Shown here one piece after another: positions 1-64,000 of a stretch of 64,000 bases of DNA. Origin of the DNA: Craspedostauros australis (Eukaryota); contig JALAGF010004801.1 of NCBI GenBank assembly GCA_030167865.1, forward strand, positions 1 to 64,000, written 5' to 3'. A program made the translations under genes and the position numbers. The number at the start of each line of letters is the position of its first letter. Within the stretch, counting starts at the first letter, position 1. The notes beneath the pieces were generated by a model that made no database searches, was not told the origin of the DNA, and worked only from the letters and a program-made list of their open reading frames with translations.

Positions 1-101
1 ACAGTCTCGTGACCCTTCCCCTGTTGAAGACGTACGTAGAACTGGTACAAAAAATCTTACGTAGAATACGTTGAATCAGTACTGGGAGCGAAAACCCGAC
101 A

Positions 102-2375
102 ATGGCGAAACAAAAACGTGATGACCGTAGCCACAAAGCCGACAGCATGGCCTCGATACCACCTCCACCACCAGGCAAGCCTCCAGCAAAGGCCCCTCTC
201 CCACCTGTCCAAATCCCAGCTCCGAACGACCCGCGGGTCGCCGAGGAAGTAGAAATGACCGACGTGGCCACACCCACAGCAAAAAACACCAGCACCACGA
301 ACAAGGAAGGCTGGCTGTGGAGCCACGCGTTGGAACAACAATGGCGAAAAATGCTCAAAGAGCGTAACTTCGCGACGCGGTTGGTTCAACCATTCACAAC
401 ACTCTTCGGGGAAGGCGACACCATCCACGATGCGACAAGATACGTTAAAGGACTGGCAGGGAACCCTCCGTTCGTCACCTCAGCCCAATGGTGCAGCATC
501 TTCGAGAAAGCAACCAAAAACAAAATGGAGCCAGCTGACAACACGCGAACCGTCAACCTCTACCTGCGTCTCATCAAGACAGACAACCTGTTCACATCCA
601 TGTGGAAGAGTGGCCAAGTCCGCGAGACACATGAATCAGCGGGATGGATCGCTGCTCGTTTGGTGTTCATGAAGGACAAGCACATCGACATTGACAACTT
701 GGATGGAGAAAAAGCAATCTCACCCAACCCAGCACAGAAGAAGAAGCAAAAGACAAAGGAGATTCTCTATCTCAGGAGAGAGGCAAGCGACAAAACCAGG
801 AACTCTGTCAACAATGCGTTGTCCGACTTCCATAGAACCTTCGTCGATCTCCGGCTTCCAGCTCCACGCGACGGATCCAAGACAGCACCAGCGCAGGCCA
901 TCGAAAGCCTCAACATTGTGGTCGACTTTGTCTTTCAAAACGACGCAAACGCCAAATTCCTGTCCTGGCACCACGGAGCTACCAGACCCTGGACAAAGAG
1001 AGATGGGAAATGGGAGTCGCGAGAGACCGTCAAGCTGTTCGTCGAGAATCTGTACGCAAGAACTGGCAACACCATCTTCACGCGTGTGCTCCTTGCACAC
1101 AAAAAGGACCTCAGCTCGTTTCAAGACGATGGCACCCTAATCGACGAGGGCATCCACATGAAGAAATCAGCCATCCAAGAGAAGACAATTGTCTCCGCAG
1201 GCTGGCTCTTCGGAAGCCACAGTACCACCAACAACAAGGATTTGGCAGAAGTCCTCGGAGGCCACAGCAAGGTCAAAGGAGTGATGGAGATTGAGATTCG
1301 TCTCAAAGAGATCCGCCTCAAGTCCGGGCGACAGGTGAAACGCAAGGAGTTCAAGGACAGACAGCGGGCGGCCCACATCATGTGTGGCCATTCAAAAGCC
1401 AAGGACTGTCGGGCCGCGATGAAGCGGATCTTCAACGAGAAAGGTGCTAGCCTGGTCCTGGGCAAACAACTTCGGTTTATGCCGGACGCCCTCGATCCAA
1501 GATTCGTGCCCTCTCCCAGGAAACTGCTGGGTCTGGAGTACATGGCGAAGGCGCAACACCGATTCGAATCCAAGATGTTGACCCAAGGAGTGGAATCCAT
1601 TCAAGAGCTCGACGTACCCATGTCAGTCTACCTGGTGTCCCTCCGCGAGGTGATAATGAACTTCCGATCGTTCGCAAACCCCGAATACGCCCTCTTCGTG
1701 TCAGTTGACACTGACAGAGCGGATCCCTTCCGAACCAATTTCGTGTACCACGAGGACCGACAGGTCGAGGCGCAGGAGGTGATCTCCAAGCTCCCGTTTC
1801 TGTGCCTTAAGCTTCTGGGGGGTAACTGCCATCATTGGTTTACCCCGTCAGGCTGGGCAGACACCGACAACTTCACGGAAGATTGGATCACAGGCTTTGT
1901 TACAGGCGTTGACGAGGACGAGATTGAGGAGTACACGGAAATCGCGCAGAGCGTTCTCCATTCAGACGTTGAGGCGATGGACTCCGTCTTGGCAGAAGAC
2001 ATGGGCTGGAAAGGAGCAGTGGACGACGAAGGAAGAGCGAAAAGGATCCCTCTCTTGAAAATCGAGATCGACTTAGACAGCATCCCAAAGAACCAGACCG
2101 GCGACAACCATACCGTTGGTTCGAACACCCTTGCCACATTCGCGGATATCTCCCTGCACCAACAGGTCGAGTTCGCGGGGCACGCCATGTCCAAGACAGC
2201 ACGCACCAAGGCTGCCCGTCCAACCCAATTCGCCACAGATACTTCCGCGCTCCACGACGTCGAGATGCCGGCCACAACCAAAGACGGCGCAATCGTCTTC
2301 CCATCAGCGGCTCTTTCCCCGCTCCTCGAAGGATCGCATACAGGTAGCAAAGACGCCTCGGACGCCTCCAAGTAA
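102..2375 (+). CDS. LINE ORF1 protein (no recognisable RRM/zinc knuckle)
   Basis: Long intronless ATG-TAA ORF upstream of the RT ORF on the same strand; Pro-rich N-terminus, basic patches, acidic C-terminal part. Confidence 0.75.
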   Translation: MAKQKRDDRSHKADSMASIPPPPPGKPPAKAPLPPVQIPAPNDPRVAEEVEMTDVATPTAKNTSTTNKEGWLWSHALEQQWRKMLKERNFATRLVQPFTTLFGEGDTIHDATRYVKGLAGNPPFVTSAQWCSIFEKATKNKMEPADNTRTVNLYLRLIKTDNLFTSMWKSGQVRETHESAGWIAARLVFMKDKHIDIDNLDGEKAISPNPAQKKKQKTKEILYLRREASDKTRNSVNNALSDFHRTFVDLRLPAPRDGSKTAPAQAIESLNIVVDFVFQNDANAKFLSWHHGATRPWTKRDGKWESRETVKLFVENLYARTGNTIFTRVLLAHKKDLSSFQDDGTLIDEGIHMKKSAIQEKTIVSAGWLFGSHSTTNNKDLAEVLGGHSKVKGVMEIEIRLKEIRLKSGRQVKRKEFKDRQRAAHIMCGHSKAKDCRAAMKRIFNEKGASLVLGKQLRFMPDALDPRFVPSPRKLLGLEYMAKAQHRFESKMLTQGVESIQELDVPMSVYLVSLREVIMNFRSFANPEYALFVSVDTDRADPFRTNFVYHEDRQVEAQEVISKLPFLCLKLLGGNCHHWFTPSGWADTDNFTEDWITGFVTGVDEDEIEEYTEIAQSVLHSDVEAMDSVLAEDMGWKGAVDDEGRAKRIPLLKIEIDLDSIPKNQTGDNHTVGSNTLATFADISLHQQVEFAGHAMSKTARTKAARPTQFATDTSALHDVEMPATTKDGAIVFPSAALSPLLEGSHTGSKDASDASK

Positions 2376-2456
2376 GAGGTACAGCGGGAAGCATTGGAGA
2401 GACCTCAGAAACCTCTGCATCCACGACCGGCCCATACCGATCAACACATACATAAG

Positions 2457-2472
2457 AAAAAAAAAAAAAAAA
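2457..2472 (+). repeat. A16 homopolymer in the inter-ORF spacer
   Basis: 16 consecutive A. Confidence 0.95.
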
Positions 2473-2679
2473 TCAGCAACAAAAACACACGACCAGAGAC
2501 ATCAAAGCACCCACAGCAACAACACGAACGACAGACTACAGCCGACGACTAGGCATCCAGCAGCGACGACCATCACAAGACACCCGATACACAACAACAA
2601 GCACGGGACAACCGACCATACACCAGCCAATCTGAGCAGCGCTAACACCACTCACACGACGCCAACTCCGCCACACCAA

Positions 2680-2761
2680 CATCAACACCTCACCACCAAC
2701 ACACCGTACCAATTATACCACATCAACACCTCACCACCAACACACCGTACCAATTACACCA
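2680..2761 (+). repeat. 41-bp tandem duplication
   Basis: catcaacacctcaccaccaacacaccgtaccaatta(t/c)acca twice, one mismatch. Confidence 0.9.
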
Positions 2762-2918
2762 CACCAACACCACACTAACACCACACTAACACCACACCGA
2801 CACCACACCGACACCACACCAACACCACACCAACACCACACCAACACCACACCAACACCACACCGACACCTCACCGACGCCACACCGACGCCACACCACG
2901 GCACACCGACACTTCACC
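2762..2918 (+). repeat. 11-bp minisatellite (acaccacaccr and variants), roughly 13-14 copies
   Basis: Tandem acaccacacta/acaccacaccg/acaccacacca units, degenerating at the 3' side. Confidence 0.9.
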
Positions 2919-3003
2919 AAGAGCCACTACCAACACCGGCACTTCAACCTCGCAGGACGTCACCGGCTCATCAACAGTGGGCAAGTACGCCCAATCCATC
3001 AAG

Positions 3004-6000
3004 ATGCAGCAACAACAGAAGCTCAAACGCAAGGGCACCATACGCGTGGTCTTCCAAAACGTGGCTCAGATTCCCCTCAAGAAATACCAAGAGAAGAACA
3101 GGGCCATCTTTGAGTTCATCCACCAAGAGGAGGTCGACGTTGTCGCAATGGCGGAGACGAACATCCGCTGGGACAATGTCTACGCCACCGAGCAATGGAA
3201 GGACAGACTTCCAAGCCCCTTGCGAAAGGAGAAGTCCATCTTCGCCCACAACATTCACGAGCAACACCTGGAGCCAAGACAATACGGAGGTGCGGCGGTC
3301 TCAGCTTTCAACGAGCTCTCGCATCGCGTTTGCGGCAGGGAAGCCGACCCCTCGGGCATGGGTAGATGGTCGTCGCTCGTCTTCGAAGGCAAGCAAGGGA
3401 AGCGGCTCCGAGTCGTGTCCGCCTACCGGCCATGCAAGTCGGAAACAGGGAGCTCGACCGTGTGGACTCAGCAAGTCCGAGCGCTGCAGGCCTCCGGCCG
3501 CGATATTGACCCCATCTGCGCTTGGCAAGCGGATATTGCGACAGATATCCAGCGCTGGAAGGAGTCCGGCGAGACCATTGTGATAGGCGTGGACGTTAAC
3601 GACGACACGATCGACGGTCCGACAGCCCAAGCCATGTCCGACATGGGGCTGCCTAATGCCCTGTGGTCCTACATGGGCGAAGGTGCTCGCACGGCCACTC
3701 AACAGCGAAATCAGAACAACGTCCCGATCGATGCCATCTTCCTCTCAGCGGGAGCGCATATCGTCGACGGGGGCTATTACGGATTCGGAGAAGCTATTCC
3801 TTCCGATCACAAGGCGCTATGGGTAGACCTGGACTTTCACGAGGTGCTGGGTCGCGGCACGCAGCCGATCCCGACGAGACAACCAAGGCGACTTCAAGTC
3901 CAACATCCCAAAGTGGTGCAACGCTACAACGATTCCCTACTCGCAGAGTATGCCAAACATGGGATCATGCGGCGAGCTCAAGCTCTCATCGACATCGCAA
4001 AAAGCCAGGGATGGGAACTCAACGACACCCAAGAGACCAAGCTGAATCGCCTGATTTTACAGACCAACGAGATCAAGCGCAAAGCAGAGAGAGATTGTCG
4101 CAAACTCCGAATGGGCGCCATCGAATGGTCCCCGGAGGTGAATCACGCCAGGTTGAACATCAGATTCTGGACCATGGAAGTCAAAGCGCTGAACAAAGTA
4201 AAAGTGAGCTCGTCTCTACGGAAGCGGCTCAGACAACAGACCAACTTGACTCCGACGGAATCCCTGGAAGAGGCCGTTGCACACCGGTCAGCGGCGTACA
4301 AGAAATACTACGCAGTGAAGGCCAGACACAAGGAGCTCCGCCAGGAGTACCTCGTCGAACTGGCGCAGGCCAAACAGCAGCAAGGTCAGCTAGAAGCCGA
4401 CAGTGCGTTGCGGCAATTGCAGAACAGGGAGGCACAGCGGTCAGAAGCCCGACGGCTTCGCAGGGTCCTCGGAGCGGAGAACTCCTTGACGACGAAGGTT
4501 CTCTTCACGGACCAGGCGGGGGAAACGCACGAATGCACCGAACCCTCGCAGATTGCGGAGGCGTGTATACGGGAAAACAGAAGACGGTTCTCCCAGGCAG
4601 CGGCAGCGCCCTGCCTCGTGAGACCGGGGCGGAGCTACCTGAACAAGATCTGGTCCACGGAAACGTCCAGCCAAGTTCTGCGAAGCGACTCTCCTCCCCC
4701 CGCGGGCATGGATGAGATGCTCATGGCGCTATTGGGCTCATTGCACCCCATCCCGGCACCGCAGGATTTCCTCTCCGTGAAAGATCATACAGAGGCTTGG
4801 ACGAAGCAGACGGAGCGAGTGAGTTCCGAGCCGGCCAACCCCCACTTTGGTCATTACAAGGCTGCTGCCCAGTGTCCCGCCCTCGCCGCGGTCGACATGC
4901 AGCTGCGAGAAATCCCATACCAGTGTGCGTTGTCACCGACAGCATGGCGGCGTATCACGGACGTGCAGATCTTGAAAAAGGCCCAGGTCTACAACATCGA
5001 AAAAATGCGAACTATCCAACTCATGGACGCCCAGTTCAACTTGAACAACAAACGTCTGGGCAGGGACATGATGGCCACCGCGGAGTCAAGTGGTTGGTTG
5101 TCGGAATACCAGTTTGGGAGCAGGAAGGGCATGTCAGCGATCGTAGCCGCACTCAACAAGCGGCTCTCGTTGGACATTGCCTACCAGAAGAAGGCCCCAG
5201 TCTTCTTCTGCTCCAACGACGCCAAGTCCTGCTATGACAGGATCGTGCCCAACTTCGCGGCTGCGGCTATGATGGCGGCGGGTGCCAACCCAAGTGCGGT
5301 CCGCAGCATGTTCGACACCCTTCAGCGAGCTGAGCATTACGTCAGCACGGCGTACGGCGTCTCGAGCGAGAGTTACGCAAAGGATCATGAGTGTCTGATG
5401 CACGGCATTGGGCAAGGCAACGGAGCGGGCCCGGCCATATGGGCGGTTATTAGCTCAGTGATGTTCAGGGCCATGCAGCAACGAGGCCACGAGACAACTT
5501 TTCGAGCACCTCTGAGCCGTTCTCCAGTGCGAGTGCTGGGGTCGGCATTCGTCGACGACACGGATCTTGTTCATATCTCCAAGGACGGCGATGAAGCGCA
5601 AGCGAGCCTCCAGAGCTTTCGGCGTATGATCAACGACTGGAACGGGTTGCTCACGGCCACGGGAGGCGCAATCGTGCCAAGCAAGTCGGCTTGGTGGGCT
5701 GTCGAGTTCTCTTTCTCAGCAGGCCAATGGTGGGTTGAGGATTCACATGAGCAGCACCAAATCAACATTTCTGATGGGCAGAGTGGCAATGCTACTATCC
5801 CGCGCAAGTTGCACACAGATCCAGTGGAGACGTTGGGAGTGTCCATATCGCTTGATGGCAATAACAGCGCCCAAGTCTCAGCTCTTCGCAAGAAGTCTGA
5901 AGTGTTTGCGGAAAAGCTGAGAGTGGCACAGGTCACCCCGCGGGAAGCGAGGACGGCCCTGATTTTGCGATTCATGAAGTCTGTGGAATACGTAATGGCG

Positions 6001-8445
6001 GCCACGCAGCTCACACCGGACCAGTGGCGACACATCATGGCGCCGGCCCTTCAAGCGGCACTCCCCAAAATGAAGCTGATGCGAACATTCCCACGCACGG
6101 TTCTCTTTGCTCCGGTTTCGGCCGGAGGCATTGGCGTCCCGAACCCTTGGCGACGACAAGTGGTGCGGCAGGTCCAAGCGCTGTTTCAGGAAGTGCACGC
6201 ATCTACCCCTACGGGGAGGATGATGGAGCACTCGATCGAGGCGCTGAAGGACGAGGTTGGCGTTGACGGCTCCTTGTTTGACCACCCTCACCATCTTTTA
6301 CAGGATGCTCTTACCCCATGCTGGATTTCAAACCTGTGGGGCCACATCCAGGAGATGGGTTTTCACATCCAGGAGCGAACGCTGGCCTTCCACCCCCAGC
6401 GCGAAGGCGACCGAACGATCACCGAGCTAGCACTGGGTCTAGGGTATCACGGGCAGCGGTTCCGGCGCCTCAATGCGTGCCGGCTGCAACTCGGAGCGGT
6501 GTACATCTCAGACATCGCCACAGCATGTGGTTCAACAATCACCTCGGCGGCTTGGTCGGGACACGAAGCGTCCACATCGCGTGAGTCCTGGCCGCGGCTT
6601 CCCGCTCGTCTGCCAGCTAGCTGGTGGGCAGAGTGGGGACAGTTCTGCAGGAGGTTGACCCGGTCAGACGGGTCCCTCTTGGAGTCCCTCGGGCCCTGGT
6701 ATCTCGACGAACACCGCTGGCGATGGTGGCATCACCCGCCCACTGACACGATCTTCGACGTCGGTGCAGCGTCCACGGTTTCCTACCGGCGGACGAGCGG
6801 CCAGCGGCGTACACGACGAGTGAGGTACCACCCAGTGTCCACCTCTGTCTCTCCCCCGGAAGGGGCGGTGCGCATCTCGGTCACGCGCAACGATCGATAC
6901 ATCACCTGGGAAGGCACCAGTGGCGTGCAGATGTCCTACGCAGACATCCCATACCTTGAGCCGGAGCGCCATCCGTATATCCATAGCGTCGAAGGCGACC
7001 TTTCGCCACAAGACGCCCATGGAGCAGCGACCGCGGGTGCCCTAGTGGCGGTGAGTGACGGCTCCTTCAAAGACGGGTGTGGCACATCGGCGTCGATCAT
7101 CTACGACACACGGTCAAAAAAGTCGGTTTCAGTCTTAGCGACTGTGCCCGGCAGCCCGCCCATGCAGAGCTCCTACCGAAGTGAGCTCATGGGTATCCTG
7201 GCCTCACTCATCTACGTCTTTCGCCTTGAGTACGACCACGATGTCGTCATTCCATCCATCACCCTTGCCCTCGACGGGCAGCAAGCGCTTAATCGGGCTC
7301 GGGACGGATCTCCCAGGCCCACGCAACGAGACTGGGACCTTCTCTCGGAGATAGAACACGCCAAAAGCCAAATCCAGTGTTCATTGAAGTGGAGATGGGT
7401 GAAAGGTCATCAAGACGACTCCTCGGCCCCCCTCGACATGTGGGCAAGACTCAACGTGCGGGCAGATGCGGAAGCAAAGCGGCATTGGGAGTTGGCCTCG
7501 ACGAGTCCTGCCATCACTAAGTGGGTCATGTCGGCGCCAGTGTGGCGAGTCGGCTGGTCCGGCGCGCCCCGCTCACATGTGGACTCAGCGACTATGGAGT
7601 CAGTAGCTCAGCAGCCCGACATCGACGATTACTGGCGGGCCAAACACGGATGGAGCGAGAGTGACCACTCGGCGGTGGACTGGACGGCATACGCAAGGGC
7701 GCGCAGATCAACAGCGGCCCGAGACAGTATCAGATTCATCACCAAGGTGTCAACGGGGTTCATAGCGGTGGGGAGAAAAATGAAGCAGGCAGGGCTTCAG
7801 GCGGATTCCGTCTGCCCTGGATGCCAGCAGGAGGAAACGGTGGCACATCTTCTTACTTGTGGTGAGTATGAGGATACGTGGGATGAGTCGGTGACAGAGT
7901 TGTTGGACTACATGAATACGGTGGGCACAAACCCCCTAGTGGTGGGCGGAATGCGCCAAGGAATGCGGCGGTGGCGGCGGAAGGTCAAACCGGTGGGCCC
8001 TCAGAGGATAGTGGGGTGGTTCCCGCTCCTTCAAGGGTTTTTACACGTGGACTGGCGGCGGCAACAGGCGGCATGGATGAAGGACAACCCGTCCAAGCAC
8101 AGAACGGCGGAGGCTTGGGCAGCTGATGTGATACGTCGCATTTGGAAAATTCCTTGGGCTGTGTGGACCGCTAGAAACAACAAGGTCCACGAGGCACCGG
8201 ACTCGGTGGAAGCACGCACGCGTGACTACGCGAGGCGGCTTCGCTCTTTTCATCCCCCTGGCCTCACTCTGCGAGAGACGCAAGTCCTCCAGCGAGGCGG
8301 GGTGGCCGAGACCGGTACTCAACAACAAGTACAGCAATGGATCGAACTGGCGCAACGGGTCCGGAAGGATGCGCGCGACAGGCAACGGCGGCAGTCCCTG
8401 CAACAGGAACGCTCGCTGATGGCCGCGTGGCTTTCCCAACCTTGA
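3004..8445 (+). CDS. LINE ORF2: AP endonuclease + reverse transcriptase + RNase H + CCHC finger
   Basis: APE motifs (FQNV, VAMAET, GVDVND, IDAI, SDH); RT motifs (QFGSRKG, NDAKSCYDRI, GIGQGNGAGP, AFVDD); RNase H motifs (VSDGS, SYRSELMG, LDGQ, WVKGHQD, NVRAD); CPGC..ETVAHLLTC. First in-frame ATG at 3004 (track uses GTG 2977). Confidence 0.95.
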   Translation: MQQQQKLKRKGTIRVVFQNVAQIPLKKYQEKNRAIFEFIHQEEVDVVAMAETNIRWDNVYATEQWKDRLPSPLRKEKSIFAHNIHEQHLEPRQYGGAAVSAFNELSHRVCGREADPSGMGRWSSLVFEGKQGKRLRVVSAYRPCKSETGSSTVWTQQVRALQASGRDIDPICAWQADIATDIQRWKESGETIVIGVDVNDDTIDGPTAQAMSDMGLPNALWSYMGEGARTATQQRNQNNVPIDAIFLSAGAHIVDGGYYGFGEAIPSDHKALWVDLDFHEVLGRGTQPIPTRQPRRLQVQHPKVVQRYNDSLLAEYAKHGIMRRAQALIDIAKSQGWELNDTQETKLNRLILQTNEIKRKAERDCRKLRMGAIEWSPEVNHARLNIRFWTMEVKALNKVKVSSSLRKRLRQQTNLTPTESLEEAVAHRSAAYKKYYAVKARHKELRQEYLVELAQAKQQQGQLEADSALRQLQNREAQRSEARRLRRVLGAENSLTTKVLFTDQAGETHECTEPSQIAEACIRENRRRFSQAAAAPCLVRPGRSYLNKIWSTETSSQVLRSDSPPPAGMDEMLMALLGSLHPIPAPQDFLSVKDHTEAWTKQTERVSSEPANPHFGHYKAAAQCPALAAVDMQLREIPYQCALSPTAWRRITDVQILKKAQVYNIEKMRTIQLMDAQFNLNNKRLGRDMMATAESSGWLSEYQFGSRKGMSAIVAALNKRLSLDIAYQKKAPVFFCSNDAKSCYDRIVPNFAAAAMMAAGANPSAVRSMFDTLQRAEHYVSTAYGVSSESYAKDHECLMHGIGQGNGAGPAIWAVISSVMFRAMQQRGHETTFRAPLSRSPVRVLGSAFVDDTDLVHISKDGDEAQASLQSFRRMINDWNGLLTATGGAIVPSKSAWWAVEFSFSAGQWWVEDSHEQHQINISDGQSGNATIPRKLHTDPVETLGVSISLDGNNSAQVSALRKKSEVFAEKLRVAQVTPREARTALILRFMKSVEYVMAATQLTPDQWRHIMAPALQAALPKMKLMRTFPRTVLFAPVSAGGIGVPNPWRRQVVRQVQALFQEVHASTPTGRMMEHSIEALKDEVGVDGSLFDHPHHLLQDALTPCWISNLWGHIQEMGFHIQERTLAFHPQREGDRTITELALGLGYHGQRFRRLNACRLQLGAVYISDIATACGSTITSAAWSGHEASTSRESWPRLPARLPASWWAEWGQFCRRLTRSDGSLLESLGPWYLDEHRWRWWHHPPTDTIFDVGAASTVSYRRTSGQRRTRRVRYHPVSTSVSPPEGAVRISVTRNDRYITWEGTSGVQMSYADIPYLEPERHPYIHSVEGDLSPQDAHGAATAGALVAVSDGSFKDGCGTSASIIYDTRSKKSVSVLATVPGSPPMQSSYRSELMGILASLIYVFRLEYDHDVVIPSITLALDGQQALNRARDGSPRPTQRDWDLLSEIEHAKSQIQCSLKWRWVKGHQDDSSAPLDMWARLNVRADAEAKRHWELASTSPAITKWVMSAPVWRVGWSGAPRSHVDSATMESVAQQPDIDDYWRAKHGWSESDHSAVDWTAYARARRSTAARDSIRFITKVSTGFIAVGRKMKQAGLQADSVCPGCQQEETVAHLLTCGEYEDTWDESVTELLDYMNTVGTNPLVVGGMRQGMRRWRRKVKPVGPQRIVGWFPLLQGFLHVDWRRQQAAWMKDNPSKHRTAEAWAADVIRRIWKIPWAVWTARNNKVHEAPDSVEARTRDYARRLRSFHPPGLTLRETQVLQRGGVAETGTQQQVQQWIELAQRVRKDARDRQRRQSLQQERSLMAAWLSQP

Positions 8446-8465
8446 TCGCGATTTTCGACGGCTCG

Positions 8466-8536
8466 CTCGACGACGGGTCCTAGTGGGGCCCGTCTAGACG
8501 AGGGTAAAGCCCGTAGAGGCACGTAACGTAATCTCT
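8466..8536 (+). other. Stem-loops in the LINE 3' UTR
   Basis: gacgggtcc-tagtg-gggcccgtc (8472-8494, 9 bp, one G-U), ggg-taaag-ccc, then acgtaacgtaa. Confidence 0.5.
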
Positions 8537-8784
8537 GAGTTATTTTCATATTATGCTTGGTTCTTTTCGATTGATCTCCTGTGTTGTGTTGTGTTGGTTT
8601 TCGTGTGTTTGGTTGAGAGTACCATGCACTCATGATTGCAAAAGTAGTCTCTGTTTGTTTGCTGGTTGAATCGTATTAGTATGGGCAGGCAGCAAGTCAA
8701 GCCAGGCCAGCAACGATATCTGCGGATGATCCTGCCTGCCTGCTTGCCTTCCATCCATCTCATTGAGGAATGCAATGCTGGTGC

Positions 8785-11700
8785 TTATCGAATGCAATCC
8801 GCAACCATCCGCGAGACGGTGGCATCGTCACTTCGCACGGCGATCTTGAGGATAACATTGGATGAGTTCTCCCCCTGCATGGCGACCTGTGCTCTGGCAA
8901 GCACCTGCTGCCCAGCGACGAAGACTCCGCTCATGTGCAGCATGTGAGGTTTGCCAGCCGAGTTAGGTTTGAGAGTCCCTGTGCCATCGCATGGCTGCAT
9001 ACCGAGATAGTTAATAACGGCGGCCACGGCATCCTCCAGTCGTCGGAACTGAAGCGCGAACTTCTCCAGCACTTCATTGGCATTGCCCACCGTCTCCCAG
9101 CTCTTGCGGAAGTCCGGAACGGTGACCTTGGCCATGAAGTCGGATGTGGAGATCTCCAGGTCCTCCAACGGGTATTCCTCCTCGAATGTGTCACCCTCCT
9201 CTTCTCCGGTGGCAGGGTCGACCTGAACCACGGTGAAACGAAGTTCGCACGTGAAGGTGTTTGGCTCGAGAGCTGCATCGGCGTTGCGTTCCAAAACAGT
9301 GAAGCAGTTCTTGGTTTCACCGTAACGGATGCCTTCAACGGCGATCTCTCCGGATGCTGAAAAGACCTGTGAATCGGAATCATCCACGAGCACTGTGACG
9401 TTGTCCAGTCGCTGCTCCTCGATTGTGTTTTGTACAGAGAACTGGAGCACGACGTGCTGTTGGAAGATATGTTTGGTACACTGCACGACGTATTCGGTTT
9501 CTGATTCCGTGAGGGGGACAGGTTGGGAGGATCGGAAGGCGCGGCCCAAGGAGGCAAGCTCGGGGATGGCGTAGATGACGGCAGCTGGATCGACGACTTC
9601 CTTCTTCTTGGGAGGAGCATCGAAGCCTGCGACCGGGTCCTCGTCCATCATGTCATCGCCACCAGAAGCCGCAACGAGGTCGGCTGCTGTGTCTTCGACG
9701 ATTGGCAATGTCTCCAAGGTGATCGGGTCGGCGCTCTCCATCGACATCGGGGTGGCCATGTATGCCTTGAGGCTGCGTTCGAGCTTGTCGAAGTTCATTG
9801 GCAGTGGCTCCAACAGGACGAAGGCGGCTTCGTCTCCTTCCACCGGACGATCGGCGGGCATATCCTCCGCCTCGGTATCCTCCGGTGGGACCACGTATGG
9901 ATTCTTCTCCATGGCATTCTCGAGGACGGAGACCGCGATGGTGGCACGGTCACGTGTCTCATCATCTTCGTCCATCAGACTGCGCTTGAGCAGCGTCATG
10001 ATGGAGGCACGGAGGGATGGGCACTGCGCGGCAAACTTGGCGAGTGCGGAAACGGCGGCGGCACGCACAGCGGAGTTCTCAAGGATAACGCGGTTGTAAA
10101 TGAAACGGATGTATCGCGCCGGTGCCGATGTTGAGGGTCCGCGCTCTCCGAGGAGATGCAAGATCTGGGTGGAGAGCATGGTGAATTCGCAATCCTCGAT
10201 GAACTCGCAGAGATGGAGGAGGGAGCTCTCGGTGGTCTCCGGGACGGTGTTGATCAAGGAGATGATGGAGTTAACGATGCTGCGCTTGAAGTCGAAGCCA
10301 CCCTCCTCGCGCAGGAAGTTGGAAAGGAATCCGACCAGAACGCGGTGCTTGGATGGGTAGGTGAGGCAGAGCTTTTGCAGACTGCGGACGACGGTGATCT
10401 TGTACTCGTCGGCGATCTCGGTGAGGAAGGCGGAGATCTGCTTGAGGAGACGGTCGATGGAGTTCTCGCTTCCCGTCTTGAGGAGGGTGGTGATCGCGAG
10501 AGTGGCGATGGAGCGGTTGGAATCTCCGATGAGGGCCTCCAGGTCTTCGTTGCACTTGGAGACGACGCGTGGGTGCGAGTTGGCGACCTGGGCCAGGGTG
10601 CGCATGGAGGAGAAGCGCACGGCCGGCTTGGGCGAGCTGAGGAAGAGCTGGAGCACGGAGACGGCCGGGCTGAGATCCTGCGGTTCGATGGTTGGGAGAT
10701 TGCAGATAGCACGAGCTGCCTCGTAGACGACCAGCTCGGACTTGTGTCGCAGACTGGCCTCGAGGAATTGGTACCCCTGCTTGGTGACGGCGGAACCATC
10801 AGCGATGGCACGTCCCTGGTTGCGACCGTCGGCATCCTCATCGTGGAGGAGCTTGGCGGTGTATCGCACGAGGAGGACCAAGGCCAACGGAGATCTCAAG
10901 GTGTTACGCGTGCTGAACTGCGACACGAGCTTGGAAACGCCGAGACGGTCATGCGACTTGATCTGGTAGAGAAGCTGCATGCCGTGGAACTGGACCATCT
11001 CGTTGGACGAGGTGGTGGCCTCCTGCGTTTCGCTGATCCATCGTCGGACGACGTTGGCGCATTCCTGAGACTGGAGGAAGAGGTGGGACGCGGAGACGAG
11101 GGCGGAGCTGGCGACCTGACCGGACGAATCGACGATGGCCTGCTTGACATAACGCTCGATGGCGCCAAGCATCGCAGCATCCACGATTCGGACCAGAACA
11201 CGCAGGGCATTTCCACGGTACAGGTCGACATCGCAGGTCATGTCCTTGGTCAAGCAGGAAGTGACGATGATGACATCGTCCGGGTTGCACGTCTCCGCGA
11301 CGTCCTTGATGAAGAGGTAGACCATACGACGCAGGGACGCATCGTCGCTCATGAAGAGTTTGGTGACTCCGAAAAACACCTCGGTTGCCTCCACTCCGGA
11401 CAAGTACTGTCCAGTGTTCTGCAGGTGCAGCAGCTGTGCAATGACAGTGCAGCATTTTCGTGGATCCTCGCGAACTGCGTTTGGGTCATGGAAGATTCTG
11501 TGGGTTAGCGGGTGAAGTGGTTTGGTGCATATGGTGCACATATGGCGCACATGATGATTCGAGGTAATGAAGAGCGAGCGGATTCCCGAATGATGGGCAG
11601 GGAGATATGACCGTAAGAATGATTGGGGTGGTAGGCAATGATGGTCATTTTCATAGAGTATTGATGATGATGATGATGGTGGTGTTCGTATGGTATATGA

Positions 11701-12375
11701 TGGGAAGCATACCAAAGCTCAATCCAACCACAGCGATGGCCAAGTGGATAGAGATGGGATTATTGAACCAACGTGTGTTGGCACAACCGTCGTCAACGAG
11801 GAGTCATTGCGCATTGTGTTGAAAAGCAGACATTGTGTAGAAAGGGATACGGTGAGACGCGGTGTGTATTTGTGCGTGGGCGGGTTGGTGGCAGTTCCTC
11901 TGAGTTGGATCCGGTCGCCTCATGGGCACAGCAATCGCAATGTACCAACATTGCAAGAGGAGGAGAAAGCTGCTCGTCTATCATCTATTGTATCATCTCC
12001 TCCGCTTGACTCAAGTCTACTCTGCAATCATTTACTCCTTGCGTTGGATGACACGAGCGCAGACCTGAAAAAGCCAAAAAAGGACACACACGCCAACAGC
12101 GGGCAGGAATGAATCCTTTTGTGCCCTGCGCAATGATCCGCACAAACACGCTGCACAGCATTGCACTCCGGCGCTCTGCGCTGCAAAGTCGCGCAACGGC
12201 AATGGCGATGCTGATTGACATACCTGGCTTCCTGCAACACGGCAGCCTTCTCGAGGTGGGCGTAGGGCGAGATGTACTGCTCGTCCTCCTCGACCTTGAA
12301 CTTGTCCGCCATCTCCTGCACTTCGCGCAGCATGGATCCCATGCTGATGGATCCGTCCATTGGTTGATCACCCAT
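8785..12375 (-). CDS. COPG: Coatomer subunit gamma; exons 12375-12224, 11497-8785
   Basis: Splicing AG|GTATGT ... gctaacccacag|A restores SPYAHLEKAAVLQEARIFHD; LRRMVYLFIK, IIVTSCLTKDM, FLREEGGFDFK, LTESETEYVV, EEYPLEDLE. Confidence 0.96.
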
Positions 12376-13029
12376 CGTTGCTGTTTTTGTTGCTTGCTGT
12401 TAGCTATCTGCGGGACTCTGGATGCTTGTGATGCTGTGCGAGTAGGCTGATGTTCGTGCCTTTCTTGTTGATGATGGAGACGTGGGCTCTGCAATTCCTC
12501 CTGTGTTGTTGTTGGCTGTCGGGTGTTGCGGCTGCCGTTGGCTTGGTGTGTTGTGGCCTTCTCTCTGTTGGCTACCTCGCCATGTCTCCTTGCTGCAGCC
12601 GTCGTTACGGTTCTGCGCAGCGCCAAAATGTCTCTTGGTCATGTCCATGGTTGCAGCCTCCTTGCTGCTGTGTTTTGGCTGTCGTTGTTGTCGTGTGCCT
12701 TGCGCGTTGTGGCTGGATTTTCATCGGCGGATGACCCACTTGTCGACTCGTGCGATCATAGTGGACGCTTCGCGAGTCATCTGACCCAACTCGAATCTCT
12801 CCGAATTGTCTTCGAACGACTCGACTATCACAACACACGACTTGGTCCAATTTGAGTCATGACCAGTTCGAAGCAAAGACGAAAGCGCGCGACAAGAAAC
12901 GAAAACGACACGGCAAGCACACACACACGCACACCATCGCATCAATCCAACCCTTGTGACGACGAGTGTGATGTCTCCTCAATCTTCACACTTCTGCATC
13001 TAATCTGTTCCACTCCATCGTCCACTGCC

Positions 13030-13713
13030 ATGGCCATCACCGTTATCCATCGCTTCAATCATATTCTGGTGCCCATACTCGGCTTGCTCTCTTTCCTGTC
13101 CATTCATCTATCAAGCCACTGCTGCCACTGCCAAGCATTCTCCATGTCCACTCCATCCACTCCATCCACCACCACGCAATCTTTGTCTTCGACAGATAAC
13201 GACGACAGCATGCGATTCGGCAAGTTCCTCATCGATTCCACCAGCATCTTTTACAAATCCTCCCTCTCCGCGGCCTTCGTCAACCTGCGACCCATCGTGC
13301 CTGGCCATGTCCTCGTCATGCCGCACCGCGTCGTGGCGACGATGGAGGAATTGACGCAGGACGAGTACACCGATCTCTGGATCTCGGCACGCAAGGTCCA
13401 ATCCGTCCTGAAGCACCAGTATCAGGCATCAGCATTCAACGTCGCCGTGCAGGATGGCCGCGCGGCAGGTCAGTCCGTGCCTCACGTACACGTGCACATC
13501 TTGCCGCGGCAAGCGGGTGACTTCGAACGCAACGACGATGTTTACGATGCCTTGGAGCGCTGGGCGCCGCGGGAGGAATTGAAGCAGGCGCCGTCCAATC
13601 TGGAGGTGCCCGATGATGCCGATCGCAAGGACAGGACGCAGCAAATGATGGCCGCCGAAGCTGCCATGTATCGGCGGTTGTTTGAGCAGCAGCAGGAGGA
13701 GGAACACGAGTAG
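13030..13713 (+). CDS. FHIT: Fhit-type HIT hydrolase (dinucleoside triphosphatase-like) with N-terminal presequence
   Basis: FVNLRPIVPGHVLV, QDGRAAGQSVPHVHVHILPR, GDFERNDDVY; hydrophobic leader ending CQAFSM. Confidence 0.88.
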   Translation: MAITVIHRFNHILVPILGLLSFLSIHLSSHCCHCQAFSMSTPSTPSTTTQSLSSTDNDDSMRFGKFLIDSTSIFYKSSLSAAFVNLRPIVPGHVLVMPHRVVATMEELTQDEYTDLWISARKVQSVLKHQYQASAFNVAVQDGRAAGQSVPHVHVHILPRQAGDFERNDDVYDALERWAPREELKQAPSNLEVPDDADRKDRTQQMMAAEAAMYRRLFEQQQEEEHE

Positions 13714-14333
13714 GAGCAACAAGAGCAGCAGGAGAGTTCTGAGTTGTAGACCTGGGGGCCTGTTCCATACTCGCGCACTGAGTATCGCCATGGGAAACAA
13801 TGCACGCAGAGTGCCACACTCTGTCACCTGAAGGAAGCTCAAGTTGCAGCCCGATTTGTTTTGGACTTTGAGAGTGGTCAATCAAGATCAAGTAGAGCAT
13901 GAAACAAGTTGGGCGTGTTGCTTTACTCACATAAAGACAGGAGATGATGCCGAGTGGTGGCATCCGCATGGTAGCTGTCCTGCTTGCGATGGTGAGCGCC
14001 GTGAATGTCGGTGCGGACAAGAAGCCCTTGTCCAGCATTTCTGACACTCCTGCACCCGCATTTCAAATCGGATTCCTCTGCCCTGATGCATTTACATTTG
14101 TACTATTTATATTATCCTAGAGTAATCATGGCATGATCTGGAACACTCTTCTTTGCGTCATCTGATTGTTCGCTTCGGAGTATAGAGCTATGTATGTGTC
14201 TGTGGATCGTGCCTGGCAATCGCCTGCGTCGGATGCTGCTGCTCCCACGCCCGTGCTCTATCGCTCCACCATGTTCCTCTGCACTTTCCTCGTACCTTCT
14301 CAGGAGTCATGCCTCCGCTCTCCATACTTTCGT

Positions 14334-15824
14334 TCACGGCAACAACTCTTTGTAGTGGGAATGATCCCGGTTGGGGATGGATGCCACCTCAAAATGGCCG
14401 AGGATGTGATACTCGATCGCCAAGCCTCTGTGGACCTTGCAGCATGCCCCGCCTTCTCTGGTCAACCCCACCTCCTGGTCCTGTGACAATCGCAGCAGGC
14501 TTTTCTGCGGCTCGCGCGTCTTGGCTTCCTGCATCTTCTTCTCCAGCTTCTGCGACTCACCGCGCATCTCCATCAGCCGCTTCGTGCGTCGGATCTTGTC
14601 CCAGTTGTAAAATGGGGCGTCGTCGCTGGACTGTTCGCGCTCCAGCTTCTCGTAGTCGATGCCCAGCTGGTGCTGCTTCTTCGTGATCTGATCCTTGACG
14701 CTGCACTGTGGCGACGTCGCGAAGCCTGATCCGTCGTTGATGTCATGCTTGTGTGGGAAGTATCCGCATGTGAAGAATACTCTGCCCTCCGGACAGTACA
14801 CGTCCGAACCGGTGTGATGGGTCTCCTGATTGACGTCGAAGTAGAAGCGCAGGAGGTCTGTGCCGTACGGTCCTTCACCTGGAGCGATCCTCCAGCCACC
14901 GTCGCTCACATCGATCGTCAAGCTGCCCTCATTCATGCTTGGGGCGGAGTTGAGGCAATGGTTCACCACCTTGAGAGTCTTGGAGCCCTTGCTGCCGTTC
15001 AGAAAGTCCTCCCATTCCATCAGTGGATTGTCCGAAAACTCAATTTCGAGGAACAGGCGAAGGCGCTCTCCGGATGCTCCCCACGTCTTGGGCATCCAGG
15101 TACCCTGCTCGCGTCCAACGTCCAACGACAGACGCCAGCGGGTGTTGTCCAACCGTGTGAGCCGTTCTGCCTTGGCATCCAACTTGGTCATAGTCTTGGT
15201 CTTGCCTACTGGCGCGTGGCCCAACGGTGTGGTTTTGTCCAGCATATCCACGATGTTTTGTGCGGTCTTATCGTTCGTGTTCGTCTTGGTGGTGATTCTT
15301 GTCTTCGATGCCGCTTTTGGTGCAGCTTTTGATGACGGCTTGGCCTTGTTCTTTGAAGACGAATCCAACGAGGCCCACGATGCCCTCATGTCTTCCAATT
15401 GGCTTTCCGCCGATCGAGGAGCCTTGATTCTGTCGATGATCTCCTCATCTTCGTGCAGATGGAGTTCGTGCACCTGGTCGCTGAGAGCTTCCAATCGCTC
15501 TACTGCCTCCTTTCTCATAGCTGCGATATCGCGTTTGATGTCTTCTGCGTTGTCGTGGCTGTTGTTGCCATCATGTTCGGGATCGTCGGGCGATGATGAT
15601 GACGACGACGACGATGATGAAGGTGGTTTCATGGTGGAAGAGAACAGCGCCGTTTGCGTTCGCATGCCTTGCCTATCTGCGCTGATAGCAGCGCGATGAG
15701 AAGGAGCGGAGAATGCAGCCACAGAGACGGGCGCAATCAGCGACGGTCCGATTCCCATGCTCACGCACATCCCGAGTCCACCAAGGACGGCGGTGACCGT
15801 GCTGGCAGCGGTGGTTAGCTTCAT
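14334..15824 (-). CDS. Predicted plastid-targeted protein of unknown function (496 aa)
   Basis: Signal peptide plus VAAFSAP (ASAFAP-like) and S-rich transit peptide; globular C-terminal domain (WRLSLDVGREQGTWMPKTWGASG). Confidence 0.8.
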   Translation of the reverse strand: MKLTTAASTVTAVLGGLGMCVSMGIGPSLIAPVSVAAFSAPSHRAAISADRQGMRTQTALFSSTMKPPSSSSSSSSSSPDDPEHDGNNSHDNAEDIKRDIAAMRKEAVERLEALSDQVHELHLHEDEEIIDRIKAPRSAESQLEDMRASWASLDSSSKNKAKPSSKAAPKAASKTRITTKTNTNDKTAQNIVDMLDKTTPLGHAPVGKTKTMTKLDAKAERLTRLDNTRWRLSLDVGREQGTWMPKTWGASGERLRLFLEIEFSDNPLMEWEDFLNGSKGSKTLKVVNHCLNSAPSMNEGSLTIDVSDGGWRIAPGEGPYGTDLLRFYFDVNQETHHTGSDVYCPEGRVFFTCGYFPHKHDINDGSGFATSPQCSVKDQITKKQHQLGIDYEKLEREQSSDDAPFYNWDKIRRTKRLMEMRGESQKLEKKMQEAKTREPQKSLLRLSQDQEVGLTREGGACCKVHRGLAIEYHILGHFEVASIPNRDHSHYKELLP

Positions 15825-16799
15825 GTTGATCGATGCGCGGAGAGAGAAGTTGTGGAGTTTTGCGTGTTGCTGTTTGCTCGCACGTCTTTGATGTTGTTGA
15901 TGTGCTTGACAGGAGCGAGTTTATGATTCTTGGGGCGAATTGGTTGCAGGTGTGCCACAGTTTGTGTTGCTGCCAAGATTCCCTTCACTTCCTTCGCTCT
16001 CGAGGCTCGTTGACGTTGTTGTCTTCCTCTTCCTTCTGCTCTGTGTCCTCGTACATACGACTGCTGGCACGAGAAGTCGTCATGCGACCTCGTCTGATGT
16101 CGTTGATGTTGATGTTGCGTTCCGTTTCTTCTCGTTCCGCCTTTGTTCCCTCGCCTTCTGTCTGGACAGGCGTCGTGTTCCCTTTTCGCCCTCCTCCCTT
16201 CTGATTGGTGTTCGTTTGATGCCTGATGGCTCGCAATGCACGTGTTCGCGTTTTTTCTTTCTCGATACACGGTTCCCATCTGTCGAATCGTCTTCGAACC
16301 GTGACATTTGGACATCGCAGATGGGCACTAGCGACTCATTTGACTACATTAAACAGTCACAATCCAGTTTCAAAATCAAAGGTTACGGTAAAATACAATA
16401 AAACCATATATTTATGTTGCTGTCAGCAATGACAATGGCGATCTCGTCAACGACGACCGCAACTTCTTTTGATGCACCGTCGTTGGTTTGCTGCCTCCAT
16501 TCAACATCGCACCATCGAAGAGATGCAATGACGTCGACAGCATCCTTGGGACAGAGCATTGATTGACAAGGTTCACGCGTCTGGAGGTTGGATAATCTAT
16601 TATAAATGCCTCTACTCCATTGCTTATTTGCAACAGGAAGAGGGACAAAATTTGGAAGTGAGAGTGTGGAGACTTGTGCTACTCCAGAGCAGTTGCGCAC
16701 CGACTGACATCGTCACGTCAGCCACAGGTGCTCCAGTCACTGACTTCGCACACAGAAGAGAGGAATAAAGAGATAGAGAGAGAGAGAAAGAAAATCGAG

Positions 16800-17225
16800 A
16801 TGGCATCGAGAAAACGACAGAGCGACACGACCGTGACCACGGGCAGCTCCAGCGGCTTGGTGGCTACATCGAAGGAAATTCCGGCCAGACCGCAACCCAA
16901 GACCAAGCTGAGGGTTCGGATCAAGCGATACCACGCTGTGGCCAAATGGACCTGGAATGCAGGTTCCGATGACGAGGTGTGCGGTATCTGCCAATCGGCC
17001 TACGAGGGGGTGGCGCCGGGCGTCAAGTATCCCGGTGATGAATGCCCAGTGGTGTTTGGCAAGTGTGGCCATGCGTGTCACTTGCAGTGCATCACGACGT
17101 GGTTGAATCAGAAGGACACCTGTCCCTTCTGTCGGCAGACATGGGAATTTGGACAGACGATGTCACCCACCAATGCATCGGCAAGTGATGGTGGCGAGGG
17201 TGCGGAACAGCAGGCTGGTTCATAG
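16800..17225 (+). CDS. ANAPC11: Anaphase-promoting complex subunit 11 (RING-H2)
   Basis: VRIKRYHAVAKWTW, CGIC..., PGDECPVVFGKCGHACHLQCI..W...CPFCRQTW; ATG at 16800. Confidence 0.9.
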   Translation: MASRKRQSDTTVTTGSSSGLVATSKEIPARPQPKTKLRVRIKRYHAVAKWTWNAGSDDEVCGICQSAYEGVAPGVKYPGDECPVVFGKCGHACHLQCITTWLNQKDTCPFCRQTWEFGQTMSPTNASASDGGEGAEQQAGS

Positions 17226-17682
17226 AGAAGTGGGTGGCTCACATACAAGTACGGTTGGGAAGAGTGCCATGCCAGATATAGGCAGACCATATGACAGAAC
17301 ACCGAACACAAAATGTAGCTTCGTGCGCATCAGCAAGCAAATAAGCGGGCAGGACACACACGCTCTGGAGACATTCGGAGCGCCATAGGCACCATGCAAT
17401 GCTCGCTCTAGCATGTACGGATAAAAATTGGAACCAATTTTTCGAAAAGAGCATCGAGGCACGTTCGCACGTCCGCTTGGTGTTCACAATTACTATCAGA
17501 CAATGCCCGACGATCAGCGTTACTATTTATTCGCGAGATCAGCACTCGTATTCGTGTCCGTTCTTGTTCACACGGTAGAATGAGGGTACGGATGAGATGT
17601 ACAATCGTATGTACCATAGCTCGTACTCGTTCCACATGTTCCAATGCTTGACGAATGTTCCCTGGAAATACCCTGATCTGCT

Positions 17683-20600
17683 TTACTTGCTGAGCAGCGG
17701 ATGCCATCCAGCCCAACCCTCCGGTGCCTCGCCGCCCTTCGACTTCATGAAGTTGATGAGGTACAGGCAGGGCCCGTCGGCTGTTTCGGAACGAATATCC
17801 TCGTCTTCATCGTTGCGTCCATCGTCCATGTCGTCGCCTTCCATGGCGTCCTCCACCATGATCTCGTTGGCTTCCTCCAGCTTCTTGATAGCGAGCTTCC
17901 AGTCCCCGTCGTAGTAGGCCTTCAGCCCCACGCTGTACTCGTTAATGAAGTCATCCGTCACGTGGTTCCTCATCGCCGTGAGGTCCTGGTCCATGTGCCA
18001 CATGCTCGGCACGTACCGATCGGCCTCCATATCTGCCTGCTCATCCTGCCGACTGAGCAAGAAGAAGTTGGCACCCTTGTGTCTGGCATCGTAGGTGAAG
18101 ATCTTCTGCACCCTGGTGCTGCCCTTCACCGTCACACGGTCTAGGTTCCGCAGCTTCGATTTTGCAACATCCGACATGAGCTCCTGCACCGCCTCGCTGA
18201 GCAAGATCGTCACACCGTAGTGCTTGCAGGCGCTCATCATCCGCGAGGCCATGTTGACGTGGGGTGACAGGTAGGTGGCATCGATCTTGTACTCGCTGCC
18301 CACCGCTCCCTCCACGGCCCAACCGGCGTCCATGCCGAACACCATGTTCACCGCGTACGTTCCCACGCCAGCGCTAAGCCGGAAGTCCTGGCTCCACTGG
18401 CGCAGCTTCTCGTCACGATGGATGCCCGCGAAGGATTTCAGCATGCCGATCACTGCTCTGTCCGTGAATGTCGAAATACCTGGCAGGGACTGCAGCGACA
18501 GTTGCATGGCCTCTGTCAGCGTGTCATTCTTCGCATTGTTTTTGGTGCTACGCCGAGTTTTCTTGTTGGCGCCGAACGGTCGGAAGCTGCCGGAGATGTT
18601 GTGCGACGATCTTCCGCCGTTCAACGATGCGTGGTGGCTTCGATCCAACGCCTTGCTGCGATTTCGCTTGCTCGTCTTCTTGTTCCCTGCCGTGGAGAAC
18701 ACCACGTTGGTGGCCTCCTCAAGCTTCTGAATGACCTCCTTCACCAATCCGATACGGAACACCATCAGGAAGGCACCTCCGAGGTTCTTGTTGCACTGGC
18801 CAGAGTCGCCGAATCCCCAACGGAACACCTCGTCGTGCAACACGGCGGCGACGTCATTGATCAGACTCATGACGTGCCCGCCAAGACATTTCTGCGCGTG
18901 GTCGAACTCTTCAATCGCCGCGAAGGCAAACAGAGCATAAACCGACCTCCCTGGCACCGTGGGATTGAATACTTCAGTAAACGCACCCGCGCGCGTTGCC
19001 AGGTTAGTCGAGATGATGTCAGCACCTGCCACACCCCAGCACTTGCGTAGCAAGTCCGTGATTTTCGATACTGCTGAAATCAACTGCTCTGTCTCGTAGT
19101 TGCTGAATTGCAGACCTTCCGAGTTGTCACCGTCGCCAGATAGAGAGTCGTCGACATCGGAATCGCTGTTCTCAGTGCCAGCTGATCCCCGTCGCCTGTA
19201 CGAGTCAGCGGATGTCAGCGGGTTCTTCGCGTACCTGGCGACGATGCGCAGCATACTTCGCAGAGGGTTCAGCACCAGCGTCTCGGCGTCTGACCTCAAC
19301 ACCGTCAGTCCACCCAGCACGAGAATCAGCAGGAACATCTGCAGCAGGAATGACAACAGCGCTCTAATGTCCCAGAGAAACGAGTCGGAAATGGAGGAAT
19401 AATGCAGATGTGTTTGTGTTTGTTGTTGTTGCCAATGAAAAGAGAGAATGCAAGGTGAAGGTAAAGGCAACGGAATGTGAGCGAGCGAATCTTGGCTGTG
19501 CATGGAGACGTTGTGACAAGCTGGAGACGGTACATCACACTCCGCCACATCATGCCACAACCAGACAGGCCGACAGACAGACAGAACTTACGAGGATTCG
19601 ATGGCGTAGGTCTGATTGAAGTTGGCCGAAACCGCGTACACGACGTCTTCGGTTGAGTTATCCCTGGACGTCAAGGCAGCGTTCAAGGACCCGGACTGCA
19701 CCGATTCGATGGCACCAATTCGCAAATCCAAAGAGTTGGCCTTTTGTTGCAGATCGGATCCGACAGCAGGCAACGAAATGAACATGCAGCTGCCCGTCTC
19801 GGCTTTTATCCGATCCGATGGCAGCAGCTTCATGCAGTCCTTGCTGGGGGAGACGTCGTATTGGTCCGTCAACGTGGTCGAGTTGGCGATTGCATTGACG
19901 CATCGGCTTGGTTGAATTGCCAACGAGAAAAGGAAGTTATGCGTGTTGGAGGACATCAGGAACTGATCGCGTGCTTGGAAGCTCTCCACCCATGACTCGA
20001 TGGATTCGACGAGGAACCTGCAGCCATCGTCCTCCTCAACCGTGACCAGAACGTTCGTTTCCTGCAGCTGCTTCACCATCTTCGTGGTCGCATCGTTCGA
20101 TGCTCCGTCGAGGTAGATGGTGGTTAGCATGGGAAACAATCCAATCACGGCACAGACGATCATCAGCGCTCTGTACGAATTCGTGACCATGAGGGCGGTT
20201 CCAATGTTCGAGGCGTTGACGAGACCATGATCGCGTTGCTTCTGCATGAGGGCGTTGCGTTCCTCGCGCTGCTTCAAGGTGTGCTCGTCCGCGTAGTCGC
20301 CGTGCACTTCCGTGCTGGCATCATGCGACTGGTCTGACATGAAAGCTTGCTGCGTCTTGCCATCGAACATCTCCAGATTCCGCTGCACAAAGCGGGTGTT
20401 GATCCACATGTTCTTCCAGTGCCGCACGAGGCCGAAGACTCGCAACCGGAGGCAGGCGAAGAATGCGCGACCTCCGAGCGTCTTCTCCCACGAGGGGCTG
20501 ATGATGGTGATGAGCGCCGCGTTGAAGAATGAGAATTTCTCCTTGGAATCGCACGTCGAGTTGTTGAATATGCAGAGGAATTCGGGTACGAAGAATCCGA

Positions 20601-22478
20601 GCGAGATGATTTCGAACGCCAAATGGAGGCCGCTGATGAATCGGACGGTCCCAGGCGCGAATGCCTTGTCCGATGTGATGAGCTGGCTGTACCCCTCGGG
20701 TCGGATGAAGACCTCGAACAGGAGTTCGCAAACGAGGATGAGCCAAATGACGAAGTTGATGTGCGCCAAGGTGTCGTCAGAGTCGATGGGGAAGAAGGCC
20801 AGCCTTGCCTGATCGATGAACATGTACCACGAGCTGCAGAGGACGATGAGGTTGACCGTCGTCATCCGGAGGCTGAATTCGTACGGTTTCATTCCGTTGA
20901 GCATCAGTCTACCTTGCCGTTGCGCCGAAGAGAAGATCGCCTTGCCAGCGAAATAAACCGGCTGCCCGATGAGGTAGTACAGGATCTCGTATATGCACAG
21001 GAATGGCCACATGAGTACGTAACACAGACAATCAAAGAACTTCTTGCTACCGCTGTCTTCATTCTGGTCGGATGTGGAATCCTTGTTGTTTTGGTCGCGC
21101 TGGTTTTGCTCTTTGAATTCCTTGGCGGCGCGTATCGCTATCTCTTCCATCTCTTTTGACGCTATCCGTTCCATCAATTCTGGAATGGAGAAAACAGAAG
21201 ACAGGAAGGAAGGCGAATTGGATGATGGCGTTTCATGTTGCACGACGTGATGTTGGGTTGATGCACAATGTGGTGAGATGGGAAAGTCAATTCGTCCAAT
21301 AGAAGTTGGTACCGCAGAGTCGGGTTCCAAAGAGCCCATGCACGCACACGCACACACATACGCATATACATATATGCAATTGTGGTCGCTGAGAATGACA
21401 GAGTGGAATCCCAATTTCGCTTTGGCTTTCGCGTCCACTTACCAGCATCACCCCGCATGTCGGCTGAGTTGTGTTCCAGTGTTAGAGTGTAGTAGACAGA
21501 AATCTCTTCAAAATGCACCTGCTTGACTTTGGCGACGGCGTATTCGTAAGGCCCATGCCGTTCGGCGTACGAGGTACCTTCGCCAGGCGGGCATCCGTAC
21601 ATGTTGACTTGCCGGATGCCGCATCGCACGAGGACGTAGTCTCCCAGCTTGTAGCCACGGAAGAGCCTCTTCTTGTCCGGTGTCTCCCGCATCTCAACTT
21701 CCTGGGCGGAACGCGACTTGAGGTTTTTGAAGACGGACGAGCCTCGCGAGAAGGAGGTGGAGAACGGCCTCGATGTGGAGGAGGCGCTGCTGCTGCGCAA
21801 GGTGGAACTGAAGGCGGATGTTGCGCTGCTGGATCGACGCAGGTTGGAAAAGAGCCCCTTCGTGCGATCCTGAGAGAGTATGCCACCGGATCCCGTCTTG
21901 GCTGTGCCATTGCTGCTCGTCGTTGATCCCAGAGATTCCACGCTGCGTTGCTTGTGCCCTTGCAGTCTGGAAACCGCTGATTGACGCAAATTCCCCACCG
22001 ATGATGATTTGTAGCCGCTGTGCGCCGCCGATTGCCTTAACTGATCCACCGAGGTCGGCTGCTGCGAGTACGCTTGCTGGTGCTGCGCCAAGCTGTCGGA
22101 GTGGGCGCGGGCGCCTTGTCTGGGATTGCCGGTCTGTCGATCCGCGGAACTGGCGGATGCAAAATGAGGTCGCATCGCGGCGCTGTTCGCTGGGCCAGTC
22201 GTCGCGGTGATGCCGTTTCCATCGTTGATGGATTCGAAGGAGGATTGAGAGCTGGAGTTCCTGTTGAGCTTGTGCTTGCGCATGAAGTTCTGCGGATGAC
22301 CGGCGGCGGCTGCTCCGTTGGTGACTATTCCAGACGGCACAGCGTTGCTGTGGGTGGAGTTGTGACTCGTTCGGGGGCTTGGCCTGTTGGAATCCCCGTC
22401 CTTTAGGGACATCGAAATGGACTTGCTGAAGTCATCTGATGTCTCCTCCACCAGCGTTGGCAGAGCATAGTTGTTCAT
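17683..22478 (-). CDS. Membrane adenylyl-cyclase-like protein (ion-channel-like TM region + class III cyclase + TPR-like tail); exons 22478-21443, 21179-19592, 19363-17683
   Basis: Phase-compatible GT-AG introns; TM helices with S4-like RLRVFGLVR; LVLNPLRSML, WAVEGAVGSEYKIDATYLSPHVNMASRM, DRVTVKGS, C-terminal W.GW..L.SK as in ciliate/apicomplexan cyclases. Confidence 0.85.
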
Positions 22479-23515
22479 TGTGCTTTCACTTTCACTTTCA
22501 CTTCCGTGTTGGCCGTGTTTACTCGTCTCTGGCTATGCCTGTATTCGTGTGTATGTGTATTCGTGTGTATATGTATGTATATGTATGCGTTTGTGCGTGT
22601 GTGATAGCCTGCTCGTGTTGCTCCCAAGCGGTGCGATCACAAATGCGAGTGTGGCTGATCCAGGCGATGCTGCTCGCGCTCTTTTGTTTGCGTTTGTGTT
22701 TGTGGAGTTCCGTGGTTTGCGCTCAGGTGACCCTCCTCTCGTCGCTGCTGTCTGTCTGTGTGTATGTGTGTGCATGTGCTGCGTGATTGCGGTGTCAACT
22801 CTGCAGCGGTTTCCTGCGCAGATGGTTGTCTGGATGGAGGGAGATCAGCACAGCCGAAACAAAGCAATCCAAACCAAAGCAAACTCAAGCAACGCAACGC
22901 AACGAGACTCAGACAGGGAGATGTCGTTGTTTGATGTATGCGTTGGTGTGAATGTGAATGTAGTTGCTGCCTTTGTGGTTGAGTTTGATCTGTGCTTTGC
23001 GGTAGTTCCTTTCTCTCTCGTCCGCCTTGTTCTGCGTGCCCCTGTGTGCTCTGTTGCTCCTTCCACAGGAGCTGTTCCGGCCTTGGCCTTCGCTGCCACT
23101 CTGCTTTGTTGGTCTTGTTAGTCTTGTTCCTCCCTCCGTGCTGTTTCTTTCTCTGTGCAGCGTTGCCGCCCCTCTTTCCACCCAACTTTTCGCGGCTGGT
23201 TGCGCGAGTGTTCGTGTTGGGCGTTTTGCTACTGTGTCCGTTTCGGTTCCAAGTTTTCTCCATCTTGTACGCTTTCTCGTTTCCTCGCGTGAAAACAACA
23301 CAACCAACGAACCCAGACACACACGCAAATGACCATTCCGACCAGTTTGATTGAAGCAAAGTGAACACGACGACCAACACGGAAATCTCCAAGTTATCCA
23401 CGATCCAACGAAAACGGGACCGGGCTGAATTGCTGATTGTGCGAGGCAAACCACGAGCCATCTCCCGCGTCATGTTGAGTGCAGAGTGCGAGCAATTCTA
23501 ACACCGGAGTTAAGA

Positions 23516-26500
23516 TTAGCTTGTGATCATCTTCTGGGTTGTGCCGATGGCGCCATCATCGTCTCCACCATTCGCCATGCTGCCGCTGTCCATGTCCACC
23601 AACGCCGCTTGGTGTTGAACGAACTCGAGGTTGTAACGATTCTCGTCACAGATGGTCTTCAGTTCGTCGTGTTTCGTCTGCACCGCCTTGTGCAGCGCCC
23701 GGAACGATCGCATGAAGCTGCCGCGATGTCGCTCCATGTGAAGTCCGTGGCTGTGAAGCAGCTGGGTGCACCACTCGAGGTAGAATTCGATGTGCGGGGA
23801 TCGTGACATGACCTTCGTGAGGAACTGCATCAGCCGTTCGAGATGGAATTGATGCACGCCTCTGGCGGCCAGCTGGATGGAGTCGAACGGTGTGTTGTCG
23901 AGCACGTCGCGCACGAGACCGTACTCGTTCAGGTGCAGGGCCATCATGAGCGCGCTGCCGAAGTCGCCTGTCGCGATCTTCCTTTCCACGAGCGACGGCG
24001 TGATGTCCTCCGTCAACGAGATGGGATCGAACATCATATCATCGTCCAGCGAGTACACGTGCAGACCTTCCATGGAGACCGCCGCCCATTCACGACCAGT
24101 TGATGAGAAGGACACCTGGGAGGTGAGAACCTCAACGCGGCTCGTCCGTGATCCATCGTCGCCTCGTCGGGCTCCTGGGAGACGGATGGCGTTGTAGGTC
24201 GTCTCGTCGCCTGAGTCGGCATGGTCGTCCACAGGACCGTATTGCGTGAGCTTGGAAGAGTTCAGCTGTGTTGCGCAATTGTGGCACGGCGCAAGTTGTT
24301 CAAACGCAAGAGCAAGTGAAATCCAAGCAAGAGCATGATGAAACAGGGATAAGCAGAAATGAGAGAGGCAGTGAATAGAGCGTGTGAGTCCGTAGCTCGT
24401 CTCGTTCGTTCAAGCACGTTTTGTAGCCGTTGTCTCATTGTCGACTGCGCTTCACCGCGCCGCATCTCGTCATATTGCATCTCTTCTCATCGTCCATTCT
24501 TTGGCATGTTGGCATGGGTATCGTTGGGAGGTTACGCTCAGACATCCAAGGAAGTTAAAATTGGCTCCAAAGGGGGTCTAATCCCGTCAGCTGCTTACTG
24601 CGTACGGTTTATGGGAAAGTCATCGATCATCGCGTTCCTTCTTTCCTCAACGATGTGCGTACGCACATGCCCAGAGCCGTGGATCATGCGCATCTGAATG
24701 AATGCTGATGAATGATGCGATGTGACGAGATGGAGTTCGATGCGATGTTGTGGTGATGGCAGACAACACAGCATGGACAGGCAAGTGGCAACAGCGCAGA
24801 ATCAAACAACACGTGCGCATGCACAAGCACATGCACGCAAAAGATGCAATGCATAGTCATATTTGTGTTCTTTCCGTTGACCTACCTGATCAAGAACTCC
24901 GTCAAGACTTCGGTTGTATGTGACTTGGAACTTCTTCAGCAGCATCTGCTGGGAGACTTCGTAGATGCAGACGAACTTGGAGTTGCCACCTGCGAGGACG
25001 CAGCTGCCGTCTGCTGTGTAGCAGATGGAAGTGAAGTAGCGTGACGACGCGTTGTTGTTGGAGGCCATGCGGTCGTTCATCTTGCGACCGCCGGAGATGT
25101 CGCGGCGTCCGTCGATCTCGAATTTAAGCTTGGCGGACTCCACGTCCCAGAAGCTGAGGAGGCCACCGATGGTGCCGGTGCAGATCTCCTTGCCGTCGGG
25201 TCGCCAGGAGAGGCAGACCACGTCCGTGGCGTGCTGCAGGCTCTCTGTTGGGACGTCGCCCTTGTACAAGTCCCAGAGCTTCACCGTGCCGTCCCAAGAG
25301 GCGCTGGCCAAGATGCCTCCCGTGGCTTGGAAGCCAAGGTTGATTACGGGACCTTGGTGGCCTGTGAAGACATCCAGGAGCTTGCCGGTTTGCAAGTTCC
25401 AGGCGTAGACGTGGAAGGGATCCATGGATCCGGCCGTCACGATCTCTCCGCTGGGATCGACCGCCAAGCTGACGAATTGCGTGGGCTTGGGGGAGGTGAA
25501 TGTCTTGAAGGTCCTGTATCTGTGCAGGTCGTGCGCTCGCACTGTACCGTCCAGGCCCGCGCTGAGCACGACACTGGAGTTGGCGAAGCAAACTGCCGTG
25601 ACGGCTGCTTGATGCGACTGTTCCATTGTGACGTAGCAGAAGCCACTGGTAGCGTTCCACAGCTTGATCTTGCCATCATCGCCACCGGTGCAGACGACCA
25701 CACCATCCGGTGAGTACGACATGCATCGCATCCCGTAGGCGTGGCCGCGTTGCTTGAGGATGTAGCTTTCGGAGCGCCACTCCCACACGAGGAGTTGCTG
25801 CGAGGACGGACATCCCAACGCCAGCCATTCCCCGCTCTCGTTGAGCTCACAGCACCGGATGAGCTGGTCTGAGCCGACTGACAGCGTGTGGATGTTGGAG
25901 ACGGATGGCATTTCGTAAAGACCGAAGATTCCCGATGAAAATCCGACTGCGAGAATCTGGGAGTGCCTCGAGTAGGACGTGGTCATCGTGTCGGCACCAT
26001 CCTGCTTGAAGTAATGGCGAGACTTGACGGACCATTTGGCATTGACCAGGTGGTTCGATTGGTGCCTGTGAGCGCCGGCACTGTCCCCGGACGATCCGAA
26101 GGGCAGCGCGTTAGCGGAAGATGGCGCGCCACCAGAGAAGAAGTCCACGGCCTGGTCCACCTTGGCAGTGAAGTCAGCTGGTGGGGCGTCGATGTCTTCG
26201 GTCGGGAAGCCGCTGGTGCCATCCTTGTTGTTATTGTTGTTGTTGGCCTTGTCTTGTTCAAGGTCCCACGTGACGAGCGCGCCGTCTTGGCTGATGGTGT
26301 AGCACCCGTCAATGCGTTTGTTCTGGTTGTAAGTGAAGTAGGCACCGACCACGGGGGTCCTGTGACCGCTGAGCGTGACGGGGACGTAGTTGAGGGTGGT
26401 GTGCACGGTCCATATTCTGACGGTGCAATCTCTGCTGGCACCCATCAGAACCGACGAGTCCGTGCTCCATTCCAGATGCACGATGTCGTCGGATTGGCCC

Positions 26501-26970
26501 GTGTACGTTCTGTGGCTGACGAGGCCGGCGAACTCCTTGCGCAGGTGGTTGGGAGTGCACCACACCTGCACCTGCTTGCCCACCGTGACGGCGAAGTACT
26601 TGCCGCAGGGGGAGAAGACGATGTGGCGGACCTTCCGTTTGAAGTTGAAACGTTCCAGGACTACGCCGCGCTTGAAGTTGATGAGCATGGCGCAGTTCCG
26701 AACGTCAACAACGATCAGGAGGGTATCATTTGGGGACAGCACGAGGCAGGATATGTTGGACCGGGCCTCGATGGGGAGAGTGCGGACCGTGTGGGAGTGC
26801 AGATCAAGGATCTGGACACGGTTGGACACGGCTGAGATCAAGGTGTTGCCATTGGACGTGTAGACGAGGTTGGACCCGTTGCCCCTGCCTCCGGATCCAA
26901 GATTGTCGCTGGCTGTGGGATGACCGTAGTAGGCACCGCAAAGACGATGCAGCTTGTAATTGAACTTCAT
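23516..26970 (-). CDS. PWP2: Periodic tryptophan protein 2 (UTP1), SSU processome WD40 protein; exons 26970-24886, 24265-23516
   Basis: MKFNYKLHRLCGAYY, QLLVWEWRSESYILKQRGH, HDLHRYRTFKTF; spliced NRSLDGVLDQ|LNSSKLT; Utp12-like end (PHIEFYLEW, NRYNLEF). Confidence 0.95.
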
Positions 26971-27633
26971 GGCACAAGTAATTGCGCGGTTCAGGCTCCT
27001 GCAGATGCCAAGGCGATTGATGCCTGAGATGGTGGAGTTTGGGGATGAGCAATCATTTTGAGCCCGATGTTGTAAATGTGAGATGATGAACCCTCTTGTG
27101 ATCTTTTGGGTGCGATGTTGATGTGTGATGTCTCATTTCGTTTTTTTGTCGACATGGATGCGATGAATGGTGATCGTGGTGGTTGGAGAAACGGATGATG
27201 GCAAGACGGATACGATGACAAGTAGTAATGTGACAATTGGATTTTCTCGTGGCGTTGGACTTCTACTATTCTCCGGATGATCGGAGGGTGCAACCGCAGA
27301 GTACTCGGATCTTGGACGTTGCAGGCGCAAGTCCATTGGGGCTGATATACGCATGGTTAGTCTTTGCAACGGAGAGACTCGAGTCATAGAGTACGACCAT
27401 GAAGGGGTAGAGCTACAAGGAGATATGACATGTGTTGTATATGTAGCGCAGTATGGTGCTAATAGCTCTTTACTCTTGTACGAACACTCGTATCGCCATC
27501 GCCAAATCGTCAACGTTTACGTCAATGTCATAATTATCTCGCTGCCAAAGTCGTGCTGACAGTGCAAGGTGGTGCTGGCGAACGTTGGAGTTGTGCCTTC
27601 GAATCCGCTTGATTGTGATTCTGTTTGGAACAG

Positions 27634-29794
27634 TTACAGATCGTAGTTCAAAAGCTGGCCTTCGAAGTTGATGCCCTCGGAGAAGACGCGGAAAGATGAG
27701 GCAATGAAACGGAGGTCTTCTTCTGTCTTCTTGTATCTGTGATTACAGTTGTAGTTGCAGTCAATAGATCCAGCAATGCACGACATTCGTAATTGGGAAG
27801 GGGGAGACGGAGAGGAAGAGAGGAGATGGGATGTGGCGATTGAAGTGTGAGGTGTTGGTTGTGTAAGCGCAATCAGAGAGAGAGAGAGAGACAGGGATGG
27901 GCAAGGACAACAGGGCTGAATGCGCTTGTCTTCGTTCTTTCCATTGAATGCTGCCTTGCATGTCGCTAGCGTGGGTATCGTTGATGTCCCTGTTGCCATT
28001 TCGCATCCTGCTTCACATGCAGACAAAGCAGCCGACCAACAATCAGCCGACCAAACATCCAGCGAAAGAATTTAATGCATGCATCCATTAGCGCGAGCGA
28101 ATGCGATGCACAACAGGACATGGCACAGCCGTACCTCAGAGCAGTGCTGGCGCACCAAAGAACCTCGATGGCTGGACCGGAGCTGGTGATGGCGGCGACA
28201 CCCTTTCTGTCCACCTCGAATCCTGCACCCGTCAGGAGCTGGTATTTGAAGTCACAGATGACGTAGTCCCTGCCCTCGTACTCTGGGCCCGTCTGTGGGA
28301 CGACCTTGGTGACCTTGAAGTCCTGGTAGATGTTGGATCCCTTCTGGGAGATGGCCTTTTGCAGCACCTCCTGGTACAGTGGCTTGCCCTGGGAGGCGAG
28401 ATTCTTTTTGGAGCAGAGTAGTGGGGCATTTGCGAGGTGTACATCGAAGAAGGAAGGAAGGAAGCAAGTTGTTAGCATTTCGCAACAACAGTTTGTGGTG
28501 CGAGACGGGCTTGCAAACGGTAAGTATTCCAACTTGGCGATGTCAACCGCGGTTGACCGTGTCGCTTGCGTCGTACTGTATTGTGCTGCTCCGTGTGAAA
28601 CTGCGTACAACAACACAACAGTACTCAGTGCTCAGTCCTCATCACTAGCATGCATATGGTGTGGTGCGATGGATAAACACCTGGGCGACTAAGGATGCAA
28701 CCAAACATCAACGCAAATCAACAGCAAAGACAGTGACGAAAGGAACGTACATCGACATGCCCCGGAGCCTCGTAGACGAAGAAGGTGGCGGTGTCACCCT
28801 TGGCATATTCACCAGCCTGGACGGTTCCATCCTCTCCGTTGGAATCGTTGCTTGGTGTTGTGACGACCCAAGTCACTGGATGGCAGAACTGAACGAGCAG
28901 TGGGAAGCGGTTCTTTCCGCGTCCCCAGACTTCCAGGAGCGGGGTGAAACCATTCGGTGGCTTGGCAACCAATGGAAGTCCGTATCTGTTTGTTTTCAAG
29001 GAATGGCCGACGACGGATGGGCAAGCAATCAAGCAAATGTGCGGTGTTTGCGGAAATGCAAAACGAAAAGGTTGAGTTGAGTAATCAAGATGCGAGCAAG
29101 GCTTTATTGCAATTCATCGATTCAGCAGTGCATCAATCCATCGATCGATCGAACGTCGCGTCTGTTATTCATTCATTTGTTCTTTCTTTCCTTCTCTTTT
29201 ATTGCATGTGTTTGATGCGTAGAAGCATCGGCGCTTGCGTTCAACCACCTGCACATGTCAGATCTGGCACAGTCCAGTCCGATGTGAATGTGATCCGATG
29301 CGATCTCATCCATTTCCTTTCCTTCCCTGTTCTTTTAAGAGACCAATTTGGCGTCGTCGTCAGCAACTGTGTCCCTCCGACCACACTCCTTGCCGCGGTC
29401 ATGATGCCGATCGCCGCATGGCCTCGCAAAGTATGATGAGCACAAGAGTGGCAACAACAATCACAATCGCAATCATATTCACGGCATAATCCAAAAACCG
29501 AGCACAATTTGATGCGACACGATACGATACGACACGACACTGTATCGGCACCCACCCTCGGAGCTTGGAGTTGACCTTGTCCATTCCACCGACGGCGTTG
29601 GATGGGGTTGGCGCCAGCAGCACGCCGCTGCCAAGTCCGGCAGCCGCGACGGACTTGGTGAAGAATTCGCGACGGGAATCGGTCGTCATGTCGAGATCGG
29701 TGTTGCTGCGTCGCGTCTTCATCTGACGGAAGGAGAAGGCTGCACCTGTGTTGGCCAGCAGGGCGACGAGGAGGGAGACGCAAAGGATCTTCAT
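27634..29794 (-). CDS. PsbP-domain-like thylakoid lumen protein; exons 29794-29556, 28985-28751, 28403-28135, 27736-27634
   Basis: Signal peptide + GAAFS, twin-Arg SRREFF, SNA cleavage site; three phase-compatible GT-AG introns; C-terminal LRFIASSFRV resembles PsbP-family ends. Confidence 0.75.
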
Positions 29795-30470
29795 GGTGCC
29801 GTTGGTGGTTTTGGATTGATCAGAAGTATGATAGCTTTGGGACTGTCTGTGGCCTCGAGTCTCTTTGACGATGGATTTGGACTGATCTGGTACTGAGTTG
29901 TGGAGGATGCGGTTCTTATTTCAGAGAGATGAAGTTGCCGTTGATGTCGACGACAGTTGACGCCGATCACGTTGATGGTACCAAGGATACGGCAACAACA
30001 ACGAAGGGGCACAACAACACCACACAGAGGGGCGTGACTCATGTCAAACCTCGTTCGTTTTGGTTTTGATGGGTTGGTTCATCCCCAACGTCATCGTGAC
30101 CACCACAACGAATCTTTCCTGACTCGTTGTCAAGTGTCACTCTCTAGAGTATCCCATCGAAGCTAGAGACGGGTGGGTGGTTTTCGCTGGGGACGTGATT
30201 GGACATGTTCGGCAAGGATCATCGAAACAGGCAAACAGAGGCAAAAGCAATGCAAAGCATGGCGTGGGGAGTCCGCAATGTACTCTAATCGTCGACAGTG
30301 CAAGCCACATATTACATTCAAAAGATCTCCATGTTTGATTGTTTGTTTGAGTTTCATTAAAAAGCAGAAGAGTATGGTACCTTCCGAACAAGATGGTGGT
30401 GAGAAGGTGGGACCGTTGAGTTGTTGGGTTGGGTTGCATTGTCTTGGGTGTCTTTTACGGTCCGGTCAGT

Positions 30471-32426
30471 TTAGGCCTTGGAGTACGCCAATCCGTCGCC
30501 GTGCTCCTTGACCCACTCGTCGTTGGCGAACGGGTCTCCGCTCCATGACTTCTGGAAGGCAGCCTCGGCATCGAAGCTGTCTGGGTTGTCGATGCGGTCC
30601 TCGATGTTCTTCTTGAAGTGACGCAGGAGGCCCTGGACGGGCCAGGCGGCGGCATCTCCGAGAGCGCAGATGGTCTGTCCTTCGATCTGGCGGGAGATCT
30701 CCTCGAGCATCGGGATCTCGCGCTTGTCGGCGTCGCCCTTCTCCATGCGGATGAGGACGTCCTCCAGCCAGGAGGTTCCCTCACGGCAGGGTGTGCACTG
30801 TCCGCACGATTCGTGCTTGTAGAAGTGGGAGAGACGGCGGATGGCACCGACCATGTCGACGGAGTCGTCGAACATGGTCACAGCGGCGGTACCCAGACCG
30901 GATCCCTTGGAGCGGAGATCGTCGAACTCCATGAGGGCCTCGTCGCACTGGTCCCTGTTGAGCACTGGGACGGAGGAACCTCCGGGGATGCATGCCTGCA
31001 GTGAGTTCCATCCGTTCCTCATGCCGCCGCAGTGCTTCTCGATAAGCTCCTGCAGTGGGATGGACATGCTCTCCTCGACGACCTTGGGACTCTTGACGTG
31101 TCCGGAGATGCCGAAGAGCTTGGTTCCACGGTTGTTCTCGTTTCCGAACGAAGCGAACCAGGAAGCGCCACGACGCAGGATGGTGGGGGCAACAGCGATG
31201 GTCTCGACGTTGGTGACAGTGGTTGGGCAACCGAAGACGCCGACGCCAGCTGGGAACGGTGGCTTGAGGCGTGGCTTTCCCTGACGACCCTCCAAACTCT
31301 CGATGAGGGCGGTTTCCTCACCGCAGATGTAGGCACCTGCTCCGCGGTGGAGGTAGATGTCGTAGTCGTATCCGGATCCGCAGGCGTTTTTGCCGAGAAG
31401 GCCGGCCTCGTACGCCTCGTGGATCGCCTCATCGAGCACAACGGCTTCGTTGAAGTATTCTCCGCGGATGTAGATGTACGCAGCACGAGCACGCATGGCG
31501 AAACCAGCGAGCAGACATCCTTCGACGAGCTTGTGCGGGTCCTTGCGCATGATCTCGCGATCCTTGCAGGTTCCCGGCTCGGACTCGTCAGCGTTGACAA
31601 CAAGGAAGGATGGACGGCCATCGGTCTCCTTGGGCATGAAACTCCACTTCAACCCGGATGGGAATCCAGCTCCGCCGCGTCCGCGAAGTCCGGAGTCCTT
31701 GATCTCCTGGACGATCCAGTCGGGTCCCATCCACATGATCTCCTTGGTGAGGTGGTAGTCTCCGCGAGTCAAGGCATCCTTCAAACGCCAATCCTGCTCT
31801 CCGTATAGATTTGTGAATATTCTGTCCTGGTCGGAAAGACCTCCGTACGCTCTGCGATTATCAATTGAGTTGCGTTGTGTTGGTTCCATTACAATACGTA
31901 GGTTTCAATCAGTTGCAATGGGTATGGGTATTGTCGATTGTCGTGCCATAGTTGTTCGTCCAGTGGTCAATCAAAGGCACCACCGTCATGATGGGAGGAG
32001 CATAAGATGATGTTGATGGGTTGTTTTAGTTCGTTGGCGTTTTGCATGATGCAAATTGCATTTCGCGTTGTCGTTGCACACCACATGCGAGTCAAAACGT
32101 CAGCGACGTTTGATTGCAAAGGTCCACATGATCATCGTCGTCATCATTGTTGTTGCCAGGAAGATGATCGCCGATGATGATGTTGTTGTGTCCGGCAGCG
32201 TGTATCACGAGTTGGAACAGAGCAAGAGTACAGTATTTTGTGAGTTGGAATACATAAATTGAAGTTGTACGAATACGAAAATGAAGATCGCGCACGCCAA
32301 AGACAAGATGATCCAAGCTACGCACCCGCTTCCGGCAAGGACCTCAGCTTGGGAGGCCAAGGACCGCGCGCCCTTTCGGGCAAAGGTCTGAGTTGCCCGT
32401 CGGCTGATTGCTGCTGCGAACGACAT
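30471..32426 (-). CDS. NDUFV1: Complex I 51 kDa flavoprotein subunit; exons 32426-32326, 31851-30471
   Basis: [61 protein letters not shown]; exon 1 encodes a mitochondrial presequence; GG|GTGCGT...cgcag|A in phase. Confidence 0.98.
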
Positions 32427-32936
32427 GGTTGGTCTCGTCTCCTTTCGTCCCCCAAGAGGTTTGTGTGCGCAGTTGGTGCAGTTCGACTTGTCTCTCTGTC
32501 GCCTCCGAGCTGGTTGGGTTGGGGATGCTGACTTGCCGCTGATGTCGCTGCTTTTGTTGGTGTTTCTGTCGGTCTCACAACAACAGAGCGATGGCCATGG
32601 TGGCGGAACCGAAATCTCATGCGCCGCTGCTGATGAAGTCGTTCGCGAAAATCGACTCATGCGATTCAAACATTTTCCGCCAGATTCTCATTTTCCTCGT
32701 TGGTTGAAGGGGAATCATGGATGTTCGGCGATCTTTGGTGTCGGCTCTCCGCATCCAACTCTTGTGTGTGTGAGGATGAGATTCTGTCCTCACAACACCT
32801 TGTTGACTTCATTCCTCGCAACGCAGAAGTCCGAGTCATTGCGTTTGCAGACAAGCAATCACTCAATCGATCTTCGTCATCAAGTCCAAGCAATAAAAGA
32901 GATACGAAAAGAGATAGGGAAAGTGGGAGGCAGAAC

Positions 32937-33842
32937 ATGAAAATTTCGAAACGATCGTCGACGAAGCCGAGAGCAGGATGCACGACAACGCTATCGATCA
33001 TGGTGCTGATCATCATGTCTCTCGATGTGATTAAGTTCGGCAGATGCAGCGTGGCAAGGAATGGTGGCATGACGGTGGCAGCATTCATGCAGCAGCAGGT
33101 ACCAAGGCATGCCATTTGCAACGGCATCGGACGAGTGCAGCGCGCTGCGAATGTGAAGCTCTCATTGACAAACGCGAGAAGCAATGATGGCGATGACGGC
33201 AGTGGTACCGGTACTCATGCTGCAATGCATACCAGGTCCAATCCATTGTCCAATCCATTGTGCATCAACGAGGAAGCACGAAGAGGAACCTCGATTAGAC
33301 GCCAAGACGAATCGATGAGCCGGCGGCGATCGATGCTCGTTGCTCCGCTGGCACTCGCGGGTATGATGACAGTGTCGTCATGGTCCACACCCCAATCGGC
33401 CAACGCGGCCATGAAGAATACGCAGACGGTGTTCAAGGTTGGTACTCAGTTGACCTTGCCGGAAGCGAAGGATCGGTTCCGTGAAGGACGTAAGAGCATG
33501 CAGTACCTTCTGGACAATTACGATGAGGTTTGCGAAGGTGGCGGGGACAATGTGCGTCGGTACCTTGGCACAGTCGGAACCTCATCGGGCATGTTCGGTA
33601 TCAGCAAGGTCATGAAGACGCTCATGGAGGAAGCGGATGATATTGTGGAGTACACGGAGACGATGGCAGAGATAGAAAAATGCGTGCAGCAGGCGGATGG
33701 GAGCGCCTACATGGCCATCTTCGTCACCACCTCCACATCCTACACTCCGCCAGCCAAGTACTTTGGGGATGCGAAGATTGAGATCAAGCGAGGCATCAAG
33801 GCCATGGATGACCTCGCGAAGCTGATCAACCTCGAGCTGTAG
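32937..33842 (+). CDS. Predicted thylakoid-lumen (Tat) helical protein of unknown function
   Basis: Hydrophobic leader + VAAF, SRRRSML + hydrophobic stretch + ANA cleavage; mature domain with GDNVRRYLGTVG. Start codon uncertain. Confidence 0.75.
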   Translation: MKISKRSSTKPRAGCTTTLSIMVLIIMSLDVIKFGRCSVARNGGMTVAAFMQQQVPRHAICNGIGRVQRAANVKLSLTNARSNDGDDGSGTGTHAAMHTRSNPLSNPLCINEEARRGTSIRRQDESMSRRRSMLVAPLALAGMMTVSSWSTPQSANAAMKNTQTVFKVGTQLTLPEAKDRFREGRKSMQYLLDNYDEVCEGGGDNVRRYLGTVGTSSGMFGISKVMKTLMEEADDIVEYTETMAEIEKCVQQADGSAYMAIFVTTSTSYTPPAKYFGDAKIEIKRGIKAMDDLAKLINLEL

Positions 33843-34698
33843 CCAGAGCTGAAGCAAACGGTGTAGCGGCTATTGCTCTTTCTCTTGGTGCTGGTGTTGC
33901 TATCGATTAGTAGTATAGTAGTGCGCAAGAAGAAGAAAGTAAACGAAGCAATCGTGGCGGTCCTGCCTCGTGTGTTCTCAAACTAGACGGACATGTCGAA
34001 GCATTGCGCACGTAGAGTTGTTCCCTCGCCAGATTGAAAAGATCAAGCATAATATTACATTAGATCGTAAGAATGCAGGTACGACCTATTATACGCGTAT
34101 GGCACACAACGCCTCTCGAGCACAAGTCCATGAGCCCACCCTTCCTCCGTCTCCGCTTTGGAAGCCAACTGCACTGTCAGTGTAGCCTTTCATAAGCTCC
34201 CGACCTGGGGATCTTTGCCTTGTTGCACTTTTGTGAAACTCGCTGGATTGAGTTACGCGAGGAGGGGGGAAGTCACAGCCACATGCACGGACAATGAAAA
34301 GGCTGATGACACAAAACTTGGCGACGGAGATCGAGGGAAGGTCTCTCCATGTCATCGTCGCTGTTGCTATTGTTCCTGTTGTCGTCAACTTGATGAACCA
34401 TCCGCAAGCAGCCAATCGTTCGTGAACACAACCAATTCAAGACAACACCACAAACACAAACACGAAACAGGCCAGAACCCAACAAGGCTTGACTTGAGTA
34501 CGAGCCAAGGCATGGGCACACAGCTGCAATCGTACTCTGCGAAGGTAGACAAAGTCACAGCAAGACAGTCTTGAACCGAATCTACGCTCTTTCTGTGGCG
34601 AGAGACAGAGAGAGAGAGCCTAATACCACGCATGCCTACGTGTATTACGACTATACTCTGCATACCATAGTCGCACATATAATACCTCAAGAGGCAAG

Positions 34699-36577
34699 AT
34701 GGTGCCAAAACAGAAGAGGAGCAAGGCAAGCAGCAACGCCAAGCCGCCTGCACCTCGATCCACGAGAATGTATCTGTGCTGCTCCGTGGTAGCGGTATGC
34801 TGCGCTGGAGTGTTCCTTAACACGCAATCCATGAAGATGGTGAACACAATGTTGTTGGCGAAGGATCAAGCTGCGGATGATCAGCCAGGTTCTCTCCCAT
34901 CTGCCACAACAGCCAAGCACGAGGGATTTCCCGCTGTGCAACCCGCCTTGCGACAAGCAGGCGCGCTCCCCGTCGCTGCCGCTCACAACGTCACGGAATA
35001 CTGGAATGGGCAGCGGCATCACTTGCTGTTCTCCACCAGCTGCAGCGCCTTCCAAGATTGGCAATCCTACCTGCTCTACTACCAAGCGCACGCGATCGGG
35101 CAGCCTGGCAACATCATCCGCATTGCATCTGGTTGCAACCCCCGTCAGCAGGCGCAACTGCGGAAGTTCCACGACAAGCACATCGCCACCATGTCTCCAC
35201 GCTACAAGATCCTTTTCACCAAGTTCTACGGACGCGGGAGGGATCAGCGAACTAAGTACTGGAACAAACCGTTCGGAATGAAGCGATGGTTGGAAAGTGC
35301 GCTGGGGTACAACGAATCGGGCTCAACCAACCCGAACGACGACGACATTGTCATCTTGCTGGACCCCGACATGGTCCTGCTGCGACCCATCGTCAACGAC
35401 TTCAGCTCGGAACCGAATGACTTCTGGATCTCATGGTATCGCACGAGAGCCGATCAGATCACGAACAAGGTTCAACACGGGAGGCCCATTGCGCAGAGCT
35501 ACGGTTATGCGGGAGAATGGCTGCGACCGTTCCGTGATCATTTGAACAGAATCGTGGGGAATGAATCTCGCGTGCACAACATCACGGACCTCGGTGAGGC
35601 ATTCCGATTCTACACCTGCGGTCCGCCATACATATTGACAGCGAAGGTATGTGCGCGCGTGTGTGTGTCTGCATGTGTGCGTATGTGCCTGCGGCTTGCA
35701 GAGGATCCTTAGTGTTGTGGTGAGTGTGAGCGTGAGTGTGGATATGAGTGTGCGTTTTCACTGTCGTACCAACAGCAACAACGAAGATAGCAACAGCAAC
35801 AATCATAGTGACAATGATACCTCACAAACTCTCTCTCTCTCTCTATTCTCATGCTCACTTCTTTCTTGCTCACCATACTTCAACACCTTCAATCTCTTGA
35901 CAACACAATGGGTACTATCGTTGACCCCACCTTGACGCACTCGTCCACCACACTTGCGCATATCACAGGACATGTACAGCGTGACGGTACTGTGGGCGCA
36001 ATATGTGGCGCCCATGTTCGACATCGTCGGCAACTTCATGGCCGAGATGTACGCTTACAGCATGGCGGCAGCGCATCTCGGGCTCATCCATCAGAACGCT
36101 CTGGCACTCATGGTCTCCAACCCCATCCTCAAACAGGAGGGATGGCACATGTTCGACAAAGACGAATCGCTGACGGACGAGAATGCATGCGCCGTGCTCA
36201 GCGATGTCACCAAGATGGTGTCCCATGGCAAACATCGCCCTTACACCATCCATTACTGCCAGCACTTTGCATTCGGTGAATTCGCATTTTTTAAATACAC
36301 CCTGCCTGGGCAAACGATCACCTCTTGCCAAATGCCATTGTTCCAACTCCCCGAAGCCAACATCATGCAGACAACCAACTACTCACGGTTCACCAAAGAC
36401 AATTACAGACGGTACAAGATGTCGCAAGAGAAGGACGCCTTCGTTGCCAGGAATCATGGATACACGCTTTGTTCTTTGCTCAGCGTGGCCAACCGCGCAG
36501 GCATCGACTTCCGGCAGAAACACTGTCTTGCGGAGACTGTCAACTACGATCAGACGTGGCGATACGAATACGGCTAA
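34699..36577 (+). CDS. HPAT/SERGT1-like glycosyltransferase (type II membrane); exons 34699-35646, 35969-36577
   Basis: N-terminal TM; HLLFSTSCSAFQDWQS, GQPGNIIRIASGC, YWNKPFG, ILLDPDM (DxD), GPPYI, AEMYAYSMAAAHLGL, IHYCQ. Confidence 0.82.
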
Positions 36578-36740
36578 CGGTCTCTCCAACAATTCTATTG
36601 AATATGAATTTTACTACAAATCCAGAACACTTACACAGGCACGAACATACAACAATCGTCCAATCATGCTATTCTATTGTATATTCATCATTGCCAGGTG
36701 CTTCCGCTTCTGTTGTGAGATGCTGTGGTCCATGAAATTG

Positions 36741-36911
36741 TGTTGGAATAGAGTATAACTTACTCTCAGATACAGAGGAGCTGTCCTGATGTGCTTGTGA
36801 CCTGAATGGGTCTCTCGGTTTGGAAAAATACTACTCCGTCCACAAGAGATTGCGGTGGGAGGTGCGGCAATAACGATTATCTTGACAAAGTCGTTCCCTC
36901 GATTCCTAACA
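36741..36911. mobile_element. LTR-like relic, 171 bp (TGTTGGAAT...ATTCCTAACA)
   Basis: TG...CA ends with imperfect terminal inverted repeat; last 56 bp recur at 39273-39328; no TSD, PBS or PPT seen. Confidence 0.45.
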
Positions 36912-37333
36912 AGTATAACACGATGTATTGCGATGATCCAAATCGAATGAGGATGATGATCACAACGGATATCACGGGAGATGCTGCGGACCCTGCAACT
37001 GGCAATCCGACAGAATAACATCTCATCATCAACTCATCCTATGTGAGTTCAATCAACTCAACAACAATCAATTCGAAATCGACAACTAACGATTAAGACC
37101 CACTCGAGTGAACGAAGGTGCAGTCGTGCCTGATAGTGACTTAAACTTTGACAAAATAAGTACATATTCGGAATCTACGTAAAATTCTGTCGAGGGGTAT
37201 TTAATTTAAAAATCGGGAGAGTTGTGGATCGAAAGTTATAGACCTTGCAATAGTTTTGGTCTTCGGCCGTTGTAGACCTTCCTTAGACTTCGGCGGGTAT
37301 CGCCAAAACTCGATGATGATGTCACACCTGTTC

Positions 37334-38409
37334 CTATTTTGAATTATTTTTCGCTTGCAATCTGGTTCTGACACGATTCACAATTTTCCACGTCACATTT
37401 TCCTTCGATGTTCCCGCACTTTCGACTGTTTGTTTTGCCGCATGTGGATGCAAATCATCGTGGGTTTGCTCCAAAATCTCGTCTTCCTTGGCTTTGCACT
37501 GTACAGATTCTTCTTCGTCACAACCAGAATCATGGAGCGGTGGTTGCGCACTGGCGCTCGCAGTCATACTTACCATTGTGCACTCCGTCTTTTCAGCAGT
37601 TTTTGCCTTCTTTTCTTGTTCTTTTTGAACTTGAGATAGTCCATGGTGAGGTATGCTTTTACTCTCAGTGGTGATGCGTGTAGTTGAGCGTGCCAGTCTG
37701 TTTTCACCTGTTCCATCGTCATCAGTTGTTGGCGTGCGTCGTACTCCGATATTCTGTTCCTTGAGTCATGGCAAGCAAGTACACAGATTTTGATCAGCTC
37801 TGCCAACACATAGTCAGGATAGGCTCAAACGATCGAGTCTTCTTTGCGGCGCAACCCGGTGTTGTAACAGGAGGAAGATCCATAGCAGCAGTTGTATCCT
37901 TCCACATTGCGTCGTGACCAGCAGATTCCATGAGGTTGTTGCAAAGGGCTGTTTTGAATACATTCGCTTCATTCTGTTTCACACTCTTCTGGGCCTTTCG
38001 CCTCATCTTTGCCTGTTTTGTATCCACTGGTACTGGTTGGCATGACTACTTGTGGTCTTCCTTCACCGTCGCGCCAAGTTCGTTCACAACGGAGCACTCC
38101 CAAGCCTCTTCCTCCACCAAATTTGGCATTGGTGACATTCGAAGCTTCAATTAACCAAGCTTTCTCATCTTCGTATTGAATCTTGTGAGTGTTGGGAACA
38201 CCAAGCATGTTTGCAGACCATTGAGCTCTTGGGCTTGTACAGTGAGTCAGCCACTTGCCCTTCAATAGGGAAGCGTCAACCAGCAACATTGCGGTGCCTT
38301 TGATGTCTCCAAATTGCAGGGCTTTCAAGATGATCGCCATCCCTTCCATCGCTATCGCCATCACCTGTTGCCTCGTCACCATTGCCATCCCTGCTGCCAA
38401 AGTGCACAA
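37334..38409 (-). pseudogene. Decayed, frameshifted coding relic (possibly TE-derived)
   Basis: Four overlapping minus-strand ORF fragments in different frames, in lower-GC sequence next to assembly gaps; no family recognised. Confidence 0.35.
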
Positions 38410-38614
38410 GTAACTACTGAAGACGTATTGGCCCGTTATTGTGTGCCCTGGTCGAAGCTCTTGTTCTTTTATTGTGAGTTGCCCGAAGACAATCCCCTGA
38501 CCAGTATTTGTTGGAAATCCGGGGTAACCCAGTCTCTAGTAGTAGTATCTGATTACCTATTCCTGTTGTTGCATTGTTGGAACTGTGAGTACAACATCTC
38601 CATCTCTTTCAATT

Positions 38615-38747
38615 NNNNNNNNNNNNNNNNNNNNNNNNNNNNNNNNNNNNNNNNNNNNNNNNNNNNNNNNNNNNNNNNNNNNNNNNNNNNNNNNNNNNNN
38701 NNNNNNNNNNNNNNNNNNNNNNNNNNNNNNNNNNNNNNNNNNNNNNN
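38615..38747. other. Assembly gap
   Basis: Run of N. Confidence 1.
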
Positions 38748-38985
38748 ATCATTCATCTCAGATATTCCATCTCCTGCTCTCTGCATGCATCTCATCATGC
38801 ATTTCAGTAGTTTCATTTCGCTCTACGCTCATGCAGTTCGTCTTGTAGCCGTGTAGGTACCTCGCCATGGATCTCATGACAATCGATCCCACATCATCGT
38901 CAATTCCTCAGTATTCCTCTCACGCGACCATCATGTCACCTGTCGCGTCGCCATTCGTGCTCTTGAGCGGATAGGGGATCGCCTC

Positions 38986-39160
38986 NNNNNNNNNNNNNNN
39001 NNNNNNNNNNNNNNNNNNNNNNNNNNNNNNNNNNNNNNNNNNNNNNNNNNNNNNNNNNNNNNNNNNNNNNNNNNNNNNNNNNNNNNNNNNNNNNNNNNNN
39101 NNNNNNNNNNNNNNNNNNNNNNNNNNNNNNNNNNNNNNNNNNNNNNNNNNNNNNNNNNNN
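38986..39160. other. Assembly gap
   Basis: Run of N. Confidence 1.
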
Positions 39161-39272
39161 TGGACAGACCCTGTGATGCAAGACACGATTGGTTGCGTGA
39201 GGTGGGACAGGCTTACAAGGTTGTCCGAGTGTGATCAACAATGTTGAATCCATTGAGTCGTGAAGATATTAT

Positions 39273-39328
39273 TGGGAGGTGCGGCAATCATGGGTATCTT
39301 GACAAAGTCGTACCCCCGATTCCTGACA
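39273..39328. repeat. Second copy of the 56-bp LTR-like end
   Basis: 49/56 identical to 36856-36911, same orientation, ends ...attcctgaca. Confidence 0.85.
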
Positions 39329-39366
39329 CACACCGCGCCACCCCGCAGAACAGGAAGCACACTCAC

Positions 39367-41035
39367 CTGACCCATGAAAGCACAGAACTCAAGGAAGTCG
39401 ACATATCCGCTGCCATCGGCATCCATCACCGCCCACAACGCTTCGAAGTCATGACGGTTCATTTCAACAGCCTTTCCAGAGCTCAAGAACTCCCACATGC
39501 CCTCCTTTGTGATGTTGCCAACGGAGCTCGCACGTCGATCACTCTTGTCGGCCGTGGATTGGGCGTCGATCTTCTGGAACTCGCGAGCCAATGCCGCGGC
39601 ATCCATGCGTCTGGCCGGTACGCGGATGCTCATGGTCTGTGCAACACGTGCGGCGAATACGGCGCGGTATCTCTTTGCCTGTTGTTTGTTGTATATGTAG
39701 ACTGCGATAGCGACTACGATGAGGAAGAAGAGGACACCGCCGATGGTGAATCCAGCAATGACTCCTGCCTTGACGGGTGTGGTTGGCTCTTGATATGGGT
39801 TTGTGGCACAGTTGGGGTCGTACTGTGTCGTCCATTGATTGATTGATTGATTGATTGATGGGATGCATAGAGGGAAGCGAGAGATGGCAAATGAAAGAAG
39901 ATCGAGAATGTGAGAGGGGGGAAGCAGTGGCAGATTTGTGAGGACAAAAAGGATCGCCGATGCCAATTGCACTCTGAAAATATAGGCCGTGGCATCGGTA
40001 GAATTCAGAATAGATGTACTTGCCTCACACCATTGCTCCTCTGATGGGAATACACCAGCCAGCGAAGTGTTGGTCATGGGCACCTCAACACGGAGCACTT
40101 CAGGGACGGCGAACTCGTCATAGGTGCTCCTGATGCCCGCAATGAACTCGTCCTCTGTGATGCGCTGGCTGTGGCAGCTAATGAAAACGAGCAACTTGGA
40201 GCTGTTGTAAATAGAACTAATCTCTCTTTGAGCATTGCAGGCTGCATCGAGGCATGTGATTGTGTTCACGACGGTCACGAAGCTCAGACCCGCCACAACT
40301 CCCTTGGTTACAGTGGTGTCATTTCCAACTGTGTATGTGATCGTGTTTTCTTCACCCCCCTCGGGGCGAAAGGAACCCAGGTTTTGTTGCAAGGGCAAGG
40401 CGACAGTTCTCCCATCCAGCTCAAAGGTTGACGTTCCATATATGTCCAAGGCCTGTGCCACCCCGATCGTGCCGACCTCTGGTGCTGGGGGAATGATTCT
40501 ATATCGATGCTGGATTGTTCTTGTCCCTGAGTTCGTGTGGTTGGTGTACGTCTTTGATGGGAACTCACCCGTCAAGATGGTTCCTAGTCCGTCAATGGAG
40601 GCTGGTACCACCACGAGAGGCTGGGAGTCTGGTCCGTAAGTGTACGAATCACAGACGAAGAATCCAGCAAAGGCGGGCTTGAGAGAGAGAGAGAAAGAAG
40701 CAGAAGCATGCGATTGGTATGCGCGGGGATATGCCAAACAGCAAATTGGCCACGCACCGGAGAATAGGAAGAAAGGTGAGGCGAGGCGAGGACAAAGGGG
40801 GTGGGCAGTACTGGCAGAGGTGCGAGCATGATCATGCTCCCCTCGTTGTGTTGCAAAGACGTACAAAGATTCCTGGCTGATCGGCGATGTCATACTTGGC
40901 ATCATCCTTGTAGCGAGGATCTGAATCAGAGAGGCAGGGTTCGCGCCATGGATTGCCGCATTTGGCACCAGCCACCATGTTGCCCGTCATGGCCGCGGCG
41001 GCAGTGATGCTTGCGAAGAGGAAGCGCGAGGTCAT
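39367..41035 (-). CDS. Type I membrane protein with cytosolic EF-hand; exons 41035-40865, 40677-40024, 39822-39367; 3' end probably in or after the gap
   Basis: Signal peptide, Cys-containing ectodomain, TM (GVIAGFTIGGVLFFLIVVAIAVYIY), EF loop DADGSGYVDFLEF, donor CAG|GTGAGT; possible last codons at 38985-38920. Confidence 0.75.
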
Positions 41036-42017
41036 TCTGAATTCGTTGGTCTCGTGGAGACTGAATTTCTGGCCAGATCAGAATTTGTGAGAACATCGAC
41101 AGTTCGTTTCCCAACGGCAGAGCTTCAATGCGCCTTGCCTGCAACTTGTTGCGGTCGTGATGCGGTTCATCAGTTGCGGCTGCGGTCGCGGCTGTCACCG
41201 TGACCATGCTTCAACGCCCATCTGCCAATAGCGCGTACACACACATACACACACATACACACACGTCTATACAGAGCAGCGCAGAGCGGCGCAGCACAAG
41301 CCAGGCACCCATCACGAGAAGAAATTGGAGCAGCAAATCCGTGTCCACTGTTCTCATTTCCCCTGTTTTCAACACTCCATCATCGTGGGACATGGTGTCA
41401 GCTCTCTACCAATCAGTGCTCGCGCTCCTTGAAGACTGGACAAAGTGGGAAGAGCCAAGACCGGACAAACCTCCAGCAATCAGTGAGCCTTCGCACCTCG
41501 AATGCACAGTCGTTCTGGGATGTGTGACTGGCGCACCAAGTCACACATTCACCTCTGTGCCGATGTTTGTCATCTCATGGGAGAAACCGTGATTCGTGAA
41601 CACAAGAATAGATACGGGGTTCCGGCAAAAGCGTATTATTTCATGTTTGCAAGTAGTTGATCGTGGCTTCGCCTTCGCCGAGTTGGATTCGTGTGCTGTC
41701 TGCTGACACGAATCGGTGAGAAAATCCTTGCGAACCATTTCGCAATTCGTTGGCGAAACGATTTTGCTTCCCGCAACGCCGAAACAAGTAAAACTAGTGC
41801 ACCAATGTCCTGCAAAGCACAAATACGCCGCATGGGACCTCTTCCTAGTTGCCATCGGCAGACGATGCCTGAGATTTAGATTGGGCACCGGCAACTGCTC
41901 GTACTCAAACGACAGCATCAACAACAAAGCCCAAGCAAGTCAAGGCCGAGCCACGTCGACAGCCACAAGCCACAATACAGAAACACAACACAGGAAGCAC
42001 ACTCTTCGCTCCCAACC

Positions 42018-43400
42018 ATGACCATTCGTGCGCCCGTCCGCAAGTCAGTGTACGACGTCAGGACGGCAAAGCGTCTTCCTATAAGGTATCAGCGCCTCAC
42101 GACGACGAAAGCAGATCTTTAAGTGAGGCGGTACCAGCAGCAGTGGAAAAAGCGTCCGCAGTTGCACTGCCAGCACCCACAACCATCGAATCCCCGGCCT
42201 TCATGCGGCAATGGAAGCTTCCACCGAAAAGCGAGCGCATCATGACCGCAAAGGGATACAACAGCAACATCCACAACACCAGCATGTCATACCTTCACGT
42301 CACGGCCAATCATCAAACTTCGTACAACCTCACCGACGTCTTCGATGGCGTGTCTGCTAACTTTGCACAAGCGTGGCGAGACCACGACATGACGAACAGA
42401 TATGCAGGTCAGTCCATGCCACGTCTTGCTCGTCCAGGTGCGCACATCACTGCATCTGTGAATGCTTCTACGACAGCGCAGTCTTCAGCCAACAGTTCTG
42501 AGATCAAGGTTGCGACGTGTTCTGTTGCGAGGTACTGGGCTACGTTACAGTTTCCGCATCAGATGCAACACATCTTGCCATGCTGGTCCTTCTGGCAACA
42601 TTTCCCGAACACGAAGCATGTTCTCAACCTCCACAAAGGCCGCATCGTCGAGTTCACAAGCTCTTCGACATTCAGCAGGGGAATGAAGGATGTGTTGGAG
42701 GCCAGCGGCGTCTCCATAGTTTCCATGAAACCGCACGCATTTCTTACAAGTAAGTATACGGGAAATCAGAGGTGGTGTACGCAGCGACCCGTATCGACAA
42801 TTTCTTCGGATATGGCAACTCATCAAGACGCTATCAGGAGTTTGAGAAGCAGTGCGTTGGCCGCAATGGGGTTGAATCAATACCAACAAGTGTACTGCTC
42901 GGCCGACCACGCGGATGACGTCAAGGACGAAATCGTCGCTGCTCCAACGCCACGCAAGGAACCGCGCATTGTCGTTGTCGACCATACAAAAGCAGGACAC
43001 TGATCGACGCATACGACATCGCATTCCTTCTACAAAAAGAAATGGTTCTCTCTTACGTGCCCCCAGTCGTCTACTTCGAGGACGCAGGAACCGGGCACTG
43101 CAGGCACGAAGGCGCATGCAGTTGTGGATGTGCCTTTCCAGCCCGATCACAACTCTGCCTCGCAACGCAATGTATTTAGCGAAGTCCGAACATTCTACAG
43201 GGACGCAGTCCAACGCCATTTGTTGGACTTGCGCTTCGTCTTCACCTTTTGCTTCCGTCTCTTTGCCAGTCCGAAGACTGACCATACTGAGCGAATCGAC
43301 CAAGCGGAGAGTGCGGATCAAACAACCCTCGAGGCATCTCATGGTGCACAATGCAGAGTGCGGAGGGACCGTAATAGCAGTATTGGCAGGATAGAAAGAG
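42018..43400 (+). pseudogene. Degenerate GT61-like glycosyltransferase gene
   Basis: FPHQMQHILPCWSFW and PRIVVVD, then stop; PVVYFEDA and SHGAQ fragments broken by frame changes; ATG at 42018 out of frame with the main ORF and no TM anchor. Confidence 0.4.
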
Positions 43401-44342
43401 AGGGAGAGGTAGAGGCGACCCAACACGTGACACAATCTAACTTTCCCAGAGTAGGCACAGACCGTTATTTGGTGCGTTCAATCGCACCGCTCAAAACCTC
43501 GAGTTCGGTGCGAATGCGGTGTGGAGGTGTTTGTGTCATACCTCAACAGAAAGATACTTTTTGTGGGCAGCAGCAATCGCACGTGTCCTGGACGAAGGCC
43601 ATCGACGCCTCTCCGCGACCATCGTCCGAGAGGGAGAGGAGACGGACGACCGCATCCGCAATCGCGGCAGCAAGAAGAGAGAAGACATTTTGTGACTGAC
43701 AGAATCAGAACACGTTCGAAGATGTTCGTGCCTTTGCGAGTTCACGCTACCAACAGCGGAGTCTTTGCCAGTCACCAGCGAACATGCAGGAGATGTGAAA
43801 GCGAATCCAACGAGAACCAGACTCCACAACCTATTGGCAACCTCATGCAACTGCAACATCGAAGAAGCATCAATGGGCAGAACTCGAGCGACGAATTGAT
43901 CCCAACGACAACATCACAGAGAAAGAGTTGGTTTTTGCGGAGATCGAGGTAGCGGCACGACTTGACCAGCAACACCAACGACATCATCGACATCATCGAC
44001 ATCAAAAGCCACGATTGTATCCGTATGGTGCTCCCCATGGTTCGCGATCGTCGTTCATCACTGCCTACCCAACCAAAGAGGCGTGATCAAACCAACGAGC
44101 TTCCGCAATCACATGTACATACCCAAAGATGAAGAGCGAGAGAGATGGGAATCAAGCACAAGATCATGCCATAGTCTCCGCATTTGTCTCTCCAGTCCTC
44201 ATCATCTCAATTGTGCTCACGAATCCAAACCAGTCTCGATCTGAACCTGGACAACCACAAATCGCAGCACACAACACAATACAACACAACCCAAACAATT
44301 CGATACGATACATCTTCTCGGTGACATCTTCCACCACAAGAT

Positions 44343-45797
44343 ATGACATACCACACGACCAACCACGCCACAGCCGTGGCTGCTGCCATAGCGATCGCGG
44401 CGTCTCTGTTCATGGCATGCTGCATCCCGACAGTCGCTGCTGCCGACGGCGACCCAGCCCCGTCCATCCCGTGCCCCGGAGTCGAAGATGAAGCGTCCTT
44501 CAACAATATCGCACTCAAGGATCGTCCCAAGCTCGCAAAGATACTGCAACACGGGTACCGCATGGATCTGCAAAAGGCCACCATGCCATCCTTCGAAGTC
44601 CCTGGCAACCAGGTAGATTTGCACAACGCCTTTGTTGATCGCCGCTTTCGACTCATCGATGCCGAGCACTGCAATCCCATCTACGCAACGGTGCCGGGCC
44701 AGTACGTGACGTGCTCGAAGCAGACAAGCTCTTCCTTCGCATCGACGAATGGTCGATCTCTCAACGTTCTGTTGGAGAAGCAGTTGCTGCTGCAGGCGTC
44801 GGCTCAATACGACGGGTGGCATATGTCCACCCATGGCATCAGGAGTGCATCCGATGAAGTCAAGGCATCATACAATGAGTGGGTCGCCTCCACCACTCAG
44901 ATCCTGGAGAACAGCTACACGTGCGACGATTGGGAATACCTGCATATCTTTCACACAAAGTTCGTCTGCAATTACATTCCGGCGTGCATGAAGCTGGAAC
45001 CAGAGTTCCTGGAGGATCTGAAAGCTTTGCCCACGGCTTCCATCGTCGAACCGCCGACATCGGTCAGTAGCATCTCCAACGCTGCCGACGTGTTGAACCA
45101 ACTTGACGCGACCCTCTCCAAACCCTACTTTGACTTTGTCGACAAGTGGGGACACGGGTTGGTGGAAAGTTTCAGTCTAGGCTCTGCTGTTCTTGAGGTT
45201 AGAAGCAGCGCGTCGGAACCCGTCAGCAACAGCGACAGCACGTTGTACATGGGATACGTTGGCGGTTCTGGAATCAAAGAAATCCGACAGGGCAACCTCG
45301 ATGCCGATCTCTACACGCAGGACGAGTGCAACGACCCCGAACCCATGCAGTTGTTCTACGGAAGCTGGAGCACCTTTCTGACCATACAGAGCTACTTTGG
45401 TCACATCCTGCCGCCGGCCGATCGCGTTGACAACCGCGAGGATCTGATCCGCAACTTCCAGTTCCTGTATCTGTACGGCTTCGACCTGAGCGGCGCCGAC
45501 AGCGTGAGCCGTGATATCGTCGACGGTGATGCGTGGCAGTGTCCCTGCAATGCGACGTCACCGGACTCAAATTGCACGGATCCTGTGGTCGATCCACCCA
45601 CGCAAGCTCCGGACAATGGGACGACGGATGGACCGACCGCAGCGCCAAGTGGCCAGGACGGGAATGTCACAAGCAGCGAAGATGATGAGGACAGCGATGA
45701 TTCTGCCGCAGTCAGTCTGGGTGCGCTGTCTTCCGTTGGTCTCAAGTTCATCACGGCAGTCGCCACATTCCTGGCGATGATGGCAGCAACAGCATGA
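44343..45797 (+). CDS. Secreted, probably GPI-anchored MACPF-like protein
   Basis: Signal peptide; HGYRM, LEPEFLEDLKALP, YFDFVDKWGHGLVESFSLGS, YVGG; P/T/D stalk; DSAA followed by a hydrophobic C-terminus. Confidence 0.65.
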   Translation: MTYHTTNHATAVAAAIAIAASLFMACCIPTVAAADGDPAPSIPCPGVEDEASFNNIALKDRPKLAKILQHGYRMDLQKATMPSFEVPGNQVDLHNAFVDRRFRLIDAEHCNPIYATVPGQYVTCSKQTSSSFASTNGRSLNVLLEKQLLLQASAQYDGWHMSTHGIRSASDEVKASYNEWVASTTQILENSYTCDDWEYLHIFHTKFVCNYIPACMKLEPEFLEDLKALPTASIVEPPTSVSSISNAADVLNQLDATLSKPYFDFVDKWGHGLVESFSLGSAVLEVRSSASEPVSNSDSTLYMGYVGGSGIKEIRQGNLDADLYTQDECNDPEPMQLFYGSWSTFLTIQSYFGHILPPADRVDNREDLIRNFQFLYLYGFDLSGADSVSRDIVDGDAWQCPCNATSPDSNCTDPVVDPPTQAPDNGTTDGPTAAPSGQDGNVTSSEDDEDSDDSAAVSLGALSSVGLKFITAVATFLAMMAATA

Positions 45798-45985
45798 GCG
45801 CACGAGTAAGCTATGCCAGTCAGACAGTCAGGCAGATACATAGAGAGATACATATTTAATCCACGATCCAAAGCTCCATCAAGAGTTCAAGGTAGCATAA
45901 TAGCTCATCGTGCAATTTCAATGGAGTATGGCAATTGGAGTCGCGCTTGATCGTTGTTGCATGTTGGATGGAGAGTTCTTGTGGA

Positions 45986-46433
45986 TCATGTCCGGAGCGT
46001 GCTGTACTCGTAGCAGCGCGACGAATTAGCCAAGATTGGTGTTGCTGATGCGAGGTTGTGCTCGAAGCAAGATCGGTTTTCTGGATACGATCTGCTATCA
46101 ACGCATCCCTCTCTCCCTCTCCGTTTGCCATCCTCCTCTTTGACGATAAGCAGCATTCTGCCCACCTTCATCATGTCACTCGCGCAAGCTTTTCACACGA
46201 CTCTCGGCAATCTCGATCAATCAGTCAATCAATCGTCTCTAAATCTCATTGCGCAGCTCCGTGAATTCGTTGAGGATGCTGACGAGCTTCTGATTGTACT
46301 TGAGGAACTCGGAGGCATTCTGGGCACTGGTGGGTCCATCCCCGGCTTTGGTAGTGCGCTTCATGTCATCTACCAACTGGAGCCCACACTTGTGCTTGGC
46401 AGCATCCGGCATGGTGTTCACGATGTCCTTCAT
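45986..46433 (-). pseudogene. Decayed ORF relic with multiple in-frame TAG/TGA stops
   Basis: MKDIVNT...NEI*RRLID*LIEIAESRVKSLRE*HDEGG... reads protein-like across the stops. Confidence 0.3.
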
Positions 46434-47511
46434 GTCTCAATCGAACATCATTTGAACCGATAGAAAACAACATAGGTAAGCAACAACCATAGCAGACAAC
46501 AAACACAGAAACAACAATCATCTCACTTCTATAGAGGACTTTATCAACCTGGCCATTAGTGAGTAGAACACAACCCCCTATTGAGAACAACCTATCAGAC
46601 TACAAGCAGGTATGCAGGCAATCAAGATGCCCAATCTTGCAGCCATCCTACTGCGCACTATTTGACATCCAATACGAATATGATAGTGGCAATGGCAATG
46701 GTTGCCTTGATTGTCATGAAAGATTTGTATAGTGTGTCTGCTTGGACCATAGTTTGCACCGCAGCATTGGCGAGTACTCTTGCGACTGCGAACCAGGTTC
46801 GAAACATCATGACCATGGTGCCTGTTACCCTTTGACTCTCTTTGCTCCAACCTGATGCATGAAAACATGCAATCTAGTGTACCTCCAATGAACACTGCCG
46901 TATCTCTTGTGCTGTGTAGATCGTACTAGTATGCACTTGTATGTTGTTCCACAGTGCGATTCTATCGTGCGTACTGGATGAGGCAATCCCGCATGGTGAT
47001 CTTGTGTTTGCAATGAATGAATCTCCAGAGTACTCTGATCCAGTTGAATCTCCAGTACTCGACTGGGCTCAACTTTACCTGGTTCTACATCAAGCCACTC
47101 GTCTCCGTTCTGCCTTCCTTCAACATTGTAGATTGTCAAAAAGACACGACTTCAAATCGTTGATCCATCGACTATTCCGACTCGACCTGTTTAGTCCTAT
47201 GGATCAAATGTGTGCTTGTGTTCTTCGCGCGAAGGTTCGCAAAAACGAAACAACGAAACAGGATCCAACGCCTCCTCATTCGTCAACCTTCTCCACACCA
47301 ACACACGGACACACCGAACCGCGCCGCAGTTGCGCCATGACGCCAAGGGTGTGTGCGTTTGTGTGGGAGGGAGGTCGTTGTCCCAACAGCTTGGTTGTGC
47401 CATACCTACGAGTTCACAACAAATACAATTGCTCTGCTCTGCAAGTTGTGACATTATTCCACTCCAGAGCACCACACCATACCGTAGTCCACACTCGAGT
47501 CGGAAGTAAGA

Positions 47512-48813
47512 ATGGCATCCGCAGCAGCAGAGGACGGCACCTGCGCCGCCGCTTTGGCCGCCGCAACAGATGCCTCGTCCTCCTCGTCGTGGACGATGAT
47601 CTTGTTGGCCGTTCTGGCCATCCCGACGATCGTGTGGTTGCTGACGTACACCATCCCGCAGCTGATCATGGCCTTCCGCGCCGTGCCTGATCTGAAGAAG
47701 AAGTACGACGCCGAGTGGGCCTTGGTGACTGGTGGTGGCAGCGGCATCGGCAAATCGCTGGCGTTCAAGCTCGCCAGCCAGGGCCTCAACGTGGTCATCG
47801 TCTCGTTGGATGACGACTTCCTCAAGGAGACCATGAAGCAGCTCAAGGACAAGTACCCTGACCTCAAGTTCCGCAGCGTCGGGGTCAACTTCGCGCCCAA
47901 CACGGACTACATGAAGCCGATTCGCGAGGCGACCGATGACCTCCACATCCAATGCATCTTCAACAACGCGGGATTCCTCGTCACCGGATTCTTCGATCAG
48001 GCGCCCTTGCCCAAGCTCATGGTTAACATGGAATGCAACGCCACGGCAGCCTTCCAGATCACGCATCACTTTGTCGGCAAGCTGGTCTCCAAGAAGTCTC
48101 GCGGTTGCGTCGTCTTCACCTCCAGCGTGGCGGGCTACGTCCCCACTCCCTTCTCCTCCAGCTATGGTGCCACCAAGGCCTTCATCAGCCAGCTGGCATG
48201 CTGCTTGCATATTGAGCTCAAGTCGTTGGGCATCGATGTTTGCGCGGTCAACCCATCGCCGGTTGCCAGCAACTTCTACGCCAAGCTGGATCACAAGATC
48301 GATCTGCTCGAGAGTGCCAGGAAGCAGGCCGTGACGCCGGATGCCTTGCCAGATGAGATGTTCAAGAGCATCGGAATGTGCGCGCTGCGTGATGTCGGAG
48401 GTACGTGACCTTTGTGTTGACATCAGCAGCATCACAAGAGCAAGAACTTGATGATCTGCCTCTGGGGGTGTTTGCATTGAACGCTTCGTGGCGGGTGCGG
48501 AGTATTGTGATGTGTGTGCATGAATACCTGAGAGGCGAATTGCACCAGACTTACGTCCTACTCGTACTATTGCACTCGAGTGTACCGCCGATCTAACATC
48601 ATCACTCACCCATGGATTCCGAACCACAAATCTCAACTCTTTTCGCATCATATCTATTTTCAAAACACGCACGCGCATACTCGGACATCAGGCATGGCGC
48701 TCGGAACCAGGATGGGAACCTTCTTCATCGCCTACAACTTCTTTACGGGAATCTTCGCAGCGGCAGCTCCCTACCTTCCAGACTACAAGACCCACAGCAA
48801 GACGAGAAAGTAA
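47512..48813 (+). CDS. Membrane SDR, 3-ketoacyl-CoA reductase/17-beta-HSD-like; exons 47512-48400, 48692-48813
   Basis: N-terminal TM, WALVTGGGSGIG, NNAG, YGATK; G|GTACGT...catcag|GC in phase. Confidence 0.88.
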
Positions 48814-49077
48814 AGCAACATAAAAATTGATGCCAATTGAGCACGAGCAGGAATGCAGTCTGGTAGACTATACTTTGATGATAGAACGTCTTTGAGCTCG
48901 TACTCTGGAAGATTCCGTAGTGTAACAGCAACATTTGCAGGTACGGCTATTCCATTATTTCGTCACGAGGAGAGCAGGTACGAATAATACAATAGATCAA
49001 ACTTTGACGTCTCATGCGCCATTAGTTTTCTGCTGAGAAGCCTGAATGGGTTTGAGAAAAGCTCTCGTGTGTCACAT

Positions 49078-49743
49078 TCACATGGTGGATATGCCAATGT
49101 TCCGCTCATCTGTATCGATCATTCTTTGCATTCGGGCTTGCCATGCCTCCTCCTCCTTCCGCATCTGTTCGTAACGCTCATCGCGTTTCTTCTCCCAGTC
49201 CGCCCTGTCGACTCCTTCGCCCGCCCATGCTGGAAAGTCGTCGCCAAGCCACCTCGTCAGCACCGGAACACCGACATCCTTGCCTTGCGCTTGTCTTTCC
49301 ATCAGCTCCTTCAGCTTCTTCTTCAGCTTGCGCTCGCCGTCCACCCATCCACCGCTGCCTTGCGACATCATGGCTTCAGTCGCATCCATCTCTATCCTCC
49401 GGTTCATGCCAGCGCTTGCGCCACCATCCCCAGTCGCACCGTGGCCTTGATGCAGCCAGGTCTCCACGCGATGCTCCGCATCCACCGCCTTGCGTGCGTA
49501 CAGCTTGGCCTCATTCACAACTTCATGTTCCACCGTGGCCACTTGGTTGGGGAAGAGGTAGAAGGAGAGACCCGAAATGGACAGCGCCAATGCGATCAGT
49601 ATGTACGCCGGGTGCTTCAGAAAGTTGGCGGAACGCTTCCGTTTGCGGATCTGCGACGAGGCGGGACCCTGTGTGGTGCCGCCGGATGACAGCGACGAAA
49701 ATGACTGATTGTGCGAGGCCGCGGCGGTTCGTCTTTGCATCAT
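49078..49743 (-). CDS. Type II membrane protein of unknown function (221 aa)
   Basis: Basic N-tail, single TM (AYILIALALSISGLSFYLF), coiled-coil-like C-terminal part. Confidence 0.7.
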   Translation of the reverse strand: MMQRRTAAASHNQSFSSLSSGGTTQGPASSQIRKRKRSANFLKHPAYILIALALSISGLSFYLFPNQVATVEHEVVNEAKLYARKAVDAEHRVETWLHQGHGATGDGGASAGMNRRIEMDATEAMMSQGSGGWVDGERKLKKKLKELMERQAQGKDVGVPVLTRWLGDDFPAWAGEGVDRADWEKKRDERYEQMRKEEEAWQARMQRMIDTDERNIGISTM

Positions 49744-49782
49744 CTCTGCTTGTCGAGAGCTGTTGTTGTGTTATTGCGAAGG

Positions 49783-49837
49783 TGGATGTGAATGTGGATG
49801 TGGATGTGGATGTGAATGTGGATGTGAATGTGAATGT
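49783..49837. repeat. (RATGTG)n hexamer microsatellite
   Basis: About nine gatgtg/aatgtg units just upstream of the 221-aa gene. Confidence 0.9.
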
Positions 49838-50244
49838 TCAGATGGAACCAGTTTGGAAGTTGCTGGTCTTCCCCCTGCGAGGTTCCTTTGGTGCGATGCG
49901 TATGGTACTCTGTTCGATGTGTCGATCTACAACATGATGGAGAGACGACATGACATCGCGAGAACGACGGTCATTCTCTCGCCTTCTCTCTCTGTCGTGT
50001 TGTTTCAGCCCAAATCGCCGTTGTCGTTGTTGTTGTTCCTGTTGGTGTCGACTACTTCGAATGCTGGTTGTTGATTTTTTCCGCCAGAGCTTACTTACGG
50101 GAGACGAAACTAGACCACAACACATGCCAACACTCCGCAAGTTGCATGTTCGTTCTGCGCTGATGGCCGGATTTTTGTATCGTCCTAATACTGTAGACTC
50201 CTATTATATTACATTATCATATAATACTATCCGCAGTTAACTCC

Positions 50245-53200
50245 TCAATGGGTGCCGCTCTGACTGATGCTGTTTTCGTCGATGCTGCAGGGTGTCTCAC
50301 CTGGCGTATCCTGCAAATGGTGGAACATGGATTCGATCTCCTCCGCTTCACCGCCGTTCTTGTGGTGGTTGATGACGCTGCGGATGAAGTGCATCCTCCC
50401 GAGACCTGCTTGGGAATTGGACGTCGACGGCGGCGTTTCCTCGTCCCTTCGCATCCTGCGGTTCAGGATCGGCGTGCTGAACAGCTGCTGCCTCTGCATC
50501 TCGATATCCAGCTTGCGGTGGTTGTTCATGACGTTGCCGTCGTGGCGCTCGATGCAATCGGGATCGATGGCATCGAGTGCGTTGTCTTGCGAGAAGTGCT
50601 GCGTGAGGTGAGCGTTGTCGTTGATGAAGCTGTCGTGGGAGGCTTCGTCATCTTCCAATCGTCGCGCTTCTTCCTCTTCGTCCGTGTCTCCATCAAAATC
50701 ATCCGCGCCATCCACCCCTGCCTCTTGGTCCACGAATCGAGCGATCGCTGCCTGTCGCTTCCTGCGTCTTTGCAATTTTGCCTCCTCTTCAGAACCGCCG
50801 CCATCGTCATCATCGTCGTCATCATGATTAGTTTCACCACCGTTGTCGTCGTTGAAACGTACGCCCAGGGTCTCTTTGCATTTCCTATCGCCTCCATTGG
50901 ATGCTGTCGTTTTGGGATCTATCGATTTTGTCTTGCGCAACTTCTTCAACTTCGATCGTTCCTTCGTTCCATCGGTTCCACTCTCCCCACTGCTGGACTT
51001 TGCAGAATTTCCTCCATCTCTTCTGTTGCTGGGTTCTTGTTTCTGTATGGTTTGCAGTATGGATATTGTTGGCATCTCTTCGTTCGGATGGCAATCCATC
51101 CTCGTCGCGATGAAGGCATCAACATTCGTCACGTGCTTGGGACAGAACATGGCGACAGCAGCGACAGGTGCGTGCTCCATCGTGGTCATATCCAAGGGAT
51201 GCGATTTGTTGTTTTGCACGTTCTCCGCAGAATCGGTTTGAACACGAACCAACGACCAGCATCCCCGGGATGCATCATGCAACGCGCAGTGTGGGTGTGC
51301 TGCCACTTTACATGAATGGCACTGCGTGGCATCATACTCTGAGCACAGAACGCACTTTGTGGTCGGGTCGATGCAACGCCATGTGTTGCATGTCGTGTGT
51401 CTCCACATGCCGTTCATGGATCGCTTCATTGGCCCTGTGCTCAGTTTGCAGCTGGCACAGAGGAGCTCCGACGATCCCGGGCTTGATGGCTTGTAGCTGC
51501 ATTCGGCGCATTTCCAAATCTCATCCGATGATACATCAGCCTTGTCATTGTAGCATGACATGTGGAAACCAAGGTTGCACGTTCCATCACACAGGACAAT
51601 GGGATCAGAATCGGTCGAAGTCTTTTCAAAACAGACAGCGCAGCATATATCGTCGATGTCCAGCGATGTCATTGTGGATGGGGCGTGTGCCTGCCGGTTC
51701 TGCGGGAATATCCGGGGTGGAGTGTCCAGCAAAAATTGGCTGGGACCCATGCTACTGGGGTGTTGCGGACTGCCCAACTGAGATACAACATCATCGCTTG
51801 GCGTCTGTTTGGCGTCGCTGATCTGGGTGTCAAGAAGCAGTTGAGATGCTGCTGGGTGGCTCCGTCTCGATGGACTCTTCGTGGGGGTTGCGAATATGGA
51901 CATGCTGGATTGGCAGTCGTTTGTCTTGTCTGGTGTTTCATCGATGACCATGCGTCGCTTGGCAGGTCTCCTGACAACGACAATGCCCGAATCTTGTGAT
52001 GGCGATGGGTTGAATGGTGCCGGGGATAGACTTTGGTGTTGGCTTTGATGCTGGCTTGGACTTCCAAGATTCTCGTTTGCCTGAAGACCGACTGTCGACT
52101 TTGGCTTGCCGACTATTCCGTTGGGCACCAGCGGTGGTTTGCCAGGATCTGCCTGGGTTGTAAATGGCGAAGGCGACTCTGGAGGACTCTTGCTGTTGTT
52201 GCTGCTGTTGTTGTTGTTAATGTTGCCGCTACCGATGCTGGCGGCAGCATTTGGGTGAGAGATGGACGCGCAGTTGTTGCCGTCAATGTCGCCACAATCA
52301 TCAATACCACCGTTCTCGGCGTTGTCATCCCTTGCGATGCTACGCTCTTCTGCTAGCGCCGTCGTCGTTGGGTTATGCACCACCGTCGTTGGTGAATCTT
52401 CGAATGAGTCAGGCGGGTCCTTCCTCTTGATATCCTTTTTGTTTGGGCCATGGGATAGCAAGGAGATGATTGGTGGGTCGTAGTCTGCCTTGGCTCGCTT
52501 GGGTGAAACCAACGACATCAGAGTTTCTTCGTCTTCCGATTGCACGGGCGATGAACGCAGCAGACGCAGGTTCGTTCGTGCACTCGCAGACTGGCCTTTT
52601 TCTTCATCACGCTGTTTCTGTCTCTTCTGTTGCAGCTGTTTCGGTGTTGGTTTGTGCTTCGCCAACTTTTCCCGCAGCTCGATCAAAGGGAAATCGGGTT
52701 GGCTTAGATCGTTGGCGTCCTCGTAGACGGTGTCGTTTTGCATCGTAGGCGGGACCTGGTTGCTCACCTTCTTCTCTTCCTTTTCATGCTGAGCTTTGTC
52801 GGCGCCTTGCTCTATCATGGTGCCATTCGAATCATCGATTCCACCAGCATCCGATTGCGCCGTTGTTGCTACTATTGCTGTTGTTGGTGGTGGTGGGGCT
52901 GGTGACAGTGGCGACATTTCAGTGGGTTGGTTGGCGGCAATCGACAACACAATGCCATCGGTTTGGGAAGGCGATTCTTCGATTGGAAGTTGAATATTTT
53001 GGGGTGGCCCTCCATCCTTTCCACCATTAATCGCGCCTTCTCCATCGATGCCAAAGCTGGCATTGTGGTTGATGAAGCCATTTTCGTCGTTGTAGCTGTC
53101 TTCATCTTCGCCGTCGCTGCTGCTGCTGGACGAGGAGGCGACGGGGGCATCAAAGTAGATCCCCATCATTCCTTCATCAATGTTCATCTCATCCACATCA

Positions 53201-56200
53201 TGTTGATTCGATGGGACTTCAGCGTCTTCATTCGATTCTGCTTGATTTAGGGGTGATGCTTCGCTGGTGTTTGGGATGTCCTCGCTGCGCAGAATACTCA
53301 AACGACCTTCAGGCTCTAATGCTGGAACTTGTTCTGTGCGCGGTTGCTCTATCGATGTTGGAACGACTCCGTGCTGCTGTTCAACACCAGCACCGTCGCC
53401 ACCGCCATCGCCAATACCGGGACACTTATGCGTACCATCACGAACACCATTATCATGACCAGGACCTGCCCCCGCACTGTTTTCACGACGACTCTGGAGC
53501 CCAGTGTCGTGGTTGACTACTGGGATCACAGGGTCTGATATTTCGTCCGCATAATCGAATTCAGCATATCCGGACTGTGAAAGGCCTTCGTCCGGTGGAT
53601 CCGGTCGTTTGTCTTCCGCAGGCTTGTCGCTTGACTGACCCTGTGCGCGAGTTGTGTTCTGCGCCGTTTCCTGCACTTGCACTTGCACTTGCCTTACTTC
53701 CTTCGCCTGGATGGGTGCACTCGTAACAGATTCCTTTTGCGTCTGGTGTTGTCCAATTTCGTGTGCGGTAGTTGTTGTAGAAGAATCGTTGACATGAGCG
53801 TTAAGGACAGGTCCGTCTCTTGCACTGTCCGATGCTGAAGCGGTCTGATTATGTTGTCGGTGCTGCTGCCGATGCTGGCTTTTGTTTGCTTCGTGGTCTG
53901 TTTGGTGACTCGTACGATGAGCTTGTTCAGGTCGTGCATTTGACGGTGGTTGGTTGATCATCCGTACTTTCGTAGCTGCCGTGAGCTTTGACGTCGCATC
54001 TGCTGGTGTCAAGTCTTGTTCAGTTTGCGTGGTTGACGCTGAGAAAGCAGCAAGTTTGTTGGCTTCATTCAGCTTGTCTGCGCTCTCGATGTCATGACAA
54101 GGAAACGTGGAGAGCCATTCTTCCGCTCCTCTGTGTGAAATCCGCGGACGACCAGAAACTCTTCCGTGCGACCTCCTGCTCTTCGTCGAGGCGGCTGCTT
54201 GATCTCCCAACCCCGCGTCCACGAAGTTGCACGCAATCACAGCCTGCAACGCGATCATGGACGATCCTCTCGTTGGCATCTTCGCTGCACCACGATTGTC
54301 CAGATTGCAATCTGTCTTGCTGTCGGCATTCCCCATGGCAGTGCTTATTCGCAGGAAATGCCTGCGCAATGGATCCGGGAACATCGAGGCAGGGTCTGGC
54401 AACGGATTGTCTTCCTCTTGGCGCTGGGTGATTCCCAGCAAGAATCGACGCCGGAGCTGCGTGTCTTCATCCAACTTCCAGGGGCGCCGTCGATGCCGTC
54501 GACTTCCTGCGTTCCCATCCCCAACACCACCACCGCCACCACTTTTGCCCCTGCTGGAAGTCTTTCCAATACCGGCGACCTGCGAGAGCGGGTACGACTC
54601 GGGAATGCTGACTTGCAAATCGATGCGCTTTGGCAGCGGATTAAGGGGCAGTACGTTGGCTTTCGGAATCACCATCTTGAATTTAGCAGGCTGTTGCAAG
54701 GCCCGGCTCAGTCTCTTCTGGTCGTTGATCTGCTTGTGGTACGTTGTCTCCTCCAAACCTTTCGCAATCAGCGAAATCACACGCCCATCTCGTTTGCGCC
54801 CTGTCCGCCCGTTGCGTTGGATTGATCGGATGGGTGACCTCAGGATGTCGTAGTTGATTGTGAGATCGACATCGCCAATATCCAACCCCTCCTCGCCTAT
54901 GCAAGTGCATACGAGGACGTTGAAAGTACCTCGTCGAAATTCTGCCAACGCCTGCTGCTGTTCCGCCTGCTTCATTCCTCGCAAGGGGGTGCCGGATATC
55001 GTGAGCTGGCCCATTGCGGCTCCTTGAGCTGATCGTGGTGGCGGCTTTGCCTTCACCATACCCGTGGCGTAGGATGGTCGATACGTCTGCAACTTCGCAG
55101 TTGATGGCCCACCGACAGCCGAAGTGTCATTGGTTGTCGATGACGATGATGATGCTGCAGTTCCTGCTTCCGATTGACCCACGAAGTGACGCGGTCGGAG
55201 GTTGACATCGTCCAGGTTGCGCAACACCTTGGTGATTTCACCCACGGAGTCTCTTGAATGTGAAAAGACGATGGCCCGTGTTGATGCTTCTTTGCCGACT
55301 GCACGAGAACGTGCAAAGTGCTCCCGCAGCAAATCGACGAGCTTTTTCAGCTTGGGGGATTGCAGGATCCTGGCTTTGACGGGAGATTGGAACCTTCCGT
55401 TGGTGCTGGTGCTGGCTTCCGTCGACGTTGCTGCGGCGGAGGCGCTCAGGATCTTGTCCCACAGCTGCTTCCATTCATCGGATAGGATGATCTTCTTGAG
55501 CGAACCCAGCTTGGATGAAGCCTTGCCCTTGGAGTGCGCCAGCTGGTTGTACTCCATCATCTTCTGCCGCACCAGCCCGATCGATTGACGCGCGGATCCT
55601 CGCAACGACACCAGCTTCTGCAGGGTGAGGAAGTTGTGGATCATGCCATTGTTGGAGCTTGGTCGTTTCTTGTACTGCTCCATGAATCGGAACAGCGCGT
55701 TGGGGCTCAAGGCGACGATATCCATGGATTTGGGGAGGGCGCCAAAGCGCCGCAGATTGGCCAGAATTGGACCGATCAGGTCCATGTTGATGATGCGATC
55801 GATTTCTGATTGCAGCGCATTGGGCTCGACGATGACGACCTCGATGTGACGTTGGTGGACGTACTTTTCGACGGAGGGATCGTCTTCGGTCCGGGCAGCG
55901 AGCTGGGCGACGTGCAGGCGATCGATGATTTCCTGGATGGCCTTGATGGACGTGCCCGGCGTGGCGCTCAACCCAACGAGGCGGAAGTTGGATTCGCCAT
56001 CGCGTAAGGAGTGGACGACTTTCATGTAGGCGTAGTCACCGCGCGCCTTGTGCACTTCGTCAAGCACGAGGCAGACGATGCGCTTGGGACTGCAAATGCC
56101 TGACGCCAGATCATTCGCCAGCGTTTGCGGCGTGCCGTAGAGTATGCGCTTGGTTTGGTACCACCGAGAGCGTTCGGCAGGCGACGACTTGCCAGTGACG

Positions 56201-57849
56201 ACGGCGGTGTCATTCAGGGACAGACCTAGAATCTTGGAGCAGGCCTGTGCCTGTTGTGCGACGAGGGGCACAGTGGGAGCGAGGAATACGACGGTTCCTG
56301 TTGGGAACCAACGGTGGAAGTTGTATAGCACGACGGCGGCGATGAGCGTTTTGCCCAGTCCGGTGGGAAGGCTGACGAGCGTGTTGGACCACAACGCGGT
56401 TTCGGCCAGTTCCAGCTGGTAGTCTCGGACTGGGAAGTCGTCGTGCTTTGGGTATACCCACGTATTGATGGTTGCTGGATCGTACGGAATTGCGCCTTGT
56501 TCTGTTGGCAACTTGGATATCACATTGAGCATGGCCACGCGATGTCGTTTGGTCGGTGAATCAGGCACCCTCTTGGGCCTTGGTTTTGGCTTGGCTGCAG
56601 GCTTGCCATTCTTGGCTATACTGTTGTTGTCGTTGGTGGTAGTTGATAGAGCTTTTGGTGTTTTTGAATCGACAGTTTTGGATGGATGGGCGGTCGCGGG
56701 TGCCGTTGCAGATGATTGTCGATGGACGGAGGATGATTGGAAGCGTTGGAATGGATTGGTCGGTGCAGCTGTTGCGACTGGTGTAGGTGTTGTGGCCGTT
56801 ACGGCTGATCCCCGAGGCCGATCGGGTGACTTTCCAGCTGCGAACATTGCCATGTTTAACGATTGCGATGGCAACGGTGGTGCGACTCGTTTCGTTGCCG
56901 CAGGTTTCTTGTCGCTGCTGCTTGGTGGTGGTTTCTTTGCTTTGCTGGCGTATGGATTGCGAGCGAATGGCGTTCTGCTTTGTGATGGCGGCCTCTTGGC
57001 TGGCAAAGCAGCAGAGGCCGATACCCAGCTCGGACGGTACGACCCCATTGTCCGTACACGCCGCAACGGTTGATCTGGCGCGTGCACACTTGTGCTTGCG
57101 CTAGCGTCGTGATTGTGTTGGTCGGAGGCAGATTCCGCTGTGTTTGTTGCTGTCGCTGCTGCTCCTGCTGCGATCCCTGATGTTTGGCCAGTGTTTGTTT
57201 GAACTGCTGATGGATTGGCTTGTGAATCGCAAGCAGCAGCCATTCCCAATGCCTCTCTTGCCATCGTGAGGTTGATCGCATCATGGAGTGATCTTGTGGT
57301 GCTGCTTTTGTCTGGTGAAGTTTTGGAGTGTGCGCCCGTATTTGCGCCCTTACTTGCCCCCGTATTTGTGCTTGTATTTGTGCGAAGTTTCGAAGACGAG
57401 GTCGGCTTCAAGTATGGATTGGTTCTTGCTGGCTTTGATCTAGGCTGCTGCTGCTGTTGTTGCGCTGGCCCTGCGTTTGTGCTCGGCGCATTGCCCTTCG
57501 TGCCATTGCCGTCCGCATCATCCTCCAGGAGATTGACGACGTTGCCTTCATGCCGCGAACGCACGGGCTTCCCGAGCACAAAGTCGTGCATCTCCTGACG
57601 CGATGCTGTGCGCAGGGCATTGCACATGACGCATCGGTTGCCTGGGACGCTGTGTCGAAACGTGCATTCGTGGCAGCTCCACGCAATCAACGACGGCTTC
57701 TGGGAGCATGATGCGGACGATTGGGAAGACGCAACCGAATGGCTTGCACCATCCTGTCTGGGCCTCTTCGTCTGGCACTCGAACTGCTGGGATCTGGTGC
57801 TTCGTGCCGCTGCTGCGCTTGATCCCGTCGCCGCCGCGCGTCTCTTCAT
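50245..57849 (-). CDS. FANCM: FANCM/Mph1 helicase with N-terminal NZF and C-terminal PZP-like zinc fingers (2534 aa, single ORF)
   Basis: TWVYP..FPVRDYQ, LPTGLGKTLIAAVV, LAPTVPLVAQQ, DEVHKARG, GLSATPG, GMKQAEQ, GEEGLDIGDVD, QRNGRTGRKRDG; acidic FVDQEA/SFIND motifs; no ERCC4 domain seen. Confidence 0.92.
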   Translation of the reverse strand: MKRRAAATGSSAAAARSTRSQQFECQTKRPRQDGASHSVASSQSSASCSQKPSLIAWSCHECTFRHSVPGNRCVMCNALRTASRQEMHDFVLGKPVRSRHEGNVVNLLEDDADGNGTKGNAPSTNAGPAQQQQQQPRSKPARTNPYLKPTSSSKLRTNTSTNTGASKGANTGAHSKTSPDKSSTTRSLHDAINLTMAREALGMAAACDSQANPSAVQTNTGQTSGIAAGAAATATNTAESASDQHNHDASASTSVHAPDQPLRRVRTMGSYRPSWVSASAALPAKRPPSQSRTPFARNPYASKAKKPPPSSSDKKPAATKRVAPPLPSQSLNMAMFAAGKSPDRPRGSAVTATTPTPVATAAPTNPFQRFQSSSVHRQSSATAPATAHPSKTVDSKTPKALSTTTNDNNSIAKNGKPAAKPKPRPKRVPDSPTKRHRVAMLNVISKLPTEQGAIPYDPATINTWVYPKHDDFPVRDYQLELAETALWSNTLVSLPTGLGKTLIAAVVLYNFHRWFPTGTVVFLAPTVPLVAQQAQACSKILGLSLNDTAVVTGKSSPAERSRWYQTKRILYGTPQTLANDLASGICSPKRIVCLVLDEVHKARGDYAYMKVVHSLRDGESNFRLVGLSATPGTSIKAIQEIIDRLHVAQLAARTEDDPSVEKYVHQRHIEVVIVEPNALQSEIDRIINMDLIGPILANLRRFGALPKSMDIVALSPNALFRFMEQYKKRPSSNNGMIHNFLTLQKLVSLRGSARQSIGLVRQKMMEYNQLAHSKGKASSKLGSLKKIILSDEWKQLWDKILSASAAATSTEASTSTNGRFQSPVKARILQSPKLKKLVDLLREHFARSRAVGKEASTRAIVFSHSRDSVGEITKVLRNLDDVNLRPRHFVGQSEAGTAASSSSSTTNDTSAVGGPSTAKLQTYRPSYATGMVKAKPPPRSAQGAAMGQLTISGTPLRGMKQAEQQQALAEFRRGTFNVLVCTCIGEEGLDIGDVDLTINYDILRSPIRSIQRNGRTGRKRDGRVISLIAKGLEETTYHKQINDQKRLSRALQQPAKFKMVIPKANVLPLNPLPKRIDLQVSIPESYPLSQVAGIGKTSSRGKSGGGGGVGDGNAGSRRHRRRPWKLDEDTQLRRRFLLGITQRQEEDNPLPDPASMFPDPLRRHFLRISTAMGNADSKTDCNLDNRGAAKMPTRGSSMIALQAVIACNFVDAGLGDQAAASTKSRRSHGRVSGRPRISHRGAEEWLSTFPCHDIESADKLNEANKLAAFSASTTQTEQDLTPADATSKLTAATKVRMINQPPSNARPEQAHRTSHQTDHEANKSQHRQQHRQHNQTASASDSARDGPVLNAHVNDSSTTTTAHEIGQHQTQKESVTSAPIQAKEVRQVQVQVQETAQNTTRAQGQSSDKPAEDKRPDPPDEGLSQSGYAEFDYADEISDPVIPVVNHDTGLQSRRENSAGAGPGHDNGVRDGTHKCPGIGDGGGDGAGVEQQHGVVPTSIEQPRTEQVPALEPEGRLSILRSEDIPNTSEASPLNQAESNEDAEVPSNQHDVDEMNIDEGMMGIYFDAPVASSSSSSSDGEDEDSYNDENGFINHNASFGIDGEGAINGGKDGGPPQNIQLPIEESPSQTDGIVLSIAANQPTEMSPLSPAPPPPTTAIVATTAQSDAGGIDDSNGTMIEQGADKAQHEKEEKKVSNQVPPTMQNDTVYEDANDLSQPDFPLIELREKLAKHKPTPKQLQQKRQKQRDEEKGQSASARTNLRLLRSSPVQSEDEETLMSLVSPKRAKADYDPPIISLLSHGPNKKDIKRKDPPDSFEDSPTTVVHNPTTTALAEERSIARDDNAENGGIDDCGDIDGNNCASISHPNAAASIGSGNINNNNSSNNSKSPPESPSPFTTQADPGKPPLVPNGIVGKPKSTVGLQANENLGSPSQHQSQHQSLSPAPFNPSPSQDSGIVVVRRPAKRRMVIDETPDKTNDCQSSMSIFATPTKSPSRRSHPAASQLLLDTQISDAKQTPSDDVVSQLGSPQHPSSMGPSQFLLDTPPRIFPQNRQAHAPSTMTSLDIDDICCAVCFEKTSTDSDPIVLCDGTCNLGFHMSCYNDKADVSSDEIWKCAECSYKPSSPGSSELLCASCKLSTGPMKRSMNGMWRHTTCNTWRCIDPTTKCVLCSEYDATQCHSCKVAAHPHCALHDASRGCWSLVRVQTDSAENVQNNKSHPLDMTTMEHAPVAAVAMFCPKHVTNVDAFIATRMDCHPNEEMPTISILQTIQKQEPSNRRDGGNSAKSSSGESGTDGTKERSKLKKLRKTKSIDPKTTASNGGDRKCKETLGVRFNDDNGGETNHDDDDDDDGGGSEEEAKLQRRRKRQAAIARFVDQEAGVDGADDFDGDTDEEEEARRLEDDEASHDSFINDNAHLTQHFSQDNALDAIDPDCIERHDGNVMNNHRKLDIEMQRQQLFSTPILNRRMRRDEETPPSTSNSQAGLGRMHFIRSVINHHKNGGEAEEIESMFHHLQDTPGETPCSIDENSISQSGTH

Positions 57850-58699
57850 TTCCGACGCAGTGGCTGCGCTGCCTTCCTCGCCTTGGGATTCGCGTGGTTG
57901 GTATCGTCTCTCCCCAACACGCTGGTCTTCTTGCTCAGTTGTTCTTATTGTTGTCGTTGTCGTTGCCGTTGTTGTCCCTTTTGCTGATGTGTCTGCCTGT
58001 CCTCAATGATCCTTCACCACTTCCAACCGAAACATCCCGCGTTCCTTGCCTCCCACCAGCTCCTCCGACTGCCACAACACGACACAGTACAACACCCCTC
58101 TGGTGTTCGATTGGCTGGTACCAGCAGAGTACGGGATGACGAAGGAGTATGTGGGAGCATTCGTTGGGTTCGTGGTCAGTGTGGAAGCAAGTTTTGTGTC
58201 GTCTTGTTATTGTCAACGTGTGTTTGATTTTTGGCGCGACGTTCAGCGAGAGGTCTGTCCGCCTCCATTGCACTACGCATTCTAAGCTAGAGACAAGAAA
58301 CAGAAAAACTGGAGACTTCGCCAACGCACAACGAGTCCATTTGTCCTGCTCGTGGACACGTGGTGCTATCGGAACTATCATGCTGGCTGGCAGGAGCATT
58401 GTCCTTTGGTGTACGGATCATGGTGACTTATTGAACTTGGATTAGTTTGTACTTGTGCTCGCAAGCATAGTATGGAAATATATTTGTGAAGAGCGTGATG
58501 CTCACAGTATGGAAAATCACATGCATGAAGATGACACCCTGACTTCTCTCATCTCCCATGGAGTCCGGGGCTCGTCATCTTTCTCAATTTGGGTTGCCGA
58601 GGATCGCCTTGGCGGCTGGGGATACCTGCGCGTGAGCGCGGCAGTCCTCGCTGAAATGTTGGACGGATACTAGGGGACTGTGTGGTACGCTGACGACCT

Positions 58700-61684
58700 C
58701 TAATAGTAACGCATCCAGTTGTGCGCTCCGCGAGGGATCATCTCTGGGACCTGGACGCGAAGGCGTTCCCACATGACGGCGTCGACGTTGCGGTAGACGA
58801 TCATTCCGATCTGCTGGGCGCGCTCGGGCAGGGCCCACATCAACACCTTGAGGTACCGGACGCGCTGTGGGTGGCGGGTCAGGTTCTGCAGCACGAACGG
58901 GATGATGATGTTCCACCGTTCGGCCTCTGTGATCTCGAAGACCTTGCGCGACATCTGCTTCTGCAGCTCCAGCGGAATGTGCTTGCGTCCGATGCACACG
59001 AGGTTGTCCTCCTCGCCGCGGAGATGCTCCTCGAAGTCATCGAAGAACGGTGGCAGGATGCGCTTGAGGACGTCGAGGGCGTCTTGGCGCACGCCAAGGC
59101 TCAGCGAGCTGTCCAGAAGCTGATTGGCGGCCTGGTTCACCTCCTCGAAGACGCGGTGGTATCCATCATGGTCGTTGTTGTACTTCTTGGCGTGCTCCGG
59201 GAACCAGTCGTTGAACATCTTGAAGATGACTTCGTCCTCGTGCTTGGAGTGCTCGTCGTGCAGGATGGAGAAGCGGTTGAGATGGACGGCGAACAGCGAG
59301 AGGTTGTCGCGCATCTCGGCGCTGTCCGTGTTGACATCGAGAACCTCCAACGAGATCCTCATCGTCTCCATGTTGCCCCGGAATGCTTCGTGGGTCAGCT
59401 TCATGAAGGACAGTGGTCCCCACTTGACTTCCGGAGTGAAGACGGTGCGGCGGTTCAGCATGCCGAACATGGTGTGGAGGAAGTTGACGAACGTGGCGAA
59501 GCTCGCGATGACCAGGAACATGAAGGACAGGGTCTCTGCGGAGCGGAATCCCGTCAACGAGTAAAACGCCGCACCACATGCCGCCAGCACGTCCAGCGAG
59601 AAGCAACCGATCCAGTAGTGCATGCCCCATGAATCGTTGCCCATGAAGGCAAGGTGTGGCAGCGACGAAACGACGATGCCAAAGAAGATGAAGATGCCGG
59701 CGAAGTAGTAGCTCGAGAATCGGATGGCGCACTCGTCGTTGCTGAAGCCGGCGCCCGCGATGCAGATGGGGAAGTCCGCAAGTCCCACGACGCATGGGGC
59801 TGCCAGCCAAACCCAGATGCCGTGGCGCACGCGGTTGTCGGAGTTGTGCGTGGTGACGGTCTTGAAGAATGTGATCGTGAACAGGACCAGCCACATTAGC
59901 TGGGCGAATGACTGGAAGAACGTGCCGACGAATACGAGTCCCACGATGTCGCTGTTGTCGGCAGCAAAGAATGGGATGACGGGAGCGACGAGCGCGGCGA
60001 CGCTGAGGCCGACTGGGAGGATCAGCCAGTGAGCGTGAACGTGCTCCATCTCCATGCGGCGGCCGATCCATTCGCCGAACTTGGTAACCGTCAGGATGAC
60101 GTGAAGGATGGACCCCATCCAGAAGAAGACTCTGGCAGCCTTCTGCGCGGGCTCTTCGTCGAGGCTTGGGTAGTTGTTGTTGAATTCAACCTCGTCGTAG
60201 AGCAAGAAGGCGAGGAGCATGATCGTGATGGTGATCATGCCGAAGGAGGGTGATGCCAATGGGCTGTCCCATTCGAGCTGGACCTTGTGGAAATAGAACA
60301 CGGCGCGGGCGGCGTAGAGCGCGAGGAAGGCGAGGAAGATCATGGCACCAAAGAACGAGATCACGTGGTGCCAGCTGTCATCGACGATGATGCTGCGCGT
60401 TCCGAGTCCCAAAACGAGAGGAGAGAAGCGCGACGTGGACCAAGACGAGGCCATCTTGAATGCAACGGCAAGTCCGTTGATGGCAAGCGGCATGGAGAAG
60501 TAGGAGACCTGCATGTTCCGGATGAGGTGGAAGTCATCCTTGGTCCATTCGTCGCTCTTCTTCTTGTACTTGAGAGCGATGGCGGAGCTGGGGTCGGTGT
60601 TGACCTTGACCGGTTCCGGGGCGTTGCTATCAGTGAATTTGTACTCCCACGATTCCTCCACCTCCTGACGTGTGGAGGTGTAGATGCGGTACACGTGGTC
60701 GGGGATGAGGCCAAGATAGATGCCGATGGCGAAGAACTCGCAGCCGAGGCAGAAGTCGAATGCCCATTCGAGGAACGAGGCACCGGCCAGGCCGATCATG
60801 AAGACCATGCCCAGGTATTCATGCCCGTCAAAGTCCACGAAGTAGAAAAGGGTTCCGAAGCCAGAGAACATGATGCCGCAGAAGGAGGCGAACTGCTTGG
60901 GTGGGCCGGGACGGAACTGTGGCTTGAACTTGGATGTGGCGACATTGGCGATCATGCCGCAGGCGGATGCGGACGCTCCCGCGACGAATCGAAGACAGAA
61001 GTCCGCGAGCACGAATGCCGCAGTGTATCGTCCCCACTTCTTGTTCCAAAAGGCCGCGGAAAGGATGGACAGGACGAAGGTTTGGAAGCCGATGACGCGA
61101 ACCGCGTAGTTGTTGACGACGTTGGGGAAGAAGAAGAGCGGGTGGCATGCGCGGCTTCGCGGAGGTGGCAAGAGACGGGCCGTCTCCAGCTGGTCGGTGC
61201 CTTCGAAGCGGGGGCGCGTGTGTTCGACTCCCTTGAGGAGGGTCTGCTCCAATGTTCCCTTGGCATGGAGTCCCTTGAGATCGTCGCACCCGCCGATGAA
61301 GTTGCCCTTGATGTAGATCATGGGGACCGTTTTGTGCTCGGTCTGCTCGCGCAGATGCTCGAAGATCAATGCCCCATCAGGGTGTTCATTGATCTCGACA
61401 ACGTGAACAGGCACGCCCAGCTGCACCGCCAGGAGATCCTTGGCATCGCGACAGAAGGGGCAGTGAGTTTTGGAGAACATGACGACGTCGTGGTCTTCGA
61501 TGATCGAAGCGACCTGCTCCTCCAGCGAAGCTCCCTTGTACGCGGAGAGATCGTTGAGGACCGTCACATTTTTGGAGTCTGAGGATTCGCCCCGGGTGTT
61601 GCCTCCGGTGGTCGTGACCTGCGGTCCTTCGACTTCGAGGTCGGCTTCCACGCCGCCCGTTTCGGGATCTGGATAAGTGGTCAT
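58700..61684 (-). CDS. Glutaredoxin - DUF4395-like - SLAC1/TDT channel - hemerythrin fusion protein (994 aa)
   Basis: FSKTHCPFC, TVP, GGCDD; FPNVVN..AVR, PKQFA, FLEWAFDFCLGC; about 10 TM from YFSMPLAINGLA to YWIGCFS; H765...HxxxE(812-816)...H839...HxxxE(887-891). Confidence 0.88.
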   Translation of the reverse strand: MTTYPDPETGGVEADLEVEGPQVTTTGGNTRGESSDSKNVTVLNDLSAYKGASLEEQVASIIEDHDVVMFSKTHCPFCRDAKDLLAVQLGVPVHVVEINEHPDGALIFEHLREQTEHKTVPMIYIKGNFIGGCDDLKGLHAKGTLEQTLLKGVEHTRPRFEGTDQLETARLLPPPRSRACHPLFFFPNVVNNYAVRVIGFQTFVLSILSAAFWNKKWGRYTAAFVLADFCLRFVAGASASACGMIANVATSKFKPQFRPGPPKQFASFCGIMFSGFGTLFYFVDFDGHEYLGMVFMIGLAGASFLEWAFDFCLGCEFFAIGIYLGLIPDHVYRIYTSTRQEVEESWEYKFTDSNAPEPVKVNTDPSSAIALKYKKKSDEWTKDDFHLIRNMQVSYFSMPLAINGLAVAFKMASSWSTSRFSPLVLGLGTRSIIVDDSWHHVISFFGAMIFLAFLALYAARAVFYFHKVQLEWDSPLASPSFGMITITIMLLAFLLYDEVEFNNNYPSLDEEPAQKAARVFFWMGSILHVILTVTKFGEWIGRRMEMEHVHAHWLILPVGLSVAALVAPVIPFFAADNSDIVGLVFVGTFFQSFAQLMWLVLFTITFFKTVTTHNSDNRVRHGIWVWLAAPCVVGLADFPICIAGAGFSNDECAIRFSSYYFAGIFIFFGIVVSSLPHLAFMGNDSWGMHYWIGCFSLDVLAACGAAFYSLTGFRSAETLSFMFLVIASFATFVNFLHTMFGMLNRRTVFTPEVKWGPLSFMKLTHEAFRGNMETMRISLEVLDVNTDSAEMRDNLSLFAVHLNRFSILHDEHSKHEDEVIFKMFNDWFPEHAKKYNNDHDGYHRVFEEVNQAANQLLDSSLSLGVRQDALDVLKRILPPFFDDFEEHLRGEEDNLVCIGRKHIPLELQKQMSRKVFEITEAERWNIIIPFVLQNLTRHPQRVRYLKVLMWALPERAQQIGMIVYRNVDAVMWERLRVQVPEMIPRGAHNWMRYY

Positions 61685-63126
61685 CTTGGACGATCACTTG
61701 GTTGCCTATGGGCTTGTTGCTGCTGTTGCTGTTGCCTTGATGGGTATGTATTGAGTCTGTGTTGGGCGGCAATTGTTGGCAGGAGTGCACAATAGGCAGG
61801 CATGGATCGATGAGGATGGCACGACAATGGCATGAGAAGGGATCGGTGAGTGGCTTCATCGCAATACGAGTGGATGCCTTGAGGTACTTAGTTTGGAAGA
61901 GATCGAGGCCTTCGTTGCTGCGCGTGGAACTCTCAACGAAGACACAAAGCAACGACCGAGATTCAGGAGCCACCGTAACCCGCCATTGTCACATTGTCAC
62001 CATTGTCAGCATCGCCACCGTCGTTGCCGCCAGCAAAGTGTTGGCCATTGCCCTTGGTTGCAAGACGAAGCGCAAGCAGGAGTACTGCCTGACAGCAAAG
62101 CGAGCAATCGTATCCAAGCTGTGCGTTGTCACCATACTCACCCGCAGAGTAAAGTCTTCGTATTGCCGGACTATTCTGATTTGATGTGACACGGAACTGT
62201 TGCTTCGCAGTCGAGGTCGATGTCGAAATTATGAGATCTTTGGGTGAGTTGCTTGATGTTTGTCAGCGCGATGTTTGTTGATGTTGGTATCGTGGTTGCG
62301 GTAACATCACCGCAAGGCAGACAGTGTTCTCATGCCCTCTTGAAACACGCAACATCAACACTGCAACCACGCAGCGAATCTTTAAAGCTGATCATTCCTT
62401 CGTGGTTGTGACTCCGCGTGTTTGGGAATTCAGGCGTCGGTCTGCGTGTTCCATTCCCACAGGAAGAGGAAGACAGCGTCAACCGTTCTGGTTGATGTCG
62501 TTGGTGTTGTGGGTGTCAACATTTTCAAGTGTCAAAGAAGTGTTCCTTTCTTGTGGTTGCACGGAATTGGCCTGTTGCGATGCGCTTTGCCGGTTACTTG
62601 GTGGCGTTCGGGCGCTCAAAGAGCCTTGGTTCCCTCTCTCTCTCTGTGTTTGCGCGGGCGTGTGCCAACTTCCGAGCGGTTGTTTCGTGGCCACAATTGG
62701 CGAAATTGAAGTCGACAGTCGCCACAGAGAGAACAGGGCAGATGTCGCAGCCGAAACGATACAATGGATTGTATCACGTCACCATGTTGCGGAACGTGAG
62801 TTTTATCTCTTGGTGATCGTGACATTCCAAGCAGTATCGCATGGTTATGGGACTTGGCCATTCCTGCATGGAATTGCATGGCACACGAACCAGTTGTGCG
62901 TGGGGATCGGCATCACATGAAGTTTCAGCACAGTTGCATGCAGTGAGCTGACCGATTCATGACCAATGGACGTTAACAAGAGGTGATACTCCACTCTTGC
63001 TCTGTCTCGGTTCTCGAAGACAAATTTGGTCTCCACACTCCACACTTCTGCACCCAAGAGCGCGGAAGGGCGGCAAGATCCCATGTAGAGAAGGACGAAG
63101 AGAAACGATGAGACCCACCGAACACA

Positions 63127-63200
63127 ACGACATCACGACATCACGACATCACGACATCACGAGGGAACAACAAGGAACAAGGAACAAGGAACAAGAACAG
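63127..63200. repeat. (ACGACATC)4 and (CAAGGAA)n short tandem repeats
   Basis: Direct reading of the sequence. Confidence 0.85.
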
Positions 63201-64000
63201 TGGGGACACAAGGAAGGAGAGAACGTCCCGTGTTGTTGGCTGCACAATCCACCAGATACAAGATTTCGACCAGATTGTTCGTCGCAGTCATGAAGTGCGT
63301 TCTCATGCGTGAAACGGAGACGTCGGAGATGTCGGAGACGCAACGGAGTTCGTGTAAAATATTCATTTCACACATAAATGATAGCTTTGTGAGAGTGGAA
63401 TGATTGTGGTCGGTTTGATCATGACATCAAGAACCGGCTACGAACTCAAATCTAGAGAGAGAGAAAGAGGATAGCATCATGGATTCGTCCATGTGCAGTA
63501 TCAAAGATGCGAGTACAGATCAAGAGGTACCTCACTCTGTTGAATAACATGGACTATCATGAAACGCACACCGCATGCGCATGTATGTGTCAAACGTGAC
63601 ATGAAGTAGAGACTTTCATTCTGGTAGCTTGTGGTGACTATTTACCCAACAATCGATTGATCCCATGACACCACTCGACGGCAGAGTACTTGTGGAGCAG
63701 ATCGGACTGGTCTATCCCAGTCTGTATGCAATCGCGGTTAATGTGCATTCGTTGTGTTGAGAAATCAGCTGAACAAAAGTGGTTAGAGCACAACAGAACG
63801 GAGAGAGAGAGATACAAGCTCTGTGAGTCATTCATGTTTGGATGCTCTGAAGCACAGGGCTGATAACCATCATATGTGCTGATGTCGCTGCTGTTCCACC
63901 ACCATCCACATTGTGGAGTGATGAAAGAATGTGCGTGCTACGGTTATCTCCCAACACGTAATAGCGCCAGAGCGCTCGCCAAGGAGTGGGAATGTAGCTC

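Follow-up and report, generated by a model that had tools for sequence, protein, structure and literature searches.

A glutaredoxin-DUF4395-SLAC1-hemerythrin fusion protein in the diatom Craspedostauros australis, a candidate anion channel with built-in redox and di-iron sensors

RESULTS

A single gene encodes all four domains

The window analyzed here (64,000 nucleotides of a Craspedostauros australis contig) contains a minus-strand gene that encodes one 994-residue polytopic membrane protein of an uncharacterized family, in which a glutaredoxin, a DUF4395 module, a SLAC1/TehA pore domain, an HHE hemerythrin-like domain, and a helical extension follow one another from the N to the C terminus (Table 1). 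The original prediction, made from the sequence alone, had described one stop-free ORF at this position without giving a strand. We recovered a 994-codon ORF that begins with ATG on the minus strand, and every motif named in that prediction was found where it had been placed, under the same residue numbers. Since a transcript product of Stauroneis constricta (996 aa) is 77% identical to the encoded protein over 100% of its length, the ORF is not a chance one.

Transcript data came as RNA-type contigs from one public run (X1). These contigs are collinear with 58405-61296 and 61358-61756 and contain no joint inside either interval (61297-61357 is uncovered), so that the coding region, whose continuity had been suggested as a check, is not split in them. 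Their sole joint leads from 61756 to 62142 and skips an intron located 72 nt upstream of the ATG. The gene had been called intronless, which is correct for the coding region but not for the 5′ UTR. The ATG is preceded by an in-frame stop at a distance of four codons, and no ATG occurs in the 141 covered bases of the 5′ UTR; therefore, the 994-aa reading is complete. Together with homologs that carry the same fusion, the X1 contigs confirm that the four-domain protein is real and belongs to one transcription unit. All four domain assignments are likewise supported by Pfam, profile searches, structural matches, and the C-terminal domains of homologs.

Table 1. Features of the locus and of the encoded protein
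Feature	Positions	Strand	Basis
First exon, non-coding, at least 69 nt covered	62142..62210	-	Contig 6 of X1
5′ UTR intron, 385 nt, GTGAGT...CAG (GT..AG)	61757..62141	-	X1 contig joint and splice-site letters read by script
5′ UTR portion of the coding exon, without ATG	61685..61756	-	Contig 6 of X1 up to the joint
Complete CDS, single coding exon, 994 codons plus stop	58700..61684	-	ORF list and translation
Class I dithiol glutaredoxin (residues 55-150); C75-P-F-C78 at 61451-61462	61235..61522	-	PF00462
DUF4395 four-helix membrane module (residues 186-330); C312-x-x-C315 at 60740-60751	60695..61129	-	PF14340
SLAC1/TehA-type anion channel domain (residues 390-740), about 10 TM; candidate gate Phe F695 at 59600-59602	59465..60517	-	PF03595
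Linker between TM10 and the first helix of the hemerythrin-like domain (residues 741-764)	59393..59464	-	Conservation
HHE hemerythrin-like four-helix domain (residues 765-900)	58985..59392	-	PF01814, ligands, AF2 model
Conserved helical C-terminal extension (residues 901-994)	58703..58984	-	Conservation and model
3′ UTR, at least 295 nt	58405..58699	-	Contig 1 of X1, spanning 58405-60050

The N-terminal half pairs a glutaredoxin with an invariant membrane CxxC

Conservation was counted in an alignment of 37 full-length sequences (A1). The glutaredoxin domain matches PF00462 (residues 67-130, E 1e-13, 51.3 bits; cut-off 22.9) and TIGR02180 (GRX_euk; E 1.3e-22, 79.8 bits, under the equivalog cut-off of 87.25). 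Its best match in the PDB as a single sequence is Grx2 (3uiw, E 2.5e-16), and the A1 family profile matches class I glutaredoxins there at E 3e-29. It carries CPFC at residues 75-78, TVP at 119-121 (the cis-Pro loop), and GGCDD at 131-135 (the glutathione site); C75, P121, and GGC are each conserved in 36/37 sequences and C78 in 33/37.

The adjoining module matches PF14340 (residues 190-319, E 9e-18, 65.3 bits; cut-off 24.5). In the AF2 model (pLDDT 91.5), it forms four long helices, with the CxxC at the N terminus of a short fifth helix, and its loop charges are compatible with an N-in/C-in topology. D228, R232, G236, S240, K263, Q264, E306, C312, and C315 are invariant (37/37), and the alignment with bacterial DUF4395 members shows a shared GPPKxFA loop and a shared FCxGC motif (FCLGC at 311-315 in the diatom protein, with C312 and C315). 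A structural search with the model gave no solved structure that informs on the fold (unrelated bundles at best, Z 8.7; Foldseek E at least 0.47); VKOR appeared in Foldseek at the level of noise (TM 0.23, rmsd 18.6), and no Pfam hit to VKOR/DsbB was found for the module.

DUF4395 also occurs on its own in bacteria (at least 585 genome hits). All 80 stand-alone bacterial ORFs examined have a second CxxC no more than 40 residues after the first, whereas none of the 37 eukaryotic fusion proteins has this second C-terminal pair and 36 of them have the N-terminal glutaredoxin cysteine. This pattern fits a replacement of the resolving cysteine pair of bacterial DUF4395 by the glutaredoxin dithiol. 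As for the role of DUF4395 itself, our proposal below is a guess from its cysteines and its position.

The C-terminal half combines a SLAC1/TehA pore with a hemerythrin-like domain

The pore domain matches PF03595 over almost the whole profile (residues 390-738, positions 1-330 of 331, E 6e-24, 85.2 bits against a cut-off of 27.9) and the tellurite-resistance/dicarboxylate family TIGR00816 (E 1.1e-15). Against the PDB, the A1 profile finds SLAH3 (5.9e-24), SLAH1 (2.9e-23), TehA (3e-22), and SLAC1 (2.2e-17), score differences that are too small to indicate ion selectivity. The predicted count of about 10 TMs agrees with hydropathy for this domain; in the model, DUF4395 contributes four long helices besides these. 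F695, which is invariant in A1 (37/37), aligns with position 262 of Haemophilus influenzae TehA in a weak pairwise alignment (E 2.7; counted by hand). We take F262 of TehA and F450 of SLAC1 to be the pore-occluding phenylalanine, and position 262 is said to have been identified as the TehA gate by Chen and colleagues in 2010.

The C-terminal domain scores below the PF01814 cut-off of 25.3 bits, both within the whole protein (residues 759-896, E 7.6e-4, 20.4 bits) and alone (24.1 bits); the hemerythrin assignment therefore needs the orthologs and the model. All 11 aligned C-terminal domains match PF01814 at E≤0.01 (best 4.5e-11), and 16 of the 45 scanned relatives reach the cut-off. Among the candidate ligands (H765, H812xxxE816, H839, and H887xxxE891), H765, H812, E816, H839, and E891 are each present in 37/37 sequences and H887 in 36/37. 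The AF2 model of the domain (pLDDT 87.5) finds HHE proteins as its four top VIA-align matches (3cax, Z 15.2; 2p0n, Z 15.0; FBXL5, Z 13.8; 6q09, Z 13.5; rmsd 2.8-4.8 Å over 150-176 residues), with Z values of 13-15 lying near the level that helical bundles reach through arrangement alone. Foldseek places FBXL5 at TM 0.74-0.76 with a probability of 1.0, and in the sequence-profile search, ScdA/YtfE come out best (E 0.9-1.8e-3), followed by FBXL5 (E 2.9e-3). Altogether, these results support an HHE hemerythrin-like domain with predicted di-iron binding. The original prediction had specified the FBXL5/BRUTUS sensor type. The likeness to FBXL5 held up, but it is not specific: because the bacterial HHE proteins 3cax, 2p0n, and 6q09 are equally alike and the profile favors RIC proteins, a sensor of this type is one option.

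The strongest conservation lies outside the catalytic and pore domains (0.53-0.61). The linker at residues 741-764 is the most conserved region, with a mean top-residue frequency of 0.76 and at least 90% reached in 9 of its 24 columns. It is followed by the extension at residues 901-994 (0.71; at least 90% in 19 of its 94 columns), which is helical with pLDDT >90 in the AF2 model and has no Pfam match over its length. This feature was absent from the original prediction. Such conservation is consistent with a tight mechanical coupling.

The architecture occurs in several eukaryotic groups

All four Pfam domains were detected in 23 of 79 homologs, and PF01814 in 51 of 79. The family was found in diatoms, a pelagophyte, a labyrinthulid, green and red algae, choanoflagellates, and a diplonemid, with no land plant among the named holders; within the starred diatom clade, the protein adjoins that of Stauroneis. 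Capsaspora and Rigifila keep DUF4395 and SLAC1 without a glutaredoxin match: the domain corresponds to an alignment gap in Capsaspora, and a PF00462 match is absent from the Rigifila sequence (P0184), as it is from a truncated Ostreobium entry (P0142). Three further family sequences have a monothiol site. Since the glutaredoxin is missing or monothiol in several members, its relay would be dispensable in some lineages. "Complete" full-length transcript ORFs are known from several species, and the two "short forms" examined start inside DUF4395 and are therefore cut gene models. In their source databases, homologs bear the name [quoted passage not shown] A full-text literature search found no characterized protein with the glutaredoxin-DUF4395-SLAC1-hemerythrin architecture, and the original prediction, too, had known of none.

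DISCUSSION

A model of sensor-gated anion efflux

From the sequence, we infer, with the original prediction, that the protein might couple redox, Fe, and O2 status to gating or else reduce and export an oxyanion. On the motifs and structural models, our preferred reading, which we hold tentatively and rate slightly short of an even chance, is that the protein may be an S-type anion channel under the control of a di-iron sensor and of a switch running from the glutaredoxin to the membrane dithiol. Because there are 4 + 10 membrane helices, both soluble domains would lie on the same side, which we assume to be the cytosol because the termini of plant SLAC1 are cytosolic; the invariant CxxC would then sit at the cytosolic membrane interface. 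The protein would let anions out as an S-type channel and, as with SLAC1 and TehA, would probably assemble as a trimer; its opening would be set by two built-in sensors in place of kinases acting on an N-terminal tail. One would be a thiol switch, in which the glutathione-dependent glutaredoxin reduces or glutathionylates C312/C315 of DUF4395. The other would be the di-iron centre, from which the state of metal loading or of oxidation (Fe supply, O2, H2O2, or NO) would be relayed to TM10 via the highly conserved 24-residue linker and the C-terminal extension. The transported ion would by default for the fold be nitrate, chloride, or another small anion. The TDT family also includes carriers, such as Mae1 and Ssu1, and for this reason the word "channel" is used with some reserve.

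Alternative readings

The same domains could instead serve oxyanion detoxification, a reading that we consider unlikely, in which, at the membrane face, the glutaredoxin and the dithiol of DUF4395 act on a toxic oxyanion such as selenite, tellurite, arsenate, or sulfite, either reducing it or conjugating it to GSH, the TehA/Ssu1-like domain exports the product, and the di-iron site senses or assists. The TIGR00816 and TehA matches and the database names of the homologs agree with it, and glutaredoxin-dependent reduction of arsenate and selenite is established chemistry. In 8 of 54 actinobacterial loci, moreover, stand-alone DUF4395 is followed by a convergent gene of the LMWPc family, which has the fold of thioredoxin-type arsenate reductases. 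These neighbors, however, score best as phosphotyrosine phosphatases and all fall far under arsenate-reductase cut-offs; since all eight loci come from Acidimicrobiales-type MAGs, the adjacency may reflect the synteny of one lineage. The remaining 46 loci have unrelated neighbors, none of the 108 neighbor ORFs encodes TehA/SLAC1, glutaredoxin, or hemerythrin, and the invariant di-iron ligands and the conserved extension would be left unexplained. A module for NO and nitrite, to which we assign a smaller, low probability, gives each domain a job: a hemerythrin of the RIC or mycobacterial HLP type would consume NO or handle nitrosative damage, the channel would release nitrite or nitrate, and glutaredoxin-DUF4395 would return electrons to the di-iron site. 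It draws on SLAH3, a nitrate-permeable channel, as the best solved match of the pore and on ScdA and YtfE as the best profile matches of the C-terminal domain; a hemerythrin-like protein is reported to consume NO (PMC11744678). Yet those profile E-values are marginal and nearly equaled by the sensor FBXL5, the pore scores are too close for selectivity, electron transfer from dithiol to di-iron lacks support, and the family also occurs in heterotrophs (Capsaspora, Rigifila, choanoflagellates, and the diplonemid).

It is also conceivable, though improbable, that the activities are independent, with glutaredoxin and DUF4395 forming, by analogy with VKOR/DsbB, a membrane thiol-disulfide oxidoreductase for lipids, quinones, or proteins that is tethered for location and not for gating. 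A module of four membrane helices in which a helix begins with a CxxC and which adjoins a thioredoxin-fold domain would suit this, as would the stand-alone bacterial DUF4395 proteins with their two CxxC and a metagenomic sequence (P0114) that joins CRAL_TRIO, glutaredoxin, and DUF4395, with SLAC1 not detected. Only 10 residues follow DUF4395 in P0114, however, and this gene model may be a cut one. Against independence, there is no meaningful structural match to VKOR/DsbB, DUF4395 lies directly upstream of SLAC1 in all 34 scanned proteins that match both (31/34 longer than 650 residues), and the linker between the two is conserved (0.60). An artefact (a chance ORF, an assembly chimera, or read-through of neighboring genes) has a negligible probability: the window is GC-rich (0.57 here), with long spurious ORFs on the opposite strand, but the significant domain matches keep their order across dozens of species, the transcript contigs are collinear over all domain boundaries, and the protein groups with Stauroneis in the starred diatom clade. 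As far as sequence data allow, this reading is refuted.

Implications

Nearly all that is known of S-type anion channels comes from guard cells and roots of land plants, where kinases open them. Our finding points to a much wider protist family, in which two folded modules, the putative sensors, take the place of the regulatory tails. If, as we favor, these sensors gate the pore, then iron, oxygen, and thiol redox status would be linked directly to membrane anion flux, which matters in diatoms and other plankton, in which limiting iron and the handling of nitrogen are determinants of ocean productivity. The family also offers a first experimental handle on DUF4395, a family without a known role whose bacterial members number in the hundreds, and each hypothesis is directly testable through point mutants at invariant residues. 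The broadest version of our proposal, which we regard as doubtful, is that this would be the first channel with its own hemerythrin di-iron sensor and a glutaredoxin-driven membrane dithiol switch, representing an old, kinase-independent form of S-type gating that responds to iron, oxygen/NO, and the glutathione redox state and is shared by stramenopiles, green and red algae, holozoan protists, a diplonemid, and CRuMs. On that view, DUF4395 would for the first time be assigned a function, that of a thiol switch in the membrane.

Comparison with known systems

The diatom glutaredoxin domain has CPFC, TVP, and GGCDD in common with class I glutaredoxins (3uiw Grx2, 5zvl, and 3rhb GrxC5) and differs from them in being tethered to a membrane protein. 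VKOR-thioredoxin fusions and DsbB are membrane thiol oxidoreductases and provide an analogy for the module that follows: they too combine four helices in the membrane with a CxxC where a helix begins, and the same polypeptide includes a thioredoxin-fold partner. DUF4395 has no meaningful sequence or fold match to them, and its predicted side is cytosolic, as opposed to periplasmic or luminal.

The C-terminal domain shares its four-helix bundle and the H/HxxxE/H/HxxxE pattern with FBXL5 (3v5x, 3u9j), BRUTUS, NMB1532 (2p0n), PF0695 (3cax), and an Rv2633c homolog (6q09). Those proteins are soluble or parts of ubiquitin ligases, whereas the diatom domain is joined to the last helix of the channel and to a 94-residue extension. 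The position of the bridging Glu of FBXL5, which we take to be the extra one at E58, is Ser813 in the diatom protein. The RIC proteins YtfE and ScdA (7bhc, 9j47) are its best sequence-profile matches, with marginal scores; they are regarded as repair or NO-related proteins, not as sensors, and, unlike the diatom protein, are soluble and carry an N-terminal ScdA_N domain.

In the pore domain, H. influenzae TehA (3m71 and mutants) is matched by the profile at E 3e-22 to 1.7e-20 over residues 380-719, but it is a bare ten-helix protein of 314 residues to which no other domain is fused. Plant SLAC1, SLAH1, and SLAH3 (7wnq, 9m7r, and 9m7s) belong to the same pore family, with profile matches across the ten-helix domain, and the diatom pore sequence is no nearer to them than to bacterial TehA. 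Plant S-type channels open through the action of kinases on their cytosolic tails. In the diatom protein, the disordered N-terminal tail with kinase sites is absent and a folded glutaredoxin with DUF4395 stands there instead, while on the C-terminal side a hemerythrin-like domain is found where the plant channels have a regulatory tail.

The gene yields a single transcript with one coding exon

The contigs of one public sequencing run (X1), in which 89% of the locus's sampled words are present, are collinear with the genome at 58405-61296 and 61358-61756, with no joint inside, so that the four domains lie on a single transcript. In one contig, 61756 is followed directly by 62142; the 385 nt left out start, on the gene's strand, with GTGAGT and end with CAG and form a canonical intron, positioned in the 5′ UTR of the 994-codon gene. 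The label of X1 is only "RNA?", and none of the listed runs is registered as RNA; since this contig is spliced at a canonical intron, we take the X1 contigs to derive from spliced RNA. An in-frame stop is found four codons 5′ of the ATG, within the coding exon, and the 141 covered bases of the 5′ UTR contain no ATG. Therefore, the 994-residue protein is complete and encoded by one exon. Its 3′ UTR spans at least 295 nt.

Some features of the locus are less clear-cut. In X1, the 3′ contig (58405-60050) has a depth of about 81 and the five contigs covering the 5′ part about 7-13, and the contigs break at 60044-60050, where the depth differs; this step near 60050 could be 3′ bias or a shorter internal transcript, which contigs cannot distinguish. 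One contig departs from the genome at 61729, and its next 110 letters match nothing in 56000-64000, possibly reflecting an alternative 5′ exon or a junction within the 5′ UTR. Two long antisense ORFs, one of 303 codons at 58721-59632 (+) and one of 431 at 60287-61582 (+), overlap the gene and are probably by-products of a GC-rich coding strand. The downstream neighbor (50245-57849, -) is an uninterrupted ORF of 2534 codons with DEAD/ResIII helicase and Helicase_C domains, a C-terminal PHD finger (both Pfam models under cut-off), and much low-complexity sequence. The GC content is 0.43-0.47 at 36001-40000 versus 0.51-0.61 in the rest of the window.

Family membership of the four domains

The original prediction of a glutaredoxin-DUF4395-SLAC1-hemerythrin fusion agrees with Pfam in the order of all four domains and, for the first three, in scores above the cut-off, while the hemerythrin match falls slightly short. 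The residues named in that prediction are all correctly placed: CPFC at 75-78, TVP at 119, GGCDD at 131, and FCLGC at 311 (C312/C315), as well as the His/Glu pattern H765, H812xxxE816, H839, and H887xxxE891. Hydropathy likewise bears out about 10 membrane segments in the SLAC1 part, with several more in DUF4395.

Position, Pfam score, and conservation of the gene and its parts (mean top-residue frequency in the family alignment)
Feature	Position	Strand	Score (bits)	Cut-off (bits)	Mean top-residue frequency	Source
ORF, ATG start, 994 codons	58700..61684	-				ORF list and translation
Glutaredoxin	residues 67-130		51.3	22.9	0.54	Pfam
DUF4395	residues 190-319		65.3	24.5	0.61	Pfam
SLAC1 (pore)	residues 390-738		85.2	27.9	0.53	Pfam
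TM10-hemerythrin linker, 24 residues					0.76	
Hemerythrin (bundle)	residues 759-896		20.4 (just below)	25.3	0.54	Pfam
C-terminal extension, 94 residues					0.71	

When the whole protein was searched as a single sequence, the best 60 of 71 PDB matches were glutaredoxins only, and the pore domain as a single sequence matched only TehA (E 2.7-6.8); single sequences were insufficient, and profiles were required to reach solved relatives of the pore and C-terminal domains. With the family profile, the entire ten-helix domain matches SLAH3 (5.9e-24), SLAH1, TehA (3e-22), and SLAC1 (2.2e-17). The invariant F695 corresponds, in a weak pairwise alignment counted by hand, to position 262 of H. influenzae TehA, which we take to be the gate. 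The best solved relatives of the glutaredoxin are class I dithiol enzymes (Grx2 3uiw, 2.5e-16 by single sequence; 5zvl, 3e-29 by profile). Of the 37 aligned full-length proteins, 36 keep the catalytic C75, 36 the cis-Pro loop, and 36 the GGC motif. The resolving C78 is kept in 33; two others have Ser at this position and one has Thr.

For the C-terminal domain, a profile built from eleven such domains has only di-iron HHE proteins as its top matches (ScdA, 9e-4; YtfE, 1.8e-3; FBXL5, 2.9e-3), and each of the 11 matches PF01814 individually (best 4.5e-11). The AlphaFold model of the domain is confident (pLDDT 87.5, pTM 0.86), and out of 48,161 chains compared with it, the four that match best are HHE hemerythrin-like proteins (3cax, Z 15.2; 2p0n, Z 15.0; FBXL5 3v5x, Z 13.8; 6q09, Z 13.5), at Z values close to the level that helical bundles can attain through arrangement alone. 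The Foldseek target TM-score for FBXL5 is about 0.75, and an Atlas search with this part returned hemerythrin clusters at 0.82-0.83, which we treat as a lead only. The decisive point for the hemerythrin-like assignment is that these Z values coincide with a ligand set that shows no variation at H765, H812, E816, H839, and E891 and almost none at H887 (36/37). Altogether, by the family tests, the protein belongs to the class I glutaredoxin, DUF4395, and SLAC1/TehA families and, judged by its ligands and modeled fold with a Pfam score just under the cut-off, probably to the HHE hemerythrin-like one.

The architecture recurs across eukaryotic supergroups

The homologue search returned 79 proteins, 23 of which carry all four Pfam domains and 51 the hemerythrin domain; the closest, translated from a transcript of the diatom Stauroneis constricta, has 996 residues and is 77% identical over 100% of the length. 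A word-based search with the DUF4395 part found five eukaryotic fragments only and no bacterial relatives, so that an exhaustive search was required to go beyond these fragments; it gave 359 cluster representatives at E <= 1e-3. Among 45 of these picked for a Pfam scan, a SLAC1 domain lies directly downstream of DUF4395 in 34, and hemerythrin matches at E <= 1e-3 in 18, reaching the cut-off in 16. Apparent "short forms" with only SLAC1 and hemerythrin were rejected as real variants, since both of those examined start midway through DUF4395 and are thus truncated gene models. A metagenomic protein of 645 aa (P0114) combines a CRAL_TRIO lipid-binding domain, glutaredoxin, and DUF4395 and ends 10 residues after the latter, which could reflect either a separate kind of fusion or a truncated gene model.

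The named holders comprise diatoms (Stauroneis, Seminavis, Epithemia, Fistulifera, Helicotheca, Ditylum, and Amphiprora), other stramenopiles (a pelagophyte and the labyrinthulid Mucochytrium), green algae (Chlamydomonas sp. UWO241, Pyramimonas, and Ostreobium), the red alga Porphyridium, the choanoflagellates Diaphanoeca and Stephanoeca, the filasterean Capsaspora (without glutaredoxin), the CRuMs flagellate Rigifila, and the diplonemid Rhynchopus. Land plants, animals, and fungi do not appear among the named matches listed, which are best-scoring subsets. A maximum-likelihood tree of 28 rows joins the window's protein to that of Stauroneis (support 100/100) inside a 12-row clade (100/99) that holds all eight diatom rows and four others. 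The proteins of the two loricate choanoflagellates (P0037, Diaphanoeca; P0043, Stephanoeca) fall within a 100/100 clade of stramenopile sequences (diatoms, a pelagophyte, and Mucochytrium), with the holozoan Capsaspora apart on a long branch; this placement hints at gene transfer.

Source databases name the homologues "Glutaredoxin-C4", "S-type anion channel SLAH3", or [quoted passage not shown]. These names were assigned automatically; the sequences are thus already known and the architecture unstudied. Full-text searches of freely accessible main articles found no characterization of the four-domain architecture. The full-text literature searched does not combine SLAC1 with a glutaredoxin domain, or with hemerythrin and glutaredoxin together, and pairs hemerythrin with SLAC1 in unrelated work only. 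In this literature, DUF4395 receives passing mentions only, and passages in PMC5156380, PMC7539508, and bioRxiv 2021.07.31.454568 are about other proteins. What makes the architecture noteworthy is its spread over eukaryotic supergroups, the invariant residues of its putative sensors, and its direct testability.

DUF4395 and its bacterial relatives

The DUF4395 model is very confident (pLDDT 91.5) and comprises four long helices and a small two-stranded sheet made by the FPNxVN and GPPKQFA motifs, with the CxxC beginning a short fifth helix immediately after helix four. Fold searches returned generic helical bundles only, with no solved structure specifically like DUF4395; at E <= 10, Pfam matched 27 members with nothing beyond noise (e.g., YgaP-like_TM in 3 members, E at least 1.6), and the score of 0.76 from an Atlas search for further named relatives was too low to use.

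Bacterial DUF4395 proteins stand alone, with at least 585 genome hits, the best 80 of which are mostly from Actinomycetota. Each of these 80 ORFs has, past the fourth helix, two CxxC motifs, the second no more than 40 residues after the first; the four cysteines at the membrane interface could be a metal or cluster site as well. The second CxxC is absent from 37/37 eukaryotic fusion proteins, and an N-terminal glutaredoxin cysteine is present in 36/37. We sampled the genomic neighborhood in 54 loci with 108 immediate neighbor ORFs, a narrow set of Actinomycetota and allies drawn from the best 80 of at least 585. By locus, the neighbors are LMWPc in 8 (convergent), Ppx-GppA in 6, LGT in 4, metallo-beta-lactamase or rhodanese in 3, and otherwise unrelated; TehA, glutaredoxin, and hemerythrin are absent from the 108. 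The LMWPc neighbors, all of which score below every cut-off, resemble tyrosine phosphatases more closely than arsenate reductases. Because the neighbors are inconsistent, genomic context gives no function. In several Acidimicrobiales-type loci, an ORF of 259-283 residues lies directly upstream of DUF4395 on the same strand; these ORFs have no Pfam match, and three tested also have no NCBIfam match.

A candidate anion channel with two built-in sensors

Since the fusions lack the bacterial second CxxC and have gained a glutaredoxin cysteine, we infer that the glutaredoxin dithiol replaces the second pair. If so, the glutaredoxin and the membrane CxxC would act as a relay. The 4 + 10 helices would put both soluble domains and the CxxC on the same membrane side, which, by analogy with the termini of SLAC1, would be the cytosolic one; the charges of the DUF4395 loops are distributed in a way that fits this predicted side and does not prove it. 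The linker and the C-terminal extension, which has no Pfam family, are the most conserved regions, a pattern to be expected if a mechanical link ties the putative di-iron domain to the last pore helix.

The best-supported reading, which we hold tentatively and at a little under an even chance, is that of an S-type anion channel in which kinase-regulated tails are replaced by two built-in sensors. One would be a switch on DUF4395, driven by glutathione and glutaredoxin and working between dithiol and disulfide (or by glutathionylation); the other would be a di-iron center signaling iron, O2, H2O2, or NO through its occupancy or oxidation state. Such gating is suggested by domain composition alone, and the topology, oligomeric state, ion selectivity, and metal binding of such a channel are likewise predicted. 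The same domains could instead reduce an oxyanion and couple this to its export, which we regard as unlikely but worth keeping in view. Activities that are co-localized on one chain and otherwise independent seem less probable still, and a module for NO/nitrite, in which the di-iron domain would be catalytic, has a slimmer chance again. That the fusion is an artefact we consider extremely improbable; the probability left over goes to other explanations. Plant SLAC1 is a relative in the pore domain; its regulatory design is not shared by the diatom protein.
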